A stretch of 64,000 bases of DNA from the NCBI GenBank assembly GCA_043817155.1, contig JBDRHE010000072.1, positions 1,345-65,344 of the forward strand, written 5' to 3'. Positions 1-64,000 of the stretch are shown piece by piece (the first letter of the stretch is position 1; every line of letters starts with the position of its first letter). The stretch comes from Candidatus Omnitrophota bacterium (GTDB lineage: Bacteria; Omnitrophota; Gorgyraeia; JABMRN01; RBG-13-46-9). Below the pieces are notes generated by a model. The model was given only the letters and a program-made list of their open reading frames with translations. It had not been told where the DNA came from and did not search any database. Position numbers and translations under genes: made by a program.

Positions 1-1128
1 TTGAGGATAATGACCTATGACCTGGCGCGCGCCATATTCAGGGCAGCAAAAAAACTTAACGCAGGGGCCTTCATATTCGAAATAGCGAAATCGGAGATGG
101 GGTATACCGATCAGGCGCCGCAGGAATACGCAAGCATGTGTTTGGCCGCTGCTGTCAGCGAAGATTATTCCGGCCCGGTATTTATACAAGGCGATCACTT
201 CCAGCTTAAGGCCAAGAATTACAGCGAGAATCCTAAAAAAGAGTTAGAAGCAATGAAGCTATTAATAAGAGAGGCTGTGAGGTCCGGTTTTTATAATATC
301 GATATAGATTCCTCGACTCTCGTAGACCTCTCTAAGCCGACCGTTAAAGAACAGCAGCTCGATAACTATAAGGTGTGTGCCGAACTTACAAAGTTTATTC
401 GAAAGATCCAGCCGGGCGAACTGGATATATCTATAGGCGGAGAGATCGGAGAGGTCGGCAAGAAGAACTCAACACCTGAGGAACTTCGGGCGTTTATGCA
501 GGGCTATAAAGAATTGACAGGCAAAGGGCTCTCCGGCATCAGCAAGATCAGTATACAGACCGGCACATCCCACGGCGGTGTGGTACTACCGGATGGTACA
601 GTCGCAAAAGTAAAGGTGGATTTTGAGACATTAAAGAATCTATCCAGGTTGGCAAGGGACGAATTTGCCATGGCCGGAGCGGTTCAGCATGGGGCTTCTA
701 CTTTGCCTAACGATGCCTTTGGCAAGTTCGCCGAGGTCGAAACAGCGGAAGTGCATCTTGCGACGCAGTTTCAGAATATGACATATGACAGCAAGGCTTT
801 TCCCGAAGACCTGAAAGCCAAGATATATGATTGGATCAGATCGAATCTGTCCGGGGAAAGAAAAGACGGTCAGACAGAAGAGCAGTTCATATATACGACA
901 AGAAAGAAGGCCCTCGGAGTCTTCAAGAAGGATATTATTACTTTGCCGGCTGAAATAAAAGGGAAGATCGTAAGCGAGATCGAATCTGAATTCGCTTTTC
1001 TATTCGGAAAGCTCAACATAAAAGATACCAAAGATCTCTTATCAAAATGTCCCAAACCTAAAGCTGTTTCGCCTAACATAGAAAGCAAAGCAGTGGCAGT
1101 TGAGATGGATGGAGAGGGCGACGACTAA
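1..1128 (+). CDS. Class II ketose-bisphosphate aldolase family protein (fructose-bisphosphate aldolase-like). The N-terminus may lie before the window start.
   Basis: 375-aa ORF running from position 1. Contains the GDH and SHGG motifs typical of class II zinc aldolases. Window begins with TTG. Confidence 0.6.
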   Translation: MRIMTYDLARAIFRAAKKLNAGAFIFEIAKSEMGYTDQAPQEYASMCLAAAVSEDYSGPVFIQGDHFQLKAKNYSENPKKELEAMKLLIREAVRSGFYNIDIDSSTLVDLSKPTVKEQQLDNYKVCAELTKFIRKIQPGELDISIGGEIGEVGKKNSTPEELRAFMQGYKELTGKGLSGISKISIQTGTSHGGVVLPDGTVAKVKVDFETLKNLSRLARDEFAMAGAVQHGASTLPNDAFGKFAEVETAEVHLATQFQNMTYDSKAFPEDLKAKIYDWIRSNLSGERKDGQTEEQFIYTTRKKALGVFKKDIITLPAEIKGKIVSEIESEFAFLFGKLNIKDTKDLLSKCPKPKAVSPNIESKAVAVEMDGEGDD

Positions 1129-1135
1129 GAAACAG

Positions 1136-1247
1136 CCTCGTCTTTGCGAGGGACCGATAGATACTTAGCGTTCCGAAGCAATCTCAAACGAGCCTCGGAG
1201 AGATTGCTTCGGCACGCTCGAATATTACGGTGCCTCGCAAAGACGAG
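1136..1247. repeat. Family C palindromic element, copy C1 (short form lacking the GCCTGCCTGCCCG core).
   Basis: CCTCGTCTTTGCGAGG...GATTGCTTCGGCACGCTCGAATATTACGGTGCCTCGCAAAGACGAGG. The ends are inverted repeats of each other. Shared with copies at 9.5, 34.5, 41.3, 42.8 and 52.4 kb. Confidence 0.85.
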
Positions 1248-1281
1248 GAAAGTGAAAAACTATCTCTGTCCCTATATCCCG

Positions 1282-2373
1282 TTAGAATTTCTTAAGCAGG
1301 TAAATCCCGAGCCCGCCAAAGATTATATTGCCGAACCACGCTCCCAGAGCCGGCGGCAGTATACCACCTTTTCCAAGAGCAAGTCCAAAGGCCATAACCG
1401 GTATGTAGAGTAGCGCTATAATTATGCCCTTGGCCATTCCAAGAAGGGCTCCGCCTCTTTGCGTAGAGAGGGTAAAAGGTGTGCTTATCAGGATAATTGC
1501 AATAGTGGCAAATGGGAATGATATTTTGTGATAAAGTTCTACGAGAAGCCTGGCATAGGTCTTTTTGCTGCCTGTCGCAAAAATATCGATGTAACTTTTG
1601 AGACGCCCATAGCTCATATATTCAGGTTTCCATTGGTTGTTTATAAAATCAGTGGGCGTTTCAACGATCGGTATGTCTCTTTCCTTTGATATAATAGGTT
1701 CTCCAATAAACTTACCGCTATTATCTATCTTGAAGATGACAACGTCTTTTCCGCGCCAGCGCTTATCGTCCGTCCAATGAATGGATTTTGCCGAGATCTT
1801 CATGATAAGGTCCTGGGCGGTGTCATGCTGGTGGATTATGATATCTTCCAGCACGCAATTCTTAATATCAAACTTTTTGGCAAATATGATCTTATTTCCG
1901 CGCCCGTATATTGCAACATTGTCGATCGTGACCGTTCCGCTCTTGCCGCGTTTGCCCGCATCAAGTTTTTCATAGCGGATCCTGTTCGCCTTTCTCATGG
2001 CGCCGGGCAACATCTTATCGCTCAGTAAAAATACTACTATGCTTATGACAAATCCTACAGCAAGTATGGGTTTTAAGATGCTCCATACACTTATACCGGT
2101 GGCCCTGAGAGCTGTGATTTCGCTGTGCCGGTTTAGATTGCCCAGAAGATAGACGTTTGCTATTAACGCGGATATGGGAATTATTTGTGTAAGAATAAAA
2201 GGCGTAAGATAAAAGTAAAATGCCACAAGGCTCGATGCAGGAATGCGTTCTTTCAGTATTTCATCGAGAAACCCGAATATATCGCCTATAACAAAGAGGA
2301 GCCATAGGAGCAGAACGCAGAATAGAAATGTAACGATAAAGCCTTTGAATATGTACTTATCTATTATTACCAT
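1282..2373 (-). CDS. lptG: LptF/LptG family lipopolysaccharide export permease.
   Basis: 363 aa with multiple TM segments and YjgP/YjgQ-like architecture: N-terminal TM cluster, periplasmic beta-jellyroll region, C-terminal TM helices. Confidence 0.7.
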   Translation of the reverse strand: MVIIDKYIFKGFIVTFLFCVLLLWLLFVIGDIFGFLDEILKERIPASSLVAFYFYLTPFILTQIIPISALIANVYLLGNLNRHSEITALRATGISVWSILKPILAVGFVISIVVFLLSDKMLPGAMRKANRIRYEKLDAGKRGKSGTVTIDNVAIYGRGNKIIFAKKFDIKNCVLEDIIIHQHDTAQDLIMKISAKSIHWTDDKRWRGKDVVIFKIDNSGKFIGEPIISKERDIPIVETPTDFINNQWKPEYMSYGRLKSYIDIFATGSKKTYARLLVELYHKISFPFATIAIILISTPFTLSTQRGGALLGMAKGIIIALLYIPVMAFGLALGKGGILPPALGAWFGNIIFGGLGIYLLKKF

Positions 2374-2430
2374 CTTTGTGTTTTAAGTTCACTTTTGCAA
2401 GTGAGAAAGTGAAAAATTTGCAATCCACCG

Positions 2431-2535
2431 GCAATGAATTCCGCATAGCGGAATTCATTGCTTGGCGAGATGCTAAGCATCTCGCCAAAGGTGATATCTG
2501 TTTTTGATGGAGGAAGGCCCCGGACTTTAATCCGG
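2431..2535. repeat. Family A three-hairpin element, full copy A1.
   Basis: GAATTCCGCATAGCGGAATTC hairpin, then TTGGCGAGATGCTAAGCATCTCGCCAA hairpin, then GGTGATATCTGTTTTTGATGG, then GGAGGAAGGCCCCGGACTTTAATCCGGGGGGCTCCAC hairpin. About 90% identical to the copy at 27283. Confidence 0.85.
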
Positions 2536-2555
2536 GGGGCTCCACTAAATTCCAA

Positions 2556-3650
2556 TTACTTCTTCGACATCCTTAAAAAGAGAAACATCCCGACCATGAA
2601 GAGTATTATATTCGCCATCCACACACCGGTCCAGGGCGGTACGATCTTGCGTATAGCGCAGGCTATGCCTCCCAGCATTATCCCCCAATAGACCAAAAAT
2701 AGAACCATTGTAAGCCCAAAATTTATAGATTTCTCTCTTCTGTGCATTTTGACGGCGATGGGTATGCCTATGAGGACAAATACAAAATTTGAAAATGCCA
2801 AAGCCAACTTATTGTGCAATTCTATATGGAGGGGTATTGTCTCTACGTTATCCCTTTCTAATTTTGTTATCTCTTGTTTTAATTCACTTATGCTCATTTC
2901 TCTTGGCTTTTTCCCCAGCTTCTCTATGTCCAGGGCATCTTTGAAATTCAGGGTCATATAATAGGTGCTGAATACCAGTTTATAGAAGTTGCTTGGGTCC
3001 TGGGGTAGACTCTCGTCGGCACTTCCGTTCTTTAGCTTAAGCTTTATTGCGTTCTGCTCCGGCATAGATATGATTTCGCCTTCTTCGGCAACTATGGTCC
3101 TGGTGGGCCTTCCTTCCTGCGGCTGGTATATTCGAATGTTTTTAAGTATATTCCCTTTTATATTGTAGACAAATATTATATAGTTCTCGAAGCCCTTTAT
3201 GAAGACACCCGGCTCTATCATCGCAATAGGGTTTCTTATGCCAATCTCCTTTATAAGTTTTCGCGCTGCAAACCCGGATTGCGGGAGAACCTTATCGTTT
3301 AGCGGGACGCAGGATAGGCTGAGTATGAATCCCGCGATAAGTACGGGTAGAGCGATCCTGTAGAGGCTAACACCGCTCGATTTTAACGCTATGATCTCAT
3401 TGTCACTTGAGAGCCTACCGAACGCCAAAAGCATAGATGAGAGAACGGAGATGGGTATAGTAAAGGTAAGGAGCCATGGCATCAAACAGAGGAAGAGTTT
3501 CATAACATACACGGGGCTCACACCTTTATTAATAATAAGATCGGCTATCTGGACAATGTTCCCTGTTGCAAGTATCATGGTAGATACAAGAAGCGACAGG
3601 AAAAAAGGCCCGACCAGTTCTTTAAGAACATAATTTCTTATTATGCGCAT
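2556..3650 (-). CDS. lptF: LptF/LptG family lipopolysaccharide export permease.
   Basis: Paralogous to the adjacent lptG. ATG at 3650 is preceded by a GGAGG ribosome-binding site. The track ORF extends to a GTG at 3683. Confidence 0.7.
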   Translation of the reverse strand: MRIIRNYVLKELVGPFFLSLLVSTMILATGNIVQIADLIINKGVSPVYVMKLFLCLMPWLLTFTIPISVLSSMLLAFGRLSSDNEIIALKSSGVSLYRIALPVLIAGFILSLSCVPLNDKVLPQSGFAARKLIKEIGIRNPIAMIEPGVFIKGFENYIIFVYNIKGNILKNIRIYQPQEGRPTRTIVAEEGEIISMPEQNAIKLKLKNGSADESLPQDPSNFYKLVFSTYYMTLNFKDALDIEKLGKKPREMSISELKQEITKLERDNVETIPLHIELHNKLALAFSNFVFVLIGIPIAVKMHRREKSINFGLTMVLFLVYWGIMLGGIACAIRKIVPPWTGVWMANIILFMVGMFLFLRMSKK

Positions 3651-3825
3651 CCGTTTAAGCCTCCAGGCACCCAATATTAGCACTTATGTTCCCGTTTGTC
3701 AACCGGCCGGGCATTCCACCACACGGCTGAGATGAAAGAGATTATCGTGCAAGTAGCAGACACTTGATAAGTTTCTGCTACTGACCCTACCGGGGGTCAA
3801 TGCGTAGGGTGAAAGTTTTCTTTAA

Positions 3826-3882
3826 AAATCCCGTCCCGGGCTGGATTAAAGAGGTTTACCTAGACAGCCCGGGACGGGATTT
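3826..3882. repeat. Family D long hairpin, copy D1.
   Basis: AAATCCCGTCCCGGGCTG / loop GATTAAAGAGGTTTACCTAGA / CAGCCCGGGACGGGATTT, a perfect 18-bp stem. The loop sequence is conserved in copies at 35989, 36072 and 48484. Confidence 0.85.
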
Positions 3883-3907
3883 CTTCGCGCAGGATTTCTT
3901 TGCGTGG

Positions 3908-3935
3908 TTGACAATGAGCCCTACTGTGCTATAAT
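3908..3935 (+). promoter_or_regulatory. Consensus sigma70-type promoter (TTGACA-16-TATAAT) giving an essentially leaderless transcript.
   Basis: TTGACA at 3908-3913 and TATAAT at 3930-3935. The first in-frame ATGs are at 3937 and 3946, only 2-11 nt downstream of the -10 element. Confidence 0.6.
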
Positions 3936-3945
3936 CATGATACTT

Positions 3946-4899
3946 ATGAGGAAGAATAGGCTTTTGAAATGGGCATTGGTCGCCTTTATAGCGATAAACC
4001 TATACTCACTTATTCCTATAGTCAGATTCTATCTTACGAAACACCCCGCTACAAAAAAGCTCAATCAAGACGTGGTTTCCGGTTTTAGGGATAACAAGGA
4101 CCCTTATTTCAGCTTTATCGTGATGAGTGATACGGGTAGTGGCATCTTTCCTGCCGAAGCGGCGACTTTGAAACTGGTTAGAAGGATGAACAGGGAGGAT
4201 AGATTCAATAAGATCCCCATCGACTTTGTTGTAAATGCCGGGGACGTCACATTCAGGGGCAGGGAGTCGCATTATAAGAATTATCTCAAGATAAAGGAGA
4301 TGATCAAGTTCCCGGTTATAGACGGTATTGGGAACCACGATGATGACTTCGACAACGGCCCAAGGGGACTTGCTCTCTTTAACAAGTATTGCGGCGCGGA
4401 ACAATTCTCTTTTACCAACAGGAATTCATACTTCATCTTTCTGGACAATAAAGACGGTAATCTTACAGAGTCTCAATTCGCCTGGGTTGAGAGCGAGCTT
4501 CGCAAAGTCGGGGACTTTGAGCACACATTCATCTTCATGCATAAGCCCCCATTCAATCCCTACCAGCAGGCGTGGTATAGAGTTGAAACAAATCCCTGGA
4601 GTTATGCCTTTCTAAAATTGTGCGATAAATATAAGGTCGATATTGTATTTTCCGGACACGAAAATGTGGGCAGAGTGGTTAAATTCGGTTCTGTTACCTA
4701 CATGGTCTCCGGCGGGGGAGGCACGCTTCTTATCCAGCCGAGTTCCGAGGGTGGCTTTTTAAATTATATTGTAGTTAAGGTAAACGGAAAGTATTTGGAT
4801 CACGAGATACGTAAAGTTAATCCGCCTGTATGGGAATTTTTCACGTATTATATGTGGAAAGACATTATCTACTTTTTACAGGATCTTTTTTTAAACTAG
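3946..4899 (+). CDS. Calcineurin-like metallophosphoesterase with an N-terminal TM/signal segment.
   Basis: Contains GNHDDD, GDVTFRG and GHENV motifs. Start is uncertain among 3904, 3937 and 3946 because the promoter overlaps the ORF-track start. Confidence 0.65.
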   Translation: MRKNRLLKWALVAFIAINLYSLIPIVRFYLTKHPATKKLNQDVVSGFRDNKDPYFSFIVMSDTGSGIFPAEAATLKLVRRMNREDRFNKIPIDFVVNAGDVTFRGRESHYKNYLKIKEMIKFPVIDGIGNHDDDFDNGPRGLALFNKYCGAEQFSFTNRNSYFIFLDNKDGNLTESQFAWVESELRKVGDFEHTFIFMHKPPFNPYQQAWYRVETNPWSYAFLKLCDKYKVDIVFSGHENVGRVVKFGSVTYMVSGGGGTLLIQPSSEGGFLNYIVVKVNGKYLDHEIRKVNPPVWEFFTYYMWKDIIYFLQDLFLN

Positions 4900-5635
4900 A
4901 ACTGTTCAGCATGCCTCTCGCCAGAGTGAGTGAGAAGACATTTTTGGCTTTTGCGTTTACCAGTGTTCTGGCGCATTCATCTATCGTTGCTCCCGTAGTG
5001 TAAACATCGTCGATAAGAAGTACGTTCTGTCTGATAAAACGATTCTTGTCTACGACCAAAAAGGTACCGCTGACATTCTTAAGCCTCTTCTCTCTGCCGA
5101 GCTCACTTTGCGACTGACTCCATTTCAGTTTCTTAAGGTTCTTTGCATCTATCGGTATCAAGAGTCTCTTAGATAGCGAGCGCGCAAGGACCTCTGCATG
5201 ATTATAAGTTCGCTCTCTCTTCTTTGTCGGATACGACGGTACCGGTACGATGAGATCTATCTTTTCGCCCGCGAGATTCTTCCTTGCAAAATCTGTCATG
5301 ATATCACCGAATATGTCGGCCATTCCTATATAGCCACTGTATTTGAATAGGTGTATGCACTCTTTTATCGTGTCCATATAATAGCAGCAAGACCACGCCT
5401 TTTTGACAAGAAAGTCTCTTCCCAGGCATTCGGCGCAAAGCGTACCGCTCTCTGCAATATGCTTACCGCATCCATGGCAGAAGGGCCCCGGTATATACAA
5501 GATCTTTTGCAGACACTCCCGGCACAGCCCGTACTTGCTTTTACAGCTTTCGCCGCATACATAGCAGATTGGCGGCATAAGTATGTCGATGGCCGCCTTT
5601 AAGATCGATTTTGTCTTTTTTAGTATAGTAAACAT
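4865..5635 (-). CDS. comF: ComF family protein (phosphoribosyltransferase domain, ComFC-like).
   Basis: N-terminal CxxC...CxxC zinc finger, followed by a C-terminal PRTase motif (LLIDDVYTTGATI). Start trimmed to the internal ATG at 5635. Confidence 0.65.
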   Translation of the reverse strand: MFTILKKTKSILKAAIDILMPPICYVCGESCKSKYGLCRECLQKILYIPGPFCHGCGKHIAESGTLCAECLGRDFLVKKAWSCCYYMDTIKECIHLFKYSGYIGMADIFGDIMTDFARKNLAGEKIDLIVPVPSYPTKKRERTYNHAEVLARSLSKRLLIPIDAKNLKKLKWSQSQSELGREKRLKNVSGTFLVVDKNRFIRQNVLLIDDVYTTGATIDECARTLVNAKAKNVFSLTLARGMLNSSSLKKDPVKSR

Positions 5636-5907
5636 TTTATCTAATCCGCCACCGTCCGCCGCTTTCAGCAGCGAGACTTCGACGCGATTTCCGCCGAAGC
5701 CCCGGCTTCGCCGAGAGGCGAGCGAAAAAATAAATTCCATAAATGTAAGACAAGGTAGCTACAAAAATATCTTAGCACTCTAACTTCCGGTTGTCAACTG
5801 TCCCATTCTTCTTACGTAGTGCGTATAGCGTATTGCGTGCTGCGTTTTTCGAATCATTCTTTGCGTCCTTTGCGGTGATTTCGCGCTTTTGCGTTAAAAA
5901 AAAGGGC

Positions 5908-5936
5908 TTGATTAAACCTGGGGCTTGTGTTATATT
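5908..5936 (+). promoter_or_regulatory. Candidate promoter TTGATT-17-TATATT.
   Basis: Lies upstream of the small basic ORF at 5975. Preceded by an array of eight TGCGT repeats at 5820-5895. Confidence 0.4.
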
Positions 5937-5974
5937 GTGTTTCGAAAAACACGTTAACTTCAAGGAGTAGAAAT

Positions 5975-6115
5975 ATGGGCATAAAAAAGAGAACAGAGAT
6001 TAAATTTAAGCAGAAGATCAAGCGAAAGAAGAGAAGAGCGGGTCTCTCCAAAAAAGGCAAGAACCCGGACGAACATTTCTATAGCGGGATCAACGTATCG
6101 AAGCGGCTGAAGTAA
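5975..6115 (+). CDS. Small, highly basic, lysine/arginine-rich hypothetical protein (46 aa).
   Basis: AAGGAG ribosome-binding site 8 nt upstream of the ATG. Sequence MGIKKRTEIKFKQKIKRKKRRAGLSKKGKNPDEHFY... No family recognised. Confidence 0.35.
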   Translation: MGIKKRTEIKFKQKIKRKKRRAGLSKKGKNPDEHFYSGINVSKRLK

Positions 6116-6208
6116 CCTCCTCTTATTGGGCATGCAGTAAGACCCGCTATTTAGCATAAGAGACATTATTCAAAGTACCCGCATTCTGCACCCAAAAGGT
6201 ATACCAAG

Positions 6209-7339
6209 TTGAATCAAGAAAAACCCCTCTCCAGCATCTTTACAATAATCCGCGTCATCTTTTTCCTATATGTATTTTTAATCAGCATAAGCCTTATGAG
6301 TCACGCCTTTAAGGCATTCGGCAAAGGTTTTGCTGAGCAGCTTATCACTACGACATCCAATCCATTTGTAGGCCTCTTTATCGGCATTCTTGCTACGAGC
6401 CTTATACAGAGCTCTTCTACCACGACATCTATGGTTGTAGCTTTCGTCGCGTCCGGCGTTCTTTCAGTACGGGGCGCCGTTCCAATTATAATGGGAGCCA
6501 ATATAGGAACGACCGTTACAAATACGCTTGTTGCGCTGGGTCACATTGCAAGGAGAGAGGAGTTCAAGAAGGCGTTTAGCGGTTCAACCATGCACGACTT
6601 CTTTAATATATTTACGGTTATTATCCTCTTTCCCATTGAGATGTCTACCAGGTTCCTTGAGAGGAGCGGCATGTTTCTTTCAGATCTTTTTCAAAACATG
6701 GGAGGCGTAAAGTTTACAAGTCCTATAAAGGTTATCGTGAATCCCGCCGTTCATCTGATCGATGGTTTGGTTGGGAATCTTTTTCACGCGTCGAAGAATG
6801 TTTCCGGCATAATCATGCTTGTCCTGTCTGTAGTGATGCTTTTCGTAGCCCTCTTTTTTATAGTTAAGATCATGCGATCATTGGCCGCCAGGAAGGCCGA
6901 TATGGTATTCAACAAAGTTATAGGTAAGAACGTCATGCTATCGATGTTTATGGGTATGCTATTTACCGCGGTAGTGCAGAGCAGCTCAATAACGACCTCG
7001 ATACTTGTGCCACTGGTAGCGGCAGGGGTCCTTTCGCTTGAGCAGTCCTTTCCGATAGTTCTCGGCGCCAATGTCGGGACGACGATTACGGCCATCCTTG
7101 CTTCCTTAACTGGAAATATAACAGGTATAACGGTTGCCTTTGTCCACCTGATGTTCAATGTTACGGGAATTATTATAATATATCCGATCAAGCAGATAAG
7201 AAGGATCCCGATTAATGCCGCACGCCTTCTGGCCGCAAAATGTTCACAGCGCAGGCGATGGGCCTTTGTATATGTTATAGGCATGTTCTACTTTCTGCCT
7301 ATAATGATGATACTGATGTCGAGACTATTTAAAAAATAG
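6209..7339 (+). CDS. Na+/Pi cotransporter family protein.
   Basis: Duplicated GANIGTTVTN and GANVGTTITA signature loops with QSSSxTT motifs across about 8 TM helices. TTG start. Confidence 0.75.
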   Translation: MNQEKPLSSIFTIIRVIFFLYVFLISISLMSHAFKAFGKGFAEQLITTTSNPFVGLFIGILATSLIQSSSTTTSMVVAFVASGVLSVRGAVPIIMGANIGTTVTNTLVALGHIARREEFKKAFSGSTMHDFFNIFTVIILFPIEMSTRFLERSGMFLSDLFQNMGGVKFTSPIKVIVNPAVHLIDGLVGNLFHASKNVSGIIMLVLSVVMLFVALFFIVKIMRSLAARKADMVFNKVIGKNVMLSMFMGMLFTAVVQSSSITTSILVPLVAAGVLSLEQSFPIVLGANVGTTITAILASLTGNITGITVAFVHLMFNVTGIIIIYPIKQIRRIPINAARLLAAKCSQRRRWAFVYVIGMFYFLPIMMILMSRLFKK

Positions 7340-7351
7340 GAGGGGTGCCAT

Positions 7352-8032
7352 ATGTTCAAGAACTTGATATCGTTCTGGAAAGGGAAAGAGTTCTTAACTG
7401 AAGTTTTGCAAGAATTCAAAGAGATGCTGGATGACACTAAGTACATGTTCGAATCTGTCTGCGCCGCCCTAAAAGCAGGCAAGATAGACCAGGCTCTCGA
7501 GAGCCGCATATACCAGATAGATAAGAAGGTAAACAGCCTTGAAAGGGAGATAAGAAAGAGAATAGTAGAACATCTCTCGATCCAACCCAGCGTAGACGTT
7601 CCGGTCTCTCTTGTGCTTATGAGCGTGGTTAAGGACGCTGAAAGGGTTGGTGATTATTGCAAAAATATACTCGAGATCGTAGGGCTTCTTAGCGCACCCT
7701 TAGATAAGAAGAGGTTTAATGAACTCTTCGATGATATCGATAATCGGATACTGGAAGAATTTGAGAAGACCCAGAAGGCGTTTATGGAATCCGACGAAGA
7801 GGTCGCAAAAGAGATACTGGGTCTTGAGAGAGTGATCGTGAAAGATTGCGATGAGATAGTAAAGAAGATAGCGATGAGCAGCCTTGCCACGAATGAGGCC
7901 GTATGCCTGGCCCTTCTTGCGAGATACTTTAAGCGGGTATCCGCTCACCTTGCGAATATAGGCTCTTCAGTCGCGCTTCCTATAAGCGATCTGGACTTTT
8001 TCGACGAGAAACTAAGACGCGAAAAGAAGTAA
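7352..8032 (+). CDS. PhoU-domain protein, the partner of the Na/Pi cotransporter.
   Basis: Strong ribosome-binding site (AGGAGGGG). Helical, E/K-rich PhoU-like repeats. In YjbB-type proteins this domain is fused to the transporter. Confidence 0.65.
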   Translation: MFKNLISFWKGKEFLTEVLQEFKEMLDDTKYMFESVCAALKAGKIDQALESRIYQIDKKVNSLEREIRKRIVEHLSIQPSVDVPVSLVLMSVVKDAERVGDYCKNILEIVGLLSAPLDKKRFNELFDDIDNRILEEFEKTQKAFMESDEEVAKEILGLERVIVKDCDEIVKKIAMSSLATNEAVCLALLARYFKRVSAHLANIGSSVALPISDLDFFDEKLRREKK

Positions 8033-8117
8033 TTTCGCAAAAACGCGAAGAGTTCGTACGTAAATCACCTACCGACTTGATTTATCCCATTCTATTGTAT
8101 ATATTTGTTAAATGAGA

Positions 8118-8161
8118 CCATGAGTTACGACAACCTTTCAGGGTTGGCGTAACTCATATGG
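8118..8161. repeat. Family F hairpin, copy F1.
   Basis: CCATGAGTTACGACAACC-TTTCAGG-GTTGGCGTAACTCATATGG. Paralogous to the copy at 34381. Confidence 0.8.
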
Positions 8162-8227
8162 TCGAATTTATCCTGAGGCGCCGGAGGAGCCGAAGGATCT
8201 ATATCTCATTAAATACAGGTAATATAT

Positions 8228-9484
8228 ATGAAGAATGTAGCATGCGTAATAATGGGCGGAGGAAGAGGCACCAGGCTTTATCCCCTTACCAAAGAGAGGG
8301 CTAAACCCGCTGTCCCCGTAGCAGGCAAATACCGCCTGATAGATATACCCATCTCGAATTGCATAAATTCCGGGTTTAATAAGATCTACGTCCTTACTCA
8401 ATTCAATTCCGAATCGCTCAATAAACACATAGCCAGGACCTATGCCCTCGATGCTTTTTCAGCCGGCTTCGTAGAGATCATGGCAGCGGAACAGACGATG
8501 GATAACGCCGAGTGGTTTCAAGGCACAGCCGACGCCGTAAGGCAGTGCTTAAAACACATCACAGAACTTTTTATTAAGTATGTAATTATTCTCTCCGGCG
8601 ATCAGCTCTATAAGATGGACCTCAATGAGATGTTGAGTTTTCACAAGAGAGAGCAAGCCGATGTTACATTGGCTTGCAACCCGGTATTCGGTGCAAAGAA
8701 TATTGATGAATTTGGCATATTGAAACTTGGCGAGGGCAGCAGGGTAGTGAATCTTTTCGAAAAATCCAAGGATCCCACGCAGCTAAAAGAGGCGGCCATC
8801 AGGATAGACGACAAAGAGGCGCTTCTGGTATCCATGGGTATATACATCTTTAACAAAGAGGTGCTGATCGAACTTTTAAAAGATAACAGCAAGGTGGATT
8901 TCGCAAAGGAGATCATACCCGACTCCTTTGCCCGCAAAGTAACAAAGGCCTATATTTATAAGGGATACTGGCGCGACATAGGTTCCATAAAGAACTTTTA
9001 TGATGAAAATCTTGTGCTTACAGAGCCAATACCTCCCATAAACTTCTTCGATGAGAGCTGGCCGACATTTACAAGGCCCAGATACCTTCCGCCGTCAAAG
9101 ATAAGCGATAGCAGGATATCGAGATCCGTTTTTTCGGAGGGGTGCATAATTCAGTCGGCTACTATAAAGCATTCCGTGATTGGGTTAAGGAGCAGGATCG
9201 AGGAGAAGTCACTGGTAGAAGATTCCATCATCATGGGATGCGATTACTACGAGTCCCTGGACGATATAATGAAAGCCAGAAAAGAGGGCCGTCCCTATAT
9301 GGGGATCGGGATGAATTGCGTTATAAAAAAAGCGATACTGGATAAGAACGTCAAGATCGGGGATAATTCGAGGATCGTAAATGAAAAGAAAGTAAAAGAG
9401 TTCGAGGGAGAGAATTACTCCATAAAAGACGGCATAGTGATTGTCCATAAGAACGCCACTCTGGCACCGGGGACCGTGATCTAA
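8228..9484 (+). CDS. glgC: Glucose-1-phosphate adenylyltransferase.
   Basis: N-terminal GGGRGTRLYPLT(KER)AKPAVP nucleotidyltransferase motif and a C-terminal left-handed beta-helix. Confidence 0.85.
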   Translation: MKNVACVIMGGGRGTRLYPLTKERAKPAVPVAGKYRLIDIPISNCINSGFNKIYVLTQFNSESLNKHIARTYALDAFSAGFVEIMAAEQTMDNAEWFQGTADAVRQCLKHITELFIKYVIILSGDQLYKMDLNEMLSFHKREQADVTLACNPVFGAKNIDEFGILKLGEGSRVVNLFEKSKDPTQLKEAAIRIDDKEALLVSMGIYIFNKEVLIELLKDNSKVDFAKEIIPDSFARKVTKAYIYKGYWRDIGSIKNFYDENLVLTEPIPPINFFDESWPTFTRPRYLPPSKISDSRISRSVFSEGCIIQSATIKHSVIGLRSRIEEKSLVEDSIIMGCDYYESLDDIMKARKEGRPYMGIGMNCVIKKAILDKNVKIGDNSRIVNEKKVKEFEGENYSIKDGIVIVHKNATLAPGTVI

Positions 9485-9555
9485 TATACAGGTGAGCATA
9501 GATGGGATACGCAGATGGGCGCAGATGGAAGACACAGATTGGCACAGATAAATAA

Positions 9556-9804
9556 CTCGTCTTTGCGAGGTGCCGTAAAGAGCTAGCGCACCGAAACCCC
9601 GCCGCATGCTTCGCATTGCGGGATCCCGCCATACGAAAGTAACGGCGGGACAATCTCTTACTTAACGGTTTGTCATCCCCGCGAAAGCGGGGATCCAGAG
9701 TAGCCTCGTAGAGAGTCTATCCATGGATTCCCGCTTGCGCGGGAATGACAGAGAAGAGATTGCTTCGGCACGTTCGAATATTCCGGTGCCTCGCAAAGAC
9801 GAAG
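9556..9804. repeat. Composite element: a family C copy (C2) split by a nested family B copy (B1, 9671-9750).
   Basis: C left end CTCGTCTTTGCGAGGTGCCGTAAAGAGCTAGCGCACCGAA at 9556-9598. B1 is TGTCATCCCCGCGAAAGCGGGGATCCAG...CTGGATTCCCGCTTGCGCGGGAATGACA. C right end GAGATTGCTTCGGCACGTTCGAATATTCCGGTGCCTCGCAAAGACGAAG at 9755-9804. Confidence 0.85.
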
Positions 9805-9846
9805 TGTAGCTTGTATGCCAATCTGTATTTTTAATAAATTAATCGT

Positions 9847-10941
9847 ATGAACATACTGCACTTGCTTCCCGCCCTTGAGTCGGGAGGCGTCGAGACCGGC
9901 ACGATCGATCTGGCGCTCTCACTTAAAAGACTGGGCCATACCGTTATTGTAGTTTCTAACGGCGGTCAACTTGTCAAAAGCCTGGAAGATAATAAGATAT
10001 CCCATATCAAGCTTCCGGTTCACAAAAAGTCACCATCCGCCATCCTGCTTATACCAAAGATCGTGAGCATCCTTAGATCGCACAACATAGATATCGTCCA
10101 TGCGAAAAGCCGTGTCCCGGCGTGGATAGGCTATTTATCCTGCAAAATATCCGGCACCCCTTTTGTCACAAGCTGCCACGGTTTTTATTCGAAACACTTC
10201 TTCAGTTCCGTTATGGGCCGAGGCCAGCGCGTGATGGTGATTTCAAGGAGCATAGAGATGAGGATGATAGAAGATTTCAAGGTGCCTGCGAGCCGGATCC
10301 GTCTTGTGTATAGAGGCGTGGACCTTTCTAAGTACCCTTACCAGCCTGATAAATATGAAAGCGAAAAGATCTCCTTTATCGTGATCAACATAGGCAGGCT
10401 GACGCCGCTCAAGGGCCAGCACAAATTTATAAAAGCGATGAAGCGTGTCGCCGAAGAGATAAGATCGGTCGAGGCCTGGATCGTGGGCGCGCCGGAAAGA
10501 GGTAAAGAACACTATGTAGAGAGACTGCACAGGGCGGTGCTGGAGCTCGGTATGGAGGGGAGTATAAAGTTTTTAGGTTTACGAAAGGATATCCCCGAGC
10601 TCTTAAAGAAGAGTGATTGCCTGGTGCTCTCTACGAATGTTCCCGAGGGATTCGGAAGGACTGTAGTTGAGGCGGGCGCTATAGGTACGGCTGTATGCGC
10701 ATCTGACGTAGGCGGCCTTAGGGAGATCATAACAGACGGTGTTTCGGGGATACTCTTTCCGCCGGATGACGAAGTTAAGATGGCAGAGGCCATCATAAGA
10801 ATGCTCAGCAGCCGGGATTTCTCGAAAGGCTGTTCAGAGAATCTGCGAAGAAGGGTGGAGAACGATTTTACACTTGAACGTATGACCAAAGAGACGCTTT
10901 CGGTTTACGAAGAGGTCGTGAAGGCCAGAGTACCCGCCTAA
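9847..10941 (+). CDS. Glycosyltransferase family 4 (GT1-type fold).
   Basis: 364 aa. C-terminal EGFG...E motif typical of retaining GT4 enzymes. Confidence 0.7.
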   Translation: MNILHLLPALESGGVETGTIDLALSLKRLGHTVIVVSNGGQLVKSLEDNKISHIKLPVHKKSPSAILLIPKIVSILRSHNIDIVHAKSRVPAWIGYLSCKISGTPFVTSCHGFYSKHFFSSVMGRGQRVMVISRSIEMRMIEDFKVPASRIRLVYRGVDLSKYPYQPDKYESEKISFIVINIGRLTPLKGQHKFIKAMKRVAEEIRSVEAWIVGAPERGKEHYVERLHRAVLELGMEGSIKFLGLRKDIPELLKKSDCLVLSTNVPEGFGRTVVEAGAIGTAVCASDVGGLREIITDGVSGILFPPDDEVKMAEAIIRMLSSRDFSKGCSENLRRRVENDFTLERMTKETLSVYEEVVKARVPA

Positions 10942-10980
10942 AGAGCTTTACTTGACGAAAAGATAAACGTGTGTTAGAGT

Positions 10981-11715
10981 ATGCCCATGCAGAAAGAGTC
11001 AAATAGTGGAGCCCCCCGGACTTTAGTCCTGGGCTCCCTCCATCAAAAACACATATCACCTGCCGCAGTCTGCGGACGGATTAAAATAGCGCCAAGTCTT
11101 CTGGCGGCCGATTTCGGATGCCTCGCTTCAGAGATTGATAAAGCTGAAAAAGCCGGGGCGGATTCGTTGCACGTCGATGTGATGGACGGGCACTTTGTGC
11201 CGAATATAACCCTTGGACCATTCATAGTAAAAGCGATGAGGAGAGTGACGAAGCTTCCATTGATCTCCCACCTTATGATCGAAAGCCCGGAGAAGTATAT
11301 TAAAGAATTCGTCGCGGCAGGAAGCGACATGATCATCTTCCATATAGAGACTACAAAGAGGCCAAAGATGCTTATAGAAAAGATAAAGCGGACTAAAACG
11401 AAGGTAGGGGTTTCGATCAAGCCCAATACGAAGGTCCGCGCCATAAGATCTCTTCTTCCGCTTCTCGATGAGGTGCTTGTTATGACCGTGGAGCCCGGAT
11501 TCGGTGGTCAGAAGTTTATGCATAAACAGCTTCCGAAGATACGGGATATCAGGGAGTCTTTCGCCGGAGACATAGCTGTCGACGGCGGGATAAACCAGGA
11601 GACCGCGGAGCTCGCTGTTTCAAAAGGCGCCAATATACTGATAGCCGGAACGTATCTCTTCGGTGCCAGGAACATGAAGAGCCTCATCCGCAAACTCAAA
11701 TCGATCAAACCCTAA
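10981..11715 (+). CDS. rpe: Ribulose-phosphate 3-epimerase.
   Basis: KIAPSLLAADF, HVDVMDGHFVPN and EPGFGGQKF motifs. The only ATGs (10981, 10987) lie upstream of and read through family A copy A2, giving a ~28-aa N-terminal extension. Confidence 0.8.
   Translation: MPMQKESNSGAPRTLVLGSLHQKHISPAAVCGRIKIAPSLLAADFGCLASEIDKAEKAGADSLHVDVMDGHFVPNITLGPFIVKAMRRVTKLPLISHLMIESPEKYIKEFVAAGSDMIIFHIETTKRPKMLIEKIKRTKTKVGVSIKPNTKVRAIRSLLPLLDEVLVMTVEPGFGGQKFMHKQLPKIRDIRESFAGDIAVDGGINQETAELAVSKGANILIAGTYLFGARNMKSLIRKLKSIKP
11006..11060. repeat. Family A element, partial copy A2 (hairpin 3 plus spacer), in reverse orientation.
   Basis: GTGGAGCCCCCCGGACTTTAGTCCTGGGCTCCCTCCATCAAAAACACATATCACC. Confidence 0.8.
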
Positions 11716-12521
11716 TTGGGGACGTTTCAACTTTCCTCAACCTCGTTCAAGCAAGCTAGCTAGAGAGGCCAAGCGCATTTTTACAAATTCCATCATAATC
11801 TGGTTTAACTCCGATTGCTCGTGTGGGGCAATTCTTCCGCTTGCCCCGTTCCAAATCGCCCTATAAAGGCATTTGGATAAAGAAGATGTTCTTTGCGCAG
11901 AATACTTTTGCAATAGCTAAAAGTTCTAGTGGGCGATTTGTAACGGGGCAAGCCGCCGGTCTATTGCAGTTAGCTGTTGGTAATTCGCTAGCCAGCGCAG
12001 GCCAAGCGGTCCGGGAGGCTTAAGCATAAAAGATTATGCAGAGATTCTCTCTTCTTGCCTCTTCATAAGGTGATAGCCGGTCTTTAAGGAAATGCCGTAA
12101 GCCAAGACATACGTATGCCTGAACTACCGACTCTCACCTTGTAAAGAGACAAAGAGAGAATATGCGCCTCCCGAACCGCTTGGCCCGCGCAAGTTTTGAG
12201 ACGATTCTTTGCACTCAAGTTGCTCCAGCTTAGGTTTATGGGCGAGAGATAGGGTGGTTATCGGAGAATTACCTTGGAGTAATCTTTTGCCTGCACTGGA
12301 GCCCCTTAGCCTGGGCTTACTTTGCAAAGTTAAGAAATGGCGGAATCATTACCCGAAACCCCCTATTTTTTGCTTTTTCGGTTATATCTTAATCAGGTTG
12401 CAAATGCTTCTTTTAAGAACGAACGAACTTTATGGTTGACATTTATGGGGTAGTCAGCTTTAATAGTCGTCGAGGTTTAAGAAGATGAGGAATCTATATG
12501 TTATTTCTATCACTTAAATAT

Positions 12522-12624
12522 GAGTAAGTAGAGAGTAGCAAGTAGCGAGCCCCGTTAGAAATTTACAATTTCTAACGGGGCGAGAAAGACTCTCTCTACT
12601 CTCTACCTGCTACTCGCTACTTAC
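12522..12624. repeat. Long imperfect palindrome (~100 bp, 14-bp perfect core stem) immediately upstream of mnmG.
   Basis: GAGTAAGTAGAGAGTAGCAAGTAGCGAGCCCCGTTAGAAATT-TAC-AATTTCTAACGGGGCGAGAAAGACTCTCTACTCTCTACCTGCTACTCGCTACTTAC. Confidence 0.75.
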
Positions 12625-12651
12625 TGGCATTTGTAAAAAAGAATATAATAC

Positions 12652-14532
12652 ATGTTTTCAAATTGTAAAAGAGAATTCGATGTAATAGTCGTAGGCGGTG
12701 GCCACGCCGGATGCGAGGCGTCACTCGCAAGCGCGCGTCTTGGTTCAAAGACTCTTCTTATCACACAGAAGATCGATAGGATCGGTTTCATGTCCTGCAA
12801 TCCTGCCATAGGCGGTATCGGGAAGGGGCAGCTGGTAAAAGAGGTCGATGCCCTGGGTGGTGAGATGGGAAGGGCTATAGACGCCTCCATGATACAATTT
12901 CGCATGTTAAATTCTTCCAAAGGCTACGCCGCCAGGTCCTCGCGCGCTCAAGCCGATCGGGCCATATATAACAGATTCATGCGAGAACGTGTTCTAGGAC
13001 AGGGTGGGCTGGAAGTCTTAGAGGATGAGGTTGTAGGGATCTCTGTTAAAAATGGCGTCTGCAAAGGTGTAAAAACCGGGCAATCAGGCGAGATGAACTC
13101 CACCGCCGTCATTTTGACACCCGGGACATTTCTGAATGGTGTTATACACATAGGGCTTGAGCATTTTAAAGGCGGAAGGATCGGTGAAGACGCGTCTCTG
13201 GGGTTGTCAGAGAGTCTTGCTGATCTCGGTTTCAAAATATTGACTTTGAAGACCGGTACCACTCCCCGCATAGACGGAAGAACAATAGACTTTTCAAAGT
13301 TGGTGGCGCAGCACGGGGATAGAGAGATAATACCATTCTCGTTCTGGACGAAGAAGATAGACATAGACCAGAAGCCGTGTTTCATAACGCGTACGAATTC
13401 TGAAACGCATAAGGTGATACAGGAGAATCTGGACCGCTCTCCTCTCTATACCGGTAAGATAAAGTCTACAGGGGTTAGATACTGTCCGTCCATAGAAGAC
13501 AAGATAGTCAGGTTCCCCGGGAGACCGTCGCATACGATCTTTCTCGAACCCGAAGGTTGGGATACCGACGATTACTATCCAAACGGGATTTCAACGAGCC
13601 TTCCGAGAGACGCACAGGAGAGGATGGTTCATAGCATAGAGGGTCTGGAAGAAGCGAAGATACTTACTCCGGGATACGGGATAGAATACGATATGGTCGA
13701 TCCAACGAGCCTGAAGCCGACGCTGGAGACTAAAACCGTCAAAGGTCTCTTTCTTGCCGGCCAGATCAACGGAACGACCGGATACGAAGAGGCCGCAAGT
13801 CTAGGGCTTATGGCCGGCATTAATGCCGCAAGGACCATCGGGGGAGAGCCTCCTGTTATTCTCGACAGGTCAGAGGCGTATATAGGTGTTCTAATAGATG
13901 ATCTTGTTACTAAGGGCACGAGCGAGCCGTATCGGATGTTTACCTCCCGGGTAGAATACAGACTGACTGTAAGAGAGGATAACGCTGCGCTAAGATTGAG
14001 TAAGACGGGCCTGTCGATCGGACTTCTGCCGGATAAAAGTTTTCAGGAAGTTATGAAGAGAGAGAAGAAGGTAGGTGAGATCAAGAAGAGACTGAAGGCA
14101 AAGAAAATATATCCGACAAAAGAGATAAATAGTATTCTGGAAGAGAGATTTTCTCAAAGTCCTTTAAAGAATCCAATCAGCCTGGCCGGCCTTCTAAAGA
14201 GGCCCGGTCTATCAATCGAAAACGTGATGGAACTTGCGGCCTGGAAAGATCCTGTGTCTTATTACGAGAAGATCCGGATAGAAGTCGATATCAAATATGA
14301 GGGCTACATCAAGAGGGAGAACGCTTATATAAAGAAGTTTAAGGGTTTGGAGAAGATAAGTATTCCCGAAGATTTCAACTATTCGGATGTAATCGGGCTA
14401 TCGAGTGAGATAAAGGAGAAACTGACAAGCCTTAAACCCCGCTCACTCGGACAAGCAACACGTGTCTCAGGCGTGACCCCGGTAGCGATAACTGTTTTGA
14501 TGATTAAACTACATAGCCGGAATATGAAGTAA
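12652..14532 (+). CDS. mnmG: tRNA uridine 5-carboxymethylaminomethyl modification enzyme MnmG (GidA).
   Basis: N-terminal FAD-binding motif [14 protein letters not shown] and the full-length GidA architecture (626 aa). Confidence 0.9.
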
Positions 14533-14592
14533 ATTACAAATCACAAATTCCCTGCCTGCTGCTGCAAGCGGGCAGGCAAATAACAAACATCT

Positions 14593-14682
14593 TGTCATTC
14601 CCGCGCAAGCGGGAATCCAGACGGAAATGACAAACATATTAGGAAGATAGACTTCTGGATCCCCGCTTTCGCGGGGATGACA
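14593..14682. repeat. Family B element with 27-bp terminal inverted repeats, copy B2.
   Basis: TGTCATTCCCGCGCAAGCGGGAATCCAG...CTGGATCCCCGCTTTCGCGGGGATGACA. Confidence 0.85.
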
Positions 14683-14768
14683 AAATATTAGTTTTAAACA
14701 TTGTAATTTTGATATTGTATATTGTTTGTGCTTTGTGTATTGTATATTGTGATTTAGCGAGGGATTGC

Positions 14769-15677
14769 GTGAGCAGATACTATTACTCATTCAGTGAATA
14801 CCTTAGTGAAAAATTTAATACTAAGGTTCGAAGGATAGGGCTTAATGCTCACTTTTCGTGTCCCAATAGGGATGGAAAGCTGGATACGGCGGGATGTATA
14901 TTTTGTAACGAAACGGGATTTACAGAGTTTGCCAGGACGAAACTTTCCGTAGAAGAACAGATCGAGAAGTCCATGCAGTTTTATAGAAAGCGTTTTAAGG
15001 CTGAAAAGTTCATTGCATATTTCCAGAATGCGACGAATACGCATAGTACAACCGAAAGACTGAAGGAGACCTACGATATAGTAAAGAGATTCCCGGATAT
15101 AGTCGGCCTCTATATTTCTACGCGGCCGGACTGCGTAGACGAAGAGAAGCTGGAGCTTATAGCAGGTTATAAAAAGAATTATGATGTTTGGATAGAATAT
15201 GGCTTGCAGAGCATTCACGATACTACACTAGAAGCGATCAATCGTTCCCATACACATGCTCAAAGTGCGGAGGCAATCAAGAAGACCGCCGAGAAGGGTA
15301 TTAAGGTAGGGGTTCATATTATACTTGGACTTCCCGGTGAATCGAAGAAGGATATGATGGAGACGGCAAGCCAGGTTGCCGCTCTTCCCATAGACGGTAT
15401 TAAGCTTCACGTCTTTCATGTCTTTAAGGACACGGAGCTGGAGAGGTTGCACAAGAAAGGAAAAGTGAAGCTACTCAAATCGGCAGAATATGTGGATCTT
15501 GCATGTGATCTTTTGGAAAGGCAGAGGCCGGAATGCGTGGTAATGCGCCTTCTATCCGATGCTAAAGAGAGCGCTCTTATAGCGCCAAAATGGATAAACC
15601 GGAAACAGAAAATAATAGAAGAAATAAAAAAGGAATTTGAAAGAAGAGGCACGCGGCAGGGGAGTAGATATGAATAA
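14769..15677 (+). CDS. Radical SAM protein of the TIGR01212 (YtqA-like) family.
   Basis: FSCPNRDGKLDTAGCIFCN cysteine motif. GTG start with a GAGGG ribosome-binding site. A TATTGTATATTGT direct repeat (x2) lies at 14713-14750 upstream. Confidence 0.7.
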   Translation: MSRYYYSFSEYLSEKFNTKVRRIGLNAHFSCPNRDGKLDTAGCIFCNETGFTEFARTKLSVEEQIEKSMQFYRKRFKAEKFIAYFQNATNTHSTTERLKETYDIVKRFPDIVGLYISTRPDCVDEEKLELIAGYKKNYDVWIEYGLQSIHDTTLEAINRSHTHAQSAEAIKKTAEKGIKVGVHIILGLPGESKKDMMETASQVAALPIDGIKLHVFHVFKDTELERLHKKGKVKLLKSAEYVDLACDLLERQRPECVVMRLLSDAKESALIAPKWINRKQKIIEEIKKEFERRGTRQGSRYE

Positions 15678-16251
15678 AAGAATTTGCGTATTCGGTAGCT
15701 ACAAGAATCTAGGCAAGAGGAAGCGGGAAGAGATAATAAAACTCGGAAGACTTCTTGCCAAAAATGGCTTTGAAGTTGTGTCAGGAGGATTCGGCGGCAC
15801 AATGGAGGATATATCAAAAGGCGCAAAAGAGGCCGGGGGCAAGACGATAGGCGTAACATACTACAAACGGATCGATGGCCCTTCCAAGAAGCCGAACCCT
15901 TATATCGATGAAGAGATAAGAACGGACACCATCTTTAAGCGGATCGAAGCGATGATGGAGAAGTCGGATGCTTTTATAGTCCTGGAAGGAGGCACTGGTA
16001 CGCTTCTTGAGCTGGCCGCATGCCTGGAATATATCAACAAGGGCCTTATGAAGCCGAAACCGATCATAGCGCTTGGCAGTTTTTGGAAAGTGATTGCCGA
16101 TACCCTTGCCCGCGAAGAGGTGTTGAGCAAAGAGGCCGCAGCTATCTTAAGCGCCAAGACCTGCCGCGATCTAATCATATTCTCAAATAAGATAGAAGAC
16201 GTCGTGAAGATATTGATCGATTCTTTGGCGACTATATCCAATAAGCAGTAG
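15670..16251 (+). CDS. LOG family / TIGR00725 Rossmann-fold nucleotide-binding protein.
   Basis: RICVFGS...GGFGGTMEDISKGA...LEGGTGTLLE motifs. Confidence 0.6.
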   Translation: MNKRICVFGSYKNLGKRKREEIIKLGRLLAKNGFEVVSGGFGGTMEDISKGAKEAGGKTIGVTYYKRIDGPSKKPNPYIDEEIRTDTIFKRIEAMMEKSDAFIVLEGGTGTLLELAACLEYINKGLMKPKPIIALGSFWKVIADTLAREEVLSKEAAAILSAKTCRDLIIFSNKIEDVVKILIDSLATISNKQ

Positions 16252-16282
16252 CCGGGGCTTAAGCCCCGGCTACTGCTTTTTG
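16243..16282 (+). terminator. Rho-independent terminator.
   Basis: Perfect 18-bp palindromic stem AAGCAGTAGCCGGGGCTT/AAGCCCCGGCTACTGCTT followed by TTTTT. It overlaps the stop codon of the LOG-family gene. Confidence 0.8.
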
Positions 16283-16320
16283 AAGCTCTTAATAGGTCCG
16301 TTCAACAGTTTGTCATTCCC

Positions 16321-16407
16321 GCGAAAGCGGGAATCCAGTCATGCCACAATGCATTAGAAAGAATACACTTCTGGATCCCCGCTTGCGCGGGGATGACATG
16401 ACTTTAT
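16321..16407. repeat. Family B element, copy B3.
   Basis: TGTCATTCCCGCGAAAGCGGGAATCCAG...CTGGATCCCCGCTTGCGCGGGGATGACA. Confidence 0.85.
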
Positions 16408-16505
16408 TCCAAAAGTAGATCGATATTACTTATTGAAAAGAGGGACATAATTAGTGAGCATTAACAACAGTCCCTTCTTATAGCAATTTTACCACCTGAT
16501 TCCGC

Positions 16506-16534
16506 TTGTAATATACTCCCGGGTATGCTAAAAT
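16506..16534 (+). promoter_or_regulatory. Candidate promoter TTGTAA-17-TAAAAT upstream of purH.
   Basis: About 55 nt upstream of the purH ATG. purH has a strong ribosome-binding site (GGGAGGG). Confidence 0.45.
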
Positions 16535-16589
16535 TTGCTTCTGCGCTATTTAATATATTATCCAAATAGTAGTATGTAAGGGAGGGTTA

Positions 16590-18182
16590 ATGCTGAAGAT
16601 CAAGAAGGCTTTGATAAGCGTGTCGGATAAGAGCGGTTTAGATGAACTGGTCAAAACTCTAAACGAGTTTGGCGTTAAGATATTGTCTACTGGCGGTACT
16701 GCTAAGAGGATTAAATCATTAGGTATAGAGTGTAAAGATGTTTCGGATTATACGGGATTTCCCGAGATGATGAACGGCCGCGTGAAAACATTGCATCCGA
16801 AGATCCACGGGGGGCTTCTTGCGCTCCGGGACAACGAATCACACATGACTCAAGCAAAAGATCATGATATAGAGATGATCGACATGGTGGTGGTGAACCT
16901 CTATCCGTTCGAAAAGACCGTTGCCAGGCCCGATGTGACACTGGAAGAAGCTATAGAAAATATAGATATTGGCGGGCCTTCAATGCTCCGCAGCGCGGCA
17001 AAGAATCACAGGTCGGTCGCCGTAGTAACGGACCCCGCGCGGTACCCGGATATAATAAAAGAGCTTAAAGAGAACAAGGGTTCGCTCTCCAAAAAAACTC
17101 TTATGAATTTGGCCTTTGAGGTCTTCAGACGGACGGCGGAGTACGACGGAGCTATCCATGACTATTTACACGCTACGATGGACGATGGACGACGGACGAT
17201 GGACGATGGACGACGGACGACGGATGAGTTTCCCAAGAGACTGGACTTGACGTTTGAAAAGGCACAGGACCTGAGATACGGGGAGAACCCGCACCAGAAG
17301 GCAGCGTTTTACAAGGCTCCATCTACATCTGAATCCGGTATATGCAATGCCAGGCAGCTTCAAGGCAAGGAGCTCTCATTTAACAACATATTGGACCTTA
17401 ACGCAGCTATTGAAATAGTTAAAGATTTCGATAAGCCGGCCGCGAGTGTCATAAAGCATACAAATCCATGCGGAGCTGCTGTAGCAGACTCTTTATCCAA
17501 AGCTTATTTGGATGCGCTGGATTGTGATAGACTGAGTGCCTTTGGAAGTATCGTGGGCTTTAATGGCGCTGTCGACAAGAAGCTTGCTGAAACGGTTATG
17601 AGGGAGACGGATTTTGTGGAATGCATAATTGCGCCTTCTTTCGAAACGGATGCAAAAGCAGTATTTTCGGCAAAGAAGAACTTGAGGCTTCTCGAAGTGC
17701 CTTACTACAAAAGGACCACTGAAAAGGAATTGGATCTAAAGAGAGTGGTAGGCGGCATACTCGCTCAAGGAATGGATTTAAAAGTGATCAAGGAGAGCGA
17801 TCTCAAAGTAGCTACTACCAAGAAGCCGACAAAAGAGGAGATAGAGTCGCTTCTCTTTGGGTGGATTATTGTGAAGCATGTTAAGAGTAACGCAATAGTA
17901 TTATGCCAGGGAACGAAGACGGTTGGCATAGGCGCCGGCCAGATGTCTAGAGTCGATTCTGTGATCATCGCAGGCCGTAAGGCCGGCAGCAAAACCAAAG
18001 GTTCGACATTGGCTAGCGACGCATTCTTTCCAAAGCCGGATGCAATAGAGCAGGCTCACAAGGCAGGCGTAAAGGCTATAATACAACCCGGCGGCTCAAA
18101 AGGTGATCCTGAAGTAATAGCCGCCTGTGATAAATACGGCATCTCTATGGTATTCACCGGAGTGCGGCATTTTAAACACTAA
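16590..18182 (+). CDS. purH: Bifunctional AICAR transformylase / IMP cyclohydrolase.
   Basis: MGS-like N-terminal domain (ISVSDKSGL) and AICARFT C-terminal domain. Contains an in-frame 21-bp tandem duplication in the linker at 17178-17219. Confidence 0.9.
   Translation: MLKIKKALISVSDKSGLDELVKTLNEFGVKILSTGGTAKRIKSLGIECKDVSDYTGFPEMMNGRVKTLHPKIHGGLLALRDNESHMTQAKDHDIEMIDMVVVNLYPFEKTVARPDVTLEEAIENIDIGGPSMLRSAAKNHRSVAVVTDPARYPDIIKELKENKGSLSKKTLMNLAFEVFRRTAEYDGAIHDYLHATMDDGRRTMDDGRRTTDEFPKRLDLTFEKAQDLRYGENPHQKAAFYKAPSTSESGICNARQLQGKELSFNNILDLNAAIEIVKDFDKPAASVIKHTNPCGAAVADSLSKAYLDALDCDRLSAFGSIVGFNGAVDKKLAETVMRETDFVECIIAPSFETDAKAVFSAKKNLRLLEVPYYKRTTEKELDLKRVVGGILAQGMDLKVIKESDLKVATTKKPTKEEIESLLFGWIIVKHVKSNAIVLCQGTKTVGIGAGQMSRVDSVIIAGRKAGSKTKGSTLASDAFFPKPDAIEQAHKAGVKAIIQPGGSKGDPEVIAACDKYGISMVFTGVRHFKH
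17178..17219 (+). repeat. In-frame tandem duplication, 2 x 21 bp (ATGGACGATGGACGACGGACG), encoding MDDGRRT-MDDGRRT inside purH.
   Basis: Seen directly in the sequence. Followed by a partial third unit ACGGATGAG. Confidence 0.9.
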
Positions 18183-18287
18183 CACGGTGCACCAGAGCAC
18201 CAGCGCACAGGAGCACCAGTATGAGATTTCTAATTTGGTGCACTTGTGTTCTTGCGCACTTGTGCTCCCGTAATAAAACGAGCAGAT

Positions 18288-18845
18288 GTGGATAGACAGA
18301 AGATAATAAAAGCGATGAAGATGATCCTGGAGGCCGTGGGAGACAACCCCCGTAGGGCGGATCTTCTTGATACTCCAAGAAGAGTAGCCGACATGTATGA
18401 AGAGGTCCTAAGCGGCATAAAGAAGGATCCGGGCAAAGAGCTCGAGGTTTTACTCTCAGCTGACCACGATGAAATTGTGCTTCTTAAGGACATACCCATT
18501 TTTTCAATATGTGAGCACCATCTACTGCCTTTCATAGGGAAAGCCCACGTAGCGTATGTTCCGAAGGATAATCGCGTGACGGGTCTTAGTAAACTCGCCA
18601 GAGTGGTAGATGTATTCGCCAAGCGTCTCCAGGTCCAAGAGAGGCTTACCACGCAGATCGCCGATACGATCATGAAGAAGCTAAAGCCGAAAGGTGTGAT
18701 GGTTGTCATTGAGGCCGAACACCTCTGCATGAGCATGAGAGGGGTTAAGAAGCCCGGGGTAACAACTGTAACGAGCGCAGTAAGGGGTATATTCAGGAGC
18801 AACTCAAAGACGAGATCCGAGACGTTGGATCTGATACGCTTGTAA
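18288..18845 (+). CDS. folE: GTP cyclohydrolase I.
   Basis: [18 protein letters not shown] and QVQERLT motifs. GTG start at 18288 chosen by comparison with the remembered Bacillus MtrA N-terminus. The track ORF starts at 18246. Confidence 0.85.
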
Positions 18846-18973
18846 GATGATATGGATTCAGCGAGTAGCTTGTTAGAGCATTAGCTTATTAGCTTTCTAG
18901 GATAAGAATGCTTTCTAAGAAGCTAGAAAGCTAAAGCTCTAGTAAGCTATCCGCTATATGCTAGTAATTAGAT

Positions 18974-19684
18974 ATGAAAAACCGAAAGATAGTAACGCAA
19001 GTAGGATCTCTCCCGTACGAAGATGTGAAGGCTGCCGTAGAATACAGCCTTAGGCACGATATACCATTTTTGCCCGAGCTTCCCAGGAAGGGCGACGCTA
19101 TGCTTAACTATATTAAAAATCCGGGAGAGCTTAGTTGCCTGGAAGAATTCAAGAAGCATAGCTTCAAGACGGTTAAGATACAGTGCGTAGGGCCCGCAAC
19201 GCTTGTGATCGGGGGATATAGTGAAGACGAAGCCATACAAAGGCCGCTCGAGCACATATCTAAAATAATTGACGGACTTACTGCTGAAGAGATAATACTC
19301 TTTCTGGATGAGCCGGCCCTTGGTCACGTCGGTTTTGACTTTAGCAAAATATGGGACGCGCTCTTTTCAAGTTTTAATGTCATCTCCGGGGTTCATACCT
19401 GCGGTAACATGGATTGGGATAAACTCTTCAGCTCAAATATAGACATTATAAGTTTCGATGCTTCCGAGTTCGATCTTACAAAATATTCCGGATATAGAAG
19501 CGGAAAGAGAATTGCCTGGGGTGTGCAGGAAGCCGAAAATATCAGGGATTTCAAAACCGGTGATCTTGTGACGCTGCCTTGCGGCCTGGGATCGCCTCTC
19601 CACAAAGTAGATGACTGCGAGGATAAGCTGAATAAACTTAATGACATAGCCCTTAAGATTGCCCAAGGAGGTAAAGATGGCTAA
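18974..19684 (+). CDS. Minimal MetE-like (cobalamin-independent methionine synthase C-terminal-like, UroD/MetE superfamily) protein.
   Basis: 236 aa. Motifs resemble MetE: VTQVGSLPYED (cf. TTTIGSFPRT), FLDEPAL (cf. IQIDEPAL), VHTCG (His-Cys zinc site) and LPCGLGSP (cf. PDCGL). Confidence 0.5.
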   Translation: MKNRKIVTQVGSLPYEDVKAAVEYSLRHDIPFLPELPRKGDAMLNYIKNPGELSCLEEFKKHSFKTVKIQCVGPATLVIGGYSEDEAIQRPLEHISKIIDGLTAEEIILFLDEPALGHVGFDFSKIWDALFSSFNVISGVHTCGNMDWDKLFSSNIDIISFDASEFDLTKYSGYRSGKRIAWGVQEAENIRDFKTGDLVTLPCGLGSPLHKVDDCEDKLNKLNDIALKIAQGGKDG

Positions 19685-21380
19685 GGTTCCTTCTGACTTA
19701 GAGATCGCGCAAAGCGCGAGATTGAAACCTATAAAGAGCATAGCAAAGAAGCTTGGCCTAAAGGATAAGGAACTTTTTCTTTATGGCGAACACATGGCAA
19801 AGGTTTCGCTCGATGTTCTGGGTCGCCTTAAGAAGAGGAAGATCGGGAAATATATAGACGTAACTGCCATTACTCCTACGCCGCTTGGCGAAGGCAAGAC
19901 CGTTACCACGATAGGTCTTTCTATGGGCCTTAACAGGATCGGCAAAGACACTACCGTAGTTATTCGTCAGCCGTCCCTGGGACCGGTATTCGGCATCAAA
20001 GGAGGGGCAGCCGGCGGAGGGTATTCACAGGTTGTGCCGATGGAACATTTCAACCTACACCTTACCGGTGATGTGCATGCTGTCGGGCTTGCGCACAACC
20101 TTTGCGCCGCATTCTTAGATAATTCCATCTTTAAGGGAAACAAGCTAAACATAGATATCCCTTCCATACAGTGGAGGCGTGTTGTAGATGTATCGGATAG
20201 ATTCTTGCGCAATATAAAGATTGGGCTCGGCACTCCCGAGGATGGTATTGAACGGGATACAGGATTCGATATTACAGTCGCAAGCGAGGTAATGGCTATA
20301 TTGGCCTTAACAGACTCTCTTAAGGATCTGAGGAGACGCATAGGACGCATAGTTCTTGGTACAACGAAGGATGGAAAGCCGGTTACCGCGGAAGATATAA
20401 AGGTGGCCGGCGCTATGACAGTCCTTCTTAAAGACGCGATCAAGCCTAACCTTCTCCAGACTCTTGACAATACACCGTGTCTTGTGCATGCCGGACCGTT
20501 TGCCAATATTGCGCACGGCAACAGTTCTATATTGGCTGATAAGATAGCGCTTAAACTATCCGATTACGTTGTTACTGAATCCGGTTTTGGCGCAGATTGC
20601 GGGGCTGAGAAGTTTATGGACTTAAAGTGCAGAATAAGCGGGCTTAAGCCCGACTGTGTTGTTATGGTCTGTACTGTAAGGGCTCTTAAGATGCATTCCG
20701 GAAGATTCCAGGTTGTAGCCGGTAAACCACTCGATCCGAAATTGCTACAAGAGGATCTGGAAACGCTAAGTGACGGTTGCGCCAACCTCGAGAAGCATAT
20801 AGAGAACATGAAACTATTTGGAGTGCCGGTGGTCGTGGCGGTGAATAAATTCACCCACGATACCCCTAAGGAGATAGAGCTTATTCGCAAGAAGGCTATA
20901 GCCGCGGGAGCAGAAGATGCAGTTTTGAGTGAAGTTTGGGCAAAAGGTTCTAAGGGGGGCACGGAGCTTGCAAGGGCCGTTGTTAAGGCGGCGGAGAAGA
21001 GATCAAAATTTAAATTCTTATATCCTTTAGACATGTCCATTAAGAAGAAGATAGAGACGATCGCTACAAAGATCTACGGGGCAAAGGATGTTAGCTATGA
21101 GGAGAAGGCGGAGAAGTCGATAGCGTTATTTACAAGACTGGGCTATGATAAGATACCGCTTTGCATGGCAAAGACGCATCTTTCCCTTTCGCATGATCCT
21201 AAATTAAAGGGCAGGCCGGAAGGTTTTACATTGCCTATACGGGATGTGCGCGCATCGGTAGGCGCCGGATTCTTATACCCGCTGTGCGGGACAATGCGTA
21301 CGATGCCGGGACTGCCAACCCATCCTGCCGGCGAGAAGGTGGATATCGACTCGAAGGGACGAACAGTAGGGCTATTTTGA
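19677..21380 (+). CDS. fhs: Formate-tetrahydrofolate ligase.
   Basis: PTPLGEGKTVTTIGL P-loop. 568 aa. ATG preceded by a GGAGG ribosome-binding site. Confidence 0.9.
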   Translation: MAKVPSDLEIAQSARLKPIKSIAKKLGLKDKELFLYGEHMAKVSLDVLGRLKKRKIGKYIDVTAITPTPLGEGKTVTTIGLSMGLNRIGKDTTVVIRQPSLGPVFGIKGGAAGGGYSQVVPMEHFNLHLTGDVHAVGLAHNLCAAFLDNSIFKGNKLNIDIPSIQWRRVVDVSDRFLRNIKIGLGTPEDGIERDTGFDITVASEVMAILALTDSLKDLRRRIGRIVLGTTKDGKPVTAEDIKVAGAMTVLLKDAIKPNLLQTLDNTPCLVHAGPFANIAHGNSSILADKIALKLSDYVVTESGFGADCGAEKFMDLKCRISGLKPDCVVMVCTVRALKMHSGRFQVVAGKPLDPKLLQEDLETLSDGCANLEKHIENMKLFGVPVVVAVNKFTHDTPKEIELIRKKAIAAGAEDAVLSEVWAKGSKGGTELARAVVKAAEKRSKFKFLYPLDMSIKKKIETIATKIYGAKDVSYEEKAEKSIALFTRLGYDKIPLCMAKTHLSLSHDPKLKGRPEGFTLPIRDVRASVGAGFLYPLCGTMRTMPGLPTHPAGEKVDIDSKGRTVGLF

Positions 21381-21428
21381 CAATTCCAGGCCCCGGGCCT
21401 TTTTCATCAGGCCCGGGGCCTGGAATTG
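21381..21428. repeat. Family D hairpin, copy D2.
   Basis: CAATTCCAGGCCCCGGGCC-TTTTTCATCA-GGCCCGGGGCCTGGAATTG, directly after the fhs stop. No downstream T-tract. Confidence 0.8.
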
Positions 21429-21449
21429 GTGGTGACCTGACAGGTAGAA

Positions 21450-22067
21450 ATGGTGTATAAACACGACAGAATCTGTGATTACTTAGACAAGCTTGCCTCG
21501 AAATCGCCGACGCCGGGAGGCGGAAGCGCGGCTGCGCTGATCGGCGCTACTGGCATAGCGCTTCTTGCCAAGGTCGCGAACTTTACAGTAGGAAAAGAAA
21601 AGTATAAAAGTTCCTGGAATGAGATGACAGATATCCTCGGCCTCTGTAAAAGACTGGACGCGGAGTGCCATAGATTATGTTCAGATGACGCGGCAGCCTA
21701 TAAGAAGCTGAGCGAAGTTTTTAAGATGCCAAAAGGCGATGAGCGCAGCGCCAGGCTTCAGAAAGCCTTAAAGGAGGCTATGGGAGTCCCCATGGATATA
21801 TGCAGAAAGACCCATGAGGCCATAAAACTATGTCTGCCCTTGGCTGAAAGAGGAAATGCCAACCTTCTGACCGACACTGGCATAGCCAGCCTCGCATTAA
21901 AGTGCGCTTTTCTCTCTGCCAGGCTTAATGTGGACGTGAACTTAAAGAGTCTTAAAGATGGGAAGCTAGTAACCCAGATGCGAGAAGCGCTCGATTCTAT
22001 GGAGAAGGATGTTGTCTCTTCAAATGAAAAGGTTGCGGCAGCTGTAGATACGTATCTAAAAGGGTAA
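21450..22067 (+). CDS. fchA: Methenyltetrahydrofolate cyclohydrolase (cyclodeaminase/cyclohydrolase family).
   Basis: SPTPGGGSAAALIGATGIALLAKV motif of the FTCD/FchA family. Confidence 0.75.
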   Translation: MVYKHDRICDYLDKLASKSPTPGGGSAAALIGATGIALLAKVANFTVGKEKYKSSWNEMTDILGLCKRLDAECHRLCSDDAAAYKKLSEVFKMPKGDERSARLQKALKEAMGVPMDICRKTHEAIKLCLPLAERGNANLLTDTGIASLALKCAFLSARLNVDVNLKSLKDGKLVTQMREALDSMEKDVVSSNEKVAAAVDTYLKG

Positions 22068-22167
22068 AAGAGGTCAATTCGACTGTTCAAAGAAGAAATT
22101 CACGGTAGATGCATTTACAAAAATCTTTGATTTTCGTAAATGCAGGTCTCATTGAAGGAGGGACGAG

Positions 22168-23061
22168 ATGATAAGGAAGATATCGGATATTCTGAAGGAG
22201 AAAGCTTGCACTTATTCTTTTGAATTCTTTCCGCCGAAGACCCAGAAGGGGAGAGATAAGCTTCCCGAAGTTGCGAAGGTCTTCGCAGAGAACGGAGCAG
22301 ACTGGTTTTCAGTCACTTATGGCGCCGGCGGGTCAACGAGAGAAGCCACGATGGATATCGTAGAAGATCTGCAGAAACGTTTTAGCGTACCTGTAATGCA
22401 CCATTTTACCTGCGTGGGACACAGCCAGGAAGAACTTAAAAAGATATTGGGGAGGATGAAGGAGAAGAACATCCGCAATATACTCGCGCTTCGAGGCGAC
22501 GCGCCTGAAGGCGAAGAGTTATGGGCGCCGTCCCCTGACGGCTTCGAATACTGTTATCAGCTGGTAGAGCTCATACGGTCGTATGGAGACTTCTTCAGCA
22601 TAGGTGTCGCCGGTTTCCCCGAAGGCCACATAAACTGCCCGGACAAGGAGACGGATTCTAAGTACTTGAAGATCAAGATGGATAAAGGCGGCGAGTTCGC
22701 GATAACACAGCTCTTTTTTGATAATAAAGACTACTTTGAATACCTGCAGCGCATAAAGAAGATCGGTGTGACTGCGCGAATTCTTCCGGGAGTTATCACA
22801 ATAACGAATTATAAGACATTGCTTAAGTTCTGCGGTACGTGCGGGGCCACCATTCCGCAGAAGGTGCATGATATATTCAAGCCGCTCCAGGATGACCTCG
22901 AAGCAACATACAAAGCCGGCGTCGAATTTGCGGTTAAGCAGTGTAAAGAGCTGCTGGATGGCGGCGCTCCGGGACTCCACTTCTATTCTCTAAATAAGGT
23001 GGAGCCGACGCTCGAAGTTATGAATAAGGTAAAGGCGATGTCAACCTGCAAAGCGAAATAA
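22168..23061 (+). CDS. metF: Methylenetetrahydrofolate reductase.
   Basis: YSFEFFPPKT and ALRGD motifs. Strong ribosome-binding site. Confidence 0.85.
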   Translation: MIRKISDILKEKACTYSFEFFPPKTQKGRDKLPEVAKVFAENGADWFSVTYGAGGSTREATMDIVEDLQKRFSVPVMHHFTCVGHSQEELKKILGRMKEKNIRNILALRGDAPEGEELWAPSPDGFEYCYQLVELIRSYGDFFSIGVAGFPEGHINCPDKETDSKYLKIKMDKGGEFAITQLFFDNKDYFEYLQRIKKIGVTARILPGVITITNYKTLLKFCGTCGATIPQKVHDIFKPLQDDLEATYKAGVEFAVKQCKELLDGGAPGLHFYSLNKVEPTLEVMNKVKAMSTCKAK

Positions 23062-23081
23062 TTACAATTTAGGAGAAGAGT

Positions 23082-23942
23082 ATGTCTGCAAAGTTGTTAG
23101 AAGGAAAAGCGATCGCCGGTAAGATCAAAGAGGATCTAAAAAAAGAGATAGAGTCTTTAAAAGCGAAGACCGGCAAAGGGCCTAAGCTCGTGAGCATCCA
23201 GGTTGGAGAGAACGCGGCTTCCGCGGTCTATATAAAATCCCAAAAGAAGAATGCGGAGAACCTGGGCATAGAGTATGAACTTAAGACGCTTGATGCCGAT
23301 CTTACTCAGGATGGTCTGATAGAAGAGATGGGAAGGCTGAATAGCGATAAAGGCGTTACAGCGATCATAGTACAGCTTCCCCTGCCTAAACAGATAGATC
23401 ATAAAATTGTCATGGCAGCCATTGCGCCTGAAAAGGACGCGGAGGGAATGCATCCGACAAACCTCGGGCGTCTTCTTCTTGGAAGCTCAAACCTGGCTCC
23501 GTGTACAGCGCAAGCGGTAATGGAGCTAATACTATCAACAGGTATTAAACTCTATGGAAAGGAAGCCGTTATAGTCGGCCACTCCGAGATAGTGGGAAAG
23601 CCGCTAAGCATGCTGCTTCTAAAGCAGTTTGCTACTACGAGAGTATGTCATATCGCCACCGGTGAAAGAGGCGTTCTGGCCGAACACGTAAAGGACGCTG
23701 AAGTACTTGTTGTCGCGGTAGGTAAGGCAGGCCTCGTAAAAGGGGATTGGATAAAGAAGGATGCTATCGTTGTAGACGTAGGAATAAATCGGATCGAAGG
23801 TAAAATAGTAGGTGATGTAGAGTTTGAAAAAGCGAAGGAGCGGGCAAGCTATATTACACCCGTTCCGGGCGGTGTTGGCCCGCTAACGGTTACGATGTTG
23901 CTTAAGAATGTCGTTGAAGCTTTTAAGTTGCAGCATCAGTAA
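23082..23942 (+). CDS. folD: Bifunctional methylene-THF dehydrogenase / methenyl-THF cyclohydrolase.
   Basis: LLEGKAIAGKIKED..., GxSxxVGKP and PVPGGVGPLT motifs. Confidence 0.9.
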   Translation: MSAKLLEGKAIAGKIKEDLKKEIESLKAKTGKGPKLVSIQVGENAASAVYIKSQKKNAENLGIEYELKTLDADLTQDGLIEEMGRLNSDKGVTAIIVQLPLPKQIDHKIVMAAIAPEKDAEGMHPTNLGRLLLGSSNLAPCTAQAVMELILSTGIKLYGKEAVIVGHSEIVGKPLSMLLLKQFATTRVCHIATGERGVLAEHVKDAEVLVVAVGKAGLVKGDWIKKDAIVVDVGINRIEGKIVGDVEFEKAKERASYITPVPGGVGPLTVTMLLKNVVEAFKLQHQ

Positions 23943-23946
23943 TTTC

Positions 23947-24026
23947 TGTCATCCCCGCGCAAGCGGGGATCCAGAGCGGACACGTAGATAGTTAATCCAT
24001 GGATTCCCGCTTTCGCGGGAATGACA
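23947..24026. repeat. Family B element, copy B4.
   Basis: TGTCATCCCCGCGCAAGCGGGGATCCAG...ATGGATTCCCGCTTTCGCGGGAATGACA. Its right end supplies ATG codons at 24021 and 24026. Confidence 0.85.
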
Positions 24027-24061
24027 TGTGGGAAGATGCCAAGGGACAAATAGAGGTCTCA

Positions 24062-24820
24062 TTGAAGATCGCATTTACGGGAAAAGGCGGAGTTGGGAAG
24101 ACGACACTAGCGAGTCTTTTTATCCGTGTTCTTTCAAAAGACGAGGCAGTTTTGGCGGTCGATTGTGATCCCGATGCTAATCTCGGGCGCGCGCTTGGCT
24201 TTAAAGATGCCGAAAAGATACGGCCTATCGTCAATATGAAAGAGATGATCGCCGATCGCATGGGCATTAAGGATGGCGATAAGTCCTTTTATCAGCTCAA
24301 TCCTAAAATTGACGATATTCCGGATTCATATTCAAAAAATAACGGGAACATAAAGTTAATTGTGATGGGGGCCGTAGAAGAGGGTGGATCGGGGTGCATG
24401 TGTCCGGAGAGCGCTTTTGTAAAGAGCCTCATTTCGCACCTTATACTTCGCCGGAACGAACATGTTGTTATGGATATGGAAGCCGGCGTCGAGCATCTCG
24501 GCAGGGGAACCGCAGGTTCCTGTGATTTTGTTATTACCGTTTGCGAGCCTACGCATAACTCTGTTGAGACGGCAAAACGGATAGAGGGATTCGCGAAGGA
24601 TATCGGGGTGCGCAAGATCTATGCTGTAGGAAACAAGATCAGGTCAGCAAGCGATAGGATATTTTTAGAGAAGGCGCTTGGAGAGATACGTCTTCTTGAA
24701 TCTGTAGAATTTTCAGATGAATTTCTAGAAACCTGCAAGGAGAACGCTCCTGATCTGGTTTCAGAAGACGTGGTTTTAAAGATCAAAACGATCAGGCGTC
24801 TATTGGAGGAGGAGACATAA
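24062..24820 (+). CDS. cooC: CO dehydrogenase nickel-insertion accessory ATPase CooC.
   Basis: KIAFTGKGGVGKTT Walker A motif at the very N-terminus if the TTG at 24062 is used (AGAGGT ribosome-binding site 7 nt upstream). Alternative ATG at 24026 lies inside repeat B4. CxC motif present. Confidence 0.8.
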   Translation: MKIAFTGKGGVGKTTLASLFIRVLSKDEAVLAVDCDPDANLGRALGFKDAEKIRPIVNMKEMIADRMGIKDGDKSFYQLNPKIDDIPDSYSKNNGNIKLIVMGAVEEGGSGCMCPESAFVKSLISHLILRRNEHVVMDMEAGVEHLGRGTAGSCDFVITVCEPTHNSVETAKRIEGFAKDIGVRKIYAVGNKIRSASDRIFLEKALGEIRLLESVEFSDEFLETCKENAPDLVSEDVVLKIKTIRRLLEEET

Positions 24821-26742
24821 TGGCGGAAAAGAAGAAGACCGGTATCGATAAATTGCGGGAGATCTGTTATTCGTGCGGTCTGGAAACGATATGGGACAGG
24901 TACGATGCGCAGGAGCCTCACTGTGGTTTTGGCCTGCTTGGGCTTTGCTGCAAAACATGCAATCTCGGACCATGCCGAATTGACCCGTTCGGAGAGGGGC
25001 CGCAGGCGGGTACATGCGGCGCCACAGCTGATACGATAAGCGCGCGGAATCTCGCGCGTCATGTCGCAGCGGGAAGTTCGTGCCACTCAGATCATGGAAG
25101 AGAGATAGCCCATACACTTCATCTCTATGGCCAGGGGAAGGCTCCGAGCTACGAGATACGAAGTGAAAAGAAACTCAAGGTAGTCGCCGGCGAATATGGG
25201 ATTACCATTGATGGTAAGACAAATGAGGAGATCGCGCGAGAACTAGGAGAGCGCATGCTTGAGGATTTTGGCAGCCAAGCGAAGGCCCCTACACTTCTTG
25301 CCAGAGCCCCAAAGAAACAGCAAAAGATATGGGATGAACGCAGGATAGTTCCGCATGGAATCGACAGACCGGTCGTTGAGACGATGGCGCGTACCAATAT
25401 AGGGGTAGATACCGACTATAAAAACATAATTTTAGGTTCGATGAAAGCGGCGCTCGCCGATGGTTGGGGAGGGTCGATGATAGCTACAGAAGCTAGTGAT
25501 ATTCTTTTTGGCGCCCCGCAGGCTATCAGGGCAAAGGTCAATCTCGGAGTTTTAAAAGAAGATCAGGTCAATATTATTATTCACGGGCACGTCCCACTTT
25601 TAAGTGATGTCATCGTTACAGCTTCGCGAGACCAGGAGATGCTGAAATTGGCAAAGGCAAAGGGCGCTTCCGGCATTACTGTCGCGGGGATCTGTTGTAC
25701 GGCAAACGAGATCTTAATGAGAAGGGGCGTTCCTGTAGCAGGGAGTTTCCTGCAGCAGGAACTGGCGATCTCGACCGGAGCGGTCGAAGCAATGGTTGTA
25801 GATTTACAGTGCGTTCTTCCGGGTCTGGCGAGGATTGGGGAGAAGTTCCATACAAATCTTATTTCTACTCATCCGAAGGCAAAGTTCCCGGGCATGGAAC
25901 ACATAGAGTTCTCCGAAGAGAAGGCGCTCGATATTGCCAGGGCCATTGTAACAAAAGCGATAGAAAATTATCCTAATCGGGACAAATCAAAGGTGAATAT
26001 CCCGAAAGGAACCATGGATCTCATCGCCGGGTTCACCCCTGAAAATATTTATCATTATCTCGGAGGAAAATATCGCTCGACATACCGGCCGCTTAACGAT
26101 GCGATTGCGAGCGGACGTATACGCGGTGTTGCCGGCGTAGTAGGGTGTGATAATCCGAAACAGAAGAGCGGGAAGAGCCACATGGAGATGGTAAAAGAGC
26201 TCCTTAAACACGATGTGCTGGTTGTCCAGACCGGGTGTTCTGCGCTGGAGTCTGCGCAGGCAGGACTTCTCGTTCCGGAAGCCGCGAAGAAGTACGCGGG
26301 CAAAGGTATACAGGAGGTCTGCGAAGCGGTAGGGATACCCCCGGTTTTGCATCTCGGCTCCTGTGTTGACAATTCCAGAATTCTTATAGCTTGTACAAAT
26401 ATTGTTCGTGAAGGCGGGATAGGGGACGGGATCGATGAGCTTCCGGTGGCAGGGGCAGCGCCCGAATGGATGAGCGAAAAAGCTATCGCTATCGGTTCCT
26501 ATTTTGTCGCTTCGGGAGTTCTTGTTGTGATCGGGTCCCCGCTACCGGTGACGGGTTCGAAGAACGTGGTCAGCTATCTCACCGAAGAGCTGGAGGATGT
26601 TGTAGGAGGAAAATGGGCTTTTGAGGAGGACCCGATAAGAGGGGCCCATATAATAATACGCCACCTTGATAAGAAGCGTACGGCATTAAAGCTTGCGCCT
26701 ATGATGTATCAGAAATCCGAAACTGTTTTGGTGAAAGAATAA
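24820..26742 (+). CDS. cooS: Anaerobic carbon monoxide dehydrogenase catalytic subunit.
   Basis: N-terminal D- and B-cluster cysteine motifs (CGFGLLGLCCKTCNLGPCR). 640 aa. GGAGGAGG ribosome-binding site. Confidence 0.9.
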   Translation: MAEKKKTGIDKLREICYSCGLETIWDRYDAQEPHCGFGLLGLCCKTCNLGPCRIDPFGEGPQAGTCGATADTISARNLARHVAAGSSCHSDHGREIAHTLHLYGQGKAPSYEIRSEKKLKVVAGEYGITIDGKTNEEIARELGERMLEDFGSQAKAPTLLARAPKKQQKIWDERRIVPHGIDRPVVETMARTNIGVDTDYKNIILGSMKAALADGWGGSMIATEASDILFGAPQAIRAKVNLGVLKEDQVNIIIHGHVPLLSDVIVTASRDQEMLKLAKAKGASGITVAGICCTANEILMRRGVPVAGSFLQQELAISTGAVEAMVVDLQCVLPGLARIGEKFHTNLISTHPKAKFPGMEHIEFSEEKALDIARAIVTKAIENYPNRDKSKVNIPKGTMDLIAGFTPENIYHYLGGKYRSTYRPLNDAIASGRIRGVAGVVGCDNPKQKSGKSHMEMVKELLKHDVLVVQTGCSALESAQAGLLVPEAAKKYAGKGIQEVCEAVGIPPVLHLGSCVDNSRILIACTNIVREGGIGDGIDELPVAGAAPEWMSEKAIAIGSYFVASGVLVVIGSPLPVTGSKNVVSYLTEELEDVVGGKWAFEEDPIRGAHIIIRHLDKKRTALKLAPMMYQKSETVLVKE

Positions 26743-27272
26743 TGGTAATGAAGAAGGGGATAATTATAGTAGATCCCAAAAGATGTGTCGCATGCAGGAC
26801 GTGCGAGCTGCAATGCGCGGTTGCGCATTCAAAATCGAAAGATCTGAATAAGGCAATTTACGAAGAGCCGCGCTCCAAATCGCGGGTCAAGGTCGAATCA
26901 TGCCAGGACCTTGTAGTTCCTTTGCAATGCCGGCACTGTGAGGATGCCCCGTGCGTAAAGATATGTCCGACAAAAGCGCTCGAGAAGTTTGAAGTTGAAG
27001 GCCCGGTATTGATAGATGACAAGAGATGCATTGGATGTAAGTGGTGCGTCGTGGTCTGTCCATTCGGTGTAATAAATATGGATAAGTCCGGGAAGGCCAT
27101 AATAAAATGCGACCTCTGTTTTGAACGACTTAAAAATGGGGAGAGACCTGTCTGCTGCGCGGCCTGTCCAACCGGCGCATTACAGTTTAAGACCATGGAA
27201 GAGGTGACCAGGGAGAAGAAGAGAGAGTATCTGGTCAAGTTTAATTCGTCCGCAGAATTACCCGGGCTTTAG
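26742..27272 (+). CDS. cooF: CODH-associated 4Fe-4S ferredoxin-type iron-sulfur protein CooF.
   Basis: Four CxxCxxCxxxCP-type motifs. Start overlaps the cooS stop (TAATG). Confidence 0.8.
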   Translation: MVMKKGIIIVDPKRCVACRTCELQCAVAHSKSKDLNKAIYEEPRSKSRVKVESCQDLVVPLQCRHCEDAPCVKICPTKALEKFEVEGPVLIDDKRCIGCKWCVVVCPFGVINMDKSGKAIIKCDLCFERLKNGERPVCCAACPTGALQFKTMEEVTREKKREYLVKFNSSAELPGL

Positions 27273-27282
27273 CCCGTGGATA

Positions 27283-27393
27283 GAATTTCGCAAAGCGAAA
27301 TTCATTGCTTGGCGAGATGCTAAGCATCTCACCAAAGGTGATATGTGTTTTTGATGGAGGGAGCCCACCGGACTTTAGCCCGGGGGGCTCCAC
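27283..27393. repeat. Family A three-hairpin element, full copy A3.
   Basis: GAATTTCGCAAAGCGAAATTC / TTGGCGAGATGCTAAGCATCTCACCAA / GGTGATATGTGTTTTTGATGG / GGAGCCCACCGGACTTTAGCCCGGGGGGCTCCAC. Confidence 0.85.
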
Positions 27394-27419
27394 GAAAGAG
27401 AAGCAAGGGGGAGCGGTCT

Positions 27420-27890
27420 TTGAAGAAGGCAATAGACGTAAAGAAGATAGACGGCATAGTTAAGCGGCATAAATGCCGCATGAGTGGACTTATCGGGATG
27501 TTACAGGACATTCAGGGTAGTCATGGTTTTCTGCCTAAAGAGGCGCTCACCCGTGTGGCTGAGGCATTGAATGCCCCGCTAAGTCAGGTATACAGTCTGG
27601 CCACTTTCTATAAGGCTTTTAGTCTAAAGGCGCGCGGTAAGTATATGGTCTCTCTTTGCATGGGTACCGCATGCCACGTAAGAGGAACGGAAAGAATACT
27701 GGATGAATTGGAGAGGAAGCTCAAGATAAAAGCCGGCAACACAAGCAAGGACTCACGCTTCAGCCTGGAGACGGTCAACTGTTTAGGCGCTTGCGCGCTT
27801 GGGCCATTAATGGTTATAAACGGCGAATATTACGCTAAGATGAATGCCAAGAAGGTGGGTTCGATTCTTAAAAAATATGAAAAATCCTAA
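27420..27890 (+). CDS. NuoE/HoxE-like 2Fe-2S thioredoxin-fold subunit of an NAD(P)H-dependent flavoprotein module.
   Basis: CMGTACHVRG...CLGACALGP cysteine motif. TTG start with an AGGGGGAG ribosome-binding site. The track ORF begins inside repeat A3. Confidence 0.75.
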   Translation: MKKAIDVKKIDGIVKRHKCRMSGLIGMLQDIQGSHGFLPKEALTRVAEALNAPLSQVYSLATFYKAFSLKARGKYMVSLCMGTACHVRGTERILDELERKLKIKAGNTSKDSRFSLETVNCLGACALGPLMVINGEYYAKMNAKKVGSILKKYEKS

Positions 27891-29754
27891 AACGCCAAAG
27901 ATAAAAAAGCTGAAAGATACAAAAGGGCTTGAGGAGCTAAGAAGATCTATATTGAAAAAGCGCGAGGCCGGCAAGCCCTGTGTAACCATATGTAAAGGAA
28001 CCGGGTGTTCTGCCTCCGGGGCATCAGAGCTTGAAGCTGATCTTAAAGAAGAGATCAAAAAGAAGAAATTGGACCGTGAAGTGGACGTTAGAACGACCGG
28101 ATGTCACGGATTCTGTGAAAAGGGGCCGCTTCTCGTTGTGCACCCCAGCAAGATATTCTATCAGAGCGTTAAAAGTAAAGATGTGCCCGAGATAGTTGAA
28201 GAGACACTGGTAAAGAAAAGAATAGTAGATAGATTGCTTTACAGCGATCCCGCAACCGGTAAAAAAATCACGCATGAAGATGAGGTCCCTTTCTATAAGA
28301 AGCAGACCAGACTCATCTTTGGCAATAACGGAAAGATAGATCCTACTAATATCGAAGACTATATAGCGCTCGGCGGGTATAGTTCTTTATCTAAAGTACT
28401 ATCAAAGATGAAGCCCGAAGATGTCATAGATGAGGTGAATCGTTCAGGTCTCCGCGGCAGAGGCGGCGGAGGCTTCCCGACAGGCAGGAAGTGGGAATCC
28501 TGTAGTAAGTCAAAGGGCGATACGAAATATGTAATATGCAATGCGGATGAAGGGGACCCGGGCGCTTTTCAGGATCGGAGCCTTCTTGAAGGTAACCCTC
28601 ATGCTGTGGTAGAGGGGATGATAATAGGCGCTTATGCCATTGGCGCTAAAGAAGGATATATTTATGTACGAAACGAGTATCCGCTGGCAGTAAAGCACAT
28701 CGAGATAGCCATAGAGAGCGCCGAAGACTTGGGATTATTGGGCAAAGATATCCTGGGATCGAAATTCTCTTTTACAATTAACGTTGTAAAAGGCGGGGGA
28801 GCATTTGTTTGCGGTGAATCCTCGGCACTAACGGCGTCTATAGAAGGGCGCATTGGTGAGCCGCGCTTTAAACATGTTCACGCTACCGAAAAAGGGCTTT
28901 GGGATAAACCCACGACTCTTAATAATGTTAAGACCTGGGCAACGGTTCCATTTGTTATCGATAAAGGCGCTCGCTTTTATTCAAAGATAGGTACCGAAAG
29001 AAGCAAGGGAACGATGATCTTTTCGTTGGTTGGCAAGATCAATAATACCGGTCTTATCGAGGTTCCTATGGGGATAACTTTGCGTGAACTGATATACGAT
29101 ATAGGCGGCGGTATTCCCGGCAAGAAGAGATTTAAGGCTGTGCAGACAGGAGGCCCCTCAGGGGGGTGTGTCCCGGAAAGCCATCTCGATATTCCTGTAG
29201 ATTACGAAAAACTTACAGAAGCCGGCTCCATGATGGGCTCGGGCGCAATGATAGTAATGGATGAAGATACCTGCATGGTAAATGTGGCCAAATATTTTCT
29301 CTCCTTTACCAAAGATGAATCATGCGGGAAGTGTACCCCATGCCGGGAAGGCGTGAAACATATGCTCGATATATTAAATAGAATTACAAAGGGCGAGGGA
29401 GAAGCCGGGGACATAGAATTACTCGAAGAGCTGGGTAGCAGAATATCGGAGACATCACTTTGCGCTTTAGGACAGACAGCCTCAAATCCGGTACGCACGA
29501 CAATACGATATTTCAGGGATGAGTACAAGGCGCATATAGAAGATAAGAAGTGCCCGGCGAAAGTTTGCCACGATCTCATAACTTACTCTATCGATGAAAG
29601 TAAGTGCACAGGATGCACATTGTGCGCTATAGAGTGTCCCGAGAAGGTAATTTCAGGTGAAAAGAAGAAGCCTCACAAGATAGACGAGAAGAAGTGCATC
29701 AGGTGTGGTGTCTGTTTTGATGTCTGCAAGTTCGGCGCGGTAAAGGTGAAGTAG
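27877..29754 (+). CDS. NuoF/HoxF/HydB-like flavoprotein subunit (FMN and NADH binding, 4Fe-4S, extra N-terminal 2Fe-2S domain and C-terminal ferredoxin domain).
   Basis: GLRGRGGGGFPTGRKWE NADH/FMN motif, ESCGKCTPCREG 4Fe-4S motif, and two C-terminal CxxCxxCxxxCP motifs. Confidence 0.85.
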   Translation: MKNPKTPKIKKLKDTKGLEELRRSILKKREAGKPCVTICKGTGCSASGASELEADLKEEIKKKKLDREVDVRTTGCHGFCEKGPLLVVHPSKIFYQSVKSKDVPEIVEETLVKKRIVDRLLYSDPATGKKITHEDEVPFYKKQTRLIFGNNGKIDPTNIEDYIALGGYSSLSKVLSKMKPEDVIDEVNRSGLRGRGGGGFPTGRKWESCSKSKGDTKYVICNADEGDPGAFQDRSLLEGNPHAVVEGMIIGAYAIGAKEGYIYVRNEYPLAVKHIEIAIESAEDLGLLGKDILGSKFSFTINVVKGGGAFVCGESSALTASIEGRIGEPRFKHVHATEKGLWDKPTTLNNVKTWATVPFVIDKGARFYSKIGTERSKGTMIFSLVGKINNTGLIEVPMGITLRELIYDIGGGIPGKKRFKAVQTGGPSGGCVPESHLDIPVDYEKLTEAGSMMGSGAMIVMDEDTCMVNVAKYFLSFTKDESCGKCTPCREGVKHMLDILNRITKGEGEAGDIELLEELGSRISETSLCALGQTASNPVRTTIRYFRDEYKAHIEDKKCPAKVCHDLITYSIDESKCTGCTLCAIECPEKVISGEKKKPHKIDEKKCIRCGVCFDVCKFGAVKVK

Positions 29755-29785
29755 TGTAATGGGTGAGCTTTCATGGTTTTTTCTC

Positions 29786-29885
29786 TGTCATTCCCGGACC
29801 GCTGCTGCGGTCTAAACTCCAGCGGGAATCCATGGATGCACTCTCTACGAGTCCGCTCTGGATCCCCGCTTTCGCGGGGATGACA
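29786..29885. repeat. Family B element, copy B5 (long-left-arm subtype).
   Basis: TGTCATTCCCGGACCGCTGCTGCGGTCTAAACTCCAGCGGGAATCCATGG...CTGGATCCCCGCTTTCGCGGGGATGACA. Same subtype as copy B8. Confidence 0.85.
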
Positions 29886-29931
29886 AGCGGGGACAAACTC
29901 TTGTTTATTAACCAATTATGGAATAGGGACG

Positions 29932-30666
29932 ATGGAAAAGGTAACTATAGATAGTCGAAAGATAGATGTAGAAGCGGGGACGACTATTCTCGAAGCGGCC
30001 AACGAACTCGGGATAGAGATCCCTACGCTATGTTATCATGAGGCGCTTGGACCTTACGGCTCCTGTCGGGTATGCATGGTGGAGATCGTTACTGAGAGAG
30101 GCTCGAAGTTGGTAACTGCCTGTACGTATCCTGTATGGGATGGACTTGTGGTTAAGACCGATTCAGAAAAAGTTATTGAGGCACGCAAATTCATAGTGGA
30201 ACTGATGTTGGCGCGCTGCCCGAACGTAGACGCGATCAAGAGGCTGGCCGAAAGATTGGGAGTAAAGAATAGGGGTCTGGCGACCGCAGATGAGAATTGC
30301 ATTCTTTGCGGTTTATGCATAAGGGCCTGTAAAGATATGATAGGAACCTCGGCGATAAGCTTTGCAAATCGAGGCATGGAAAGAAAGGTACAGACACCTT
30401 TTGAGGAAGCATCTGTTGTCTGTATAGGATGCGGCGCCTGCGCGTTTGTCTGCCCTACAGGCGCCATCGATATTCAAGATATAGAGAAGATCCGCAAGGT
30501 ACATGGCAATACGGATCTAACGCTTGCAGCTTGCAAGGGTTGTGGTAAGCAATTTGCTACCGTAAAAGAGCTAGACTATATAAAAGAGAAGATAGATCTG
30601 CCGCAGGAGATATTCGAACTTTGTCATAAGTGTAAACGCAATAAATTAAGGAGAGATATGAAATAA
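29932..30666 (+). CDS. NuoG/HydA N-terminal-like ferredoxin (2Fe-2S plus two 4Fe-4S) without a catalytic domain.
   Basis: CYHEALGPYGSCRVC (2Fe-2S), CILCGLCIRAC and CIGCGACAFVCP motifs. Only 244 aa. Confidence 0.7.
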   Translation: MEKVTIDSRKIDVEAGTTILEAANELGIEIPTLCYHEALGPYGSCRVCMVEIVTERGSKLVTACTYPVWDGLVVKTDSEKVIEARKFIVELMLARCPNVDAIKRLAERLGVKNRGLATADENCILCGLCIRACKDMIGTSAISFANRGMERKVQTPFEEASVVCIGCGACAFVCPTGAIDIQDIEKIRKVHGNTDLTLAACKGCGKQFATVKELDYIKEKIDLPQEIFELCHKCKRNKLRRDMK

Positions 30667-30819
30667 GATCCCTCGGCTATACCTGGGGATTAATTACGAT
30701 CATTCAAACCTGCCTGCCTATCAGCAAGTCGGGCAGGCAGGGAAGAGAAACAGGGAAGATGAACTTATGAAAATTAGAAATTTTCATAAGTTCAGATCTC
30801 ATTAAAGGGAGAAAAACTC

Positions 30820-33800
30820 ATGTCGAGAATAGTTGCTCAATCAGCAATAAGAGGCGCGAAGAAGCTTGTACAGGAAGCCGAGGGGCTACTGGGCAAGGCG
30901 ATCGAAGAGAAGGGCAAGGAACAGATACTGGAATTCCCGGAGACGGCTTTCTTCATGCCGATGGCCAATGCCCTACTGGGGGCCGAGGTCAAGACTCTAA
31001 ATGAAGCATTGCCCATAATAAAAGAGGCCAAATCGCTTTTGCACGAAGATCCGACTAACGATCTATGGCTTCCTTATCTTGGTAGCGCGCTGGATTCCGG
31101 AATCGCGGCTTTGCTGGCAGAGGAGATTATTCTGGCTATACGCTACATTTATGGCAAAGAGCCTCAGGCCGATTGTAACGGCTTTTTTACGGATACGATA
31201 CTGCGCACTTTAGGAATACAACTCGTAGATGGCAGGATGCCTGGCTTTGCCGCGATACTTGGGGCTGCTCCGGACAATAAGACCGCGGTAGATATCGTAA
31301 GGGACTTTCAGAAGAGAAACATAATGACTTTTGTAGGCTCAAGCTCAAATGGTAAGAGCATCATAGACCAGCTTAAAGAAGAGAAGATCGAGATGGGATG
31401 GGATACTTATATAGTACCTTATGGCAGGGATACCGTATCTGCGCTCTATCCGTTGAACTGGGCCATAAGAGGAGCGCTTACTTTTGGCGGGATCAAGGCC
31501 GGGAATGCAAAGAAATGCTTAATGTATTGCAAAGAGAGGGTCTTTGCTTTCGGATTAACTCTCGGAGAGGTCGATGATGTTAAGTACGCTACCGGTGCGG
31601 GAGCAATAAACATGGGATTTCCTATAATAGCCGATACCGAGATACCGGAGATCAGGCCAACAGGTATATGCACGTATGAACATCTTGTAAAAGAACTTGA
31701 TCATAAGAAGATAGTTCAAAGCTGCATTGAGGTAAGGGGTGTTAAGGTGAAGCTTTCCGAGATACCGATACCCGTTGCATATAGCGCTGCTTTTGAAGGG
31801 GAGAGAGTAAGGCGCGAACAGATGTATGCGCAATTCGGAGGGAAGTTCTCACACGCGTTCGAATACGTTCGCTCTAAATCTCTTGATGAGGTAGAAGATG
31901 ATAAGATAGAGGTCGTCGGGCCGGAGATAGATGAAATGACCGAAGGAGGGGCCTATCCTCTCGGTATAGTGGTGGATGTCGCAGGAAGAAAGATGCAGCA
32001 CGATTTTGAACCTATACTGGAAAGGCAGGTGCATACCTTCTTAAATGAAGCTATGGGCATATTCCATATGGGTCAGAGAAGTATGTGCTGGATGAGGATC
32101 TCTAAAGACGCGCAGAAGAAAGGCTTTAAGCTGAGGCACCTGGGCGTGATCCTCCATGCGCAATTTCACGATATCTACTCTAAGATCGTTGACAAAGTCC
32201 AGATCACCATCTACACGAAGAAAGAGGATGTCGATAGGATAATGCCTGAAGCTGAAAAGGTATATGAAGAGCGTGATGAGCGTATGGCCGGTATGACGGA
32301 TGAGAGCATCGACACGTTTTACAGCTGCACGCTTTGTCAGAGTTTTGCGCCGAATCACCTTTGCATAATAAAGCCCGAGAGACTCGGTCTCTGCGGGGCT
32401 TATAGCTGGCTCGATGCGAAGGCATGTTACGAATTGAATCCGTCAGGACCGAATCAGCCCATCAAAAAAGGCGAATGTCTGGACCCGGTCCGGGGTGAAT
32501 GGAAGAATATAAACGATTTTATATATAAGAGTTCTAATAAGACGCTTGAGAAGTTCCACGGATATTCGATCATGAGCTACCCGGAAACAAGTTGTTGCAC
32601 CGGTGATACAGAGGTGTTGATAGGTGGAAAGATCGTAAAGATCGGTGATTTTATAGACCTTCATAGGGGTGGGGAGGAGTATGCCAGATTTAAGGCAGCA
32701 ACCTTGAGCGGTGGCAAAACCGTAGAAGAGGATATCGTTGCTATGCAAAGATTTACGGCTCCGGAAGAGTTGATAAGGATTGAAACAAAATCGGGCGCAG
32801 AACTTGTATTGACAAAGGATCATAAGGTCTTTGTTGATAGGCAGGAAGGGGAAGCTCAGGTTAGGGCAGATGAGATAAGAGATGAGGATAGAATCGTATC
32901 GCTTAAGAGACTGAATCTAAAAGAGGAGTTGCCTGAGATATCCGAAATATTCGGGGGGCGTTTAAACGAGGATATTTCAAATGAGATTATAAACAAGGAT
33001 CTCTTTTATATATTGGGACTCCTTGCTTCCGACGGTTCGATATGCAGAGTGGGAAGAAGGGAATACAAGATCAATTTTATCAACACCGAACCGGCGTTGA
33101 TTAATAAGTATAAGAGGCTCGCTAAAAAATTATTTCCAAAAAAGAACTGCAAAGCCCGCATTAAGAACAAAAATCTCTCCACAATAAAAGGACGTATTAT
33201 AAATTCTCAGAAGGTATGCTACGATTGTTATTCGAACAATAGCGTTTTGGGAATGATTGCAGAGTATTTTGGTATAAAAGTTGGCATTAAAGGGGTATGG
33301 AATTTGGCACAATTGATTAATCTTCCAAAGGACTTCATCGGTTCTTTTTTGGCCGGCATCTTCGACGGCGATGGAAGCATAAGATTGAGAAGATACTATT
33401 CCAAGTGGGATATCCCCGAAGCCTATCTCTGTATCGGGGATAAGAAAGCAGCATCTCACCTTCAGATGCTATTGCGAAGATTTGGCATAACAAGTTTTGT
33501 AAAGAAGTCCAATTCGGTTTACAAGGTGACTTTATACGGAACGAACCTAATTAAATTCCTGGATATTGCACCCATTGTTCATCCAAAGAAGAAGAAAATA
33601 TCGGAAAGAGTCAAGAAATTATCAAAAGCGAATAAAGGTCCTGACAGGGCACAGGGAGAGGTTCTGCCTTTTGGAGTAGGCAAAATTTTGGCAGAAATCC
33701 CTGAAACGAAAACAATACTTAGCCCTAGCACACTTTTCTATTATAGAACATTCAGATCTAGACCCGTGCTTTCCAATGTAAATAAGGTGATTGACGGATT

Positions 33801-34374
33801 GCCAAACGATAAGGCGCAAATCCTAAAAGATGCTATTGACACCGATTACTTTTTGGACATTGTTTCAAAGGTTAGAACAATAAAGAATAACGGGAGATTT
33901 GATTATGTGTACAATTTAACCCTTTCCGATACCCATAGTTATTATGCGAATGGAATGCATATTGCAAATTGCGGATGTTTTGAATGTATAATCGCGATTC
34001 TGCCTGAAGCGAACGGATTCATGGTGGTGAACAGGGAGTTTCCCGGGCTTACGCCTGCGGGGATGAAATTCTCTACGCTCGCAGGGTCCGTTGGCGGCGG
34101 AAATCAGACTCCCGGATTCATGGGTGTAGGAAGGCTTTATATAATCAGTAAAAAGTTCATATCCGCTGATGGCGGATTAAAGAGGCTGGTCTGGATGCCG
34201 AAGGAACTTAAAAGTGCTCTCGGTGACAGGCTAAAGAAGAGGTGCGCGGATCTCGGCATGCCGGATCTATTTGATAAGATAGCCGATGAGACTAACGCAA
34301 CTGAATCGGAAGCATTGGTAAAATATTTAACCGAGAAGGGCCATCCGGCCATTACGATGGAACCGTTAATGTGA
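30820..34374 (+). CDS. acsB: Acetyl-CoA synthase catalytic subunit (AcsB/CdhC) interrupted by an in-frame intein.
   Basis: 1184 aa, against about 730 aa for AcsB. The extein ends ...SYPETSC and resumes CGCFECIIAILPE (the A-cluster Cys-Gly-Cys Ni site). The intervening 458 aa has intein blocks. Confidence 0.9.
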   Translation: MSRIVAQSAIRGAKKLVQEAEGLLGKAIEEKGKEQILEFPETAFFMPMANALLGAEVKTLNEALPIIKEAKSLLHEDPTNDLWLPYLGSALDSGIAALLAEEIILAIRYIYGKEPQADCNGFFTDTILRTLGIQLVDGRMPGFAAILGAAPDNKTAVDIVRDFQKRNIMTFVGSSSNGKSIIDQLKEEKIEMGWDTYIVPYGRDTVSALYPLNWAIRGALTFGGIKAGNAKKCLMYCKERVFAFGLTLGEVDDVKYATGAGAINMGFPIIADTEIPEIRPTGICTYEHLVKELDHKKIVQSCIEVRGVKVKLSEIPIPVAYSAAFEGERVRREQMYAQFGGKFSHAFEYVRSKSLDEVEDDKIEVVGPEIDEMTEGGAYPLGIVVDVAGRKMQHDFEPILERQVHTFLNEAMGIFHMGQRSMCWMRISKDAQKKGFKLRHLGVILHAQFHDIYSKIVDKVQITIYTKKEDVDRIMPEAEKVYEERDERMAGMTDESIDTFYSCTLCQSFAPNHLCIIKPERLGLCGAYSWLDAKACYELNPSGPNQPIKKGECLDPVRGEWKNINDFIYKSSNKTLEKFHGYSIMSYPETSCCTGDTEVLIGGKIVKIGDFIDLHRGGEEYARFKAATLSGGKTVEEDIVAMQRFTAPEELIRIETKSGAELVLTKDHKVFVDRQEGEAQVRADEIRDEDRIVSLKRLNLKEELPEISEIFGGRLNEDISNEIINKDLFYILGLLASDGSICRVGRREYKINFINTEPALINKYKRLAKKLFPKKNCKARIKNKNLSTIKGRIINSQKVCYDCYSNNSVLGMIAEYFGIKVGIKGVWNLAQLINLPKDFIGSFLAGIFDGDGSIRLRRYYSKWDIPEAYLCIGDKKAASHLQMLLRRFGITSFVKKSNSVYKVTLYGTNLIKFLDIAPIVHPKKKKISERVKKLSKANKGPDRAQGEVLPFGVGKILAEIPETKTILSPSTLFYYRTFRSRPVLSNVNKVIDGLPNDKAQILKDAIDTDYFLDIVSKVRTIKNNGRFDYVYNLTLSDTHSYYANGMHIANCGCFECIIAILPEANGFMVVNREFPGLTPAGMKFSTLAGSVGGGNQTPGFMGVGRLYIISKKFISADGGLKRLVWMPKELKSALGDRLKKRCADLGMPDLFDKIADETNATESEALVKYLTEKGHPAITMEPLM
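32596..33969 (+). mobile_element. Intein (458 aa) with a LAGLIDADG homing endonuclease domain, inserted in acsB.
   Basis: Block A CTGDTEVLIGG. Block B LTKDHKVFV. Two LAGLIDADG motifs (LGLLASDGSI, LAGIFDGDGSI). Block G YYANGMHIAN, followed by the +1 Cys of the CGCFEC motif. Confidence 0.85.
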
Positions 34375-34380
34375 AATGAA

Positions 34381-34424
34381 GCCATAAGTTACGACAACCC
34401 AGTGGTTGTCGTAACTTATATGGC
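34381..34424. repeat. Family F hairpin, copy F2, directly after the acsB stop.
   Basis: GCCATAAGTTACGACAACC-CAGT-GGTTGTCGTAACTTATATGGC. Confidence 0.8.
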
Positions 34425-34478
34425 TGAATTTCATCCCGAGGCACTGAAAGTGCCGAGGGATCTCAAACTTAAAACACT

Positions 34479-34613
34479 TGTCATTCCCGCGCAAGCGGGA
34501 ATCCATGGATGTACTCTCGACGAGTCCGCTCTGGATCCCCGCTTACGCGGGGATGACAAAAGATGAGATTGCTTCGGCGCGCTAAGAAGAATAAGGCGCC
34601 TCGCAAAGACGAT
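34479..34613. repeat. Family B copy B6 (34479-34558) abutting a family C right-end fragment C3 (34563-34613).
   Basis: B6: TGTCATTCCCGCGCAAGCGGGAATCCATGG...CTGGATCCCCGCTTACGCGGGGATGACA. C3: GAGATTGCTTCGGCGCGC...GGCGCCTCGCAAAGACGATG. Confidence 0.8.
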
Positions 34614-34641
34614 GTAACTTAAAAAAAAGGAGAGTCAAGAA

Positions 34642-35979
34642 ATGGCCTTATCCGGACTTGCTATATACAAATTATTACCGAAGACGAATTGTAAAAAATG
34701 TGGATTTCCGACGTGTCTGGCGTTCGCGATGCAGCTTGCGGCAAAGAAGATATCTCTGGATAAATGTCCCGATGTTACGGAAGAGACCAAGAGGACTCTC
34801 GATGGCGCTTCCCAGCCACCCATAAAGCTGATCACGATCGGTACGGGCGATGATAAACTCCAGATCGGCAATGAGACCGTCCTATTTAGACACGAGGAGA
34901 AATTCTACCATCCTGCGGGTATCGGGTTTATTGTAGACGACACCGAAAGCTCTGACGAGATCAAGCAGGCGCTCGGCGAGATAAGCAAGCTCGATTTTGA
35001 AAGGGTTGGTCAGAGAATAAAGGGCGATCTGGTCTGCGTATCGTGCAAAAGTGACAATGCGACCAAATTCCGGGATGCGGTAAAGACTGTACTTGAGAAT
35101 TCGAAACTTCCCATAGCGTTAATGAGTGATGATGCCGTGATCGTGGGCAAAGCCCTTGAGATATCAAAAGAGAGAGTTCCGCTAATATGCGGGGCAACGG
35201 CTGCAAACTTCAAAGAGATGGCAAAGCTTTCTAAAGATTTTAAAGCGCCGGTTGTAGCCAGCGCGCCAAGCCTCGAGGAACTGGAGACGCTTGTAAAGAA
35301 CCTGAATACCGAGGGCGTGCAGGATATAGTACTGGATACAGGGAAGAAGAATCTCTCGGAAAAGTTGTGGGATCTTGTGCAGATAAGGAGGCTTGCTCTA
35401 AAGAAGTCATTTAGGCCGTTTGGCTATCCTGTCATTACATTTACAGAGAGCGAGGATCCCTACCAGGAAGCGGCCGAAGCGTCGACCTATGTTTCCAAGT
35501 ACGCCGGTATCGTTGTGATTAAGAATAGACACCCCTGGGAGGTGCTCCCGATCTTAACCGTAAGACAGAATATATACACAGATCCCCAGAAACCTCTCCA
35601 GGTTGACTCAAAGATCTATGAGGTGGGAAAGGTATCCGATAGTTCGCCTGTTATCGTCACAACAAATTTCTCTCTCACATATTATACGGTAGAGGCGGAA
35701 GTGGAATCGAGCAAGGTCCCTTCCTACATAATACCGTGTGACGCCGAAGGTATGTCGGTCCTTACAGCATGGGCCGCTGAAAAGTTTACGGCAGAGAGCA
35801 TAGCCCAGACGCTTAGTAAATTCGGTATGAAGGACAAGGTGAATCACAAAAGTGTGGTCATTCCCGGATATGTCGCGGTTTTGAGCGCTAAATTAGAAGA
35901 GGAATCCGGTTGGAAGGTAACTGTCGGCCCGAAGGAGGCCTCGGGCCTGCCAACATTTTTACGAAATCTTAATAAGTGA
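34642..35979 (+). CDS. acsC: Corrinoid iron-sulfur protein large subunit (AcsC/CdhE).
   Basis: N-terminal CKKCGFPTCLAFA 4Fe-4S motif. 445 aa. Strong AAGGAG ribosome-binding site. Confidence 0.9.
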   Translation: MALSGLAIYKLLPKTNCKKCGFPTCLAFAMQLAAKKISLDKCPDVTEETKRTLDGASQPPIKLITIGTGDDKLQIGNETVLFRHEEKFYHPAGIGFIVDDTESSDEIKQALGEISKLDFERVGQRIKGDLVCVSCKSDNATKFRDAVKTVLENSKLPIALMSDDAVIVGKALEISKERVPLICGATAANFKEMAKLSKDFKAPVVASAPSLEELETLVKNLNTEGVQDIVLDTGKKNLSEKLWDLVQIRRLALKKSFRPFGYPVITFTESEDPYQEAAEASTYVSKYAGIVVIKNRHPWEVLPILTVRQNIYTDPQKPLQVDSKIYEVGKVSDSSPVIVTTNFSLTYYTVEAEVESSKVPSYIIPCDAEGMSVLTAWAAEKFTAESIAQTLSKFGMKDKVNHKSVVIPGYVAVLSAKLEEESGWKVTVGPKEASGLPTFLRNLNK

Positions 35980-35988
35980 AATGAGGTC

Positions 35989-36128
35989 AATTCCAGTCCC
36001 GGCCTGGATTATAGAGGTTTGCCTAGACAGGCCGGGACTGGAATGCAGATCGCGTACGGATAGAATCAGGACATTCAGGTCCCGGGCTTTCTAGGACAAC
36101 CTCTTTTATCAAGCCCGGGACCTGAATG
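35989..36128. repeat. Two tandem family D hairpins (D3a 35989-36045, D3b 36072-36128).
   Basis: CAATTCCAGTCCCGGCCTG-GATTATAGAGGTTTGCCTAGA-CAGGCCGGGACTGGAATG and CATTCAGGTCCCGGGCTT-TCTAGGACAACCTCTTTTATC-AAGCCCGGGACCTGAATG. The second loop is the reverse complement of the first loop type. Confidence 0.85.
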
Positions 36129-36141
36129 ATGAGGAAGCAGG

Positions 36142-38085
36142 ATGGAGAAGTTCAAAGTTACATTTAAACCGGGCAACAAGATTGCCGAAGCAAAGAAGGG
36201 CGCGGATCTTCTTTCGGCCGCGGTCTCTTGCGGTGTATTCATAAATTCAAGTTGCGGCGGTGAAGGTGTTTGCGGAAGGTGCAAAGTCGTGATCAAGAAG
36301 GGCGACTTTAAGACCGAGCCTACCGGGAGGGTGTTACCGGAAGAGAGAAAGAAAGGCGTTGTCCTTGCGTGTCTTACGACGGTCGAAGGAGACCTCGAAG
36401 TATTTGTTCCGAAGGAATCCAGGCTCGATCTTGGTAAGATCAAGGATGAGGACGCAAGGCTTCATAGACTAAAGGGCGTATATTCCGAAGCGGTCGAGAT
36501 CGATAAAGGAAGGCCGATCATAAACGAAGACCTGTTTACCCATAGCCCGATATCGACAAAGATCTATACGGAGCTCCCGCAACCGACACTGGATGACAGC
36601 GTAAGTGATTATGAAAGATTGATAAGGGAGATAAAGGAGAAGCACAACGTACCTGTCGTACAGACGGGCCTAAGAAACATAAGAAAGCTTGGCAGCCTAC
36701 TTCGTCATAGCGATTGGAAGGTTACAGCGACCCTCGGCAAGAGGAACGAAACTACCGAGGTTGTGATAATCGAGCCGGGGGATACTTCAAAAGAGAATTA
36801 TGGCATCGCTTTTGATATAGGCACGACTACGGTTTCGGGGCAGCTTGTGAACCTGAATACCAAAGAGGTTCTTGGCACAAAGGCTACCTATAACAAACAG
36901 ATAGTCTTTGGCGACGATGTGATCACGCGGATAGTATTTGCAACCGAAGAGAGCGGCCTTGAACGTTTGCACCACGCTGTTATCGATAACATGAATTCTA
37001 TTATTCATGAATTGATCACTGAGCATAACATACCGTTAAACTGGGTAACGGGCGTTGTATGCGCCGGAAATACTACAATGATGCATCTCCTGCTTCGCGT
37101 GGACCCCACTCATATAAGGAGAGAACCCTATGTATCAACTGCGAATTTTGTACCGGTCGTAAGATCCGCGGAGGTCGGTATTAAAGTTCACCCCAGGGGG
37201 CTGCTTGCTTGTATACCGGGGGTTAGTACCTATGTCGGAGGCGATATAGTTGCCGGTGTAGTGGCCTGTGGCATTAATAGGAGTGAACAACTTACACTGC
37301 TTATAGATATCGGTACAAACGGTGAGATGGCGCTTGGCAATAAAGAATGGATGGCATGCTGTTCAGCGAGCGCAGGACCGGCTTTTGAAGGCACCGGGGT
37401 TTCGTGTGGGATGAGGGCAATGGATGGCGCGATAGAGAAAGTCGAGATTGGTTCTGATCTTGAATCAAGGACCCGGACCATTAAGAACGCAAAGCCAATG
37501 GGGATTTGCGGTTCAGGATATATATCGCTCATCTCCGAGATGTTTAAAAGAAAGATCATAAAGCGGGATGGCAAATTGAACGACGATCTTAAAACAGAGC
37601 GCATCAGGGTGTCGAATGATGAGCTTGAATACGTGGTCGTCTTTAAGAAGGATGCGTGCTGTGATTATGACATCGTGATCAAGGAGTCCGATATTGAAAA
37701 TATTAAAAGGTCAAAAGGCGCGATCTATTCAGCGGCATACATACTGGTTAAAAAGTTCGATCTGACTTTTGACCAGATCGATAAGGTATATATCGCAGGT
37801 GGATTTGGGACGTTTCTCGATATAGATTGCGCTGTATCCATAGGACTTTTACCGGATATCGAGAGAGGTAAATTCCAATTTGTAGGAAACAGCTCTCTAA
37901 TAGGATCGAGAGAGATCCTGCTGTCTTATGATACAATGAAGAAGGCCGAAGAGATCGCCAGGAAGATGACATATATCGAGCTTAGCAAGGACCCCGGCTA
38001 CATGGATGAATATGTTTCGAGCCTCTTCTTCCCGCATACGGACCTCGAACGGTTTCCGAGCGTGAAGAAGGGAAGATCTGCTTGA
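36142..38085 (+). CDS. Reductive activator of the corrinoid iron-sulfur protein (RACo/AcsV). 2Fe-2S ferredoxin domain plus ASKHA ATPase.
   Basis: N-terminal CGGEGVCGRCKV plant-type ferredoxin motif and an FDIGTTTV ASKHA phosphate-1 motif. 647 aa. Confidence 0.8.
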   Translation: MEKFKVTFKPGNKIAEAKKGADLLSAAVSCGVFINSSCGGEGVCGRCKVVIKKGDFKTEPTGRVLPEERKKGVVLACLTTVEGDLEVFVPKESRLDLGKIKDEDARLHRLKGVYSEAVEIDKGRPIINEDLFTHSPISTKIYTELPQPTLDDSVSDYERLIREIKEKHNVPVVQTGLRNIRKLGSLLRHSDWKVTATLGKRNETTEVVIIEPGDTSKENYGIAFDIGTTTVSGQLVNLNTKEVLGTKATYNKQIVFGDDVITRIVFATEESGLERLHHAVIDNMNSIIHELITEHNIPLNWVTGVVCAGNTTMMHLLLRVDPTHIRREPYVSTANFVPVVRSAEVGIKVHPRGLLACIPGVSTYVGGDIVAGVVACGINRSEQLTLLIDIGTNGEMALGNKEWMACCSASAGPAFEGTGVSCGMRAMDGAIEKVEIGSDLESRTRTIKNAKPMGICGSGYISLISEMFKRKIIKRDGKLNDDLKTERIRVSNDELEYVVVFKKDACCDYDIVIKESDIENIKRSKGAIYSAAYILVKKFDLTFDQIDKVYIAGGFGTFLDIDCAVSIGLLPDIERGKFQFVGNSSLIGSREILLSYDTMKKAEEIARKMTYIELSKDPGYMDEYVSSLFFPHTDLERFPSVKKGRSA

Positions 38086-38124
38086 TCAATTAGAAGGGAG
38101 TCTGTTACCGAACACAAACATCGT

Positions 38125-38214
38125 GTCATTCCCGTGTTTTCCCACATGTCATCCCCGCGTAAGCGGGGATCCAGACGAGGCCCACCATGGATTCCCGCTT
38201 CCGCGGGAATGACA
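38125..38214. repeat. Family B element, copy B7, with a partial duplicated left end.
   Basis: GTGTCATTCCCGTGTTTTCCCACA + TGTCATCCCCGCGTAAGCGGGGATCCAG...ATGGATTCCCGCTTCCGCGGGAATGACA. Confidence 0.85.
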
Positions 38215-38278
38215 GAGTTAGATGTGGATGACAAAGGGATAAATATGGTTTTGGCAACAAATTCGAAAGAAATTAATT

Positions 38279-39034
38279 ATGGGTCAGATAATAGCTATAG
38301 CCGGTAAGGGTGGCACCGGAAAGACTACGCTGGCGAGCTTAATCGTAAGAACGCTAAAGGAGCAGAATTCAGGGTCCATTCTTGCTATAGACGCAGATCC
38401 CAATAACACCCTTGGGCAGACGTTGGGCGTAAAGGATATATCTACAATAGTGGAGATCGTTGATAATATTTCAAAGAATCTGTCAGAGATCCCGGCCGGT
38501 ATGACAAAGGATAGATTTCTGGATATGAAGATCCAGGAATCCATAAATGAGGAGCCGGGTTTCGATCTATTAAGTATGGGTAGGCCCGAGGGTCCGGGAT
38601 GTTACTGTTTTATCAATAACCTGCTGCGCGATCTCATAGAGAGGCTTATGAAGAACTACTCGTATATTATCGTGGATAACGAAGCCGGTATGGAGCATCT
38701 TTCCCGCAGGCTTGTTCGCAAGATCGACAGACTTTTTATGACAAGCGACAGTTCCATAATAGGCATAAGATCCGCTGCCAGGATATCTAAGCTTATCGAT
38801 GATCTGAACATAACGGTAAAGGACCGGGGACTCGTACTAAATAAGTTAAAAGTCGGACGGGATACGCTAAATAAAGAGATAGAGAGATCGGGGCTTGAAA
38901 TGATAACAACCCTGCCGTTTGACGAAGAGATTGAGGTCGCTGCCATAGGAGAGAGATCTATATTCGAGATAGCGAGCGAGAACAGGCTTTTAAATTTGGT
39001 AAAGGATCATTTCAAACTTGCGGTAACAAAATAA
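38279..39034 (+). CDS. acsF: ACS/CODH accessory Ni-insertion ATPase of the CooC/AcsF family (second paralog).
   Basis: IAIAGKGGTGKTT Walker A motif and CYC motif. MinD/ParA fold. Confidence 0.8.
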   Translation: MGQIIAIAGKGGTGKTTLASLIVRTLKEQNSGSILAIDADPNNTLGQTLGVKDISTIVEIVDNISKNLSEIPAGMTKDRFLDMKIQESINEEPGFDLLSMGRPEGPGCYCFINNLLRDLIERLMKNYSYIIVDNEAGMEHLSRRLVRKIDRLFMTSDSSIIGIRSAARISKLIDDLNITVKDRGLVLNKLKVGRDTLNKEIERSGLEMITTLPFDEEIEVAAIGERSIFEIASENRLLNLVKDHFKLAVTK

Positions 39035-39041
39035 GGAGCGG

Positions 39042-40016
39042 ATGATGGAGTTATTAAAAGAGGCGCACGCAAACAAGGTCAATACAGTTACTATAGGCGC
39101 TACCGGGACGGAAGGCGGAACAAGGGATTCAAAAGTCATAGCCGGAGGCGAAAGCACGCTACCGTATCTCTTTAAAGAAGGCCAGATGCCCAACGAGCCG
39201 GTCATAGCCATGGAGATCCTGGACATAGAGCCGGAGGATTGGCCGGAGACCCTTAAGAGACCTTTTGGCGACGTTTTAAAGGACCCGGTTAAATGGGCTG
39301 TAAAATGCGTTGAAGAATATAAGGTAAGCATTTTATGCGTCAAATTACAGGGAACACACCCGGATTTCGGCAGCAGGTCCGCGGATGATGCAGGAAAGCT
39401 CATCAAGGATATATTGCAGGCGGTAAAGGTGCCGCTTATAATATTGGGCTCGGGTGATAATGAAAAAGACAACGTAGTTCTGGCAAAAGCAAGCCAGGTT
39501 CTGAAAGGAGAAAGGGCTCTTTTGGGCGATGCTACCGAGAAGAATTATAAGACGCTTACGGCAAGCTGCCTGGCTGACGGGCACAACATAATTGCGGAGT
39601 CCCCGATAGATATTAACATAGCCAAACAGGCCAATATCCTTATAAGCGAGATGGGTTTTCCACTCGAGAGAATCGTTATAAATCCAACTATAGGCGCGCT
39701 TGGATACGGCATGGAATACGCATACTCCATAATGGAGCGCGCAAGGAATGCTGCTTTAATAGGCGATAAGATGCTAGCCATGCCTTTTGTATGCTTTATA
39801 GGAAATGAAGCGTGGCGGGCAAAGGAAGCAAAGTCTACGGCCAGAGAGCACCCCGATTGGGGTGACGAATATTCAAGAGGCGTTCTTTGGGAGATAGAGA
39901 CCGCTTGCTGCATGCTTCAGGCGGGGGGAGACATACTTATAATGCGCCATCCGAAAGCGGTCGAGGAGACGAGGAAGTATATTGCTAAGCTGATGGGTCC
40001 GAAAGATAAAGTTTAG
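39042..40016 (+). CDS. acsD: Corrinoid iron-sulfur protein small subunit (AcsD/CdhD).
   Basis: TIM-barrel CFeSP delta-type subunit. 324 aa. AAGGAG ribosome-binding site. Confidence 0.85.
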   Translation: MMELLKEAHANKVNTVTIGATGTEGGTRDSKVIAGGESTLPYLFKEGQMPNEPVIAMEILDIEPEDWPETLKRPFGDVLKDPVKWAVKCVEEYKVSILCVKLQGTHPDFGSRSADDAGKLIKDILQAVKVPLIILGSGDNEKDNVVLAKASQVLKGERALLGDATEKNYKTLTASCLADGHNIIAESPIDINIAKQANILISEMGFPLERIVINPTIGALGYGMEYAYSIMERARNAALIGDKMLAMPFVCFIGNEAWRAKEAKSTAREHPDWGDEYSRGVLWEIETACCMLQAGGDILIMRHPKAVEETRKYIAKLMGPKDKV

Positions 40017-40040
40017 TGGATAGCGCATAAAGGAGGCTAA

Positions 40041-40829
40041 ATGCTAGTAATAGGCGAGCTAATAAATGGGATGTACAAGGATATCGGTAGAGCCATAAAA
40101 GAGCGCGATAAAGCCGGTATTCAAAAGTCGGCCATCGAGCAGGTGGCAGCCGGAGCCGGGATGCTCGACGTAAATACAGGACCTTATGAGAAGAACCCGA
40201 AAGACGCGATGAAGTGGCTCGTCGAAACGATCCAGGAGGTAACCGATGTGCCGCTCGCGCTCGATAGCACTAAACCTGAAGTGATAGAAGAGGGTCTTAA
40301 GATCGTAAAGAAGAAGGCGATGATCAATTCGACGAACTCCGATGACAGTAAACTGGATGTGCTTGTACCGATGGCAAAGAAGTACAATGCATCTCTCATC
40401 GGTCTTACCATGGGAAAGAGTGGTATCCCGCGTGACAGAAATGAGAGGATGGAGCACGCGGTAAAGATGGTAACGAAGTGCCAGGAAGTGGGGCTTCCGA
40501 TGAGCGACTTTTATATAGATCCTATAGTGCTTCCTGTGAACGTAGCCCAGGCGCAGGCAAAAGAGGTGCTGGAATCGATCAAAGAATTTAAGTTTCTATG
40601 TGACCCGGCCCCAAATACCGTAGTAGGCTTAAGTAATGCTTCTCAGAGCACAAAGGAGAGGCCTATTATAAACAGGACGTATCTTGTAATGGCAATAGCA
40701 AGTGGATTATCCGCAGCTATATTGGACCCGCTTGACAAAGACCTCATGGACGCCGCAATAACGGCGGAACTCATTTTGAACAAGAATATATATTGTGACT
40801 CTTTCTTGAACGCATATAAAACAAAATAG
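40041..40829 (+). CDS. acsE: Methyltetrahydrofolate:corrinoid iron-sulfur protein methyltransferase (AcsE). Pterin-binding domain.
   Basis: DHPS-like pterin-binding fold with ALDSTKPEV and INST motifs. AGGAGG ribosome-binding site. Confidence 0.85.
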   Translation: MLVIGELINGMYKDIGRAIKERDKAGIQKSAIEQVAAGAGMLDVNTGPYEKNPKDAMKWLVETIQEVTDVPLALDSTKPEVIEEGLKIVKKKAMINSTNSDDSKLDVLVPMAKKYNASLIGLTMGKSGIPRDRNERMEHAVKMVTKCQEVGLPMSDFYIDPIVLPVNVAQAQAKEVLESIKEFKFLCDPAPNTVVGLSNASQSTKERPIINRTYLVMAIASGLSAAILDPLDKDLMDAAITAELILNKNIYCDSFLNAYKTK

Positions 40830-40867
40830 CCATAAGCTGTAAGCTTTAAGCCATAAGCGGAATAAAG

Positions 40868-41284
40868 ATGGTTATAACTGAATACATAAAACTAAAGTCG
40901 CGTGGCGAGACGGATATAATAAATATAACCGATGACGTTGCAGGCGCCCTCGAGAAGGCAAAACCGAAGAACGGCATTGTTACCGTATTTGTTTCCGGAG
41001 CAACGGGAGGCCTTACCACGGTAGAGTATGAGCCGGGGCTTGTCAGTGACCTGAAGAGCGCTTTTGAGAAGTTGGCCCCTCGCGACGCGGAATATGTCCA
41101 TAATCTGAGATGGGCCGACGGAAATGGTTTTTCACATGTGAGGGCCTCGCTATTAGGGCCATCTCTAACCGTTCCTTTCACAAACAAGAGACTAACGCTC
41201 GGCACCTGGCAGCAGATCATATTTATAGATTTCGATAATAGGCCCAGGACGAGAGAGATAGTTGTACAGATAATGGGAGAATAA
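40868..41284 (+). CDS. YjbQ/UPF0047 family protein (secondary thiamine-phosphate synthase-like).
   Basis: 138 aa. Conserved GTWQ and HVRASLLGPS motifs. Confidence 0.7.
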   Translation: MVITEYIKLKSRGETDIINITDDVAGALEKAKPKNGIVTVFVSGATGGLTTVEYEPGLVSDLKSAFEKLAPRDAEYVHNLRWADGNGFSHVRASLLGPSLTVPFTNKRLTLGTWQQIIFIDFDNRPRTREIVVQIMGE

Positions 41285-41312
41285 AGGGAGCGCCAGAGCA
41301 CTTGTTTCTTCT

Positions 41313-41487
41313 CTCGTCTTTGCGAGGTGCCGTAAAAAGCTAGCGCACCGAAGCAATCTCCGACTAGCTCGAATGAGATTGCCTGCCTGCCCGCCAAAGC
41401 TTTTAAATGGCAGGCGGGCCTGCCAGTATATTTCGGGCAGGCAGGCTTCGGCACACTCGAATCTTACGGTGCCTCGCAAAGACGAAG
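41313..41487. repeat. Family C element, full copy C4.
   Basis: CTCGTCTTTGCGAGGTGCCGTAAAAAGCTAGCGCACCGAAGCAATCTC...GATTGCCTGCCTGCCCG...GGCAGGCGGGCC...CGGGCAGGCAGGCTTCGGCACACTCGAATCTTACGGTGCCTCGCAAAGACGAAG. Confidence 0.85.
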
Positions 41488-41513
41488 TAACTTTAAACGC
41501 GAGAGTAAAAACC

Positions 41514-42806
41514 ATGAAGCCAATATTACAGTTAGCGCTGGATTTCGTTAATTTGAAAAGAGCCCTTAAGGTCGCTGAAGAGGCCATGAAGGGCGGTGTC
41601 GATTGGCTTGAGGTCGGCACTCCGCTTATAAAGAGCGAAGGGCTTGACGCTATAAGAGAGCTAAGAAAAAGATTCCCGAAAATCAAGATAGTCGCCGATA
41701 TGAAGATAATGGATGCCGGGAGGATCGAAACCGAGGCCGCGGCCAAAGCAGGGGCAAACGTAGTCTGTGTTCTCGCGGTTGCTTCCGATAGCACCATACG
41801 TGAATGTGTTGAAGCAGGCCGGAACTATGGAGCAGAGATAGAAGCGGATTTAATAGGAATAGAAGCGAGCCGCCTGGAGTCGAGGGCGAAGGACCTGGAG
41901 AAGCTGGGGGTACACTATATAGGTATGCATATAGCCATCGATGATCAGATGAGAGGAGAGAATCCTTTTCTCAAGCTGAGCAAAATAGCAAAAGCTGTTA
42001 AGATCCCTGTCGCCTGCGCAGGAGGCGTAAACTCTGAGACGGCTTTCAAAGCGATCAACGCCGGCGCCGATATAATAATTGTAGGAGGAGCCATAAGCAA
42101 GGCTAAGAACCCGACAAAAGCCGCGCGGGATATAAAAAGATCCATAGAAAAACGGAGGGCCATAAAGACTAAACTTTTCAAGCGGGTTGGCGCGGGCGAT
42201 GTTAGGAAGATCTTAAGAGAGGTATCCACATCAAATATTTCAGATGCAATGCACAGAACCGGTAGCCTGCCGGAGCTCTATCCTATTTCAAGGGGATTTA
42301 AGATGGTTGGTCCGGCATTTACGGTTCGCACCTTTCCGGGGGATTGGGCGAAGACTGTTCAAGCCGTCGATATGGCCGATAAAGGACAGGTTATCGTTAT
42401 AGACGCAGGCGGCGTAGGCCCTGCAGTATGGGGTGAGCTCGCAACACATGGCGCCATTCAGAGAAGACTTGCAGGTGTTGTGATCTATGGAGCGGTAAGG
42501 GATGTAGCGGAGATAAGAAAATTAAATTTTCCGGTATTTTCCAAACTTATAACTCCTGTCGCGGGCGAGCCCAAAGGATTCGGAGAACTGGGCGCACCGG
42601 TATCGATAGGCGGCGTGAGAGTCTGTAACGGCGATTGGATAGTAGGTGATGATGACGGGGTAGTCTCTATACCCAAAGACAGGACGGTCGAGATCACAAA
42701 CCGGGCCATGAGCGTCTTAGAGCAGGAGAACAGGCTAAGAGAAGAGATCGACCGGGGTTCTACCTTGGCTCAGGTGGTTGAACTCCTGCGGTGGGAGAAG
42801 AAGTAA
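41514..42806 (+). CDS. Fusion protein: 3-hexulose-6-phosphate synthase-like (OMP decarboxylase fold) N-terminal domain plus RraA/MenG-like C-terminal domain.
   Basis: N-terminus LQLALDFVNLKRAL...IKIVADMKIMDAG (HPS/KGPDC-like). C-terminus GELATHGAIQRRLAGVVIYGAVRD (RraA family). The track ORF starts inside repeat C4. Confidence 0.65.
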   Translation: MKPILQLALDFVNLKRALKVAEEAMKGGVDWLEVGTPLIKSEGLDAIRELRKRFPKIKIVADMKIMDAGRIETEAAAKAGANVVCVLAVASDSTIRECVEAGRNYGAEIEADLIGIEASRLESRAKDLEKLGVHYIGMHIAIDDQMRGENPFLKLSKIAKAVKIPVACAGGVNSETAFKAINAGADIIIVGGAISKAKNPTKAARDIKRSIEKRRAIKTKLFKRVGAGDVRKILREVSTSNISDAMHRTGSLPELYPISRGFKMVGPAFTVRTFPGDWAKTVQAVDMADKGQVIVIDAGGVGPAVWGELATHGAIQRRLAGVVIYGAVRDVAEIRKLNFPVFSKLITPVAGEPKGFGELGAPVSIGGVRVCNGDWIVGDDDGVVSIPKDRTVEITNRAMSVLEQENRLREEIDRGSTLAQVVELLRWEKK

Positions 42807-42844
42807 GGACAGACTAACCAGAGCACCGGAGTAATTGGCTCTCT

Positions 42845-42984
42845 CCTCGTCTTTGCGAGGTGCCGTAACATAGTTAGCGCACCGAAGCAATCTCAGACTA
42901 GCTCGAATGAGATTGCCTGCCTGCCCGTATATTTCGGGCAGGCAGGCTTCGGCACGCTCGAATTTTACGGTGCCTCGCAAAGAC
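42845..42984. repeat. Family C element, copy C5.
   Basis: CCTCGTCTTTGCGAGGTGCCGTAACATAGTTAGCGCACCGAAGCAATCTCAGACTAGCTCGAATGAGATTGCCTGCCTGCCCGTATATTTCGGGCAGGCAGGCTTCGGCACGCTCGAATTTTACGGTGCCTCGCAAAGAC. Confidence 0.85.
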
Positions 42985-43024
42985 ATGTGTACTAACTTGA
43001 GCGATAAGGAGTAAAAAACAGATT

Positions 43025-44131
43025 GTGGCGAAACCGTTACGCATATTCATATCAGCGACCTTACAGAATACAGGCAAGACCACCTTCTCGCTCGGGCTTA
43101 TAGCCGCGCTTCTTAAGCGATTCAAGAATATAGGTTTTATTAAACCGATCGGGCAACGCTATCTGATGGAGCAAGGATTTAAGATAGACGAAGACTCGGT
43201 TCTGCTCGACAAAATATTTAATTTAGCCTCCAATCTTAATATAAAAGATCTCTCTCCTATTGCCGTTGAGAGAGGTTTTACCGAGAAGTATATCGAAGGT
43301 GTATCTTCAGGAGATTATGTAAAGGAGATAAAGGATTCGTTTGACAGGGTTGCAGAAGGTAAGGACCTTGTAATAATTGAGGGAACCGGTCATGCGGGGG
43401 TAGGGTCAGTATTCGATCTATCCAATGCCACGGTAGCGAAACTGCTGAATGCAAAAACCGTGCTTATTGCGCCCGGCGGTATTGGAAGACCGATAGACGA
43501 GGTTATGCTAAATAAGGCGCTCTTTGATAAAGAGAATGTTGAACTTGCAGGCGTGGTTGTAAATAAAGTGCTTCCAGAGAAGCTCGATAAGATAGATAAA
43601 TATGTAAGGATGGGATTTGAGAAGAAGGGATTGTCGGTCCTGGGAGTCATGCCCTACCATAAGAGCCTCGATCTTCCCACCATGAGGGAGATATACGGAG
43701 AGATCAAGATAAAGCTTATATGCGGCGGATCCTATTTAGACAATGCGGTAAACAGGATATTGATCGGAGCTATGGAGGTGAAGGAGGCGCTTAAATATGT
43801 AGTGGATAGGTCCCTCATAATAACTCCATGCGATCGTGACGATATAATATCTGCGATGATAGAGGTCCAAAGGTGTAGGATGGATAAGAGATGCAGTATA
43901 TCGGGAATGATCCTGTCAGGAGGCGTAGAACCGCCGGCAGAGACGATCAAACTTCTTGAAAAGAACCGGATCCCCACGCTTCTTGCCGAAGGCGATACAT
44001 ATTCAATCGCAGCCAGGGTACACAACATGAAAGTTAAGATTAAACCCGAAGATAAACTAAAAATTGATATAATAGTTAAGATGGTGAGCAAGTACGTGGA
44101 TGTGGATAAGATCGTGGAGAGTATAAGTTAA
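43025..44131 (+). CDS. DRTGG-domain protein resembling the N-terminal (non-catalytic) part of phosphotransacetylase (P-loop CobQ/MinD-like domain plus DRTGG domain).
   Basis: GTG start with an AGGAG ribosome-binding site. C-terminal DRDDIISAMI (DRTGG-like) motif. Confidence 0.55.
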   Translation: MAKPLRIFISATLQNTGKTTFSLGLIAALLKRFKNIGFIKPIGQRYLMEQGFKIDEDSVLLDKIFNLASNLNIKDLSPIAVERGFTEKYIEGVSSGDYVKEIKDSFDRVAEGKDLVIIEGTGHAGVGSVFDLSNATVAKLLNAKTVLIAPGGIGRPIDEVMLNKALFDKENVELAGVVVNKVLPEKLDKIDKYVRMGFEKKGLSVLGVMPYHKSLDLPTMREIYGEIKIKLICGGSYLDNAVNRILIGAMEVKEALKYVVDRSLIITPCDRDDIISAMIEVQRCRMDKRCSISGMILSGGVEPPAETIKLLEKNRIPTLLAEGDTYSIAARVHNMKVKIKPEDKLKIDIIVKMVSKYVDVDKIVESIS

Positions 44132-44187
44132 GCATCTAAAATTAACAGCTTGGATTTTAAAATCACTACTGATTAAAATACCCTTTT

Positions 44188-44276
44188 TGTCATTCCCGGA
44201 CCGATCTTGCGGTCTAAACTCCAGCGGGAATCCATAGTGGGGCTCGCCTGGATCCCCGCTTCCGCGGGGATGACAT
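44188..44276. repeat. Family B element, copy B8 (long-left-arm subtype).
   Basis: TGTCATTCCCGGACCGATCTTGCGGTCTAAACTCCAGCGGGAATCCATAG...CTGGATCCCCGCTTCCGCGGGGATGACA. Confidence 0.85.
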
Positions 44277-44403
44277 GTGGGACAGAGCGGGCATGATAGG
44301 AATTCGTATATCAGAATACTATTTCCGTCTTTACAGTGCTATTAATTTAAACACGAGTGTTATAAAGTATCAATTTAATTTTTCTATTTTTAGGAGGTAA
44401 AAA

Positions 44404-45390
44404 ATGAAGATTCTACTTACAGGCGGCGCCGGCTTCATCGGAAGCTGTATGTTATGGAGATTGAACAATGCCGGCATCACAGATATAGTCGTTGTTGATC
44501 ATCTCGGCCAGTCGGCTAAATGGAAGAACCTGGTAGGGAAGAGGTTTGACGATTACCTCGAAAAGGATAAGCTTTTCGATAAACTGGAAAGAGGTAGCCT
44601 CGGCCGGAAGGTGGATACCATAATCCATTTTGGAGCGTGTTCTTCCACTACCGAACAGAACGCCTCGTATATGATGGAGAATAACTATATCTATTCAAGA
44701 AGGCTTGCCGAATGGGCTCTGGCAAATAACAAGCCATTTTTGTATGCCTCAAGCGCGGCAACGTACGGGTCCGGCGAGCACGGATATTCAGACAACGACG
44801 AGGATACCCCGGATCTCAAGCCACTTAATATCTACGGTTATTCAAAGCATCTATTTGATCTCTGGATGCTGAAGAATGCATTGCAGGATAAGGTCGTAGG
44901 CTTTAAATTCTTTAATGTCTTCGGTCCCAACGAGGGGCACAAGGGCGATATGAGAAGCATGGTCAATAAAGGGTATCAGCAGATAAAATCGACCGGCAAG
45001 ATCCGGCTCTTCAAATCAAATATACCTGAATGCAAAGATGGCGGCCAGAAAAGGGATTTCATATATGTAAAGGACGCTGTTGAGCTGGTCTACCATTTTA
45101 TAGAGCATCCCACCAAGAAGGGCCTATATAACATAGGTTCGGGGAAGGCGAGCACGTGGAACGACCTGGCTAATGCTCTGTTCAAAGCTTTAGATATTAA
45201 GCCTAAGATAGAGTACTTCGATATGCCCGAAGTCTTACGCGACAAATACCAGAATTTCACAGAAGCGAACCTTGCCAAGTTAAAGGAGGCAAATGCAGCG
45301 CATAAATACTTTGACTTGCACGATTTTACAAGTCTGGAGGATGCGGTAAAGGAGTATGTGAGGTTCTTGGAGAAGGACGAATATTTATAA
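44404..45390 (+). CDS. hldD: ADP-L-glycero-D-manno-heptose 6-epimerase-like NAD-dependent epimerase.
   Basis: ILLTGGAGFIGS Rossmann motif, catalytic YGYSK motif, and about 320 aa. AGGAGG ribosome-binding site. Confidence 0.7.
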   Translation: MKILLTGGAGFIGSCMLWRLNNAGITDIVVVDHLGQSAKWKNLVGKRFDDYLEKDKLFDKLERGSLGRKVDTIIHFGACSSTTEQNASYMMENNYIYSRRLAEWALANNKPFLYASSAATYGSGEHGYSDNDEDTPDLKPLNIYGYSKHLFDLWMLKNALQDKVVGFKFFNVFGPNEGHKGDMRSMVNKGYQQIKSTGKIRLFKSNIPECKDGGQKRDFIYVKDAVELVYHFIEHPTKKGLYNIGSGKASTWNDLANALFKALDIKPKIEYFDMPEVLRDKYQNFTEANLAKLKEANAAHKYFDLHDFTSLEDAVKEYVRFLEKDEYL

Positions 45391-45393
45391 TAA

Positions 45394-45471
45394 TTGATTA
45401 CACTGATTTATTATTGATTACACGGATTGGGGAATTGATTACACTGATTTAATATTGATTACACTGATTGA
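45394..45471 (+). repeat. Tandem direct-repeat array E1: four copies of TTGATTACAC(T/G)GATT with a 20-21-bp period.
   Basis: Units at 45394, 45414, 45435 and 45455. Begins 4 nt after the hldD stop and ends 18 nt before the ATG of the flavodoxin-like gene. Confidence 0.85.
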
Positions 45472-45488
45472 TAAGGCTAGAGGTTGAG

Positions 45489-46049
45489 ATGAAAGTTTTA
45501 GGCATTAGTGGAAGTCCCAGGATAGGTGGGAATACGGATGTGCTTTTAGAAAAAGCGCTCGAAGGCGCACGGAGTTCGGGAGCCGAGACCGAGAAGATCA
45601 TATTAAATAGCTTAAATATGGTTCCGTGCCAGGAATGCGTTAAGGTGGAGAATGACGGCACGTGCCAGATAGAGGATGATTTTCAGAACGTATACAAAAG
45701 TATTAAAGGCGCAGACACCGTGATACTGGCATCACCTATATTCTTCGGATCGCTCTCGGCCCAGACAAAGGTAATGATCGACAGGTTTCAGTGCCATTGG
45801 AGGTACAGGTATATTTTAAAGAAGATAACCGAAGAGAAGACCAGGCCCGGTCTTCTTATACTGGTGGAGGCATCGACCAGGGGGAGCTTTCTTGAAAATG
45901 CAAAATCTATCGTAAAGAATTTCTTTGCTACAGCGGGACTTAGTTACGCAGGTGAGCTTCTCTGCCAGGGCATTGATGAAAAGGGCGCTATCTTGTCCCA
46001 TCCGGATCTTTTAGATAAAGCGACAAAACTCGGCAAAGCACTTCTGTAG
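45489..46049 (+). CDS. NADPH-dependent FMN reductase / flavodoxin-like (iron-sulfur flavoprotein family) protein.
   Basis: MKVLGISGSPRIGGNT N-terminus and a CQEC motif, typical of the Isf/NADPH-FMN reductase fold. Confidence 0.65.
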   Translation: MKVLGISGSPRIGGNTDVLLEKALEGARSSGAETEKIILNSLNMVPCQECVKVENDGTCQIEDDFQNVYKSIKGADTVILASPIFFGSLSAQTKVMIDRFQCHWRYRYILKKITEEKTRPGLLILVEASTRGSFLENAKSIVKNFFATAGLSYAGELLCQGIDEKGAILSHPDLLDKATKLGKALL

Positions 46050-46383
46050 CTCTCTTTTTTTACCCGAACCGTCAACCTAATCATATATGGTAGTTGACAA
46101 TATGATTACGCCAAATAAAATAAAGACCGATTCATCCGCCTTCGCAGGAAATCTCGGCTTTGATCGGGAAGGAATGCGGCAGTCCTGCTTCGGCGCGATG
46201 TCCGCCAATACTATCGGAAAGGCGAGACCTTGCCATAGCCTAAAAGGCGAAGGCAGGTCGCCCTTAAAATTGAAGGCGGATGCCGTGCCGACTTGTCCGC
46301 CGAAGCTGAACGTGAATACAATTCAGCGAAGGCGGGCAACAACAAGGCATTCCGGACTTGCCCGGTGGGCTCCACTCCTTAAA

Positions 46384-47268
46384 GTGCCTCTAACAGAGCT
46401 TATCTCCCGTGCCAATACTGTGAGGAAAAGAAAAGTAGGAAATAAGCTCGAGCTCTGTAGCATCGTAAGCGCCAAGTCCGGACTTTGCAACGAAGACTGC
46501 AAGTTCTGCGCTCAATCGTCTCGTCACAAAACAAAAGTGCCAACGTATTCACTTAAGAGTTCAGGCGAGATGATCGAAGCGGCAATCGAGGCCAGAAGAA
46601 ACGGCGCATCCAGGTTCGGGATCGTTACAAGCGGGAATCGTTTAACATCTTGTGAACTTAAGACCATAGCGCAAGCGATCTCCGAGATCAGGAAAAGGAT
46701 CGGTATAGCGGTTTGCGGTTCACTGGGGGCCCTGGGATTCGATGAGCTGACAATGCTTAAAAGCGCCGGGCTTACCAGGTACCATCATAACATAGAGACT
46801 TCACGGCGTTTCTATCGCAAGATCGTGTCGACCCATAGCTTTGAGGAGCGTATAGATACTATAAAGGGCGCGAAACTCGCGGGACTCGAAATATGCTCAG
46901 GTGGCATAATAGGGATGGGTGAGACATGGCAGGACAGGATAGATATGGCCTATCTTCTAAAGTATCTCGATGTAGATTCGGTGCCTTTGAATATTCTCGT
47001 GCCGATAAAAGGCACACCCCTTGAGTCTGTAAAACCCATCTCACCTGCCGATGTTATAAGGACGATCTGTATATTCAGAATAATTTTAGGTGATAAGATA
47101 ATAAAGATAGCCGCGGGCAGGGAGACTGTGCTTAAAGATCTTCAGGCCATGGGTTTTATGGCAGGGGCAAATGGTATGTTGATAGGCGGATACCTTACTA
47201 TCAAAGGCAGGAGCCTTGAAGAGGACCGGCTGCTTGCAAGAGAGATAAAGATATTATGGAAAGAGTAG
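46384..47268 (+). CDS. bioB: Biotin synthase.
   Basis: CNEDCKFCAQS radical SAM motif. Start at GTG 46384 chosen by homology to the canonical N-terminus. The track ORF extends about 100 codons upstream through a repeat-rich region. Confidence 0.8.
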   Translation: MPLTELISRANTVRKRKVGNKLELCSIVSAKSGLCNEDCKFCAQSSRHKTKVPTYSLKSSGEMIEAAIEARRNGASRFGIVTSGNRLTSCELKTIAQAISEIRKRIGIAVCGSLGALGFDELTMLKSAGLTRYHHNIETSRRFYRKIVSTHSFEERIDTIKGAKLAGLEICSGGIIGMGETWQDRIDMAYLLKYLDVDSVPLNILVPIKGTPLESVKPISPADVIRTICIFRIILGDKIIKIAAGRETVLKDLQAMGFMAGANGMLIGGYLTIKGRSLEEDRLLAREIKILWKE

Positions 47269-48404
47269 AGAAACTATTAAAAGAGCGAAAAGCAAAAGGC
47301 CTTTTAAGGAGACTTGAACCCCTGAGTAAGAGAGGTAGGGGTAGGATCCGTCTTCAAGAGAGAGACTACCTGGACTTCTCTTCGAATGACTATTTAGGAC
47401 TTACAAATCACCCACGGCTTATCGAGGCTGCCGTAAAGGCCACTCAGGCCTGGGGGACGGGTTCGTCGGCGTCACGTCTTTTAAGCGGAGACCTCAATAT
47501 TCACCACGATCTGGAATCGAAAGTAGCCGCGTTCAAGGGCAAAGAGGCGGCGCTCGTATTCAATTCCGGGTATCAGGCCAATGTGGGGATAATAAGCGCT
47601 ATTGTCGGAAGAGGAGACGCCATATTTTCTGACAGACTGAACCATGCAAGTATAATTGATGGAGCCCTTCTCTCCGGCGCCAAATTATTCAGATACAGGC
47701 ACAATGACGTAAATCATCTGGAATCTTTGCTAAAGAGGGAGAGAGACAAATTCAAAGGAGTCCTTATATTGACCGAATCGGTCTTCAGTATGGATGGGGA
47801 TCGAGCCCCCCTGAAGGAGATCGCTCTTCTTAAGGAGAGATTTGGGTCTCTTTTGATGGTGGACGAGGCGCATGCAACGGGCATCTTTGGCGCAAGCGGC
47901 GCCGGTATGGTGGAAGAAGAGGGCATGATAGACAAGGTCGATCTTATAATGGGTACGTTCAGTAAAGCGCTTGGTAGTTTCGGTGGCTACATAGCATGCG
48001 ATCGGCGCATTAAGGAGTACCTGGTCAATTTTTCAAGAAGTTTTATCTATTCTACAGCGTTACCACCGTCTGTGATAGCGGTAAACTCAGCGAGCATAGA
48101 TTTAATAAAGGAGGAACCTTTTAGGAGAGATAGATTGATCGAAAATAGTATCTATTTTCGAAAAGGACTGGTAGGGCGTGGCTTCTGTGTGCGTGGCGAT
48201 TCCGAGATCGTTCCGGTTATCCTGGGGGGAGCCTTACGGGCCGTTAACCTAAGCAAAGCATTACAAGAATCCGGATATCACGTTCTTCCTATAAGGCCGC
48301 CAACCGTTCCCACAGGGGAGTCGAGACTCAGATTTTCACTAAATTTCGATCATACGAAGGAGATTTTGGACAGAGTGATCGATGCTATTGTAGGGGGCAT
48401 TTAA
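47256..48404 (+). CDS. bioF: 8-amino-7-oxononanoate synthase.
   Basis: PLP-dependent AOS family with an SKALGSFGG lysine motif. Start overlaps the bioB end. Confidence 0.85.
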   Translation: MERVEKLLKERKAKGLLRRLEPLSKRGRGRIRLQERDYLDFSSNDYLGLTNHPRLIEAAVKATQAWGTGSSASRLLSGDLNIHHDLESKVAAFKGKEAALVFNSGYQANVGIISAIVGRGDAIFSDRLNHASIIDGALLSGAKLFRYRHNDVNHLESLLKRERDKFKGVLILTESVFSMDGDRAPLKEIALLKERFGSLLMVDEAHATGIFGASGAGMVEEEGMIDKVDLIMGTFSKALGSFGGYIACDRRIKEYLVNFSRSFIYSTALPPSVIAVNSASIDLIKEEPFRRDRLIENSIYFRKGLVGRGFCVRGDSEIVPVILGGALRAVNLSKALQESGYHVLPIRPPTVPTGESRLRFSLNFDHTKEILDRVIDAIVGGI

Positions 48405-48539
48405 GCCCCGGGCTTAGATTATGAAGGTTGTTGTGAAAAGCCCGGGGCTTAAATGCAGACTAAAGTAGATGCGGACAAAGGCCATTCAGGTCCCGGGCTT
48501 TCTTGGTAAACCACTTTATTCAAGCCCGGGACCTGAATG
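48398..48539. repeat. Two tandem family D hairpins (D4a 48398-48455, overlapping the bioF stop codon; D4b 48484-48539).
   Basis: CATTTAAGCCCCGGGCTT-AGATTATGAAGGTTGTTGTGAAA-AGCCCGGGGCTTAAATG and CATTCAGGTCCCGGGCTT-TCTTGGTAAACCACTTTATTC-AAGCCCGGGACCTGAATG. Confidence 0.85.
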
Positions 48540-48620
48540 GGATAAGCCCGGCGAAACAATCTGACGAAATCCGTCGGATTACGTTTGTGTATTAGAAATT
48601 ATGAGTTAACGATATAAAAG

Positions 48621-49301
48621 ATGCAGACAGGATTTAAGTATATAGATAGAAATAAGAAGCGGACGATGGTACTGGTACCGGGATGGGCAACAGACCACAG
48701 GATATTTGATTTTCTTGATATCGATTTTAACTATCTATTGCCTACGCTCTGCTACCCGAGAGACTTTGAAACCGAACTATTAAATGCGTTGCGGGAATAT
48801 AAACTCGAAAAGGTATCGATTCTCGGGTTTTCGATGGGTGGATTCGTATCCGCGAAGTTTGCGGCAAGACATGCCGGTCTTATCGAAACTCTCATCTTCG
48901 TCGGTATACGCCGCAGGTTTAGGACCGATAAGATCGAGGAGATAAGAGGGCTTCTTCTGAAGAATAAAAGAGCGTTCTTGTACAAATTCTATCTTGAATG
49001 TTTTGCGGGGAAAGAGAGTCTTATGTTGTTTAAGAGAACCTTCCTTAAAAGTTACTGCGAAGAGATGGAGATAGACCATCTATTAATGACCCTCGATTAC
49101 CTGAAGAGTGCCGAGATCGAGCCCGAAACGCTTCTTGGCATAAAGAGTATTAAGATCATCCACGGGGAAGAAGATAAGATCGCGCCTCTTAATGAAGCTA
49201 ATTGGATAAGGGAGAGGTTGCCTAAAGCAGAGTTTATTGCATTGAAAGGCGAGGGACACATTCCGTTCTTAAATAAGGAGTTCAGTAAGTCGATATGGTA
49301 G
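48621..49301 (+). CDS. Alpha/beta hydrolase, candidate pimeloyl-ACP methyl ester esterase (BioH-like).
   Basis: GFSMGG nucleophile elbow. Located inside the biotin operon between bioF and bioC. Confidence 0.55.
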   Translation: MQTGFKYIDRNKKRTMVLVPGWATDHRIFDFLDIDFNYLLPTLCYPRDFETELLNALREYKLEKVSILGFSMGGFVSAKFAARHAGLIETLIFVGIRRRFRTDKIEEIRGLLLKNKRAFLYKFYLECFAGKESLMLFKRTFLKSYCEEMEIDHLLMTLDYLKSAEIEPETLLGIKSIKIIHGEEDKIAPLNEANWIRERLPKAEFIALKGEGHIPFLNKEFSKSIW

Positions 49302-49386
49302 ATCAGTCGTGTCCAAATGAGTTGTACCATATCGACGGAAATAGCGTTTTGACATTCGAAACTTTGCCATGACCGCTTTTCTCACA

Positions 49387-49455
49387 TGTCATCCCCGCGC
49401 AAGCGGGGATCCAGGCGAGAGTTTCGTCTGGATTCCCGCTTCCGCGGAAATGACA
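49387..49455. repeat. Family B element, copy B9.
   Basis: TGTCATCCCCGCGCAAGCGGGGATCCAGG...CTGGATTCCCGCTTCCGCGGAAATGACA. Confidence 0.85.
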
Positions 49456-49475
49456 AAAAGCTAATTTGGACAGCA

Positions 49476-50246
49476 ATGATGGTAGATAAAGAGACGATCA
49501 AGAAGAACTTCTCAAGGTGCGCCCCGGGATACGATAAGCACGCGTCCGTGCAAAAGATGGTTGCTTCGCAGCTTATTAAATTGATAAAGAAGCGCCGGTT
49601 CGACAATATACTGGATATAGGCTGCGGTACCGGTATCTATACTAAATATTTAAGAGAACGGTTCCCAAAAGCGCATATAAAAGCTGTGGATATCTCCCCC
49701 GGGATGATAGACGTTGCTTGCAGAAAAGATGAGCTTAAAGGGATTGAATTTGTCGCTTGCGATGGCGAAACTATGGATTTGACGGATAGCTTCGATCTGA
49801 TAACATCAAGCGCCAGTTTTCAATGGTTCACCGATCTGGAGACGGCTTTATCAAGATATAGGGGGGCATTAAAGAAGGGCGGTATGATGCTCTTTTCAAC
49901 CTTTGGCCCGCTTACTTTTTATGAATTGAATCAAACCCTGGATGACTTTTTTGGCAAGGGGGCATTTACCCATTCCCATACCTTTGACGGGCGCGCGAAG
50001 ATAGAGAATACGCTGAAGACCCTCTTTGAAGATGTTGCGATAGAGGAGAAGCAATACAAGGAAGTGTATGACTCGATCAAAAACCTTTTAATGACTATAA
50101 AACTGTGTGGCATCAGAGGTAAAGGGATCAGCCAGAGATCCGTTTGGGTGCCGGAGACAATTTCAGGACTGGAAGAGAGATACATAAGAAGATTTGAAGG
50201 TATAGTAGCAACTTATCAGGCATTCTTCTGCAGAGGAGAAAAGTGA
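49476..50246 (+). CDS. bioC: Malonyl-ACP O-methyltransferase.
   Basis: ILDIGCGTG SAM motif and the BioC-like N-terminus KETIKKNFSRCAPGYDKHASVQ. The track ORF starts inside repeat B9. Confidence 0.75.
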   Translation: MMVDKETIKKNFSRCAPGYDKHASVQKMVASQLIKLIKKRRFDNILDIGCGTGIYTKYLRERFPKAHIKAVDISPGMIDVACRKDELKGIEFVACDGETMDLTDSFDLITSSASFQWFTDLETALSRYRGALKKGGMMLFSTFGPLTFYELNQTLDDFFGKGAFTHSHTFDGRAKIENTLKTLFEDVAIEEKQYKEVYDSIKNLLMTIKLCGIRGKGISQRSVWVPETISGLEERYIRRFEGIVATYQAFFCRGEK

Positions 50247-50938
50247 AGAGATCTAAAGCGGTATTTATTGCAAGTACGGATACCGGGGTAGGGAAGACCG
50301 TAGTAACGGGTCTTTTTGGTAGATTCCTTTTAAGTAGGGGTTTAAACGCTATACCCCAAAAATGGATACAGACAGGAGGCGTTACCGCGCTAGATGCCTT
50401 CAGGCATCTTGGTCTCATGCGAATTACCGGAGACGATATAAAGAAGCATATAGCCCATATCTCTCCATATATATTTAAATTTGCAGCCTCTCCACATCTT
50501 GCAGCTTTGCGAGAAGGAAGGAGAATAGATAAGGGCAAAATAGAGCGGAGTTTCAAACACCTGTGTTCCGAATTCGATCATGTTTTGGTAGAAGGAATTG
50601 GCGGCGGGCTTGTGCCATTTAACAAAAAGGATATGGTTATAGATATTGCGGCGAAACTTAAACTTCCGGTGATTATTGTGGCGGCAAATAGGTTGGGGGC
50701 GATCAATCATACCCTTCTTACTGTAGAGGCTATTAAAAGAAGAGGCATGAAGATATTGGGTGTTGTATTTAATGACCAGCGCAAGAAAGAGAACCCGGTT
50801 ATTCTAAAGGATAATATCAGAATAATAAGGGAGATTACAGGCCAGAGGGTGCTGGGTCGCTTGCCCTGGATCAAGAATGAGGCTGCATTATACAGAGCAT
50901 TCTTGCCCATAGGAAGGAAAATATACAAGGTTCTTTAA
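50243..50938 (+). CDS. bioD: Dethiobiotin synthetase.
   Basis: FIASTDTGVGKTVVT P-loop. GTG start overlaps the bioC stop (GTGA). Confidence 0.85.
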   Translation: MKRSKAVFIASTDTGVGKTVVTGLFGRFLLSRGLNAIPQKWIQTGGVTALDAFRHLGLMRITGDDIKKHIAHISPYIFKFAASPHLAALREGRRIDKGKIERSFKHLCSEFDHVLVEGIGGGLVPFNKKDMVIDIAAKLKLPVIIVAANRLGAINHTLLTVEAIKRRGMKILGVVFNDQRKKENPVILKDNIRIIREITGQRVLGRLPWIKNEAALYRAFLPIGRKIYKVL

Positions 50939-52276
50939 ATGGATACCTGGATAAAACGAGATTTAAAACATAATTGGCACCCTTATACGCAGATGAAGGA
51001 TTGCAAGAGGCTGCCACCCATTCTGATCGAAAAGGCGAAGGGGTTAAAATTATATGATAATAAGGGTAAGTTCTATTACGATACCATATCCAGCTGGTGG
51101 TGTAATATCCATGGGCACAATCACCCTACGATAAGACGCGCCGTTAAAGAACAGCTGGATACCCTTGAACACGTACTGTTTGCCGGTTTTACTCACAAAC
51201 CGGCAATAATCTTATCAGAGAAACTCGTCTCGATCGCTCCAAAAAACCTTACAAGAGTATTCTATTCGGACAATGGATCGACAGCGGTTGAGACGGCAAT
51301 TAAGATGTCGCTTCAATACTGGTATAATACCGGCAGAAGCAACAAGAGAAGATTTATATCGCTGGATCATGGATACCATGGTGATACCGCAGGCGCTATG
51401 AGTGTAGGCGGCGTAAGCCTCTTTAACGAGGTATTCAGCCCGCTCCTCTTTAAGGCTTTCAAAGCGCCATCACCTTATTGCTATAGGTGTCCTATGGGCG
51501 AAGAGAGAGACTCCTGTGGTATAGAATGCATAAAGCCGCTCGAGAAGATATTAAAGGCAAAGAGTGGCGAAATAGCCGGCATGATCCTGGAGCCGCTTGT
51601 CATGGCAGCGGGCGGAATGATAATCTATCCGAAGGAGTACCTAAAGAAGGCGCGCGAACTTACCGGAAGATATAATGTGCATTTGATACTGGATGAGGTG
51701 GCTACCGGATTTGGAAGAACAGGGAAGATGTTCGCGTGTGAGCACACGAATACCAAGCCCGACTTCATGTGTCTCTCTAAAGGCATCACATCCGGATACA
51801 TGCCGCTTGCCGCGACACTTACTACCGGCAAGATATATAGAGCTTTCTACGCCGATCTCGAAAAGAAGAAGACCTTCTATCACGGTCACACCTACACCGC
51901 CAATCCTCTGGCATGCAGAGCGGCGCTGGCAAGTCTCGAGATCTTTAAAAATGAGGATACGCTTAAAAGGGTAGAAGCGATAGCTCCCATCTTTAATGAA
52001 GAGCTAGCAATGTTCAGAAACCTAAAGTTAATAGGGGATGTCAGGCACATAGGTATGATAGGGGCCCTTGAGCTTGTAAAGGATAAGAGCACAAAGGAGC
52101 CCTTCGCCATTAAAGATGGGATAGGCGCACGCATCTATAAGGAGGGGCTCAAGAAGAATCTTCTACTCAGGCCGCTTGGGAACATAGTCTACTTCTACCT
52201 ACCGCTTTGCATAAAGAAATCGGAGCTTCGCACCATCCTGAAGCGAACCTTCAAAATAATTAAAAGAATATATTGA
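50939..52276 (+). CDS. bioA: Adenosylmethionine-8-amino-7-oxononanoate aminotransferase.
   Basis: Class III aminotransferase with an LDEVATGFGRTG motif. 445 aa. Confidence 0.9.
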   Translation: MDTWIKRDLKHNWHPYTQMKDCKRLPPILIEKAKGLKLYDNKGKFYYDTISSWWCNIHGHNHPTIRRAVKEQLDTLEHVLFAGFTHKPAIILSEKLVSIAPKNLTRVFYSDNGSTAVETAIKMSLQYWYNTGRSNKRRFISLDHGYHGDTAGAMSVGGVSLFNEVFSPLLFKAFKAPSPYCYRCPMGEERDSCGIECIKPLEKILKAKSGEIAGMILEPLVMAAGGMIIYPKEYLKKARELTGRYNVHLILDEVATGFGRTGKMFACEHTNTKPDFMCLSKGITSGYMPLAATLTTGKIYRAFYADLEKKKTFYHGHTYTANPLACRAALASLEIFKNEDTLKRVEAIAPIFNEELAMFRNLKLIGDVRHIGMIGALELVKDKSTKEPFAIKDGIGARIYKEGLKKNLLLRPLGNIVYFYLPLCIKKSELRTILKRTFKIIKRIY

Positions 52277-52431
52277 CAGAAGTTTTTTTTCTGCTACAAT
52301 TGAAATTGAATTTCAATGTCATCCTCCTGCGCCATAGCAGAAATTCACTGTATCTATGCTCCGGAGGATGCTATCCACCGAAGCCAAACACGGTAAGTAT
52401 TTGGCGAAGGTGGATCAATAGACGCCACCGT

Positions 52432-52627
52432 CTCGTCTTTGCGAGGTGCCGTGATTTACTGAGCGCACCGAAGCAATCTCAAACGAGCTCGAATGAGATT
52501 GCCTGCCTGCCAGTATATTTCGGGCAGGCAGGCTTCGGCACGCTCGAATATTCCGGTGCCTCGCAAAGACAGAGTAAAATGAGACTGCTTCGGCACACTC
52601 CGAATTTTTTGGTATCTCGCAATGATG
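52432..52627. repeat. Family C element, copy C6, plus a degenerate extra right-end fragment.
   Basis: CTCGTCTTTGCGAGGTGCCGTGATTTACTGAGCGCACCGAAGCAATCTC...GATTGCCTGCCTGCCAGTATATTTCGGGCAGGCAGGCTTCGGCACGCTCGAATATTCCGGTGCCTCGCAAAGAC, then GAGACTGCTTCGGCACACTCCGAAT. Confidence 0.85.
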
Positions 52628-52649
52628 TGCTGGATGAGAGGAGAGTAAT

Positions 52650-53075
52650 ATGAGCAAAGAGCTGGAGCTTTTTAACTCGTTCCTGAAGAAGAAGAATCTA
52701 AAGGTTACCAAACAAAGGGAAGAGCTATTAAAGATATTCTTAAATACGAGAAAACACCTTAGCGTTGAAGAATTCTATAACATTGCCAAGAAGAGAGACC
52801 ACCGCATAGGTCTTGCTACTGCGTTTAGAACGCTCAAGCTTTTGAAGGAGATGGGTATTGCCAAAGAGGTGCTCCTCGGGGATAAGATCATAAGATATGA
52901 GAGGAAGTACGGACACGGTCATCACGATCACCTTGTGTGCACTGATTGCGGAAAATGTATAGAGGCCGTAGACCCCAAAATAGAGGAGCTGCAGGATACC
53001 CTCTGTAAGAGATTTGGGTTTAAACCCGAACGGCACAGAATGGAGATCTTTGGCCTTTGTAAAAAATGTAGATAA
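52650..53075 (+). CDS. fur: Fur family transcriptional regulator.
   Basis: HHDHLVC..C zinc/regulatory site and a winged-helix N-terminus. Strong ribosome-binding site. Confidence 0.85.
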   Translation: MSKELELFNSFLKKKNLKVTKQREELLKIFLNTRKHLSVEEFYNIAKKRDHRIGLATAFRTLKLLKEMGIAKEVLLGDKIIRYERKYGHGHHDHLVCTDCGKCIEAVDPKIEELQDTLCKRFGFKPERHRMEIFGLCKKCR

Positions 53076-53133
53076 TGATTACACAGATTATCAGGGATTG
53101 ATTACACAGACTTTAGACGGATTACACAGATTA
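53076..53133 (+). repeat. Tandem direct-repeat array E2: three copies of (T)GATTACACAGA(T/C)T with a 21-22-bp period.
   Basis: Units at 53076, 53098 and 53119. Begins 1 nt after the fur stop and ends 17 nt before the feoB ATG. The first unit reads GATAATGATTACACAGATTATC, with Fur-box-like GATAAT/ATTATC arms. Confidence 0.85.
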
Positions 53134-53149
53134 TAGGTTAGGTGTTCGG

Positions 53150-53638
53150 ATGAAGAAGATTGCGATAGTTGGAAGTCCTAACGTAGGCAAGAGCGTCTTA
53201 TTTAATGCGCTTACTAAAAGGTATGTAACGGTATCGAACTATCCCGGTACGACGGTCGAAGTTTCGCGAGGAAGGATAGAACTGGAAGGCATGGAGTATG
53301 AGGTAATCGATACGCCGGGGATGTATTCTCTTATGCCGATCACAGAAGAGGAGCGTGTTGCCAGAAGGATTCTTATAAATGAGAAGCCCGATATCGTCCT
53401 CCATGTACTCGATGCAAAGAACTTAGAGAGAATGTTATCTTTGACCTTGCAGCTATCGGAGGCGCATCTTCACACCATATTGGTGCTCAATATCATGGAT
53501 GAAGCAGCCAAAGAGGGAGTCTTTATAGATACCGCGCTACTTGAAAAGGAACTGAAGATTCCCGTTTTAGAGACTGTCTCTACAAAAGGCAAGGGGATAG
53601 AGGAGCTTAAGAAGAGGATTGTCAATCATGACAAATGA
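53150..53638 (+). CDS. feoB: Ferrous iron transporter FeoB, N-terminal GTPase domain, encoded as a separate ORF.
   Basis: GSPNVGKS (G1), DTPG (G3) and NIMD (G4) motifs. 162 aa. Confidence 0.8.
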   Translation: MKKIAIVGSPNVGKSVLFNALTKRYVTVSNYPGTTVEVSRGRIELEGMEYEVIDTPGMYSLMPITEEERVARRILINEKPDIVLHVLDAKNLERMLSLTLQLSEAHLHTILVLNIMDEAAKEGVFIDTALLEKELKIPVLETVSTKGKGIEELKKRIVNHDK

Positions 53639-55076
53639 ATATAAAGGACCGGTCGAATACTCTATAGAGATCGCAGCTGAGAGGATCGAGGCCCTCTTAA
53701 AGGCCGATTACGGCATCTCCAAGCGGTCAATCGCTCTCCTTCTTTTGCAGGAGGATGGCGAAATATTGGATCTTGCGAAGGAGAGAGATCCTGGATCCTT
53801 TCCTGAGATAGATGAATCTATAGAGGAGCTCAAATCACATTATTCCAATCCGATTGTGTACGAGCTGGCGGTTGAAAGGCAAAACGTAGTAAAGGAGATA
53901 ACAGGGAAGGTAGTGAAACTGCGCAAAACTAAGGTCTCTTTCCAGGAAAGATTGAGCCGTCTTACAACGAATCCGGTAACGGGGATACCCATACTTCTAT
54001 TTATTCTTTACATAGGGTTGTATAAGTTTGTAGGTGGGTTTGGCGCAGGAACCATAGTTGATTTTTTGGAGAGGACTATCTTCGAAGAGCGCCTGAATCC
54101 TTTTTTGATAGACCTATTTACCCGCTTTGTTCCATGGGGGGTTATACGGGATCTATTTGTCGGGGAATACGGATTAGTAACGATGGGATTCAGGTATGCA
54201 GTAGCATTGATATTGCCCATCGTTACTCTCTTCTTTGTTGTATTCTCTATAATAGAAGATAGCGGTTATCTGCCGCGCCTTGCGATGCTGATCGACAGAA
54301 CGTTCAAAAAGATCGGCTTAAGCGGAAGGGCTGTTATACCTATGGTGCTGGGGTTCGGATGCGCAACAATGGCAACAATGGTTACAAGGACTCTTCCGAC
54401 CAAACGTGAGCGTGTTATTGCGACCATGCTTCTTGCTCTGGCTGTACCGTGTTCAGCGCAGCTTGGAGTTATCCTGGCTCTTCTGGAGGGTAAGACCGGC
54501 GCTATGTTCATATGGGTCGGGGTGGTTAGTTTTATATTTTTATTTATCGGTTTTCTGACAGCAAAAATTCTACCGGGAGAGAGGCCGTCATTCTATATGG
54601 AGATACCGCCACTACGCATGCCGGGGCTCTCCAATGTGCTTACAAAGACATACGTAAGGGTTAAGTGGTATTTTAAAGAGATACTGCCGATCTTTCTTAT
54701 AGCGAGCGTTCTTATATGGTTTGGTCAGCTTATAGGACTATTTGATCTATTAATAAGGTTTCTTGCAAAACCCGTAGCTCTTATAGGTTTACCTGAGGAA
54801 GCGGCAAAGATATTCTTGTTCGGTTTTTTTAGGCGGGACTATGGTGCAGCCGGGCTTTATGACCTTAATAAGCAGGGGCTATTAAGCGGCGTGCAGCTTG
54901 TAGTCGCATGTGTAGCTTTGACACTATTCCTTCCGTGTATCGCGCAGTTCCTTATTAATGTAAAAGAACGCGGATGGAAGACCGGGTTTGCAATATCGAT
55001 ATTCATACTCTTCTTCTCTTTTGGAGCTGCGTATACGGTCAATCTCCTGTTGACAAGATTGGGAGTGGTGTTATGA
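53628..55076 (+). CDS. feoB: FeoB GDI/helical domain plus membrane permease domain, encoded as a separate ORF.
   Basis: 485 aa with gate-motif-containing TM helices. Overlaps the upstream ORF by 11 nt in the +1 frame. Confidence 0.8.
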   Translation: MTNEYKGPVEYSIEIAAERIEALLKADYGISKRSIALLLLQEDGEILDLAKERDPGSFPEIDESIEELKSHYSNPIVYELAVERQNVVKEITGKVVKLRKTKVSFQERLSRLTTNPVTGIPILLFILYIGLYKFVGGFGAGTIVDFLERTIFEERLNPFLIDLFTRFVPWGVIRDLFVGEYGLVTMGFRYAVALILPIVTLFFVVFSIIEDSGYLPRLAMLIDRTFKKIGLSGRAVIPMVLGFGCATMATMVTRTLPTKRERVIATMLLALAVPCSAQLGVILALLEGKTGAMFIWVGVVSFIFLFIGFLTAKILPGERPSFYMEIPPLRMPGLSNVLTKTYVRVKWYFKEILPIFLIASVLIWFGQLIGLFDLLIRFLAKPVALIGLPEEAAKIFLFGFFRRDYGAAGLYDLNKQGLLSGVQLVVACVALTLFLPCIAQFLINVKERGWKTGFAISIFILFFSFGAAYTVNLLLTRLGVVL

Positions 55077-55252
55077 TTAAGTGCACGCTCTGTGGACTTG
55101 AATTCAATAAAAGTGACGCGAAGGGCGGCTGCACGAGCTGTCCGATGTTAAAGAATAATTGCGAACTTGTAAGGTGTCCCAACTGCGGGTTTGAGACAGT
55201 TTGCCCCGTGGAACGGTCCAAAGATAAAAAGGAAGGAAACCTACCGAAATGA
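55073..55252 (+). CDS. Small Cys-rich (8 Cys) zinc-ribbon-like protein.
   Basis: MIKCTLCGLEF...GGCTSCPMLKNNCELVRCPNCGFE. Translationally coupled (TGATG-type overlap) to feoB and dtxR. Confidence 0.4.
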   Translation: MIKCTLCGLEFNKSDAKGGCTSCPMLKNNCELVRCPNCGFETVCPVERSKDKKEGNLPK

Positions 55253-55887
55253 TATTGACGGACAAAGAAGAAGAGATATTGGAGAGGCTTTGGATAGAGT
55301 TGATAGAACAGAAGAAGGGTCTCTGTGATCCCGAGACCTTCAGAGACAATGAAAGCCTCGAACGCTTAGACGATCTGGGCTATATAAAAATAGAAGAAGC
55401 CCGGATAACTCTTACAGCGAAGGGTGAAGGCGAAGCGAAATATTGCGTAAGAAGGCACCGTCTGGCAGAGAGATTATTTGTAGATGTGTTTGACATCAAA
55501 ATGAAATCGGCTCACGCTCCAAGCTGCAAATTTGAACATCTGCTTCATAAGGGACTTGATGAGAGCATATGTACGCTTTTGGGTCACCCGAAAACATGTC
55601 CACATGGGAAGGCTATACCCGAAGGCAATTGTTGTAATAGGGCCAGGGTGGATCCAAAGAAAATTATAATGCCCTTGCACGAACTAGATGTGAATAAGAA
55701 AGCAAAGATCTGCTATCTTCAGACAAAAGACTCAAGCACCTTGCAGAAGGCCATTGCGATAGGCGCATTGCCTAATACGGAGATCTCTCTTATACAGAAG
55801 ACCCCCTCTATCGTGTTCCAGGTAGGGAAGAGTCAATTCGCCATAGACACCGAACTCGCAAGTCATATATACGTAAGGATATTATAG
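55249..55887 (+). CDS. DtxR/MntR family metal-dependent transcriptional regulator with a C-terminal FeoA (SH3-like) domain.
   Basis: N-terminal HTH. Metal-site residues in RRHRLAERLF...HAPSCKFEH. C-terminal FeoA-like beta domain. Confidence 0.7.
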   Translation: MILTDKEEEILERLWIELIEQKKGLCDPETFRDNESLERLDDLGYIKIEEARITLTAKGEGEAKYCVRRHRLAERLFVDVFDIKMKSAHAPSCKFEHLLHKGLDESICTLLGHPKTCPHGKAIPEGNCCNRARVDPKKIIMPLHELDVNKKAKICYLQTKDSSTLQKAIAIGALPNTEISLIQKTPSIVFQVGKSQFAIDTELASHIYVRIL

Positions 55888-55889
55888 AG

Positions 55890-56807
55890 ATGGACTATCA
55901 GGCGATGACCACAGATTTTATTCATACACTTAAATACTATCTGATCGAGATAATACCCGCTCTCGGGATCGGGTTCTTCCTGAGCGGGCTGGTCCACGAG
56001 TTTATCCCTTCCCACTGGATAAACAGGCATCTTGGCGGCAGGGGAATGAAGGGCATTCTATATTCTACATTAATAGGTACACTTATGCCTGTATGTTGTT
56101 GGGGGTCTCTTCCGATAGCAATGAGCTTTTACATGAGAGGGGCGTCTCTAGGGCCGGTACTCGCGATACTCATTGCCACGCCTGCCACCTCGATCAATGC
56201 GATCATCGTAACCGGTAAATTCTTTGGACTTAAGCTCGCGGCATTCCTATTCTTCTCCGTTATATCGATAGGTGTAACAGCCGGCATAGTCGGTAACATG
56301 ATAAAGGTAAAGCGGAGAGAGTTACCTGACGAGTCGTGTGAATGCCCAACATGCGAGACTGATGAAGGCAAGAGTAAGCCACAGAAGAGAGGACTCAGTC
56401 AGCGCCTCTTGTCCGTTCTCAAGTTTGCGTACATTGATATGCCGAAGAGAATCGGGGTAGAGACGGCTATAGGTCTTCTGCTCGCGGCATTTATAAGCAC
56501 AGTAACTCCCGTTGGGTATTTAGTAAAGAACTACCTGGCAGGGAGCGCGGGATATATATTCTCTGTAATCTTCGGGCTTGCCATGTATATGTGCGCTACC
56601 ATGGGAGTGCCTCTAGTTTACGCTTTTGTAAAACAGGGGCTCGCGATCGGTCCGGGCTTCACGCTACTTCTAATTGGGCCTATCACAAGCTACGGCACAA
56701 TACTTGTGCTGAAGAAGGAATTCGGAATGAAGATACTGGGGATATATCTATCCTTAATATGCGTTACATCGGTACTTTTAGGATATGTATATAGCCTGAT
56801 CCGGTAA
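55890..56807 (+). CDS. Permease of the DUF318/UPF0718 family (two-repeat membrane protein with a central Cys-rich cytoplasmic loop).
   Basis: About 8 TM helices. PVCCWGS motif and CECPTCE loop. Confidence 0.55.
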   Translation: MDYQAMTTDFIHTLKYYLIEIIPALGIGFFLSGLVHEFIPSHWINRHLGGRGMKGILYSTLIGTLMPVCCWGSLPIAMSFYMRGASLGPVLAILIATPATSINAIIVTGKFFGLKLAAFLFFSVISIGVTAGIVGNMIKVKRRELPDESCECPTCETDEGKSKPQKRGLSQRLLSVLKFAYIDMPKRIGVETAIGLLLAAFISTVTPVGYLVKNYLAGSAGYIFSVIFGLAMYMCATMGVPLVYAFVKQGLAIGPGFTLLLIGPITSYGTILVLKKEFGMKILGIYLSLICVTSVLLGYVYSLIR

Positions 56808-56828
56808 GGGAGTTTTTTAACCGGTAAT

Positions 56829-56866
56829 CATTCCAACCCCGGGCTGAACAACCCGGGGCTGGAATG
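56829..56866. repeat. Family D short hairpin, copy D5.
   Basis: CATTCCAACCCCGGG-CTGAACAA-CCCGGGGCTGGAATG. Confidence 0.75.
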
Positions 56867-56921
56867 CGCATCTCGGCTGTTGACGAAAAGTGACGATTAT
56901 CGAGACTCGACCCCAAGTTAT

Positions 56922-57662
56922 ATGAGAAAATTCGCTCTTATTGCATTGGTGTTTTTTAATGCTGCATGCGCCTGGTGCCCTTTATGGCTTTTCACTCAGG
57001 ATTCTGTAGAAGAGAATATATTTTTTTCATATGAAAGATTCTATCCCCAGGCAAGTGTGGTAAAAGATCCTCACCGGGATGGCATAGTACAGACCAACAT
57101 AAGCGATTTTATGCAAAATTATTCAGACGGCATATACGCCATATCCGCGGGGGAAACGGAAAAAGCAAAAAGTAACCTATTAAAAGCGCGGGCAATCTGG
57201 CCGGAATATTTCGGCACGGATTTTCTTTTGGCCCGTGTAAACGAAGACGAGAGGCACTATGGCCTGTCAGCCAGATTTTACAAAAGTTATTTAAATAAAT
57301 TAAGATCTTTGTCCGCAGGGGAATACAGGGTTTCAGAAAAGCTCATAGAGACTATAACCCCTTACAAAATAGAGAACTATGACGAGGCATATATATTCGT
57401 TGAAGAGAGGCTAATGCGATACGGTATAGATCTGGCCAGAGTCCGACCTGTTTATATGATCCTGCCTTTTATCAAGTATTTGATCATATTTTTCGTAATA
57501 GGGACAGGGTGTATAGCAGTGGTTTACAAGGTTATACCGTATATTAAGATGCGGCAGCTTATAAAAAATCCTCCCGAAGGATTTTGGGTGTGTAGTAATT
57601 GCGGAACGGAAAACACTCTGCTTCAAAAAAAATGTGAAAAATGCGACAATTTTAAACAATAG
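56922..57662 (+). CDS. Hypothetical protein with an N-terminal signal/TM segment, a TPR-like segment, a C-terminal TM segment and a zinc ribbon.
   Basis: MRKFALIALVFFNAACA N-terminus and C-terminal WVCSNCGTENTLLQKKCEKC motif. Confidence 0.45.
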   Translation: MRKFALIALVFFNAACAWCPLWLFTQDSVEENIFFSYERFYPQASVVKDPHRDGIVQTNISDFMQNYSDGIYAISAGETEKAKSNLLKARAIWPEYFGTDFLLARVNEDERHYGLSARFYKSYLNKLRSLSAGEYRVSEKLIETITPYKIENYDEAYIFVEERLMRYGIDLARVRPVYMILPFIKYLIIFFVIGTGCIAVVYKVIPYIKMRQLIKNPPEGFWVCSNCGTENTLLQKKCEKCDNFKQ

Positions 57663-57697
57663 GAACAGTGACCATTTTTTAAAAAAAGGAGGAGAAG

Positions 57698-57925
57698 ATG
57701 GCAGAAGCTGAAAGCAAACATGATAAATTTAAAAGGCTGGCATCGCTAAGGGTGACGAATGCAATAAAGAAGATAGAGCTGATAGGGAACCTGACCGGTT
57801 CCGGTTACGAATCCACACCGGAAGAGGTGGAGAAGATATTCAAGGCCATCCAGGATACACTGGACGTTGTTAAAGGCAAATTTTCCAAGACAAAGAGGGT
57901 AGACAGCAGCAAGTTCGAGCTGTAA
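57698..57925 (+). CDS. Small hypothetical protein (75 aa).
   Basis: Strong AAAGGAGGAG ribosome-binding site. No recognised family. Confidence 0.4.
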   Translation: MAEAESKHDKFKRLASLRVTNAIKKIELIGNLTGSGYESTPEEVEKIFKAIQDTLDVVKGKFSKTKRVDSSKFEL

Positions 57926-57974
57926 TAAAGAGTGCCTTTTTTTAAATTGGCTATCCCATGTTATATCTTTTTTC

Positions 57975-58003
57975 TTGACAAAAGCCGAATTATAGTATAT
58001 AAT
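57975..58003 (+). promoter_or_regulatory. Consensus sigma70-type promoter TTGACA-17-TATAAT.
   Basis: TTGACA at 57975-57980 and TATAAT at 57998-58003. Predicted transcription start near 58010. Confidence 0.6.
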
Positions 58004-58025
58004 TGATAATGGAAACCGTTATCAA
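58003..58025 (+). promoter_or_regulatory. Inverted repeat TTGATAA-N9-TTATCAA overlapping the -10 element and transcription start: a candidate autoregulatory operator.
   Basis: Its arms match Fur-box half-sites (TGATAAT). Confidence 0.4.
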
Positions 58026-58038
58026 TAGGAGATGCGAA

Positions 58039-58509
58039 ATGCCCAGACGAGACGGAACAGGGCCACCATGGTGGCATGGAAGATTTAGGGGATGTGGCTA
58101 CAGGATGACTGTGCCGAGGCAGGCTATATTAGATGTATTATGCAGAACATCCAAGCATCTAAGCGCTGAGGATGTATATATGGCTGTTCATAAGGTCTAT
58201 CCCAATGTCGGCCTTACTACGATCTATCGTACTTTAGAATTATTGGTCCAGATGGGACTTGTTTTTAAGTTCGATTTCGGTGATGGAAGAGCACGCTATG
58301 AGTTATCAGAAGGACCAAAGGGAGCCAGGCATCACCATCATTTAGTCTGCACAAGCTGTGGCAGAGCCATTGATTATACAGATTTCATAGATGAAGAAGT
58401 AGAATTGCTTAACCAAACCGAAAAAGGACTCTCAAAAAAGTACAATTTCAAAATTACAAATCATCTCATCCAGTTCTATGGGCAATGCGATAGGTGTAAG
58501 AAGGGATAA
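58039..58509 (+). CDS. Fur family transcriptional regulator (second paralog) with a 22-aa Gly/Pro/Arg-rich N-terminal extension (MPRRDGTGPPWWHGRFRGCGYR).
   Basis: AGGAG ribosome-binding site 7 nt upstream of the ATG at 58039. The Fur core starts MTVPRQAILDVL. HHHHLVCTSCG regulatory site. Confidence 0.7.
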   Translation: MPRRDGTGPPWWHGRFRGCGYRMTVPRQAILDVLCRTSKHLSAEDVYMAVHKVYPNVGLTTIYRTLELLVQMGLVFKFDFGDGRARYELSEGPKGARHHHHLVCTSCGRAIDYTDFIDEEVELLNQTEKGLSKKYNFKITNHLIQFYGQCDRCKKG

Positions 58510-58521
58510 ATTTTTTTTCAA

Positions 58522-58548
58522 TGTAAATGACAATGATTGTCATTTACA
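58522..58548 (+). promoter_or_regulatory. Perfect 13-1-13 palindrome TGTAAATGACAAT-G-ATTGTCATTTACA, a Fur-family 7-1-7-type operator candidate (core TGACAATgATTGTCA).
   Basis: Lies between the Fur-family gene and the downstream small-protein/NifX-like operon. Compare the Fur box TGATAATnATTATCA. Confidence 0.55.
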
Positions 58549-58565
58549 AAAAAAAGGTGATTAAT

Positions 58566-58850
58566 ATGCCAGGTGGAGACGGAACTGGCCCTATTGGAAT
58601 GGGGCCGATGACAGGTGGTGGTAGAGGCCATTGTGCTGTTTCGGTTGGAAGAACGCGGAATCGTACTTTTGCCGGGAGATCTTTTGGTGGAGGCAGACGT
58701 CGAGGCTGCGCCGGCCTGCCGACTTGGATGCGATTTAATCAAATGCAGGCAGAAGAAGAGCTTGAAACGCTTAAAGCATATGCGGGTGACATGAAACAAG
58801 AACTCGCGAATATAGAAGAGCGCATAGAAACTCTGCAAAAGTCAAAATGA
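58566..58850 (+). CDS. Small Gly/Pro/Arg-rich protein with a C-terminal coiled coil. It resembles the DUF5320-type proteins found next to NifX-like genes in anaerobes.
   Basis: MPGGDGTGPIGMGPMTGGGRGHCA... then EELETLKAYAGDMKQELANIEERIETLQK. AAGGTGA ribosome-binding site. Confidence 0.55.
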   Translation: MPGGDGTGPIGMGPMTGGGRGHCAVSVGRTRNRTFAGRSFGGGRRRGCAGLPTWMRFNQMQAEEELETLKAYAGDMKQELANIEERIETLQKSK

Positions 58851-58884
58851 GAAAGTAAATAAGAAAGAGATACACACGATATAA

Positions 58885-59259
58885 ATGGAGGAACTGATGA
58901 AACTAGGGATAACTCTGGAAGATGAGAGAGGCATAGATGGCAATGTATCGCTTCATTTCGGGCAATGCAAATATTTTCTCATTGCGGACATAGAAGGCAA
59001 AAAGGTTGCGTGTTCAAAGGTTGTGCCTAATACAGCTGTGCATGGTGGTGGAGGATGTGTTGCAGTGGATGAGATTCTAAAACACAATATTACCCATGTT
59101 ATATCAGGCGGTATGGGTATGGGCGCCCAGAATAAATTTGCTCAAGCAGGCGTTAAGGTTTTTGGATATTCTGGCAAGGTAAAAGACGCGGTAGACGCGC
59201 TTATTAAGAATAATCTAGGCGGATTAGATGCTTGTCATCAGCATGGAGAGTGTAGTTAA
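58885..59259 (+). CDS. NifX/NifB-C-terminal-like dinitrogenase FeMo-cofactor-binding domain protein.
   Basis: About 120 aa with HFGQCKYFLIADIEGKK... and VISGGMG motifs of the NifX/NafY fold. Confidence 0.7.
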   Translation: MEELMKLGITLEDERGIDGNVSLHFGQCKYFLIADIEGKKVACSKVVPNTAVHGGGGCVAVDEILKHNITHVISGGMGMGAQNKFAQAGVKVFGYSGKVKDAVDALIKNNLGGLDACHQHGECS

Positions 59260-59271
59260 AAAAAGGAGATA

Positions 59272-59652
59272 ATGATGAAAGTTTGTGTTACCTCAGAAGG
59301 AAATGCTTTAGATGCCAAGGTTGATCAGCGTTTTGGAAGATGCCAGTATTTCATATTTGTTGATACAGAGACCTTAGAATTTGAGGCAATTGAAAACCCT
59401 AACATTAGTGCTTCTGGCGGTGCCGGTATTCAAGCAGCTCAACTTGTTGCACAGGAGGAAGTAAAGGCAATTTTGACCGGCAATGTGGGTCCAAATGCCT
59501 TTCAAACGTTACAAGCAGCAGGGATCGGTGTGATTACCGGAGCATCCGGTACTGTTAAAGATGTGATAGAGAAGTACAAAAAGAGTGAATTTAAGCCAAC
59601 CCAGGGTCCAAGTGTAAATTCGAAATTCGGCATACCCGGAAAAGAAAAGTAA
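59272..59652 (+). CDS. NifX-like FeMo-cofactor-binding domain protein (paralog).
   Basis: RFGRCQYFIFVD and ILTGNVGPNA motifs. Strong ribosome-binding site. Confidence 0.7.
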   Translation: MMKVCVTSEGNALDAKVDQRFGRCQYFIFVDTETLEFEAIENPNISASGGAGIQAAQLVAQEEVKAILTGNVGPNAFQTLQAAGIGVITGASGTVKDVIEKYKKSEFKPTQGPSVNSKFGIPGKEK

Positions 59653-59666
59653 GGGAGGATCATAAG

Positions 59667-59891
59667 ATGCCATTTAAAGACGCAGCGGGACCAATCGGTC
59701 AGGGTCCAGGTCAAGGTCGAGGCATGGGTAGAGGAGGTAGGCGAAGCAGAGGTCGTCACATTGCGCCTGGCGCAGGACCCGGGGGATATTGTGTCTGCCC
59801 AAGATGTGGCACAAAGATTTCTCATCAGGCCGGGGCACCATGCGGTTCTTTAAATTGTTCAAAATGTGGAAGTCGAATGGCGCGGGAGTAA
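59667..59891 (+). CDS. Small Gly/Pro/Arg-rich protein with a C-terminal zinc ribbon (paralog of the N-termini at 58039 and 58566).
   Basis: MPFKDAAGPIGQGPGQGRGMGRGGRRSRGR...CVCPRCG...CSKCG. AGGGAGG ribosome-binding site. Confidence 0.5.
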   Translation: MPFKDAAGPIGQGPGQGRGMGRGGRRSRGRHIAPGAGPGGYCVCPRCGTKISHQAGAPCGSLNCSKCGSRMARE

Positions 59892-59894
59892 TTC

Positions 59895-60503
59895 TTGGAA
59901 GAGCAATTATCAGAAAACCATAAAAGATATTTAGAGAGAATAAATTTTTACAAAGATTTTGGTTATGATGTTGAAGAAGAGAGAAAATTTATCTTAGAAA
60001 AGTCATGCCCTCTCTATGGAGATATAGTAGAGGTAGGAACGGGCAAGGGATATTTCACTGTTGAACTTGCCAAAGAAGGATACAACTTTACCACTATAGA
60101 TATTTCAGATGAAGAGCAGGAATTTGCCAGACTTAATATAAGATATTTCGGCCTTGAAAAACTTGTAGATTTTAGAATAGAGAACGCCGAGTACTTGAGT
60201 TTTGATAATTCCAGCTTCGATATAATATTTTCTATTAATACAATTCATCATCTTACCAATCCGGCTAAGGTAACAGAAGAGCTGATAAGGATAGTTACTC
60301 TTGAAGGAAAGATAATTTTAAGCGATTTCACCGAAGACGGTTTAAAAATTATAAATAAAATTCATGCAACTGAAGGACGAGTGCATGAAGCCGGTCAAAC
60401 AAGTTTATCAGAAGTAGGTAATTATTTAGAGCAGAGAAGATTCGGTATGCAAAAGCATAAAAGCAGGTTTCAGGAGATACTTATCGCATATCGCCAAAGG
60501 TGA
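59895..60503 (+). CDS. Class I SAM-dependent methyltransferase.
   Basis: VEVGTGKGYFT motif I. TTG start. Its stop codon lies inside repeat A4. Confidence 0.65.
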   Translation: MEEQLSENHKRYLERINFYKDFGYDVEEERKFILEKSCPLYGDIVEVGTGKGYFTVELAKEGYNFTTIDISDEEQEFARLNIRYFGLEKLVDFRIENAEYLSFDNSSFDIIFSINTIHHLTNPAKVTEELIRIVTLEGKIILSDFTEDGLKIINKIHATEGRVHEAGQTSLSEVGNYLEQRRFGMQKHKSRFQEILIAYRQR

Positions 60504-60552
60504 TATGTGTTTTTGATGGAGGGGGGCCCGGACTTTAGTCCGGGGGCTCCAC
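60491..60552. repeat. Family A element, partial copy A4 (hairpin 3 plus spacer).
   Basis: TCGCCAAAGGTGATATGTGTTTTTGATGGAGGGGGGCCCGGACTTTAGTCCGGGGGCTCCAC. Ends 5 nt before the ATG of the MinD-like gene. Confidence 0.8.
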
Positions 60553-60557
60553 TAGTT

Positions 60558-61394
60558 ATGATTATATCAATTGCCAGCGGAAAAGGCGGAACAGGAAAAA
60601 CCACAGTTGCTACAAGTCTCGCCCTCTCCATAAATAGCGGTATTCAGCTTTTGGACTGTGATGTAGAAGAGCCCAACGCCCATATATTCCTAAAACCTAA
60701 AATTCAACAAAGCAAAACCGTATATATCCCCGTACCTAAAATAGACGAATCTAAATGTACCTTTTGCGGGAGATGTGCGGAAGTTTGCACTTATAATGCT
60801 CTTGCCGTACTGAAAGAGAAAGTTTTAACGTTCCCGCATCTATGCCACGGCTGTGGAGGGTGTAATCTTTTTTGTCCCCAGAAAGCGATTACAGAAGGCG
60901 ATAAAAAAATAGGTGTCGTAGAGATTGGCAATTCATCTCACGTGCAATTTGTGCATGGAAGATTAAATATTGGTGAAGTAATGTCGCCCCCCCTGATTAG
61001 AGCGGTTAAAGAGTATATCAACCCAACCAGATCCGTTATTGTAGACGCTCCTCCGGGTACATCCTGTCCTGTTATCGAATCGGTTAAGGGAAGCGACTTT
61101 TGTATATTAGTTACCGAGCCAACACCTTTTGGTTTAAATGATCTAATATTGGCTGTTGAGGTCTTGAAAAAATTAACTATACCTTTCGGGATAGCGGTCA
61201 ATAGGGCTGATATCGGAGATAGCAGCCTAGACGATTATTGCGAGAAAGAGAATATTCCTATACTAATGCGGATACCTTTTAAAAAGAAAATAGCTTTTGC
61301 CTATTCAAAAGGGCTTGCTCTTGTTAGTGAATTTCCAGAATATAAGAAGGAATTTATTCGAGTTTATAAAGAAATTTCAGAAAGAATAAGATGA
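60558..61394 (+). CDS. MinD/Mrp-like P-loop ATPase with an inserted 2x(4Fe-4S) ferredoxin domain.
   Basis: SGKGGTGKTT Walker A motif plus CTFCGRCAEVC and CHGCGGCNLFCP motifs. Confidence 0.75.
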   Translation: MIISIASGKGGTGKTTVATSLALSINSGIQLLDCDVEEPNAHIFLKPKIQQSKTVYIPVPKIDESKCTFCGRCAEVCTYNALAVLKEKVLTFPHLCHGCGGCNLFCPQKAITEGDKKIGVVEIGNSSHVQFVHGRLNIGEVMSPPLIRAVKEYINPTRSVIVDAPPGTSCPVIESVKGSDFCILVTEPTPFGLNDLILAVEVLKKLTIPFGIAVNRADIGDSSLDDYCEKENIPILMRIPFKKKIAFAYSKGLALVSEFPEYKKEFIRVYKEISERIR

Positions 61395-62236
61395 AGCAAA
61401 TAGTAGTAATCAGCGGAAAGGGTGGTACGGGTAAGACTGTGTTAACAGCATCATTTGCTGCTTTGGCGAAAAACGCTAGTTTCGCAGACTGTGATGTAGA
61501 TGCGCCTGATCTGCATTTATTATTAAAACCGGAAATAAAGGAAAAGCATGAATTTAGAAGCGGAAAGACGGCAAAGATAGATAAGAGACTCTGCCAGGAA
61601 TGCGGTAAATGTATTGATATATGCAGGTTTGATGCGTTACGTAAAGATTTTACAATAGATTCTATTTCCTGTGAAGGCTGTGCTGTTTGTAGTCGCGTAT
61701 GTCCAACTAATGCAATCACCATGGAAGAGAATCTATCGGGAGAATGGTTTATTTCAGAAACAAAATATGGCCCCATGGTACACGCAAGGCTTGGCATCGC
61801 TGAGGAAAACTCGGGTAAGCTTGTAACGTTAGTGAGGCAAAATGCGAAGAAAATCGCGGAAGAAAGAAATAAAGACTATTGTATTATTGATGGGCCTCCG
61901 GGAATTGGATGTCCGGTGATCGCTTCATTAGCCAATGTAGATCTAGCCTTGATAGTTACAGAACCCACCCTGTCGGGTATCCATGATATGGAACGGGTCG
62001 CCGATGTTACTAAGCACTTTAGCATCAATACAAAGGTCGTAATAAATAAGTACGATATTAATTTTAAAAACGCCCAGGATATTAGAAAAATATGCCAAGT
62101 CAGGAAAGTAGAAGTTGTGGCCGAGTTGCCCTTTTCTGAAAATGTAACCAGGTCGGTAGTGCGAGGTATGCCCATTGTTGAATTCTGCAATGACCAAATA
62201 GCAAAGGATATAGTTGCTTTATGGAAGAAGATTTAG
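61391..62236 (+). CDS. MinD/Mrp-like P-loop ATPase with an inserted 4Fe-4S ferredoxin domain (paralog).
   Basis: SGKGGTGKTV plus CQECGKCIDIC and CEGCAVCSRVCP motifs. ATGA overlap with the upstream gene. Confidence 0.75.
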   Translation: MKQIVVISGKGGTGKTVLTASFAALAKNASFADCDVDAPDLHLLLKPEIKEKHEFRSGKTAKIDKRLCQECGKCIDICRFDALRKDFTIDSISCEGCAVCSRVCPTNAITMEENLSGEWFISETKYGPMVHARLGIAEENSGKLVTLVRQNAKKIAEERNKDYCIIDGPPGIGCPVIASLANVDLALIVTEPTLSGIHDMERVADVTKHFSINTKVVINKYDINFKNAQDIRKICQVRKVEVVAELPFSENVTRSVVRGMPIVEFCNDQIAKDIVALWKKI

Positions 62237-62601
62237 TTGCTTATCCAGAACATATTATAGCGCTTGCTAAGGACTCCACACACTTTGGAAGAATGAATGA
62301 TCCTACGAGTGCAGCAATCATTAAAGGGCCTTGCGGCGATGAAATGGAATTTTATCTTGTTATTAAGGACAGGATTATTGAGGATATAAAATTTTACACT
62401 AAAGGATGCTTAGCTACAATCGTCTGCGGCTCTATGACCGCACAGTTAGCATTAGGAAAATCTATTGACGAAGTACTGGGGATTTCTCCCAAAGAGGTTG
62501 TTGATGCCTTGAGTGGTTTATCAGAAGATCACTGTCACTGCTCTATTTTGGCTGTCAGTGCCATTTATAGGGCCATTGCGGATTACCTACTTAAGAAATG
62601 A
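62221..62601 (+). CDS. IscU/NifU N-terminal-like Fe-S scaffold domain protein.
   Basis: GPCGDEM, GCLATIVCGS and HCHCS motifs (the three Cys plus His of IscU). Confidence 0.7.
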   Translation: MEEDLVAYPEHIIALAKDSTHFGRMNDPTSAAIIKGPCGDEMEFYLVIKDRIIEDIKFYTKGCLATIVCGSMTAQLALGKSIDEVLGISPKEVVDALSGLSEDHCHCSILAVSAIYRAIADYLLKK

Positions 62602-62604
62602 AAC

Positions 62605-63318
62605 ATGCAAATAAAAATACTTTTTGATAGCGTTGCTTTGGATAATAGGTTTTTAACGGGTTGGGGTGTTTCATATTTGATTGATGGTAAGATTTTATTC
62701 GATACAGGGGAGAAATCAAGCTCGTTGCTTAAAAATATGAAAAATATGGATGTAGATATTTCCAATTTGAAAGCAGTGATTATTTCTCATGATCATTGGG
62801 ATCACAGAGGTGGTTTATGGGGAATTTTAAAAAAAAATCCCAAACTGAAAGTTTATATTTGTCCTCGTTTCAGTAAAAGATCCAAGAATAGGATTGTATC
62901 CCATGGAGGTCAATTAATCGAAGTTGATAAATTTACTCAGATATGTAAAAATATATATACTACCGGAGAGATAGGAGGAAAATATAATGGCAAGCACATG
63001 CCGGAACAAGCCTTAGTTTTAAAAACATCAAAAGGTATATCGATTCTTACGGGGTGCGCCCATCCGGGCATAATGAGGATAATTGAAAATGCGAAACAAA
63101 ATATTGCTGGCAATGTTTATCTTGTAATGGGTGGTTTTCATTTGAGAGGAAAGCATAAAAAAACAATCAGTCCCATCGTAAGTAAATTTAAGCAATTGGG
63201 AGTGAAGAAAGCTGCACCTGCTCATTGCACAGGCAGAGGAGCAAAAAGAATCTTTTTGAAGGTTTACAAGCGCAATTTTACTTCGATAAAAACCGGACAG
63301 ATAATAAATATCTGGTAA
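62605..63318 (+). CDS. MBL-fold metallo-hydrolase.
   Basis: ISHDHWDHRGG metal-binding motif. Confidence 0.65.
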   Translation: MQIKILFDSVALDNRFLTGWGVSYLIDGKILFDTGEKSSSLLKNMKNMDVDISNLKAVIISHDHWDHRGGLWGILKKNPKLKVYICPRFSKRSKNRIVSHGGQLIEVDKFTQICKNIYTTGEIGGKYNGKHMPEQALVLKTSKGISILTGCAHPGIMRIIENAKQNIAGNVYLVMGGFHLRGKHKKTISPIVSKFKQLGVKKAAPAHCTGRGAKRIFLKVYKRNFTSIKTGQIINIW

Positions 63319-63339
63319 ACTAAAAAAGGGGACGTTATT

Positions 63340-64000
63340 ATGAAATACATAGAGATTGAAAATCTTAGCGTTAGTTATGCCGGTAAACGTATGAAAAGAG
63401 CCCTGCGAGGTCTCAATCTCACTGTAAATAAAGGACATATTTATGGCTTTCTCGGTCCTAACGGAGCAGGGAAAACCACGGCCATTAAAACAATGATAGG
63501 ATTAATTCCGGAATACGAAGGCAAGGTGCTAATATTTGGCGGAGCTCCTACTGAGTTATCGGGCAAATATAAAATGGGATTTATGCCTGAAATAGCGAAC
63601 TACTATTGGTATCTTACGCCAAGGGAATTATTGAAAATGTATGCGCGAATATTCAATATCGATAAAAAAAAGACCGCTACTAAGATTGAAGAATTGCTTA
63701 ACTTGGTAGATTTAAACGATGCTGCTGATGATATGCTGAAAACTTTTTCCAAAGGAATGATGCAAAAGGTTAATTTTGCACAAGCGCTTATCAATGATCC
63801 CGAACTGCTTATTCTAGATGAGCCAACAAGCGGGCTAGATCCCCTTTCAAGGATTAAGATGAGAGATGTTATCAAGGAACTCCAACGTAGAGGAAAAACG
63901 ATATTCTTTTCTTCTCATGAATTGTCCGAAGTCGAGATGATCTGTGACAAAGTAGCGATCATAAAAGAAGGTACGTTATTGAGGTCCGGTAAGCTGGAGA
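63340..64000 (+). CDS. ABC transporter ATP-binding protein (3' end beyond the window).
   Basis: GPNGAGKTT Walker A, LSGGQ-like SKGMMQK signature and ILDEPTSGLD Walker B. No stop before the window end. Confidence 0.7.
   Translation, partial: MKYIEIENLSVSYAGKRMKRALRGLNLTVNKGHIYGFLGPNGAGKTTAIKTMIGLIPEYEGKVLIFGGAPTELSGKYKMGFMPEIANYYWYLTPRELLKMYARIFNIDKKKTATKIEELLNLVDLNDAADDMLKTFSKGMMQKVNFAQALINDPELLILDEPTSGLDPLSRIKMRDVIKELQRRGKTIFFSSHELSEVEMICDKVAIIKEGTLLRSGKLE

Follow-up and report, generated by a model that had tools for sequence, protein, structure and literature searches.

Several archaeal and yeast inteins, among them TliVMA/PhoVMA, PI-PkoII, PI-PfuI and PI-SceI, consist of a HINT domain into which a LAGLIDADG endonuclease with two motifs is inserted. 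The same organization is found in the intein described here, which interrupts the acetyl-CoA synthase (AcsB) of a Candidatus Omnitrophota bacterium. The AcsB intein also has in common with the archaeal and yeast set a cysteine at position 1 (Cys1), a TxxH motif, a terminal asparagine and a cysteine at position +1. Identity to the solved members is however only 13-19%, with E-values no better than 9e-9 in PDB profile searches. By profile, archaeal inteins are closest among those with solved structures, for example PI-PkoII, MJ0781 (KlbA), VMA and RadA. A Foldseek search with the AlphaFold model gives TliVMA, PI-PkoII, PI-PfuI and PI-SceI as top matches. Unlike this set, the AcsB intein has no penultimate histidine and carries an asparagine for the block F aspartate. 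Its host is a bacterial carbon-fixation metalloenzyme, whereas the archaeal and yeast hosts are an ATPase, a polymerase and a reductase.

The MoaA intein of the anaerobe Pyrococcus abyssi likewise interrupts an enzyme sensitive to oxygen, and its catalytic cysteines lie beside host cysteines. Its splicing is conditional, being held in a redox trap, and gives a precedent for control by reducing conditions (PMC10663303). It differs from the AcsB intein in host family and insertion site, and the N-extein studied here has no cysteine at position -3.

Intein-free AcsB is known from Carboxydothermus hydrogenoformans (1RU3/7ZKJ) and Moorella thermoacetica (1OAO/1MJG). These enzymes have the same three domains and A-cluster ligands. 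They are made directly, whereas the AcsB studied here would first need the removal of 459 residues at the equivalent of Cys595. In Moorella, this cysteine ligates both nickel atoms (PMC10299331). The literature searched contained no paper describing AcsB inteins, and the suggestion in a preliminary description that they are not a described class held within that scope. The type of intein is ordinary; the host enzyme and the insertion site are new relative to the literature searched.

The acsB gene and its genomic context

The DNA analysed (the window) is a 64-kb stretch. A Wood-Ljungdahl cluster, located at 19659..40829 on the + strand, surrounds acsB. Its first part contains fhs, an FTCD_C-like gene, metF, folD, a cooC-like gene, cooS and genes for a ferredoxin, a NuoF-like and a HoxU-like protein. 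The second part contains acsB, acsC, acsV, a cooC/acsF-like gene, acsD and a gene for an AcsE-like pterin-binding protein. Genes for CODH, the corrinoid protein and the methyltransferase accompany acsB, and the genes are co-stranded. acsB is a member of an intact Wood-Ljungdahl pathway cluster and is present in one copy within the window.

The acsB ORF (30820..34374, + strand) encodes a precursor of 1184 residues, followed by a stop codon, and is uninterrupted across 3.5 kb. Its assignment to AcsB, already made in the preliminary description, is borne out by the ORF translation, by the Pfam domains CODH_A_N, CdhC and ACS_CODH_B_C and by alignment with solved ACS. The protein is interrupted by one intein. 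The N-extein (30820..32592, + strand; 591 residues) ends with ...SYPETS. The C-extein (33970..34374, + strand; 134 residues and the stop codon) corresponds to the remainder of the A-cluster domain. The exteins align end to end with solved bacterial ACS (E about 1e-200). The host protein has the three-domain architecture and the A-cluster ligands of bacterial AcsB. The [4Fe-4S] ligands C503, C506, C515 and C525, all in the N-extein, align with Moorella C506, C509, C518 and C528. The Cys-Gly-Cys motif (33970..33978, + strand) forms C592-G-C594 of the spliced protein and aligns with Moorella Cys595, Gly596 and Cys597. Compared with intein-free orthologues, the exteins show 83-85% identity, and every A-cluster ligand is retained. 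The window protein is 100% identical to the MAG protein P0007 of GenBank, where it is named only “LAGLIDADG family homing endonuclease”.

Intein boundaries and empty site

Solved ACS structures (728-734 aa) align to precursor residues 10-592 and 1049-1184, with a gap between. In C. hydrogenoformans ACS, a single cysteine is found at the junction (...YPMTS-C594-GCFE) and it aligns to both C592 and C1051 of the precursor. Most related inteins also have one cysteine at the N-junction, as in QTS|CVVSDTQ... or PMTA|CLTAD.... Because ACS and the relatives have a single cysteine there, we place the intein at residues 592-1050, encoded at 32593..33969 on the + strand. It comprises 459 residues (CCTGDTEV...GMHIAN). 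Its GC content is 39.8%, 8 points lower than that of the exteins (47.7%).

The preliminary description had proposed an in-frame intein of 458 residues at 32596..33969, starting at the cysteine of CTGDTEVLIGG. The in-frame intein stands, but its first residue is the preceding cysteine, one codon upstream. By inspection either cysteine could be residue 1, as CTGDTEV is also Cys-initial. The block A spacing C-x-x-x-[DEN]-[TSA], however, fits only if the first cysteine of “CC” is residue 1. Moreover, a start at the second cysteine would leave a 726-residue protein with the junction ...ETSC-CGCFEC, whereas only one cysteine precedes Gly-Cys in all solved ACS and in about 108 of 120 close homologues. 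We consider the shorter version practically excluded.

The predicted spliced protein has 725 residues and the junction ...SYPETS|CGCFEC. The closest Omnitrophota orthologues are equally long; of the 120 closest AcsB clusters, about 108 have exactly 725 residues and 10 contain the insert. Removal of the segment therefore gives an AcsB of normal length, as anticipated. Alignment to Moorella and Carboxydothermus AcsB, the check proposed at the outset, reveals a clean insertion at CGC. As expected of an intein, the insertion is in frame and absent from orthologues, and the exteins rejoin to a normal protein. One intein-free allele (L114) reads CCTGAAACAAGT|TGCGGTTGTTTTGAGTGT at the site, and the reconstructed empty site of the window is identical to it at 47 of 60 nucleotides.

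Distribution of the AcsB intein and sister inteins

The case had been implied to be singular, with a suggestion to look for other alleles in metagenome-assembled genomes. The same insertion is in fact found in about 50 AcsB genes: 51 loci from at least 6 bacterial phyla, in public MAGs and metagenomes. The 46 complete copies represent 41 distinct sequences. Insert lengths range from 157 to 571 residues, with the same junctions in dozens of independent assemblies. Two alleles at the CGC site are mini-inteins of 157-169 residues devoid of endonuclease. The distribution of the AcsB intein is patchy. Intein and extein identities broadly vary in parallel, so that vertical inheritance with loss, and not frequent transfer across phyla, may account for much of the spread. 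In one pair (L037/L045), dS is 0.14-0.22 in the intein versus 0.69 in the flanking extein. dN/dS is 0.04-0.28 over the splicing and endonuclease parts and 0.07-0.2 in the nuclease part, which indicates that the intein is under purifying selection.

Dozens of these alleles were named automatically, for instance as “LAGLIDADG family homing endonuclease”, and GenBank labels several other complete AcsB proteins in this way too. Because of these names, name-based annotation could miss acsB in MAGs of Omnitrophota, Chloroflexota, Actinomycetota and other lineages.

In six or seven AcsB genes a second, related intein lies before the equivalent of Cys509, the cysteine that links the [4Fe-4S] cubane and nickel (site A). 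Related inteins are thus present at two A-cluster sites of AcsB, as well as in HdrA and in the large and small subunits of group-4 [NiFe]-hydrogenases. Further hosts are a PorB-like TPP enzyme, Cbf5/TruB and archaeal MCM. Identity to the AcsB intein is 26-31% for site A and 26-28% for the HdrA and PorB-like cases, and profile E-values of the sister inteins range from 1e-59 to 1e-84. Where junctions were read, the sister inteins resemble the AcsB intein by a ...VYN/D... motif, an ...N|C end, a usually non-His penultimate residue and a LAGLIDADG core. Most of them are inserted before the second cysteine of a metal-binding C-x-x-C motif, whereas the window intein precedes the first cysteine of C-G-C.

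Splicing domain

Block A (32593..32631, + strand) starts with the catalytic Cys1 (32593-32595). A cysteine is also found at position 2 in the clade of the window, and Cys2 is limited to this one clade. Block B (32812..32823, + strand), recognized from the start, reads T74-K-D-H77 (TxxH). Blocks F and G (33898..33969, + strand; FDYVYNLTLSDTHSYYANGMHIAN) contain N441, Ala458 and the terminal Asn459 (33967-33969). The following codon (33970-33972, + strand) encodes the +1 cysteine, the putative splicing nucleophile. As had been proposed, this residue is the first cysteine of CGCFEC and a nickel ligand of the mature enzyme, equivalent to Moorella Cys595. Among the 41 distinct alleles, at least 95% keep each of Cys1, T74, H77, N441 and N459. 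All 46 complete copies have the Asn|Cys junction, and CGCFEC directly follows the intein in all copies. The AcsB intein therefore has the nucleophile at position 1, the block B T-x-x-H and the C-terminal Asn followed by Cys, Ser or Thr at +1 that characterize class-1 inteins.

Two class-1 residues were not found. The aspartate at position 4 of block F, which assists splicing steps 1 and 2 (PMC10663303), is replaced by Asn441 (VYNLT) in the window and by Asn in at least 95% of the alleles at this AcsB site (site B). Asn is also found in the site-A inteins (VYNFSV). The aspartate is typical of the class but not universal, so that Asn marks a variant within class 1. The penultimate histidine is also missing. 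The preliminary description had reported a C-terminal His-Asn; the terminal Asn and the Asn|Cys junction are present, but the window ends with H-I-A-N and its penultimate residue is Ala. In relatives, this residue is Lys, Ala or Gln, and L009 alone has His. Inteins without the penultimate His are a minority of the active ones but are known to splice. Both replaced residues usually help catalysis, so that splicing could be slow, conditional or mechanistically variant.

The intein profile search suggested earlier yielded matches above Pfam thresholds for both Intein_splicing (48.3-51.9 bits, cut-off 35.8) and LAGLIDADG_3, which lie nested within CdhC/ACS_CODH_B_C. A HINT fold is recognized by Pfam and by the PDB profile search. 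The top Foldseek matches are inteins too, but the AlphaFold model has low confidence over the splicing domain (mean pLDDT 63.5, both termini below 50). The HINT assignment derives mainly from the profile matches.

Homing endonuclease

The two LAGLIDADG motifs noted in the preliminary description are present. Motif 1 (33001..33039, + strand; LFYILGLLASDGS) reads LFYILGLLASD147GS, with the putative catalytic D147 at 33031-33033. Motif 2 (33337..33378, + strand; IGSFLAGIFDGDGS) reads FLAGIFDGD260GS, with the putative catalytic D260 at 33370-33372. Pfam detects LAGLIDADG_3 in two stretches (E 3e-15). An acidic residue is found in both motifs in all 39 full-length alleles, one of these residues being Glu. 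Two motifs with acidic ends are characteristic of single-chain endonucleases. Model residues from about 130 to 345 mostly have pLDDT values of 70-92 and adopt the pseudo-dimeric alpha-beta-beta-alpha-beta-beta-alpha fold. I-DmoI and I-Tsp061I match this nuclease part with target-normalized TM scores of 0.69-0.72 (Foldseek). The window copy and some relatives lack a segment of roughly 70 residues found in the 523-571-residue versions, which could impair DNA recognition.

Proposed splicing and homing, and alternative explanations

The reading we favor, with a probability of about 0.88, is that of a class-1 intein with a double-motif LAGLIDADG homing endonuclease, inserted at Ser591|CGC of the only acsB of the cluster, and spliced and mobilized as follows. 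acsB would be translated into the 1184-residue precursor. This precursor is unlikely to build an A-cluster because 459 residues part the [4Fe-4S] cysteines from the CGC loop. Following the class-1 mechanism (PMC10663303), a thioester would form between Cys1 and Ser591 and be attacked by the +1 cysteine. Cyclization of Asn459 would then release the intein, and an S-to-N shift would create a normal Ser-Cys peptide bond. The product would be the 725-residue AcsB, with the junction ...YPETS-CGCFEC. Since the intein is inserted directly ahead of the CGC nickel motif, mature AcsB should require protein splicing. The cysteine used as nucleophile would later, as a thiolate, bridge the proximal and the distal nickel, and splicing should therefore precede A-cluster assembly. 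The freed intein would act as a site-specific endonuclease. Its predicted target is intein-free acsB, at the conserved sequence encoding P-x-T-S|C-G-C-F-E-C. Copying of the intein into the cut allele during repair would account for its patchy occurrence in several phyla. The patchiness, the dN/dS of the nuclease part and the intein dS below that of the extein in L037/L045 give indirect support to such homing.

The insert could in principle be a lineage-specific AcsB domain or an assembly chimera. Nothing except the long insertion itself speaks for this, and it is contradicted by the intein and LAGLIDADG profile matches. By structure, the insert is nearest to inteins and homing endonucleases. 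All solved ACS structures lack it, as do about 90% of the closest homologues, contrary to a native domain present in all homologs, and the shared junctions in independent assemblies, with inserts of 157-571 residues, leave this explanation a negligible probability. The intein could also be a splicing-dead remnant, making acsB a pseudogene or the source of a permanently interrupted, inactive protein. The missing penultimate His and the Asp to Asn change in block F would agree with this, as would a related locus (L016) whose reading frame is shifted or contains stop codons close to the C-terminal junction. These non-canonical residues are however common to about 40 alleles that keep all nucleophiles and have dN/dS well below 1, which argues for family traits rather than decay. 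With an open frame across 3.5 kb, exteins 83-85% identical to intein-free orthologues with complete A-cluster ligands, intact neighbouring pathway genes and the known splicing of inteins without penultimate His, we regard a dead remnant as very unlikely.

The intein might also have been co-opted as a switch: splicing would be conditional, and ACS activity held back by oxidation, through a disulfide among Cys1, Cys2, Cys+1 and Cys+3, or by nickel or zinc that binds these thiols prematurely. Assembly of the oxygen-labile A-cluster would then be confined to reducing conditions and would come before nickel delivery. Four cysteines (C1, C2, +1 and +3) indeed surround the splice junction and ACS is oxygen-sensitive, but a Cys-rich junction may simply result from insertion at a metal site, and Cys2 occurs in one clade only. 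The C-x-x|C sister inteins (HdrA, hydrogenase subunits and AcsB site A) have a cysteine at -3 relative to Cys1, which we take to be the geometry of the MoaA trap, whereas the window site is E-T-S|C, with no cysteine at -3. The redox trap of MoaA and the inhibition of several inteins by metal ions bound at active-site residues give precedents (PMC10663303). Retention in at least 6 phyla under purifying selection also fits a function; absence from about 90% of close relatives, the mini-inteins and the patchiness fit a purely selfish element. Conditional splicing appears unlikely on balance, though clearly less so than a dead remnant.

Implications for intein hosts and the Wood-Ljungdahl pathway

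Inteins are strongly biased to proteins of replication, repair and nucleotide metabolism (61.5% and 21.7% of the bacterial cases; PMC4760082). The AcsB intein, with its HdrA and hydrogenase relatives, widens this picture towards anaerobic energy metabolism. The natural mini-inteins, with 157-169 residues at a Cys-rich junction, may be of interest to protein engineers. The AcsB intein also offers a clean test case for splicing that gates metallocentre maturation or senses redox state or metals. The AcsB intein may represent one branch of a LAGLIDADG intein lineage that specializes in cysteines ligating metals in enzymes of anaerobic energy metabolism; the two AcsB A-cluster sites, HdrA and the hydrogenase subunits are the hosts found. 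In these hosts one residue is both splicing nucleophile and later metal ligand, and splicing would be an obligatory checkpoint before metallocluster assembly. We give this idea a low probability, and a checkpoint function, possibly redox- or nickel-sensitive, is speculation. If true, the Wood-Ljungdahl pathway of uncultured bacteria would be controlled at this point after translation.

An intein interrupts acetyl-CoA synthase at its Ni-binding motif

The acsB precursor ORF (30820..34374, + strand) encodes 1184 aa and is 100% identical to P0007, a GenBank protein encoded on a 76-kb contig of a Candidatus Omnitrophota MAG and named there only 'LAGLIDADG family homing endonuclease'. Pfam locates CODH_A_N at residues 22-110 and CdhC at residues 317-471, and breaks ACS_CODH_B_C into two stretches. 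Between these lie Intein_splicing (residues 606-1046; 48.3 bits versus a cut-off of 35.8) and two stretches of LAGLIDADG_3 (E 3.8e-14). The solved ACS chains of C. hydrogenoformans (1RU3/7ZKJ) and M. thermoacetica (1OAO/1MJG), 728-734 aa long, match the precursor at E about 1e-200, a sequence score that excludes chance. They cover query residues 10-592 and 1049-1184, two blocks that abut in the solved chains. The GC content of the insert is 39.8% versus 47.7% for the exteins, the host AcsB parts, and the GC profile falls to 0.35-0.41 over 32900-33950. The closest intein-free orthologues (82-85% identity) also belong to Omnitrophota.

The intein reported at the Cys-Gly-Cys motif in the preliminary description is thus supported both by the domain profiles found between the ACS halves and by the gap in the solved chains. 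Alignment to the Carboxydothermus and Moorella enzymes gives the clean insertion expected at this motif, of 459 rather than 458 aa. The intein corresponds to precursor residues 592-1050 ('CCTGDTEV...GMHIAN'; 32593..33969, + strand), and its true start is one codon upstream of the earlier assignment at 32596. Three observations place the start at the first of the two cysteines. C. hydrogenoformans ACS has a single Cys (...YPMTS-C594-GCFE), and HMMER pairs C594 with both query C592 and C1051. In related inteins the N-junction shows a single Cys (QTS/CVVSDTQ, PMTA/CLTADTE and PMTS/CVVGDTE; slashes mark junctions). Finally, a 459-aa intein leaves a spliced protein of 725 aa, the exact length of about 108 among the 120 top-scoring homologue clusters. 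The same data contradict the 458-aa boundary and the host previously rebuilt as ...ETSC-CGCFEC. The second Cys, characteristic of the Omnitrophota-like clade, is residue 2 of the intein. The C-terminus, earlier described as HN, reads H-I-A-N, with Ala in the penultimate position. With boundaries and C-terminus so corrected, the insertion is real as judged from sequence. A native AcsB domain is contradicted by the solved ACS chains, the recurring junctions and the intein-free close homologues. An assembly chimera is contradicted by the alignment to solved ACS, the many intein-bearing loci and the homologue lengths.

An AlphaFold2 model of moderate quality was built on a 5-sequence alignment and used for fold-level matches only. 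Its mean pLDDT is 63.5, with the endonuclease core mostly at 70-92 and a poor splicing domain whose termini fall below 50. The top Foldseek matches in the PDB are intein homing endonucleases, TliVMA (5.8e-13) followed by PI-PkoII, PI-PfuI and PI-SceI. The free double-motif LAGLIDADG enzymes I-DmoI and I-Tsp061I match the nuclease core with a target-normalised TM of about 0.7. A sequence profile search of the PDB returned PI-PkoII and the MJ0781 (KlbA), VMA, CDC21 and RadA inteins (best E-value 9e-9). Profile and predicted fold together place the window intein within the known intein fold family, as a distant member.

A patchily distributed family at the same residue

A search with the window intein alone picked up six AcsB fragments whose insert is 35-51% identical to it. 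Scanning the genome collection with this single sequence gave no confirmed relative, whereas an alignment-based scan did find relatives. Among GTDB species-representative genomes, intein-bearing acsB alleles were recovered in 19, from Omnitrophota, Planctomycetia, Chloroflexota/Anaerolineae, Actinomycetota, Aerophobetes, Poribacteria and 'Ca. Subteraquimicrobium'. Of the 80 matches listed from JGI metagenomes, at least 32 were additional AcsB loci. The presence of such alleles in other MAGs, raised in the preliminary description, is thereby confirmed. Against a representative library of 1.84 billion proteins, the intein profile matched 2719 proteins with an E-value cut-off of 1e-3 and 124 with a cut-off of 1e-30. 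AcsB is interrupted at the same residue in 51 of the 113 loci fetched. These yielded 46 complete inteins, 41 of them distinct and 157 to 571 aa long, every one located between [TS][SA] and CGCFEC. The intein is present in 10 of the 120 closest AcsB clusters, and such patchy presence among close relatives fits the expectation for a mobile element. One locus, L052, initially resembled an intein-free allele that overlapped an intein match; in fact the contig end truncates an intein-bearing AcsB there, and the long tblastn alignment was over-extended.

Two mini-inteins at the CGC site have no endonuclease, one of 169 aa (locus L018, protein P0024; 6001-6507) and one of 157 aa (L019, P0085; 1130-1600). 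Their splicing blocks are intact, and both mini-inteins are 63-65% identical to the splicing domain of the window intein. At the other extreme, alleles of 523-571 aa (e.g. locus L004 and proteins P0002, P0004 and P0005) carry about 70 extra aa that follow the N-terminal splicing region and precede LAGLIDADG motif 1, at columns about 125-200 of alignment A1. This segment is missing from the 459-aa window intein and from alleles of 447-467 aa. Its assignment as a helix-turn-helix DNA-binding module was dropped, since Pfam gave no match for the segment in two alleles; DNA binding is one possible role. In 'Ca. Subteraquimicrobium carltonvillense' UBA2594 (L016), stop codons or a frame change occur near the intein C-terminal junction (about 7500-7600), reflecting decay of this allele or a fault in the assembly.

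Conservation, selection and mobility

Across the 41 distinct sequences, Cys1 (the first intein residue), Thr74 and His77 of the block B TxxH motif, Asn441 and the terminal Asn459 are each at least 95% conserved. The +1 Cys comes directly after the intein in every copy. The acidic end of both LAGLIDADG motifs, D147 (one Glu) and D260, is retained in 39/39 full-length copies. Nei-Gojobori dN/dS, calculated for pairs with unsaturated dS, is 0.04-0.28 in the splicing part and 0.07-0.20 in the endonuclease part; by these ratios, both parts are under purifying selection. Two family-wide departures from the class-1 active site were observed: Asn instead of Asp at block F position 4, and a penultimate Lys, Ala or Gln instead of His. 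The usual roles of the block F Asp and penultimate His are summarised in PMC10663303. Because both departures are conserved rather than scattered, they probably reflect a modified chemistry or altered helper residues rather than decay.

For the pair L037/L045, dS is 0.14-0.22 in the intein versus 0.69 in the flanking extein. At synonymous sites the intein is thus much younger than that extein, the pattern expected from recent homing between diverged alleles. Overall, intein and extein identities co-vary, which points to an important role also for vertical inheritance combined with loss.

Proposed splicing and homing

In the alignment, Moorella Cys595 is the counterpart of the +1 Cys. In the Moorella A-cluster, Cys595 and Cys597 bind both the proximal and the distal Ni, joined at the proximal Ni by the cubane-bridging Cys509 and at the distal Ni by backbone amides of the Cys595-Gly596-Cys597 tripeptide (PMC10299331). 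The A-cluster would not be formable in the unspliced precursor. Splicing would follow the class-1 route, starting with an N-S shift at Ser591-Cys1. Trans-thioesterification onto Cys+1, cyclisation of Asn459 and an S-N shift would then give the 725-aa AcsB, with an expected junction ...SIMSYPETS-CGCFECIIAILPE... Cys592 of spliced AcsB would act as splicing nucleophile first and as nickel ligand later. The released endonuclease would target the intein-free acsB sequence. In the various hosts the flanks are CC.ATGAC.../TGYGGNTGYTTYGARTGYAT, and the actual empty site in the intein-free allele L114 is CCTGAAACAAGT/TGCGGTTGTTTTGAGTGT.

A dead intein or a pseudogene is unlikely, as the ORF and the pathway genes are intact, the nucleophiles are conserved across the family and dN/dS is low. 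Co-option of the element for regulation, through redox- or metal-gated splicing, is an attractive but rather doubtful alternative. Four cysteines are packed at the splice junction, and the oxygen-labile MoaA offers a precedent for redox-gated splicing (PMC10663303), but most close relatives do without the intein. The window element is a standard bipartite intein, and its mechanism is not new.

Related inteins at a second AcsB site and in other hosts

A second intein in the same AcsB was clear at six loci, L034 (about 4260-5686), L010, L013, L045, L046 and L064. It is 476-550 aa long and 26-31% identical to the CGC-site intein. Its junction (site A), ...YSCxL/C...VVKN/CQSFAP(NH), lies directly before the equivalent of Moorella Cys509, the bridge between cubane and proximal Ni. 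L063 is a probable seventh case, recognised only because its extein alignment breaks at this point. AcsB precursors with both inteins reach 1670-1855 aa. In the window acsB, site A is intact.

The next-nearest relatives reside in other hosts. These are HdrA (FPTxDCSI/C...N/CIEGP), the large (RICGI/C...N/C) and small (DCGS/C...N/CNGC) subunits of group-4 [NiFe]-hydrogenase, a PorB-like TPP enzyme (FIYV/C...N/CYDNE), Cbf5/TruB and archaeal MCM. The HdrA, hydrogenase and PorB-like cases comprise proteins P0133, P0139, P0135, P0145 and P0142 and loci L065, L067, L068, L071, L074, L075, L077 and L109. At AcsB site A, in HdrA and in the two hydrogenase subunits, the +1 residue forms the second cysteine of a C-x-x-C metal motif, so in these four cases a host Cys lies at -3 from intein Cys1. 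This arrangement matches the redox trap in MoaA and prompts the speculation that splicing might serve as a checkpoint for metallocluster assembly. The literature searched contained no paper describing inteins in HdrA, hydrogenase or the PorB-like TPP enzyme.

Gene neighbourhood

acsB lies inside a co-directional Wood-Ljungdahl cluster. The cluster contains fhs, an FTCD_C-like gene, metF and folD; a cooC-like ATPase, cooS and a ferredoxin; NuoF-like and HoxU-like subunits; acsB, acsC, acsV, a second cooC/acsF-like ATPase and acsD; and a pterin-binding acsE-like gene. No second acsB or second intein was found within the 64-kb window, and an Rfam search of the window gave no match.

The stretch between cooS and acsB (27844-30666) encodes two proteins, a NuoF-like flavoprotein to which 2Fe-2S and 4Fe-4S modules are fused, and a HoxU/NuoG-N-like Fe-S protein. 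They suggest that CODH/ACS has an electron module of its own, linked to NAD(P)H or ferredoxin. At the position of this pair, the intein-free relative L114 has a ferredoxin and a pyridine-nucleotide-disulfide oxidoreductase. Two separate CooC/AcsF-type (CbiA/MinD-like) ATPases, at 23999-24820 before cooS and at 38279-39034 between acsV and acsD, are presumably nickel-insertion factors for the C-cluster and A-cluster; the second would presumably have to work after splicing. Just downstream of the acs cluster, one ORF (41373-42806) fuses an OMP-decarboxylase/HUMPS-family (hexulose-phosphate-synthase-like) domain to an RraA-like aldolase domain.

Novelty and consequences for annotation

AcsB as a host, and its Cys-Gly-Cys site, provisionally appear to be undescribed. 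In line with the preliminary description, in which AcsB inteins are not a known class, searches of open-access full texts yielded no paper on an intein of this kind in connection with acetyl-CoA synthase, the Wood-Ljungdahl pathway, CODH, acetyl-CoA decarbonylase, heterodisulfide reductase, hydrogenase or Omnitrophota. In the main prokaryotic survey, replication/repair proteins account for 61.5% of bacterial inteins and nucleotide metabolism for 21.7%, and its main text does not contain 'acetyl-CoA' or 'CO dehydrogenase' (PMC4760082).

AcsB-intein sequences are already public under automatic names. P0007, P0016, P0021, P0108 and P0001, all complete or partial AcsB, are called 'LAGLIDADG family homing endonuclease' in GenBank, except one 'hypothetical protein'. 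Since these names do not mention AcsB, acsB could go unnoticed in name-based pathway calls for intein-bearing MAGs.

Follow-up and report, generated by a model that had tools for sequence, protein, structure and literature searches.

The 64,000-nucleotide stretch of a Candidatus Omnitrophota contig analysed here (the window) contains an operon whose gene set matches the orange protein (ORP) complex of Desulfovibrio and which, judged from its sequence, is a variant of that system with a dedicated Fur paralog. We consider it likely that this is an ORP-type metal-sulfur cluster operon under the control of its own Fur-family repressor, with iron as the most probable co-repressor.

Layout and conservation of the operon

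Ten co-oriented open reading frames lie between 57975 and 63318, spaced by -16 to +56 nt; eleven genes were originally counted here but ten listed, and a further co-oriented gene, encoding an ABC ATPase, starts at 63340, beyond the interval. The features are:

57975-58003, + strand: promoter P1, with -35 TTGACA at 57975-57980, a 17-nt spacer and -10 TATAAT at 57998-58003; 12/12 consensus
58004-58024, no strand: operator 1, TGATAATGGAAACCGTTATCA, a palindrome with 19-bp Fur box geometry; predicted site
58039-58509, + strand: Fur-family regulator, 156 aa (PF01475, 110.6 bits)
58522-58548, no strand: operator 2, TGTAAATGACAATgATTGTCATTTACA, a perfect 13-1-13 palindrome; predicted site
58566-58850, + strand: DUF5320 protein, 94 aa (PF17253, 69.2 bits, full model length)
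58885-59259, + strand: NifX-like protein 1 (IPR003731 / Nitro_FeMo-Co), 124 aa, Cys/His-rich C-terminus (PF02579, 66.7 bits)
59272-59652, + strand: NifX-like protein 2, 126 aa, Orp8 / MTH1175-type (PF02579, 94.7 bits)
59667-59891, + strand: 74-aa protein (ORF): MPxxDxxGP cap, then a Gly/Arg-rich stretch of pI 12, and a double CPxCG knuckle at the C-terminus
59895-60503, + strand: class I SAM-dependent methyltransferase, accessory (Methyltransf_11, 69.2 bits)
60485-60514, + strand: hairpin resembling a terminator, with T5 after it, where the methyltransferase gene ends (terminator scan)
60507-61394, + strand: MinD/ParA-type P-loop ATPase with an inserted 2x[4Fe-4S] ferredoxin domain, copy A (CbiA, ParA, Fer4)
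61391-62236, + strand: MinD/ParA-type P-loop ATPase with an inserted 2x[4Fe-4S] ferredoxin domain, copy B (CbiA, ParA, Fer4)
62221-62601, + strand: IscU/NifU-N-type Fe-S scaffold, accessory (PF01592, 82.9 bits)
62605-63318, + strand: metallo-beta-lactamase (MBL)-fold protein, accessory (PF00753, 37.6 bits)

HMM searches back each of the domain calls made in the original prediction, and FUR, DUF5320, Nitro_FeMo-Co (twice), NifU_N, Lactamase_B, a methyltransferase domain and CbiA/ParA (twice) all score above the Pfam gathering score. The operon had also been placed next to iron-uptake and CODH/ACS genes. The former do lie nearby, with fur and feoB 3-5 kb upstream in the same window, whereas the CODH/ACS genes are 18-24 kb upstream and thus within the window yet not adjacent.

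Close relatives of the regulator are encoded in 222 species genomes, and the 80 loci that we examined span more than ten phyla, among them Omnitrophota, Nitrospirota, WOR-3, TA06, Cloacimonadota, Clostridia, Elusimicrobiota, Ignavibacteria, Calditrichota and Atribacterota. The expectation that the neighbourhood would recur in other genomes held: the order Fur, DUF5320, two NifX-like proteins, small zinc-ribbon protein and two MinD-ferredoxin ATPases is kept, and among loci with enough sequence the Fur gene is followed by a NifX-like gene in 59/64 species loci and by the first MinD-ferredoxin ATPase gene in 40/47. This order is also present in metagenome contigs and for Fur relatives at 56% and 41% identity. 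Variant operons contain FeoB, CDF-NifX fusion and IscU-type genes, and the accessory genes in the loci relate to iron and Fe-S (IscU, FeoB, radical SAM, ferredoxin). The methyltransferase gene occurs in part of the loci, mainly in Omnitrophota, and the MBL-fold gene likewise in part of them; in this lineage the operon encodes both of these and the IscU-type scaffold.

A consensus promoter and two conserved operators

P1, proposed earlier as a consensus promoter, is the sole 12/12 sigma-70 match in 7 kb. The pattern cTTGACA-N17-TATAAT/TATACT stands at the equivalent position in most related loci, across phyla, and in its strict form directly upstream of operator 1 in 33/66 loci. Operator 1 abuts the -10 hexamer, with the expected transcription start inside the operator, and the surrounding inverted repeat (palindrome 1) spans 58002-58026. 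For operator 1, the family's 19-bp consensus has one match in the window, with one mismatch, where 0.03 would be expected by chance. Counted as present at no more than 6 mismatches in 21, operator 1 was found in 66/74 species loci; in the Nitrospirota loci apparently devoid of it, the operator sits upstream of the preceding CGGC-domain gene. Operator 2 lies in the 56-nt fur-DUF5320 spacer, is preceded by a T8 tract and contains a 7-1-7 Fur-box core (TGACAATgATTGTCA, 58528-58542); its family consensus, AATGAAAATGATTATCATTAACA, was found in 70/78 loci. Both palindromes are conserved nearly base for base, at positions fixed with respect to -10 hexamer, RBS and stop codon, and thus the two operators suggested from this one genome stand as conserved elements. 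Operator 2 was also considered as a terminator and rejected, as the T tract has no stable hairpin before it and the palindrome lacks a U run behind it. A promoter scan of the window detected no strong internal promoter at operator 2.

A reading in which unrelated genes came together by chance behind a generic Fur gene, with palindromes that are chance AT-rich repeats, finds support in nothing but the general AT-richness of the spacers. The synteny over more than ten phyla, the base-by-base conservation of the operators at fixed positions and the low chance expectation for operator 1 refute this reading across the examined loci, and we give it practically no weight.

The operator half-sites, TGAnAAT...ATTnTCA, form what we take from B. 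subtilis box work to be a Fur-type box rather than one for PerR or Zur. Under a Fur-dependent mechanism, transcription would begin at P1 and the Fur paralog, the product of the first gene, would bind the 21-bp operator 1 touching the -10 hexamer and silence the whole operon, including its own gene. By binding operator 2 as well, this protein could control the structural genes at a second point, acting there as a roadblock or masking a weak internal promoter.

A Fur paralog dedicated to the operon

The regulator starts at ATG 58039, behind the RBS AGGAG (58027-58031), and its first 22 residues, MPRRDGTGPPWWHGRFRGCGYR, form an N-terminal extension. Alignment with solved Fur structures begins only at residue 17; the extension is kept in 120 homologs, and its Cys is not invariant. 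In the remainder of the protein, H40, E88, H98-H101, H142 and two CxxC pairs are invariant, as are the positions matching site 2 of V. cholerae Fur (H33, E81, H88, H90) and the Cys4 zinc site. The window holds one further Fur paralog, which is canonical, and the 36% identity between the two marks the operon protein as a dedicated paralog, as had been proposed. To our knowledge, metal specificity in the Fur family is not readable from sequence; family membership, the conserved ligand residues and the operator type suggest that the operon is metal-responsive.

The top NCBIfam model for the regulator is the Bacillus-type Fur, at 126.9 bits versus 88.6 for the clostridial-type PerR, with the protein scoring under the cut-off of all curated Fur, PerR and Zur models. 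Its best solved relatives are Fur proteins, with B. subtilis PerR (2fe3) also among them. D. vulgaris orp operons answer redox potential through the Fe-S-containing activator OrpR (PMC8359166), and a PerR-like redox or peroxide sensor, in place of an iron sensor, could do OrpR's job here by switching the operon off or on under redox stress, a reading that the PerR model score, the presence of 2fe3 and the His-rich site common to Fur and PerR would allow. We regard this as unlikely, given the higher scores of the Fur models, the Fur proteins at the head of the solved relatives and the iron-transport genes carried by variant operons. The half-sites also read TGA...TCA, which is of Fur type, rather than the TTA...TAA of PerR. 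Fe(II) is the most probable co-repressor, in which case the operon would be de-repressed at iron scarcity; the suf operon is de-repressed when iron is scarce.

Likeness of the structural proteins to the ORP complex

The neighbourhood had been thought to have no assigned function, but the gene set matches that of the named Desulfovibrio ORP complex, for which there is partial biochemistry, with related work on IssA (PMC6345978, PMC8359166, PMC5524996). The set also bears a likeness to IssA. The closest solved relative of NifX-like protein 2, which shows about 68% identity across phyla, is the D. gigas orange protein (2wfb, E 7.5e-21), followed by MTH1175. For NifX-like protein 1 it is PH0822 (2yx6), and this protein has a further match, to the MrpORP model in that model's C-terminal domain. 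Both would serve as cluster carriers, one of them of the orange-protein type. The two ATPases with ferredoxin inserts resemble Orp3 and Orp4, which are paralogs with two [4Fe-4S] motifs each; Orp5 is described as related to a [2Fe-2S] protein (PMC6345978). In translation, copy A features a deviant Walker A (GKGGTGKT) and two CxxCxxCxxxC motifs, and its true start is likely ATG 60558; the start of copy B overlaps copy A by 4 nt. The scaffold protein scores 91.5 bits on the clostridial NifU model TIGR03419, under its cut-off of 187.9. A link between orp genes and iron is found in D. alaskensis G20, in which Dde_3197-3199 co-vary with feoA and flavodoxin (PMC10533852).

In contrast to Desulfovibrio, control here would lie with a Fur paralog and not with the sigma-54 activator OrpR, the promoter is of sigma-70 and not sigma-54 type, and no MrpORP of the Mrp/NBP35 type was found in the operon or elsewhere within the window. 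The absence of MrpORP and the sigma-70 promoter indicate that the operon is no straight copy of the Desulfovibrio system. A dedicated Fur paralog as regulator of an ORP-like operon appears not to have been described before.

Cell division was the first function proposed for the ORP complex, and MrpORP is found at the poles (PMC6345978, PMC3897727). The operon might instead encode a positioning or cell-division system in which the two MinD-like ATPases place a cellular structure and DUF5320, with its basic disordered region and coiled coil, is their adaptor, like MinE, ParB or McdB for other ParA/MinD ATPases. The deviant Walker A of the MinD/ParA class would fit this role. The other partners are metal-cluster proteins (NifX-like, IscU, ferredoxin inserts, rubredoxin-like knuckle), the Fur-type switch and the links to FeoB and a CDF transporter are better suited to metal handling, and no division gene was found conserved in the neighbourhood at the loci examined, all of which makes this reading improbable. 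The two are compatible in part, as a metal-sulfide body could be what the ATPases position.

Holding or trafficking of iron-sulfur (or heterometal-sulfide) clusters is our best reading of the operon's function. That the system handles heterometal-sulfide in particular, for instance thiomolybdate or thiotungstate together with Cu or Fe as the orange protein does in vitro, and that the Fur paralog senses such a metal in place of iron, seems to us a slim prospect. The Fur family has sensors for Zn, Mn and Ni, but we know of none for Mo or W. The cationic Gly/Arg proteins would be suitable for anionic metal-sulfides of any kind, and the orange protein nearest to NifX-like protein 2 holds a [S2MoS2CuS2MoS2]3- cluster (PMC6345978); against this, the 80 neighbourhoods show no conserved molybdopterin gene and no conserved transporter for molybdate or tungstate, and the accessory genes point to iron and Fe-S.

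DUF5320 resembles the IssA tail in composition and shares an N-terminal cap with the regulator

The DUF5320 protein starts at ATG 58566, behind the RBS AAGGTGAT, and has three parts: the N-terminal module MPGGDGTGP...GRGHC, a disordered stretch rich in Gly and Arg, and a coiled coil at the C-terminus. Its gene lies directly downstream of this type of regulator, including Fur relatives at 41-56% identity. The disordered part (29% Gly, 11% Arg+Lys, 16% aromatic, 10% Pro, one Cys, pI 10.2) resembles in composition the tail of IssA (21% Gly, 10% cationic, 20% aromatic, 16% Pro, one Cys, pI 10.7), a thioferrate iron-sulfur store whose clade includes the tail-less MTH1175 (PMC5524996). This compositional match seems to be new to the literature. 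By likeness to the role proposed for the IssA tail, the cationic, Gly/Arg-rich DUF5320 and zinc-ribbon proteins would probably hold anionic iron-sulfide or heterometal-sulfide species. The latter, the 74-aa protein, has homologs in 42/57 loci; its Pfam zinc-ribbon matches are weak only, and the knuckle is zinc-ribbon or rubredoxin-like.

From the corrected starts, the Fur and DUF5320 proteins both begin MP..DGTGP, and an HMM of the DUF5320 N-terminus matches that of the 74-aa protein (E 3.4e-5). The cap MPxxDGTGP occurs 130 times in 1.84 million six-frame residues, every time N-terminally and only on Fur of this type, DUF5320-like or small zinc-ribbon proteins; the Fur extension and the DUF5320 N-module show weak profile similarity (HMM E 0.08; hhalign P 0.04). 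We have found no earlier description of this cap, and its presence on the regulator and both small proteins suggests docking to the same partner or ligand, which, if true, would link repression to the machinery's state.

Induction of an Fe-S-rich operon by iron starvation is counter-intuitive, and IssA is produced only when iron is plentiful (PMC5524996). Regulation may therefore run in the opposite direction, the apo form acting as repressor or the cap lifting repression.

The hairpin at 60485-60514 folds at -18.7 kcal/mol (z = -1.9) and could act as an attenuator inside the operon or as a site of mRNA processing.

Gene content of the operon

The operon at 57975-63318 consists of ten co-oriented ORFs with intergenic gaps of -16 to +56 nt; the original prediction had counted eleven genes, but the next one starts outside, at 63340. 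Its domain calls held, as Pfam matches above the gathering score were obtained for Fur, DUF5320, two Nitro_FeMo-Co proteins (NifX1 and NifX2), a class I methyltransferase, two CbiA/ParA ATPases, NifU_N and an MBL fold. Each of the two P-loop ATPases contains two inserted 4Fe-4S motifs, which produce Fer4 matches and are visible in the translations, and a further small protein of 74 residues gives weak zinc-ribbon matches only. The elements discussed below are:

57975-58003, + strand: promoter P1
58004-58024: predicted operator 1
58039-58509, + strand: Fur paralog (the regulator), 156 aa
58522-58548: predicted operator 2
58566-58850, + strand: DUF5320 protein, 94 aa
58885-59259, + strand: NifX1
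59272-59652, + strand: NifX2
59667-59891, + strand: zinc-ribbon protein, 74 aa
60507-61394, + strand: ATPase A, MinD/ParA type with ferredoxin insert
61391-62236, + strand: ATPase B, same type

The Fur gene starts at ATG 58039 behind AGGAG, its product beginning MPRRDGTGP, and the DUF5320 gene starts at ATG 58566 behind AAGGTGAT, its product beginning MPGGDGTGP. As originally predicted, nitrogenase structural genes are missing: nitrogenase genes were found neither in the operon nor in 80 related neighbourhoods probed with the ten window proteins. NifX1 and NifX2 match none of the NifX, NafY and NifB NCBIfam models. With no model matches and no nif genes, a nitrogenase-related role in cofactor maturation of the NifX/NafY/NifB kind was rejected.

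Several features of the surrounding DNA were observed. An ABC transporter ATPase gene begins at 63340, 21 nt past the MBL gene, and continues beyond the window end at 64000; copies follow the same operon in a few relatives (75% identical in locus L024, weaker in L034, L043 and L023). At 60485-60557 a terminator-like hairpin with T5 at the end of the methyltransferase gene is followed by a GC-rich hairpin directly before ATG 60558, the likely true start of the first ATPase gene; at this point the operon may fall into two expression units. No Rfam matches were found at 52-64 kb. G+C content drops to 0.43, 0.40 and 0.37 across 58001-64000, with most of the window at about 0.45-0.49; this drop would be compatible with horizontal acquisition, which has been proposed in the literature for ORP genes.

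Promoter and predicted operators

P1 (TTGACA-17-TATAAT) matches the consensus at 12 of 12 positions and is the sole such match in 7 kb. Directly after it stands the operator 1 palindrome TGATAATGGAAACCGTTATCA, and the spacer between fur and the DUF5320 gene holds operator 2, a perfect 13-1-13 palindrome (TGTAAATGACAATgATTGTCATTTACA); the consensus promoter and the two palindromes put forward as operators in the original prediction are thus borne out. Operator 2 is a 7-1-7 box, TGAAAAT-G-ATTATCA, and operator 1 departs from the classical 19-bp Fur box in retaining nothing but its outer hexamers (GATAAT......ATTATC), which flank a conserved GGAAACC centre. Judging from the B. subtilis Fur, PerR and Zur boxes, we take the TGA...TCA signature of both operators to be Fur-type, not PerR- or Zur-type. 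The two conserved palindromes are putative Fur boxes, at the positions expected for the regulator's own and target promoters.

Alignment of the upstream regions of related loci shows the same arrangement recurring phylum after phylum: cTTGACA-N17-TATAAT or TATACT, then directly TGATAATGGAAACCATTATCAAT, then the RBS. Aligned fur-DUF5320 spacers read TATATTTTTTT, a few bases, TAAATGAAAATGATTATCATTAACAA and the RBS. Operator 1 is present in 66 of 74 loci (up to 6 mismatches in 21 allowed) and operator 2 in 70 of 78 (up to 6 in 23), with 90-100% conservation at the core positions. Nitrospirota loci that seemingly have no operator 1 carry a copy further upstream, at a distance of 420-590 bp (1.5 kb or so at most), before a CGGC-domain gene that precedes fur; as this gene lies between operator 1 and fur, it would be part of the regulated unit there. 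Apart from this displaced copy, no consistent extra operator sites were found within 9 kb in the 80 loci, and the 64-kb window holds no further copies of comparable quality. Genes with the CGGC domain (PF08821) accompany the operon repeatedly (L016 8361-8729, L001 6320-6763, L071 15688-16020).

Other roles of these elements were examined. DNA looping between the operators is unsupported, their spacing varying continuously over 514-545 bp with no helical phasing (R about 0.05). No internal promoter above the scan threshold was found at operator 2 in the window, and since only weak -35/-10-like hexamers occur there (TTTTCA, 17 nt, TGTCAT), a roadblock and a second promoter are equally likely. 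The T tract behind the stop codon of fur was considered as an intrinsic terminator and rejected: it is not preceded by a stable hairpin (z of -1.1 to -0.3 for the window and for two relatives), and the palindrome, which is AU-rich, lacks a U run after it.

The regulator is a dedicated Fur paralog of an uncurated subfamily

The regulator scores 110.6 bits on PF01475 (curated cut-off 23.1) and matches 24 solved Fur-family chains at E below 1e-5, the best being 9ire, a Fur. Its Cys4 zinc site of two CxxC pairs (C104, C107, C150 and C153) and the residues H40, E88, H98-H101 and H142 are invariant in 30 diverse homologs. In V. cholerae Fur (2w57) the metal-site residues correspond to H33, E81 and H87-H90, of which H33, E81, H88 and H90 make up the site; the neighbouring histidines are likewise invariant in the 30 homologs. 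All curated models are nevertheless missed: the best, a Bacillus-type Fur model, gives 126.9 bits (cut-off 220), the PerR model 88.6 bits (cut-off 180) and the Zur model 33.8 bits (cut-off 167), which places the regulator in an uncurated subfamily. A PerR-like redox sensor, a reading that would share the Fur-family fold, has less support than a metal-responsive Fur, given the order of these scores and the operator signature, and Fe(II) would be the most likely signal.

Solved structures align with the regulator only from residue 17 on. Ahead of the fold lies a 22-residue N-terminal extension, MPRGDGTGPPWWHGRFRGCGYR, which is kept throughout the subfamily; in the AlphaFold model, which is of low confidence (mean pLDDT 68.8), residues 1-7 are predicted to be disordered and residues 10-18 to form a low-confidence helix. 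Among plasmids, only canonical Fur with at most 42% identity was found. A protein 100% identical to the regulator is recorded for a Candidatus Omnitrophota MAG.

A second, canonical Fur is encoded at 52650-53075 in the same window and is 36% identical to the operon's Fur, so the regulator at 58039 is a dedicated paralog, as the original prediction had it. Other iron-related genes upstream of the operon are a split FeoB, a DtxR-FeoA fusion and an ArsP-type permease. The prediction had placed the operon beside fur and feoB, which lie 3-5 kb upstream, and beside the CODH/ACS locus, which does not adjoin it: the genes for the CODH/ACS corrinoid protein, RACo and a CooC-like protein are at 34.6-40 kb.

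The canonical fur region has features of its own. A promoter (TTGACA-17-TACAAT) with a perfect 7-1-7 palindrome, TGAAATTgAATTTCA, directly behind it occupies 52274-52315, some 335 nt ahead of the canonical fur-feoB genes. The architecture is the same as at P1, and the palindrome is probably the housekeeping Fur's own operator. Between this promoter and the canonical fur, a 126-aa ORF at 52273-52653 without a Pfam or Rfam match could be a small gene lacking annotation or else a long leader. FeoB is divided into a GTPase ORF (53150-53638) and a membrane-part ORF (53619-55076) with a 20-nt overlap, which would reflect a genuine split or else a frameshift. Further along, an ORF at 54974-55252, small and rich in Cys with several CxxC pairs, precedes the fusion of a DtxR-type metal-binding domain to FeoA (55249-55887), which would be a third metal regulator inside 6 kb.

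The operon is conserved across anaerobic phyla

A scan of one genome per species identified 222 genomes that encode a close relative of the operon's Fur. The best 80 of these relatives are 72-91% identical to it and come from Omnitrophota, Nitrospirota/Thermodesulfovibrionales, WOR-3, TA06, Cloacimonadota, Clostridia, Elusimicrobiota, Ignavibacteria, Calditrichota, Atribacterota, Eiseniibacteriota and Desulfobacteraceae. We probed the 80 neighbourhoods by tblastn, with the ten window proteins as the only queries. The order found nearly everywhere is Fur, DUF5320, NifX1, NifX2, zinc-ribbon protein, (methyltransferase), ATPase A, ATPase B, (NifU_N) and (MBL), the genes in brackets being variable. 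Among loci with enough downstream sequence, Fur is followed by a NifX-like gene in 59 of 64, by ATPase A in 40 of 47 and by ATPase B in 34 of 41, so the neighbourhood is conserved, a point on which the original prediction had staked itself. Precomputed Pfam labels give the same gene order on WOR-3 and Nitrospirota metagenome contigs.

The core set comprises Fur, DUF5320, the NifX-like pair, the zinc-ribbon protein and both ATPases, and the accessory genes vary as follows.

Accessory genes by lineage
Omnitrophota: methyltransferase, IscU, MBL
Nitrospirota: Mrp-like ATPase, CDF transporter-NifX-like fusion, Zn_ribbon_8, radical SAM
Ignavibacteria genome: DUF5320-ferredoxin fusion, radical SAM, FeoB
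Another lineage: CoA-binding, Pyr_redox_2, CGGC, DUF2099

In the Nitrospirota version, the CDF transporter fused to a NifX-like domain (L004 12059-13300; also L005) adjoins a ParA/Mrp-type ATPase and a Zn_ribbon_8 protein. In the Ignavibacteria locus L050 (10327-10836, 12829-14544), Fur-DUF5320 is followed by a fusion of DUF5320 to a 2x[4Fe-4S] ferredoxin, two radical SAM proteins and a full-length FeoB.

Fur relatives at 56% and 41% identity still have DUF5320 downstream of them, which makes Fur and DUF5320 the tightest pairing; these relatives lack the exact N-terminal motif MPxxDGTGP (the cap) and keep a WWxxRF-type extension. At locus L088 (6001-8055), DUF5320, a 67-aa ORF and an ARMT1-like (DUF89) gene come after the 41% identical relative, whose N-terminus reads MRHGRGWWKKRFRGRGLRIT; no NifX-like or ATPase genes are present, an arrangement which indicates that the Fur-DUF5320 pair can stand alone.

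An ORP-type cluster with a different predicted regulator

The ORP complex, which has reportedly been known since 2011, has to our knowledge been studied in Desulfovibrio only, under a sigma-54 redox sensor; the Fur-headed form described here is far more widespread, occurring in at least 222 species genomes from more than 10 mostly uncultured anaerobic phyla. Among solved structures, NifX2 is closest to the D. gigas orange protein 2wfb (E 7.5e-21, 113 of 126 residues) and next to MTH1175 (1eo1, E 7.6e-20), and NifX1 is closest to PH0822. Both match the 365-residue MrpORP model only at positions 265-363, its C-terminal domain, with 47 bits (NifX1) and 40 bits (NifX2) against a cut-off of 450. 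The Desulfovibrio complex includes Orp8, MrpORP, the paralogous ATPases Orp3 and Orp4 with two [4Fe-4S] motifs each, and Orp5, a small protein related to a [2Fe-2S] protein (PMC6345978). Its operons depend on sigma-54, IHF and the redox-sensing activator OrpR, which is restricted to Deltaproteobacteria and whose regulon consists of the orp operons only (PMC8359166).

Both the ORP complex of D. vulgaris and D. alaskensis (Orp3, Orp4, Orp5, Orp7, Orp8, Orp9/MrpORP; OrpR) and the window operon are anaerobe-specific clusters. They have in common an orange-protein-type NifX-like protein (Orp8, with NifX2 as its counterpart); two paralogous MinD-like ATPases with two [4Fe-4S] motifs each, the likeness to Orp3/Orp4 being drawn from their description; small Cys-containing proteins beside the NifX-like genes, the DUF5320 protein corresponding by position to an Orp5/Orp7 (Dde_3197)-type small Fe-S protein; and a dedicated regulator whose known targets are the cluster alone (PMC6345978, PMC8359166). 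A MinD-type positioning system, which the fold of the two ATPases would allow, has less support as a reading of the operon than the handling of Fe-S clusters, in view of the 4Fe-4S motifs in each ATPase and of the other metal-cluster proteins of the operon.

The window has one sigma-70 operon with a predicted Fur-family repressor and two putative Fur-box operators, whereas Desulfovibrio has two divergent sigma-54 operons under OrpR, a PAS-[4Fe-4S] enhancer-binding activator, with IHF. The Pfam listings of three related loci contain no enhancer-binding-protein gene. The Mrp/NBP35-NifX fusion (MrpORP, Orp9) is lacking, and a free second NifX-like protein is present instead; no Mrp domain occurs in the window operon, and Nitrospirota relatives carry a separate ParA/Mrp-type ATPase. 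Relative to the ORP complex, the window adds IscU, a methyltransferase, an MBL-fold protein and a zinc-ribbon Gly/Arg protein, and its regulator has an N-terminal cap in common with the small proteins. We therefore consider the operon an ORP-type cluster with another regulator and promoter class and without MrpORP. The original prediction had seen no assigned function for this gene set; given the ORP and IssA kinship the set belongs to a known, partly characterised kind, and the earlier reading is otherwise largely right. A heterometal (Mo/W-Cu) as the cargo of this orange-protein relative has less support than an Fe-S or iron-sulfide one. In the D. alaskensis G20 transcriptome the orp genes Dde_3197-3199 co-vary with feoA and flavodoxin (PMC10533852), which is compatible with a link to iron.

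Comparison with IssA and classical Fur regulons

IssA, the thioferrate storage protein of Pyrococcus furiosus, has a cationic Gly/Arg/aromatic tail, with one Cys and a pI of 10.7, attached to an IPR003731 domain, and the authors of the study proposed that this tail wraps anionic thioferrate; MTH1175 belongs to the IssA clade and is tail-less (PMC5524996). The window system has the same IPR003731 globular domain (NifX2 compared with MTH1175) and a disordered, cationic segment, rich in Gly, Arg and aromatic residues, that contains one Cys and has a pI above 10. Its expression, by analogy, would likewise be tied to iron. The composition of the disordered part of DUF5320, computed across 64 homologs, closely resembles that of the IssA tail.

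Composition of the DUF5320 disordered part (64 homologs) and the IssA tail
Gly: DUF5320 29%; IssA 21%
Cationic residues: DUF5320 11% (Arg+Lys); IssA 10%
Aromatic residues: DUF5320 16%; IssA 20%
Pro: DUF5320 10%; IssA 16%
Cys: DUF5320 one; IssA one
pI: DUF5320 10.2; IssA 10.7

The DUF5320 protein encoded in the window is a short variant poor in aromatic residues (5.6%). IssA carries its tail on the globular domain itself, while in the window the tail-like segments belong to two proteins of their own, DUF5320 and the 74-aa protein, which bear a coiled coil or a zinc ribbon; NifX1 and NifX2 have short C-terminal tails only, and an IssA-like tail fusion is absent. The window system also has ATPases and a Fur regulator, none of which has been described for IssA, and the binding of thioferrate (linear (FeS2-)n) with nanoparticle formation is a feature of IssA. 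The match suggests, by analogy, that DUF5320 is an IssA-like tail provided in trans and that DUF5320/ORP proteins hold anionic iron-sulfide. In the literature searched, DUF5320 was mentioned in two papers, both on unrelated subjects.

With classical Fur regulons (E. coli and B. subtilis, with an autoregulated fur and 19-bp or 7-1-7 boxes, and the Fur-repressed suf operon) the window shares the PF01475 fold, the His/Glu metal site and the Cys4 zinc site, as well as TGAnAAT-N-ATTnTCA palindromes overlapping or abutting the promoter; a further shared trait would be that the controlled operon is of the Fe-S assembly type. Unlike a classical Fur, the regulator stands as a local paralog next to a canonical one and is highly conserved across phyla (72-91% in the best 80 of 222), and unlike solved Fur proteins it bears its Gly/Pro/Trp/Arg extension of 22 residues. 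We infer that the operon is self-repressed, under the control of its own Fur, and that its products hold or pass on Fe-S or metal-sulfide clusters; the two sharply conserved predicted operators and the Fur-type sensor would link the system to metal status. The sign of regulation is the weakest step, as IssA is made when iron is plentiful and classical Fur repression would give expression at scarcity, like suf.

The regulator shares its N-terminal cap with two structural proteins

DUF5320 proteins start with MPGGDGTGPLGLGPMTGRAAGYCAGY and the small zinc-ribbon proteins with MPRGDGTGPFGQGPGTGRGMGRG. An HMM of the first 26 DUF5320 residues, searched against 716 six-frame window ORFs, ranked DUF5320 (5e-13), the 74-aa protein (3e-5) and Fur (0.08), each exactly at its predicted start. 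The pattern MP..[DN][GR][TAMCI]GP occurs 130 times in the 1.84 million six-frame residues of the window and the 80 loci, and all 130 occurrences are N-termini of Fur, DUF5320 or small zinc-ribbon proteins. It is on this exclusivity that the shared cap is based, and not on the profile-profile comparison between the Fur extension and the DUF5320 N-terminal module, which is weak (P 0.04). The Cys of the Fur extension is not invariant. The string GDGTGP was not found in the literature searched. As far as we could find, the cap common to regulator and structural proteins is new, as are the Fur-type regulator with its two predicted operators and the likeness in composition of DUF5320 to the tail of IssA.

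A cap common to the regulator and two structural proteins suggests a route for sensing iron-sulfide load; if this and the holding of iron-sulfide proposed above are true, the Fur family would gain a new input mode and DUF5320, a domain common in anaerobes, a role. Speculatively, and we consider this rather unlikely, the Fur paralog would be no plain metal sensor: its N-terminal module (MPxxDGTGP...GRxxGCGY) would copy that of the DUF5320 and zinc-ribbon proteins and compete for, or share, their partner or ligand, such that the loading state of the machinery sets repression within a split, ATPase-serviced, IssA-like storage system widespread in uncultured anaerobes. Candidate partners of the cap would be a NifX-like carrier, a MinD-ferredoxin ATPase or an Fe-S/iron-sulfide bridge held by the Cys of the module. 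Such a "tag-mimicry" feedback circuit, if true, would be without earlier description for the Fur family. Tandem N-terminal modules (MPGFNGTGP..., then MPGGDGTGP...) were observed within one DUF5320 ORF at L071 9537-10064 and also in L066, L074 and L084, indicating that the module is a duplicable unit.

Follow-up and report, generated by a model that had tools for sequence, protein, structure and literature searches.

Introduction

Within the Fur family, Nur responds to nickel and controls another set of genes, and in H. pylori and C. jejuni Fur the extra N-terminal residues form an additional helix. In the Fur protein of Magnetospirillum gryphiswaldense (MgFur), Lys15 enters the minor groove of the DNA, and the K15A exchange weakens binding (PMC4506495). 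In Desulfovibrio vulgaris Hildenborough, the orp operons (Orp3, 4, 5, 8, and 9) are regulated by sigma-54 and OrpR, and Orp3 and Orp4 each contain two [4Fe-4S] motifs (PMC6345978). The cationic Trp/Gly/Arg tail of the protein IssA has been proposed to wrap thioferrate (PMC5524996).

Here, we describe a fur-like gene and the operon downstream of it in a 64-kb window (the whole stretch of DNA that was analysed). The regulator belongs to a large, previously undescribed Fur subfamily that heads a conserved orange-protein (ORP)-like cluster of genes for metal-sulfur clusters, a finding that we regard as solid. The initial annotation had considered its architecture, a Fur-family protein whose N-terminus shares a motif with two small proteins of the operon, to be undescribed; this agrees with the searchable literature, which yielded no account of it and nothing relevant on DUF5320, the DGTGP motif, or Fur control of orp-like genes.

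A Fur Subfamily Heads a Conserved ORP-Like Cluster

The features of the locus are collected in Table 1. The recurring gene order, namely Fur, DUF5320, two NifX-like proteins, the small protein, (methyltransferase), two MinD-like proteins and (NifU), is kept, whole or in part, in most of the loci L001-L073, which come from more than 10 phyla, and the methyltransferase gene is syntenic in many related loci. The two MinD/ParA-type ATPases (60507-61394 and 61391-62236) resemble Orp3 and Orp4, and the combination that marks an ORP cluster, MinD/ParA-type ATPases with two 4Fe-4S motifs together with Nitro_FeMo-Co proteins, was found with Pfam. The NifX-like proteins match the C-terminal domain of the NCBIfam model MrpORP with 40-47 bits, compared with a cut-off of 450. 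An identical Fur protein is annotated in a Candidatus Omnitrophota MAG, and the subfamily is present in at least 593 species-level genomes from more than 10 phyla.

Table 1. Coordinates of genes, regulatory elements and N-terminal segments at the locus, numbered from the first nucleotide of the window.
Feature	Position	Strand	Remarks
fur-like gene promoter (sigma-70)	57975..58003	+	TTGACA, 17 nt spacer, TATAAT
Operator 1 (putative)	58002..58026	.	25-bp palindrome directly after the -10 hexamer
Shine-Dalgarno AGGAG	58027..58031	+	7 nt before ATG 58039; read from the sequence
Fur-family repressor gene (putative), 156 aa	58039..58509	+	Pfam FUR, E 5.5e-32
Fur codons 1-9, MPRRDGTGP, tail like a DUF5320-type head	58039..58065	+	hhalign, AlphaFold2
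Fur codons 10-22, PWWHGRFRGCGYR	58066..58104	+	Equivalent of helix alpha1 and loop L1
Invariant R22 codon of Fur	58102-58104	+	
Operator 2 (putative)	58515..58555	.	41-bp inverted repeat, spacer between fur and DUF5320 gene
DUF5320 protein, 94 aa	58566..58850	+	Pfam DUF5320, E 4.6e-19
NifX/orange-protein-like protein 1	58885..59259	+	Pfam Nitro_FeMo-Co domain, E 2.4e-18
NifX/orange-protein-like protein 2	59272..59652	+	Pfam Nitro_FeMo-Co domain, E 4.3e-27
Small zinc-ribbon-like protein, 74 aa	59667..59891	+	DUF5320-type head (MPFKDAAGP), Gly/Arg-rich linker, Cys-rich C-terminus
Class I SAM-dependent methyltransferase	59895..60503	+	Pfam Methyltransf_11, E 4.9e-19
Two MinD/ParA-type P-loop ATPases with 4Fe-4S ferredoxin inserts	60507..62236	+	Pfam ParA, CbiA, Fer4
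NifU_N/IscU-like scaffold protein, end of cluster	62221..62601	+	Pfam NifU_N, E 2.8e-23

The assignment of the first gene to the Fur family, already made in the initial annotation, is well founded. The protein matches Pfam FUR (PF01475) over profile positions 3-121 of 121, with 110.9 bits compared with a cut-off of 23.1, its top NCBIfam model is the Fur equivalog TransRegFurBacil (127 bits), and 24 PDB chains of the family are matched at E<1e-5, the closest being 9ire_A ("Ferric uptake regulation protein," E 2.7e-30). All metal-site positions are kept (H40, E88, H98-H101, C104, C107, E120, H142, C150, and C153), and among 120 relatives all of them are invariant apart from C153, which is at least 90% conserved; HHHH aligns with HHDH of chain 2w57_A. 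The AlphaFold2 model (mean pLDDT 81) consists of four helices, then strands and a C-terminal alpha/beta part, and was judged Fur-like by eye. Family model, structural zinc and regulatory ligand positions, putative operators, and an alpha1/L1 region with a basic residue are thus all found at this locus.

Translation Begins at 58039

Translation begins at the ATG at 58039-58041, and codons 1-22 are translated. The 22 codons (58039-58104; MPRRDGTGPPWWHGRFRGCGYR) lead in frame into a second ATG at 58105 (MTVPRQ...). That the Shine-Dalgarno sequence AGGAG drives the start at 58039, as initially annotated, is borne out by the surrounding layout: (A)AGGAG is kept approximately 7-9 nt before ATGCC across homologous loci, and the order of promoter, operator, Shine-Dalgarno sequence and ATGCC is conserved in homologues from many phyla. 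In 30 species-level loci, codons 10-22 differ by 0.18, 0.18, and 0.50 per site at the first, second, and third codon positions, respectively, which indicates purifying selection, while the values for codons 1-9 (0.51, 0.40, and 0.66) point to weak constraint.

Translation from ATG 58105, with the upstream codons as an untranslated leader, is extremely improbable, even though this ATG exists and a weak purine-rich GGGGA lies 12 nt upstream of it. Residue 23 is Met in 49 of 120 relatives, the others having Leu (39), Ile (18), Val (7), Phe (6) or Trp (1), so that Met23 is missing in 71 of 120, and the substitutions in codons 10-22 are of the coding type. Such a start would moreover remove the alpha1/L1 equivalents including R22, and in all lineages a strong Shine-Dalgarno sequence, promoter and operator are placed for 58039. 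The internal start, named in the initial annotation as the counter-reading, is thereby effectively refuted, and an annotation that chooses it would give a defective Fur protein. Upstream, many homologous loci have in-frame stop codons 1-10 codons 5' of the ATG. ATG 58009 and TTG 58003 (automatic ORF call) were rejected as starts, since they lie inside the operator or the -10 hexamer, neither is preceded by a Shine-Dalgarno sequence, and homologues have stop codons there.

Residues 10-22 Align With the Normal Fur N-Terminus

The 22 codons had been regarded as an extension preceding a canonical Fur N-terminus, MTVPRQAILDVL. Their translation stands, but their status as an add-on does not, as approximately nine residues are foreign and the rest belongs to the usual DNA-binding part of Fur; in solved Fur proteins, residues 12-22 have their aligned counterparts in helix alpha1 and loop L1, so the canonical N-terminus cannot be placed at MTVPRQAILDVL. 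Residue 17 aligns with residues 9-24 of solved Fur chains, i.e., it is preceded there by 8-23 residues, a comparable number, and the protein is thus not longer than a normal Fur. The segment W12...GYR-x-T lines up with Nur, PaFur and MgFur: WHGRFRGCGYRMT is aligned with WKSDLRQRGYRLT of chain 3eyy_A, and CGYRMT with KGMKMT of MgFur, R22 taking the position of MgFur Lys15. W11, W12, G14, F16, G18, G20, Y21, and R22 are at least 90% conserved or invariant among 120 relatives, R22 being invariant, and AlphaFold2 places a helix at residues 10-16. Judged by these alignments, residues 10-22 are the version of helix alpha1 and loop L1 that is proper to this clade, and by analogy their Trp/Arg/Gly-rich sequence would help to hold operator DNA.

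The same composition admits another reading, in which residues 1-22 would bind an anionic metal-sulfide processed by the cluster (such as a thioferrate-like or thiometallate chain) as a second input in addition to the canonical metal sites of Fur. The segment contains five Arg, five Gly, two Trp, one Phe and one Tyr, long GRGWGRG-type repeats occur in the DUF5320 and 59667 families, whose genes adjoin those of the NifX-like proteins, and IssA, which likewise has the IPR003731/Nitro_FeMo-Co domain, bears a cationic Trp/Gly/Arg tail that is disordered (PMC5524996). However, the conserved part of the segment aligns with the DNA-facing alpha1/L1 of ordinary Fur, DNA is itself a polyanion, and His13 and Cys19 are not invariant; binding of a metal-sulfide, an idea built on the analogy with IssA, therefore appears improbable.

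Promoter and Putative Operators

The fur promoter matches the sigma-70 consensus at 12 of 12 positions, and its layout is kept upstream of homologues in many phyla. Operator 1 reads ATTGATAATGG-AAA-CCGTTATCAAT, has a Fur-box-like core, AATGGAAACCGTTATCA, at 58008-58024, and keeps its position in related loci. The core of operator 2 is the 7-1-7 site TGACAAT-G-ATTGTCA (58526-58544), and most related loci have kept the element TTAATGAAAATGATTTTCATTAA in this same spacer, ahead of the DUF5320 gene. In the window, the operator pattern occurs at these two core positions only, with 0.05 occurrences expected by chance. No separate sigma-70 promoter for the DUF5320 gene was found in the window scan; in other loci, TATATTTTTTT is conserved.

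From an operator that abuts the promoter and a second, similar operator before the DUF5320 gene, we infer repression of both fur and the operon. Transcription would proceed from the consensus promoter, with the Fur-box-like operator right after its -10 hexamer, and metal-loaded Fur would repress its own gene via operator 1 and the operon via operator 2. The downstream operon had initially been called the target of the regulator, and as a putative target it agrees with the conserved position of the two operators, one of them before the DUF5320 gene. Across the subfamily, Fur probably represses the ORP-like cluster, as the sequences of the loci suggest. The cluster would thereby be linked to metal sensing, probably of iron, and the two operators, the single regulator and a testable N-terminal segment offer an experimental handle.

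The Heads of the DUF5320 and 59667 Proteins

The genes at 58566 and 59667 start with MPGGDGTGPIGMGPMTGGGRGHCA and MPFKDAAGPIGQGPGQGRGMGRGG, respectively, both as quoted in the initial annotation. The DUF5320 protein consists of an invariant head, a Gly/Arg-rich linker and a long C-terminal helix. M1, P2, D5, G8, P9, G11, G13, P14, M15, G17, and G21 of the head are invariant, the head being the most conserved part of the protein, and in the AlphaFold2 model residues 1-50 have low confidence (block means 43-52), followed by a helix at 58-93. The 59667 protein has weak Pfam matches to DUF5320 (residues 1-42, E 0.016, sub-threshold) and to zinc ribbons, and its homologues in 20 loci carry MPxGDGTGPxGQGPGxGRG. 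With hhalign, its head aligns with that of DUF5320 over 22 columns (73% identity, P 1.4e-9, probability 96%), so that by sequence comparison the two heads are clearly homologous over this length. No solved structure was found for DUF5320 or the 59667 protein, the only similarity being a weak one to the L32 zinc ribbon.

The Nine-Residue Tail of Fur

The claim that one motif heads three proteins holds in part: Fur shares the MPxxDGTGP start in register, but its match is limited to residues 1-9 or 1-10, and to speak of three paralogous heads was an overstatement. hhalign of Fur against DUF5320 covers columns 1-9 or 1-10 only, with P of approximately 1e-4 to 3e-3, compared with the 22 columns of the 59667 head, and the full-length profile comparison gives P 0.003 and a probability of 10%; domain-level homology of the Fur N-terminus to DUF5320 is not supported by these comparisons. 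For the 28-residue N-terminal peptide, DUF5320 is the sole Pfam family matched (residues 1-21 to profile positions 1-22), at a sub-threshold E of 0.1 and 14.2 bits compared with a cut-off of 27, and the full-length protein gives no Pfam match to DUF5320 at E<=0.01. Besides the score below threshold, Fur keeps M1, P2, D5, G8, and P9 of the invariant head positions but has W11, H13, G14, R15, R17, and Y21 at the others, and its head runs directly into the Fur domain instead of a linker and coiled coil as in DUF5320.

Among 4654 ORFs taken from 80 related loci, 90 carry the pattern MP..[DN][GR].GP, and it is found in 47 + 19 DUF5320-type proteins (the latter 19 unassigned by the phmmer screen and called DUF5320-type by eye), 19 relatives of the 59667 protein and 5 of this Fur, and in none from unrelated families. 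Of 106 close Fur N-termini, 91 reached p<0.01 in shuffle tests against the head matrix. For the close clade, shuffling and pattern specificity together rule out a similarity of composition alone; low complexity, raised at the outset as a possible artefact, does not by itself explain the match.

It could still be chance that a fast-evolving Gly/Pro/Arg-rich tail unrelated to DUF5320 reads DGTGP in one lineage. The family-level consensus of Fur residues 1-9 is only Mp~~~~~Gp, the tails of deeper relatives vary (MPGRLGKGP, MPRGECRGQ, and MPSHK), and the full-length profile comparison is as poor as given above. A coincidence is nevertheless quite improbable, as the match is in register from Met1 and significant in the shuffle tests, the pattern is missing from unrelated ORFs, fur is accompanied in every locus by two adjoining genes that have this head, and an MP[GR][GR] start recurs in several deep Fur lineages. 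We also considered whether fur and the DUF5320 gene owe the likeness of their 5' ends to a recent duplication or to gene conversion. The first 26 nt are 77% identical between two head-bearing genes, and fur and the DUF5320 gene have a similar codon choice at codons 2-7. The nucleotide identity of the fur and DUF5320 gene heads is 0.56 within the same locus and hence not above the 0.58 between loci, and synonymous sites differ in the window (CCC/CCA, ACA/ACT, GGG/GGC, and CCA/CCT), so that a recent event was rejected.

The head is the least conserved part of Fur: 55 of 120 close relatives carry the pattern, and 5 of 36 species-level loci (the 36th entry being the window) keep it. In the shallow clade around the window Fur, G8 (90%), P9 (80%), P2 (81%), and [DN]5 (70%) are retained, and head-bearing sequences occur in at least two separate subgroups, which suggests some selection on the tail. 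AlphaFold2 leaves residues 1-7 at pLDDT <50, the tail being predicted to be disordered and without secondary structure.

The initial annotation saw in the heads a shared interaction or sensing module, which is possible: the head of DUF5320 is invariant and predicted to be disordered, as is typical of a docking motif, and a related function in Fur is therefore conceivable. MPxxDGTGP could be a short linear motif by which its bearers all dock onto a single partner in the ORP-like machinery, which would be a MinD/ParA-type ATPase or a NifX-like protein, much as the flexible N-terminal tail of the repressor ParG acts on the ParA-type ATPase ParF. Consistent with this, the head lies at the extreme N-terminus of three proteins of one operon, that of DUF5320 has no modelled secondary structure, the pattern is specific to three families among the 4654 ORFs, it is partly kept in the Fur clade around the window protein, and two MinD/ParA-type ATPases are always nearby. 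However, most species-level relatives of Fur have lost the head while the DUF5320 heads and the composition of the cluster are unchanged, 9 of 22 head positions are shared (G11, G13, P14, M15, and G17 of DUF5320 being W, H, G, R, and R in Fur), and no co-variation of Fur and DUF5320 head variants was seen within loci. We consider docking unlikely, though far from negligible, and give the same weight to its extension, that the partner titrates or activates Fur and so couples transcription to the state of the complex. Were the tail to dock onto an operon protein, this would be an unusual Fur, connected to its target complex through a peptide motif that they have in common. Stated more generally, the Fur N-terminus, with its DUF5320-type head and its Trp/Arg/Gly segment, could be a second sensory input that shares a partner or anionic metal-sulfide ligand with the heads and tails that the DUF5320 and zinc-ribbon proteins carry, which we hold to be rather unlikely; repression would then respond not only to free metal but also to how far the machinery is loaded, and the protein would be a Fur-family regulator with a feedback loop mediated by a peptide motif.

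Our preferred reading, which we hold with moderate confidence, is that of an autoregulated Fur repressor of the ORP-like operon, in which residues 10-22 are normal Fur sequence and the tail is weakly constrained. Residues 1-9 would be its sole foreign part, a disordered segment that in this lineage copies the MPxxDGTGP head of the DUF5320 and zinc-ribbon proteins of the operon. The most likely reading of the tail is a relic under weak constraint, or else an accessory motif particular to this lineage, and not a conserved sensing domain; it may have been captured from the neighbouring genes or have converged on them. Both its origin and its low importance are what we infer from conservation and alignment.

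Comparison With Known Systems

Compared with canonical Fur (three chains deposited as "ferric uptake regulation protein", namely 9ire_A, 2w57_A, and 1mzb_A, which we take to come from B. subtilis, V. cholerae, and P. aeruginosa, respectively; MgFur-DNA complexes 4RB1/4RB3), the window protein is alike in its winged-helix and dimerisation domains, the HHxH motif, the two CxxC pairs and the H/E/H ligand positions, as well as in a putative operator akin to the 19-bp Fur box and the 7-1-7 site; R22 would be the basic residue at the minor-groove position of Lys15. In contrast to canonical Fur, PWWHGRFRGCG replaces helix alpha1 and is preceded by a nine-residue Gly/Pro tail, and the gene appears to encode a dedicated regulator of a syntenic ORP-like cluster, with no sign so far of a global role in iron regulation. 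Chain 3eyy_A, presumably S. coelicolor Nur and entered in the PDB as "putative iron uptake regulatory protein," shows W-x(3)-L-R-Q-R-G-Y-R-L-T aligned with W12-H-G-R-F-R-G-C-G-Y-R-M-T of the window Fur, but lacks the MPxxDGTGP tail and the WW pair. Chains 2xig_A, 4ets_A, and 6d57_A, which we assume to be Fur of H. pylori and C. jejuni, also have more residues before helix alpha2 (residue 17 of the window Fur aligns with residues 24-25 of 4ets_A and 6d57_A, and residue 20 with residue 22 of 2xig_A); in contrast to these, the extra residues of the window Fur are modelled as a Gly/Pro-rich tail of low confidence and without secondary structure.

With DUF5320 (PF17253), whose gene is adjacent in the same operon, the window Fur shares the first nine residues, MPxxDGTGP, in register, but has neither head positions 10-22 (GxGPMTGxGxGxC) nor the Gly/Arg repeats, and it does not end in a coiled coil. 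The orp operons of D. vulgaris are alike in clustering MinD/ParA-type ATPases with two 4Fe-4S motifs, Nitro_FeMo-Co domains and small Cys-rich proteins in anaerobes (PMC6345978), whereas the cluster in the window is without the Mrp-NifX fusion (MrpORP) and additionally contains the methyltransferase and NifU_N; its regulator is a putative autoregulated repressor of the Fur type acting at sigma-70 promoters and not a sigma-54 activator. IssA of Pyrococcus furiosus belongs to the same globular domain family (IPR003731) as is found in the window operon, and its Trp/Gly/Arg-rich cationic disordered segments have counterparts in the DUF5320 and 59667 proteins and, on a smaller scale, at the N-terminus of Fur. 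However, the tail of IssA is C-terminal and fused to the domain, whereas the tails in the window are located on separate proteins.

The Translation Start of fur

The initial annotation placed the start of the Fur-family gene at the ATG 58039-58041, 7 nt downstream of AGGAG, and from the sequence this start can be assigned with high confidence, as four lines of evidence agree, namely the relatives, the identity of residue 23, upstream stop codons and the pattern of codon substitution. The 22 codons from 58039 (MPRRDGTGPPWWHGRFRGCGYR) lead in frame into the ATG at 58105 and the rest of a 156-aa protein, which belongs to the Fur family (Pfam E 5.5e-32, residues 20-147) and is already annotated in this form by NCBI as a Fur-family regulator, an identical 156-aa protein being on record for a Candidatus Omnitrophota MAG. 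Of 1984 relatives in the database, the best 120 share 79-100% identity with the query across ~99% of its length, which takes in the N-terminus, and in many of 80 loci drawn from species-representative genomes a stop codon closes the upstream reading frame within 1-10 codons of the ATG. Initiation at the internal ATG 58105, with the preceding codons untranslated, is contradicted by residue 23, which is Met in only 49 of the 120 relatives (the others having Leu (39), Ile (18), Val (7), Phe (6) or Trp (1)), and by codons 10-22, which in 30 species-level loci with the same register show 0.18, 0.18, and 0.50 differences per site at the first, second, and third codon positions (0.34, 0.17, and 0.62 in the codons of the DNA-binding domain), hence they carry a clear coding signature and are constrained at least as strongly as that domain.

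The upstream in-frame ATG 58009 and TTG 58003 were rejected as starts, because both fall within the operator or the -10 hexamer and neither shows coding conservation. Owing to these two codons, mechanical ORF finders return a 168-aa protein (MIMETVINRRCEMPRR...; added region 58003-58038), in which ATGGAAACC corresponds to the operator core.

Residues 10-22 and the DNA-Binding Domain

The sequence MTVPRQAILDVL, initially taken as the canonical Fur N-terminus, does not correspond to it, since query residue 17 aligns to residue 13 of 9ire_A, residue 9 of 2w57_A, and residues 24-25 of 6d57_A and 4ets_A (which we take to be the Fur proteins of B. subtilis, V. cholerae and, for the latter two, C. 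jejuni), so that solved, ordinary Fur proteins carry 8-23 residues before this point. When the N-terminal half was searched alone, WHGRFRGCGYRMTVPRQ aligned with WKSDLRQRGYRLTPQRQ of 3eyy_A (presumably S. coelicolor Nur), RFRGCGYRMTVPR with ELRKAGLKVTLPR of 1mzb_A (presumably P. aeruginosa Fur), and CGYRMT with KGMKMT of Magnetospirillum Fur. In this alignment R22 is the counterpart of the lysine in GMKMT, Lys15 of loop L1, which inserts into the minor groove at the operator and is required for Fur function (PMC4506495). R22 is invariant in the 120 relatives, W11, W12, G14, F16, G18, G20, and Y21 are at least 90% conserved, and WW.G[RK]F[RK]G.G[YFH]R is kept by 99 of these 120. The AlphaFold2 model (mean pLDDT 81) has a short predicted helix spanning residues 10-16, with residues 1-7 below pLDDT 50. 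By alignment, residues 10-22 are thus assigned to the first helix (alpha1) and L1 of this Fur clade, and a start at 58105 would therefore amputate a functional element. This Fur is no longer than others, and only its first approximately nine residues are foreign.

The near-invariant G-P-P-W-W in the N-terminus (58060-58074) includes Pro-Pro-Trp, a strongly EF-P-dependent ribosome-stalling motif, hence synthesis of the repressor may depend on EF-P.

The Peptide Shared With Small Proteins of the Operon

The downstream genes at 58566 and 59667 start at these positions with the N-terminal peptides (heads) originally described. The first encodes a DUF5320 protein (Pfam E 4.6e-19), and the second, small protein matched no family above threshold, giving weak matches to DUF5320 (residues 1-42) and zinc ribbons. 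In a profile-profile comparison the two heads align over 22 columns with 73% identity (P 1.4e-9), and are unquestionably related. Of the three shared heads initially proposed, it is these two that match in full, whereas Fur matches DUF5320 profiles over columns 1-9 or 1-10 only (P 1e-4 to 3e-4 for the N-terminal segment; P 0.003, probability 10% for full-length profiles). The match is nevertheless non-random, as it begins at Met1 in register, DUF5320 is the sole Pfam family matched by the Fur N-terminal peptide (E 0.1), and low-complexity composition does not account for it, since 91 of 106 close Fur N-termini scored better than shuffled versions of themselves at p<0.01. Of 4654 ORFs in related loci, 90 carry MP..[DN][GR].GP, all of DUF5320 type (19 assigned by eye), 59667 type or Fur.

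The proposed fusion of a DUF5320-like module to Fur consequently shrinks to a poorly conserved tail of nine residues. The Fur family consensus over columns 1-9 is just 'Mp~~~~~Gp', MP..[DN]G.GP occurs in 55 and MP..DGTGP in 28 of the 120 closest relatives, and among 36 species-level loci (35 from the genome scan and the window) the pattern is kept only in the window and four others, although the DUF5320 heads next to Fur are unchanged in these loci. Codons 2-9 of fur, with 0.51, 0.40, and 0.66 differences per site at positions 1, 2, and 3, are the least constrained part of the gene. Deeper clade members have related but different Gly/Arg-rich starts, e.g., MPGRLGKGPAKWW, MPRGECRGQGWW, MPSHKWRKRF, and MPGRGMGMGRHW. 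In the shallow clade, head-bearing sequences fall into at least two subgroups separated by degenerate ones, a distribution that suggests an ancestral head at the base of this clade with repeated losses afterwards. Gene conversion from the neighboring gene was rejected, as synonymous sites differ in the window and identity within a locus (0.56) is similar to that between loci (0.58).

The best-supported reading is that of an autoregulated Fur-type repressor, in which the Trp/Arg/Gly-rich alpha1 and L1 would contribute to operator binding, while the disordered tail would be a copy or remnant of the small-protein head, specific to the lineage and under weak constraint. In the main competing reading, the head is a functional motif for docking onto a partner common to all three proteins. 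This would fit its position at the extreme N-terminus of three operon proteins and its predicted disorder and invariance in DUF5320 (M1, P2, D5, G8, P9, G11, G13, P14, M15, G17, and G21, compared with a mean column identity of 37% outside the head), and it has a parallel in ParG/ParF and ParB, where flexible, basic N-terminal peptides of partners, one of them itself a repressor, address ParA/MinD-type ATPases.

Across the 80 loci, synonymous bias is extreme at codons 2-7 of DUF5320- and 59667-type heads and gone from codon 8 onward: CCA makes up 71% of Pro codons (16% in background genes), ACA 62% of Thr codons (29%), and GGA 92% of Gly codons at position 6 (30%). At these positions, fur genes with the head also have GGA ACA. 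Possible causes of the bias are selection on the region of translation initiation or an element at the RNA level. P0161, a 157-aa DUF5320 protein, has two tandem heads, the second of which retains 'MPGGDKTGP' at an internal position; this suggests that genes were fused, and it shows that the head need not be N-terminal.

Promoter, Putative Operators and Possible Effector

The order of promoter, palindromic operator, AGGAG, a 7-9 nt spacer and ATGCC is kept across phyla (coordinates are listed in the table). The operator pattern AATGRMAAYSRTTDTCA is matched in the 64-kb window only at the two putative operators, the second on both strands (3 matches observed, 0.05 expected); both hold their positions in other phyla, where the consensus comes close to TGATAATGGAAACCATTTTCAAT and TTAATGAAAATGATTTTCATTAA, and resemble the B. 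subtilis 7-1-7 Fur-family site TGATAATnATTATCA. Because all canonical metal-ligand positions are invariant in the alignment of relatives, it is very probable that this Fur represses its own gene and the cluster in a metal-dependent manner. FeoB-like genes adjoin it in the window and, within 5 kb, in L012, L021, L028, L036, and L053, a hint at iron as the effector.

The inverted repeat around the second operator has T8 and A8 flanks, its A-run extending to the Shine-Dalgarno sequence of the DUF5320 gene, and its transcript could fold into an AU-rich hairpin with an effect on DUF5320 translation. In other loci, a conserved TATATTTTTTT directly after the fur stop codon may be the -10 hexamer of a second promoter.

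Features of the fur region in the window
Feature	Position	Remark
FeoB-like transporter	53619-55076	
DtxR/MntR-like regulator	55249-55887	
305-aa ORF	55890-56807	hydrophobic, membrane-protein-like sequence; putative permease
260-aa protein	56880-57662	zinc-ribbon-like CxxC...CxxC at end
fur promoter	57975-58003	TTGACA, 17 nt, TATAAT; 12/12 consensus
Putative operator 1	58008-58024	directly after -10 hexamer
AGGAG	58027-58031	
fur	58039-58509	156 aa
fur head, codons 1-7	58039-58059	
Inverted repeat	58515-58555	41 bp
Putative operator 2	58526-58544	fur/DUF5320 spacer, inside inverted repeat
DUF5320 gene	58566-58850	
DUF5320 head, codons 1-7	58566-58586	
59667 gene	59667-59891	
Methyltransferase	59895-60503	class I SAM

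Gene Cluster and Comparison With Known Systems

A scan of one genome per species found relatives of this Fur in at least 593 genomes, including Omnitrophota, Thermodesulfovibrionales, Planctomycetia, Calditrichota, Atribacterota, Spirochaetota, WOR-3, Lentisphaerae, Elusimicrobiota, and Aminicenantes, among others. The window cluster comprises, between and after the two head genes, two Nitro_FeMo-Co (NifX/orange-protein-type) genes, a SAM methyltransferase, two MinD/ParA-type ATPases with 4Fe-4S inserts and a NifU_N scaffold. In most of the loci L001-L073, the genes downstream of fur repeat, in whole or in part, the order Fur, DUF5320, NifX-like, NifX-like, small head/zinc-ribbon protein, (methyltransferase), MinD-like, MinD-like, (NifU), (MBL-fold), which is absent from the most distant hits, L075-L080, these being canonical Fur. 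Fur proteins are 80-88% identical across Omnitrophota, Nitrospirota, and WOR-3 (window and the Thermodesulfovibrionales locus L004; P0048, P0108, and P0117), which suggests either that the whole cluster has spread horizontally or that constraint is unusually strong. The methyltransferase, a conserved member in many loci, adjoins proteins that begin with Met-Pro and are rich in Arg-Gly repeats, and it is conceivable that it targets arginine or the N-terminus of the small proteins.

The literature search returned no paper dealing with DUF5320 (two unrelated papers mention the term in passing, once each), and nothing on the MPxxDGTGP head or on Fur control of ORP-like clusters. The finding is real and modestly new: a subfamily within a familiar type of regulator, its N-terminus unusual but conserved and its regulon defined.

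In gene content the cluster resembles the Desulfovibrio orange protein (ORP) complex genes, with partial matches to MrpORP (NCBIfam); in Desulfovibrio, Orp3 and Orp4 are such MinD/ParA-type ATPases, and Orp8 and Orp9 carry the Nitro_FeMo-Co domain (PMC6345978). In the Candidatus Nitricultor locus L046, fur lies between two cluster parts of divergent orientation that both include a DUF5320 gene of their own, an arrangement reminiscent of the paired divergent orp operons in Desulfovibrio. A second parallel is IssA of P. furiosus, an IPR003731-domain protein with a disordered cationic Trp/Gly/Arg tail, which is a proposed binder of anionic thioferrate (PMC5524996). Long Gly/Arg/Trp/aromatic repeats (GRGWGRGYGRG...) occur in the DUF5320 and zinc-ribbon proteins beside NifX-like IPR003731 proteins (window; L001-L072). 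A more speculative alternative to the repressor with a remnant tail is that the Fur N-terminus binds anionic metal-sulfide species, as by analogy with IssA might be suggested by the similar GRGWGRG repeats of the DUF5320 and 59667 families and by its own like chemical character. In IssA the tail is fused to the IPR003731 domain, whereas here the repeats are on separate neighboring proteins, and these clusters may thus represent a split version of the IssA arrangement.
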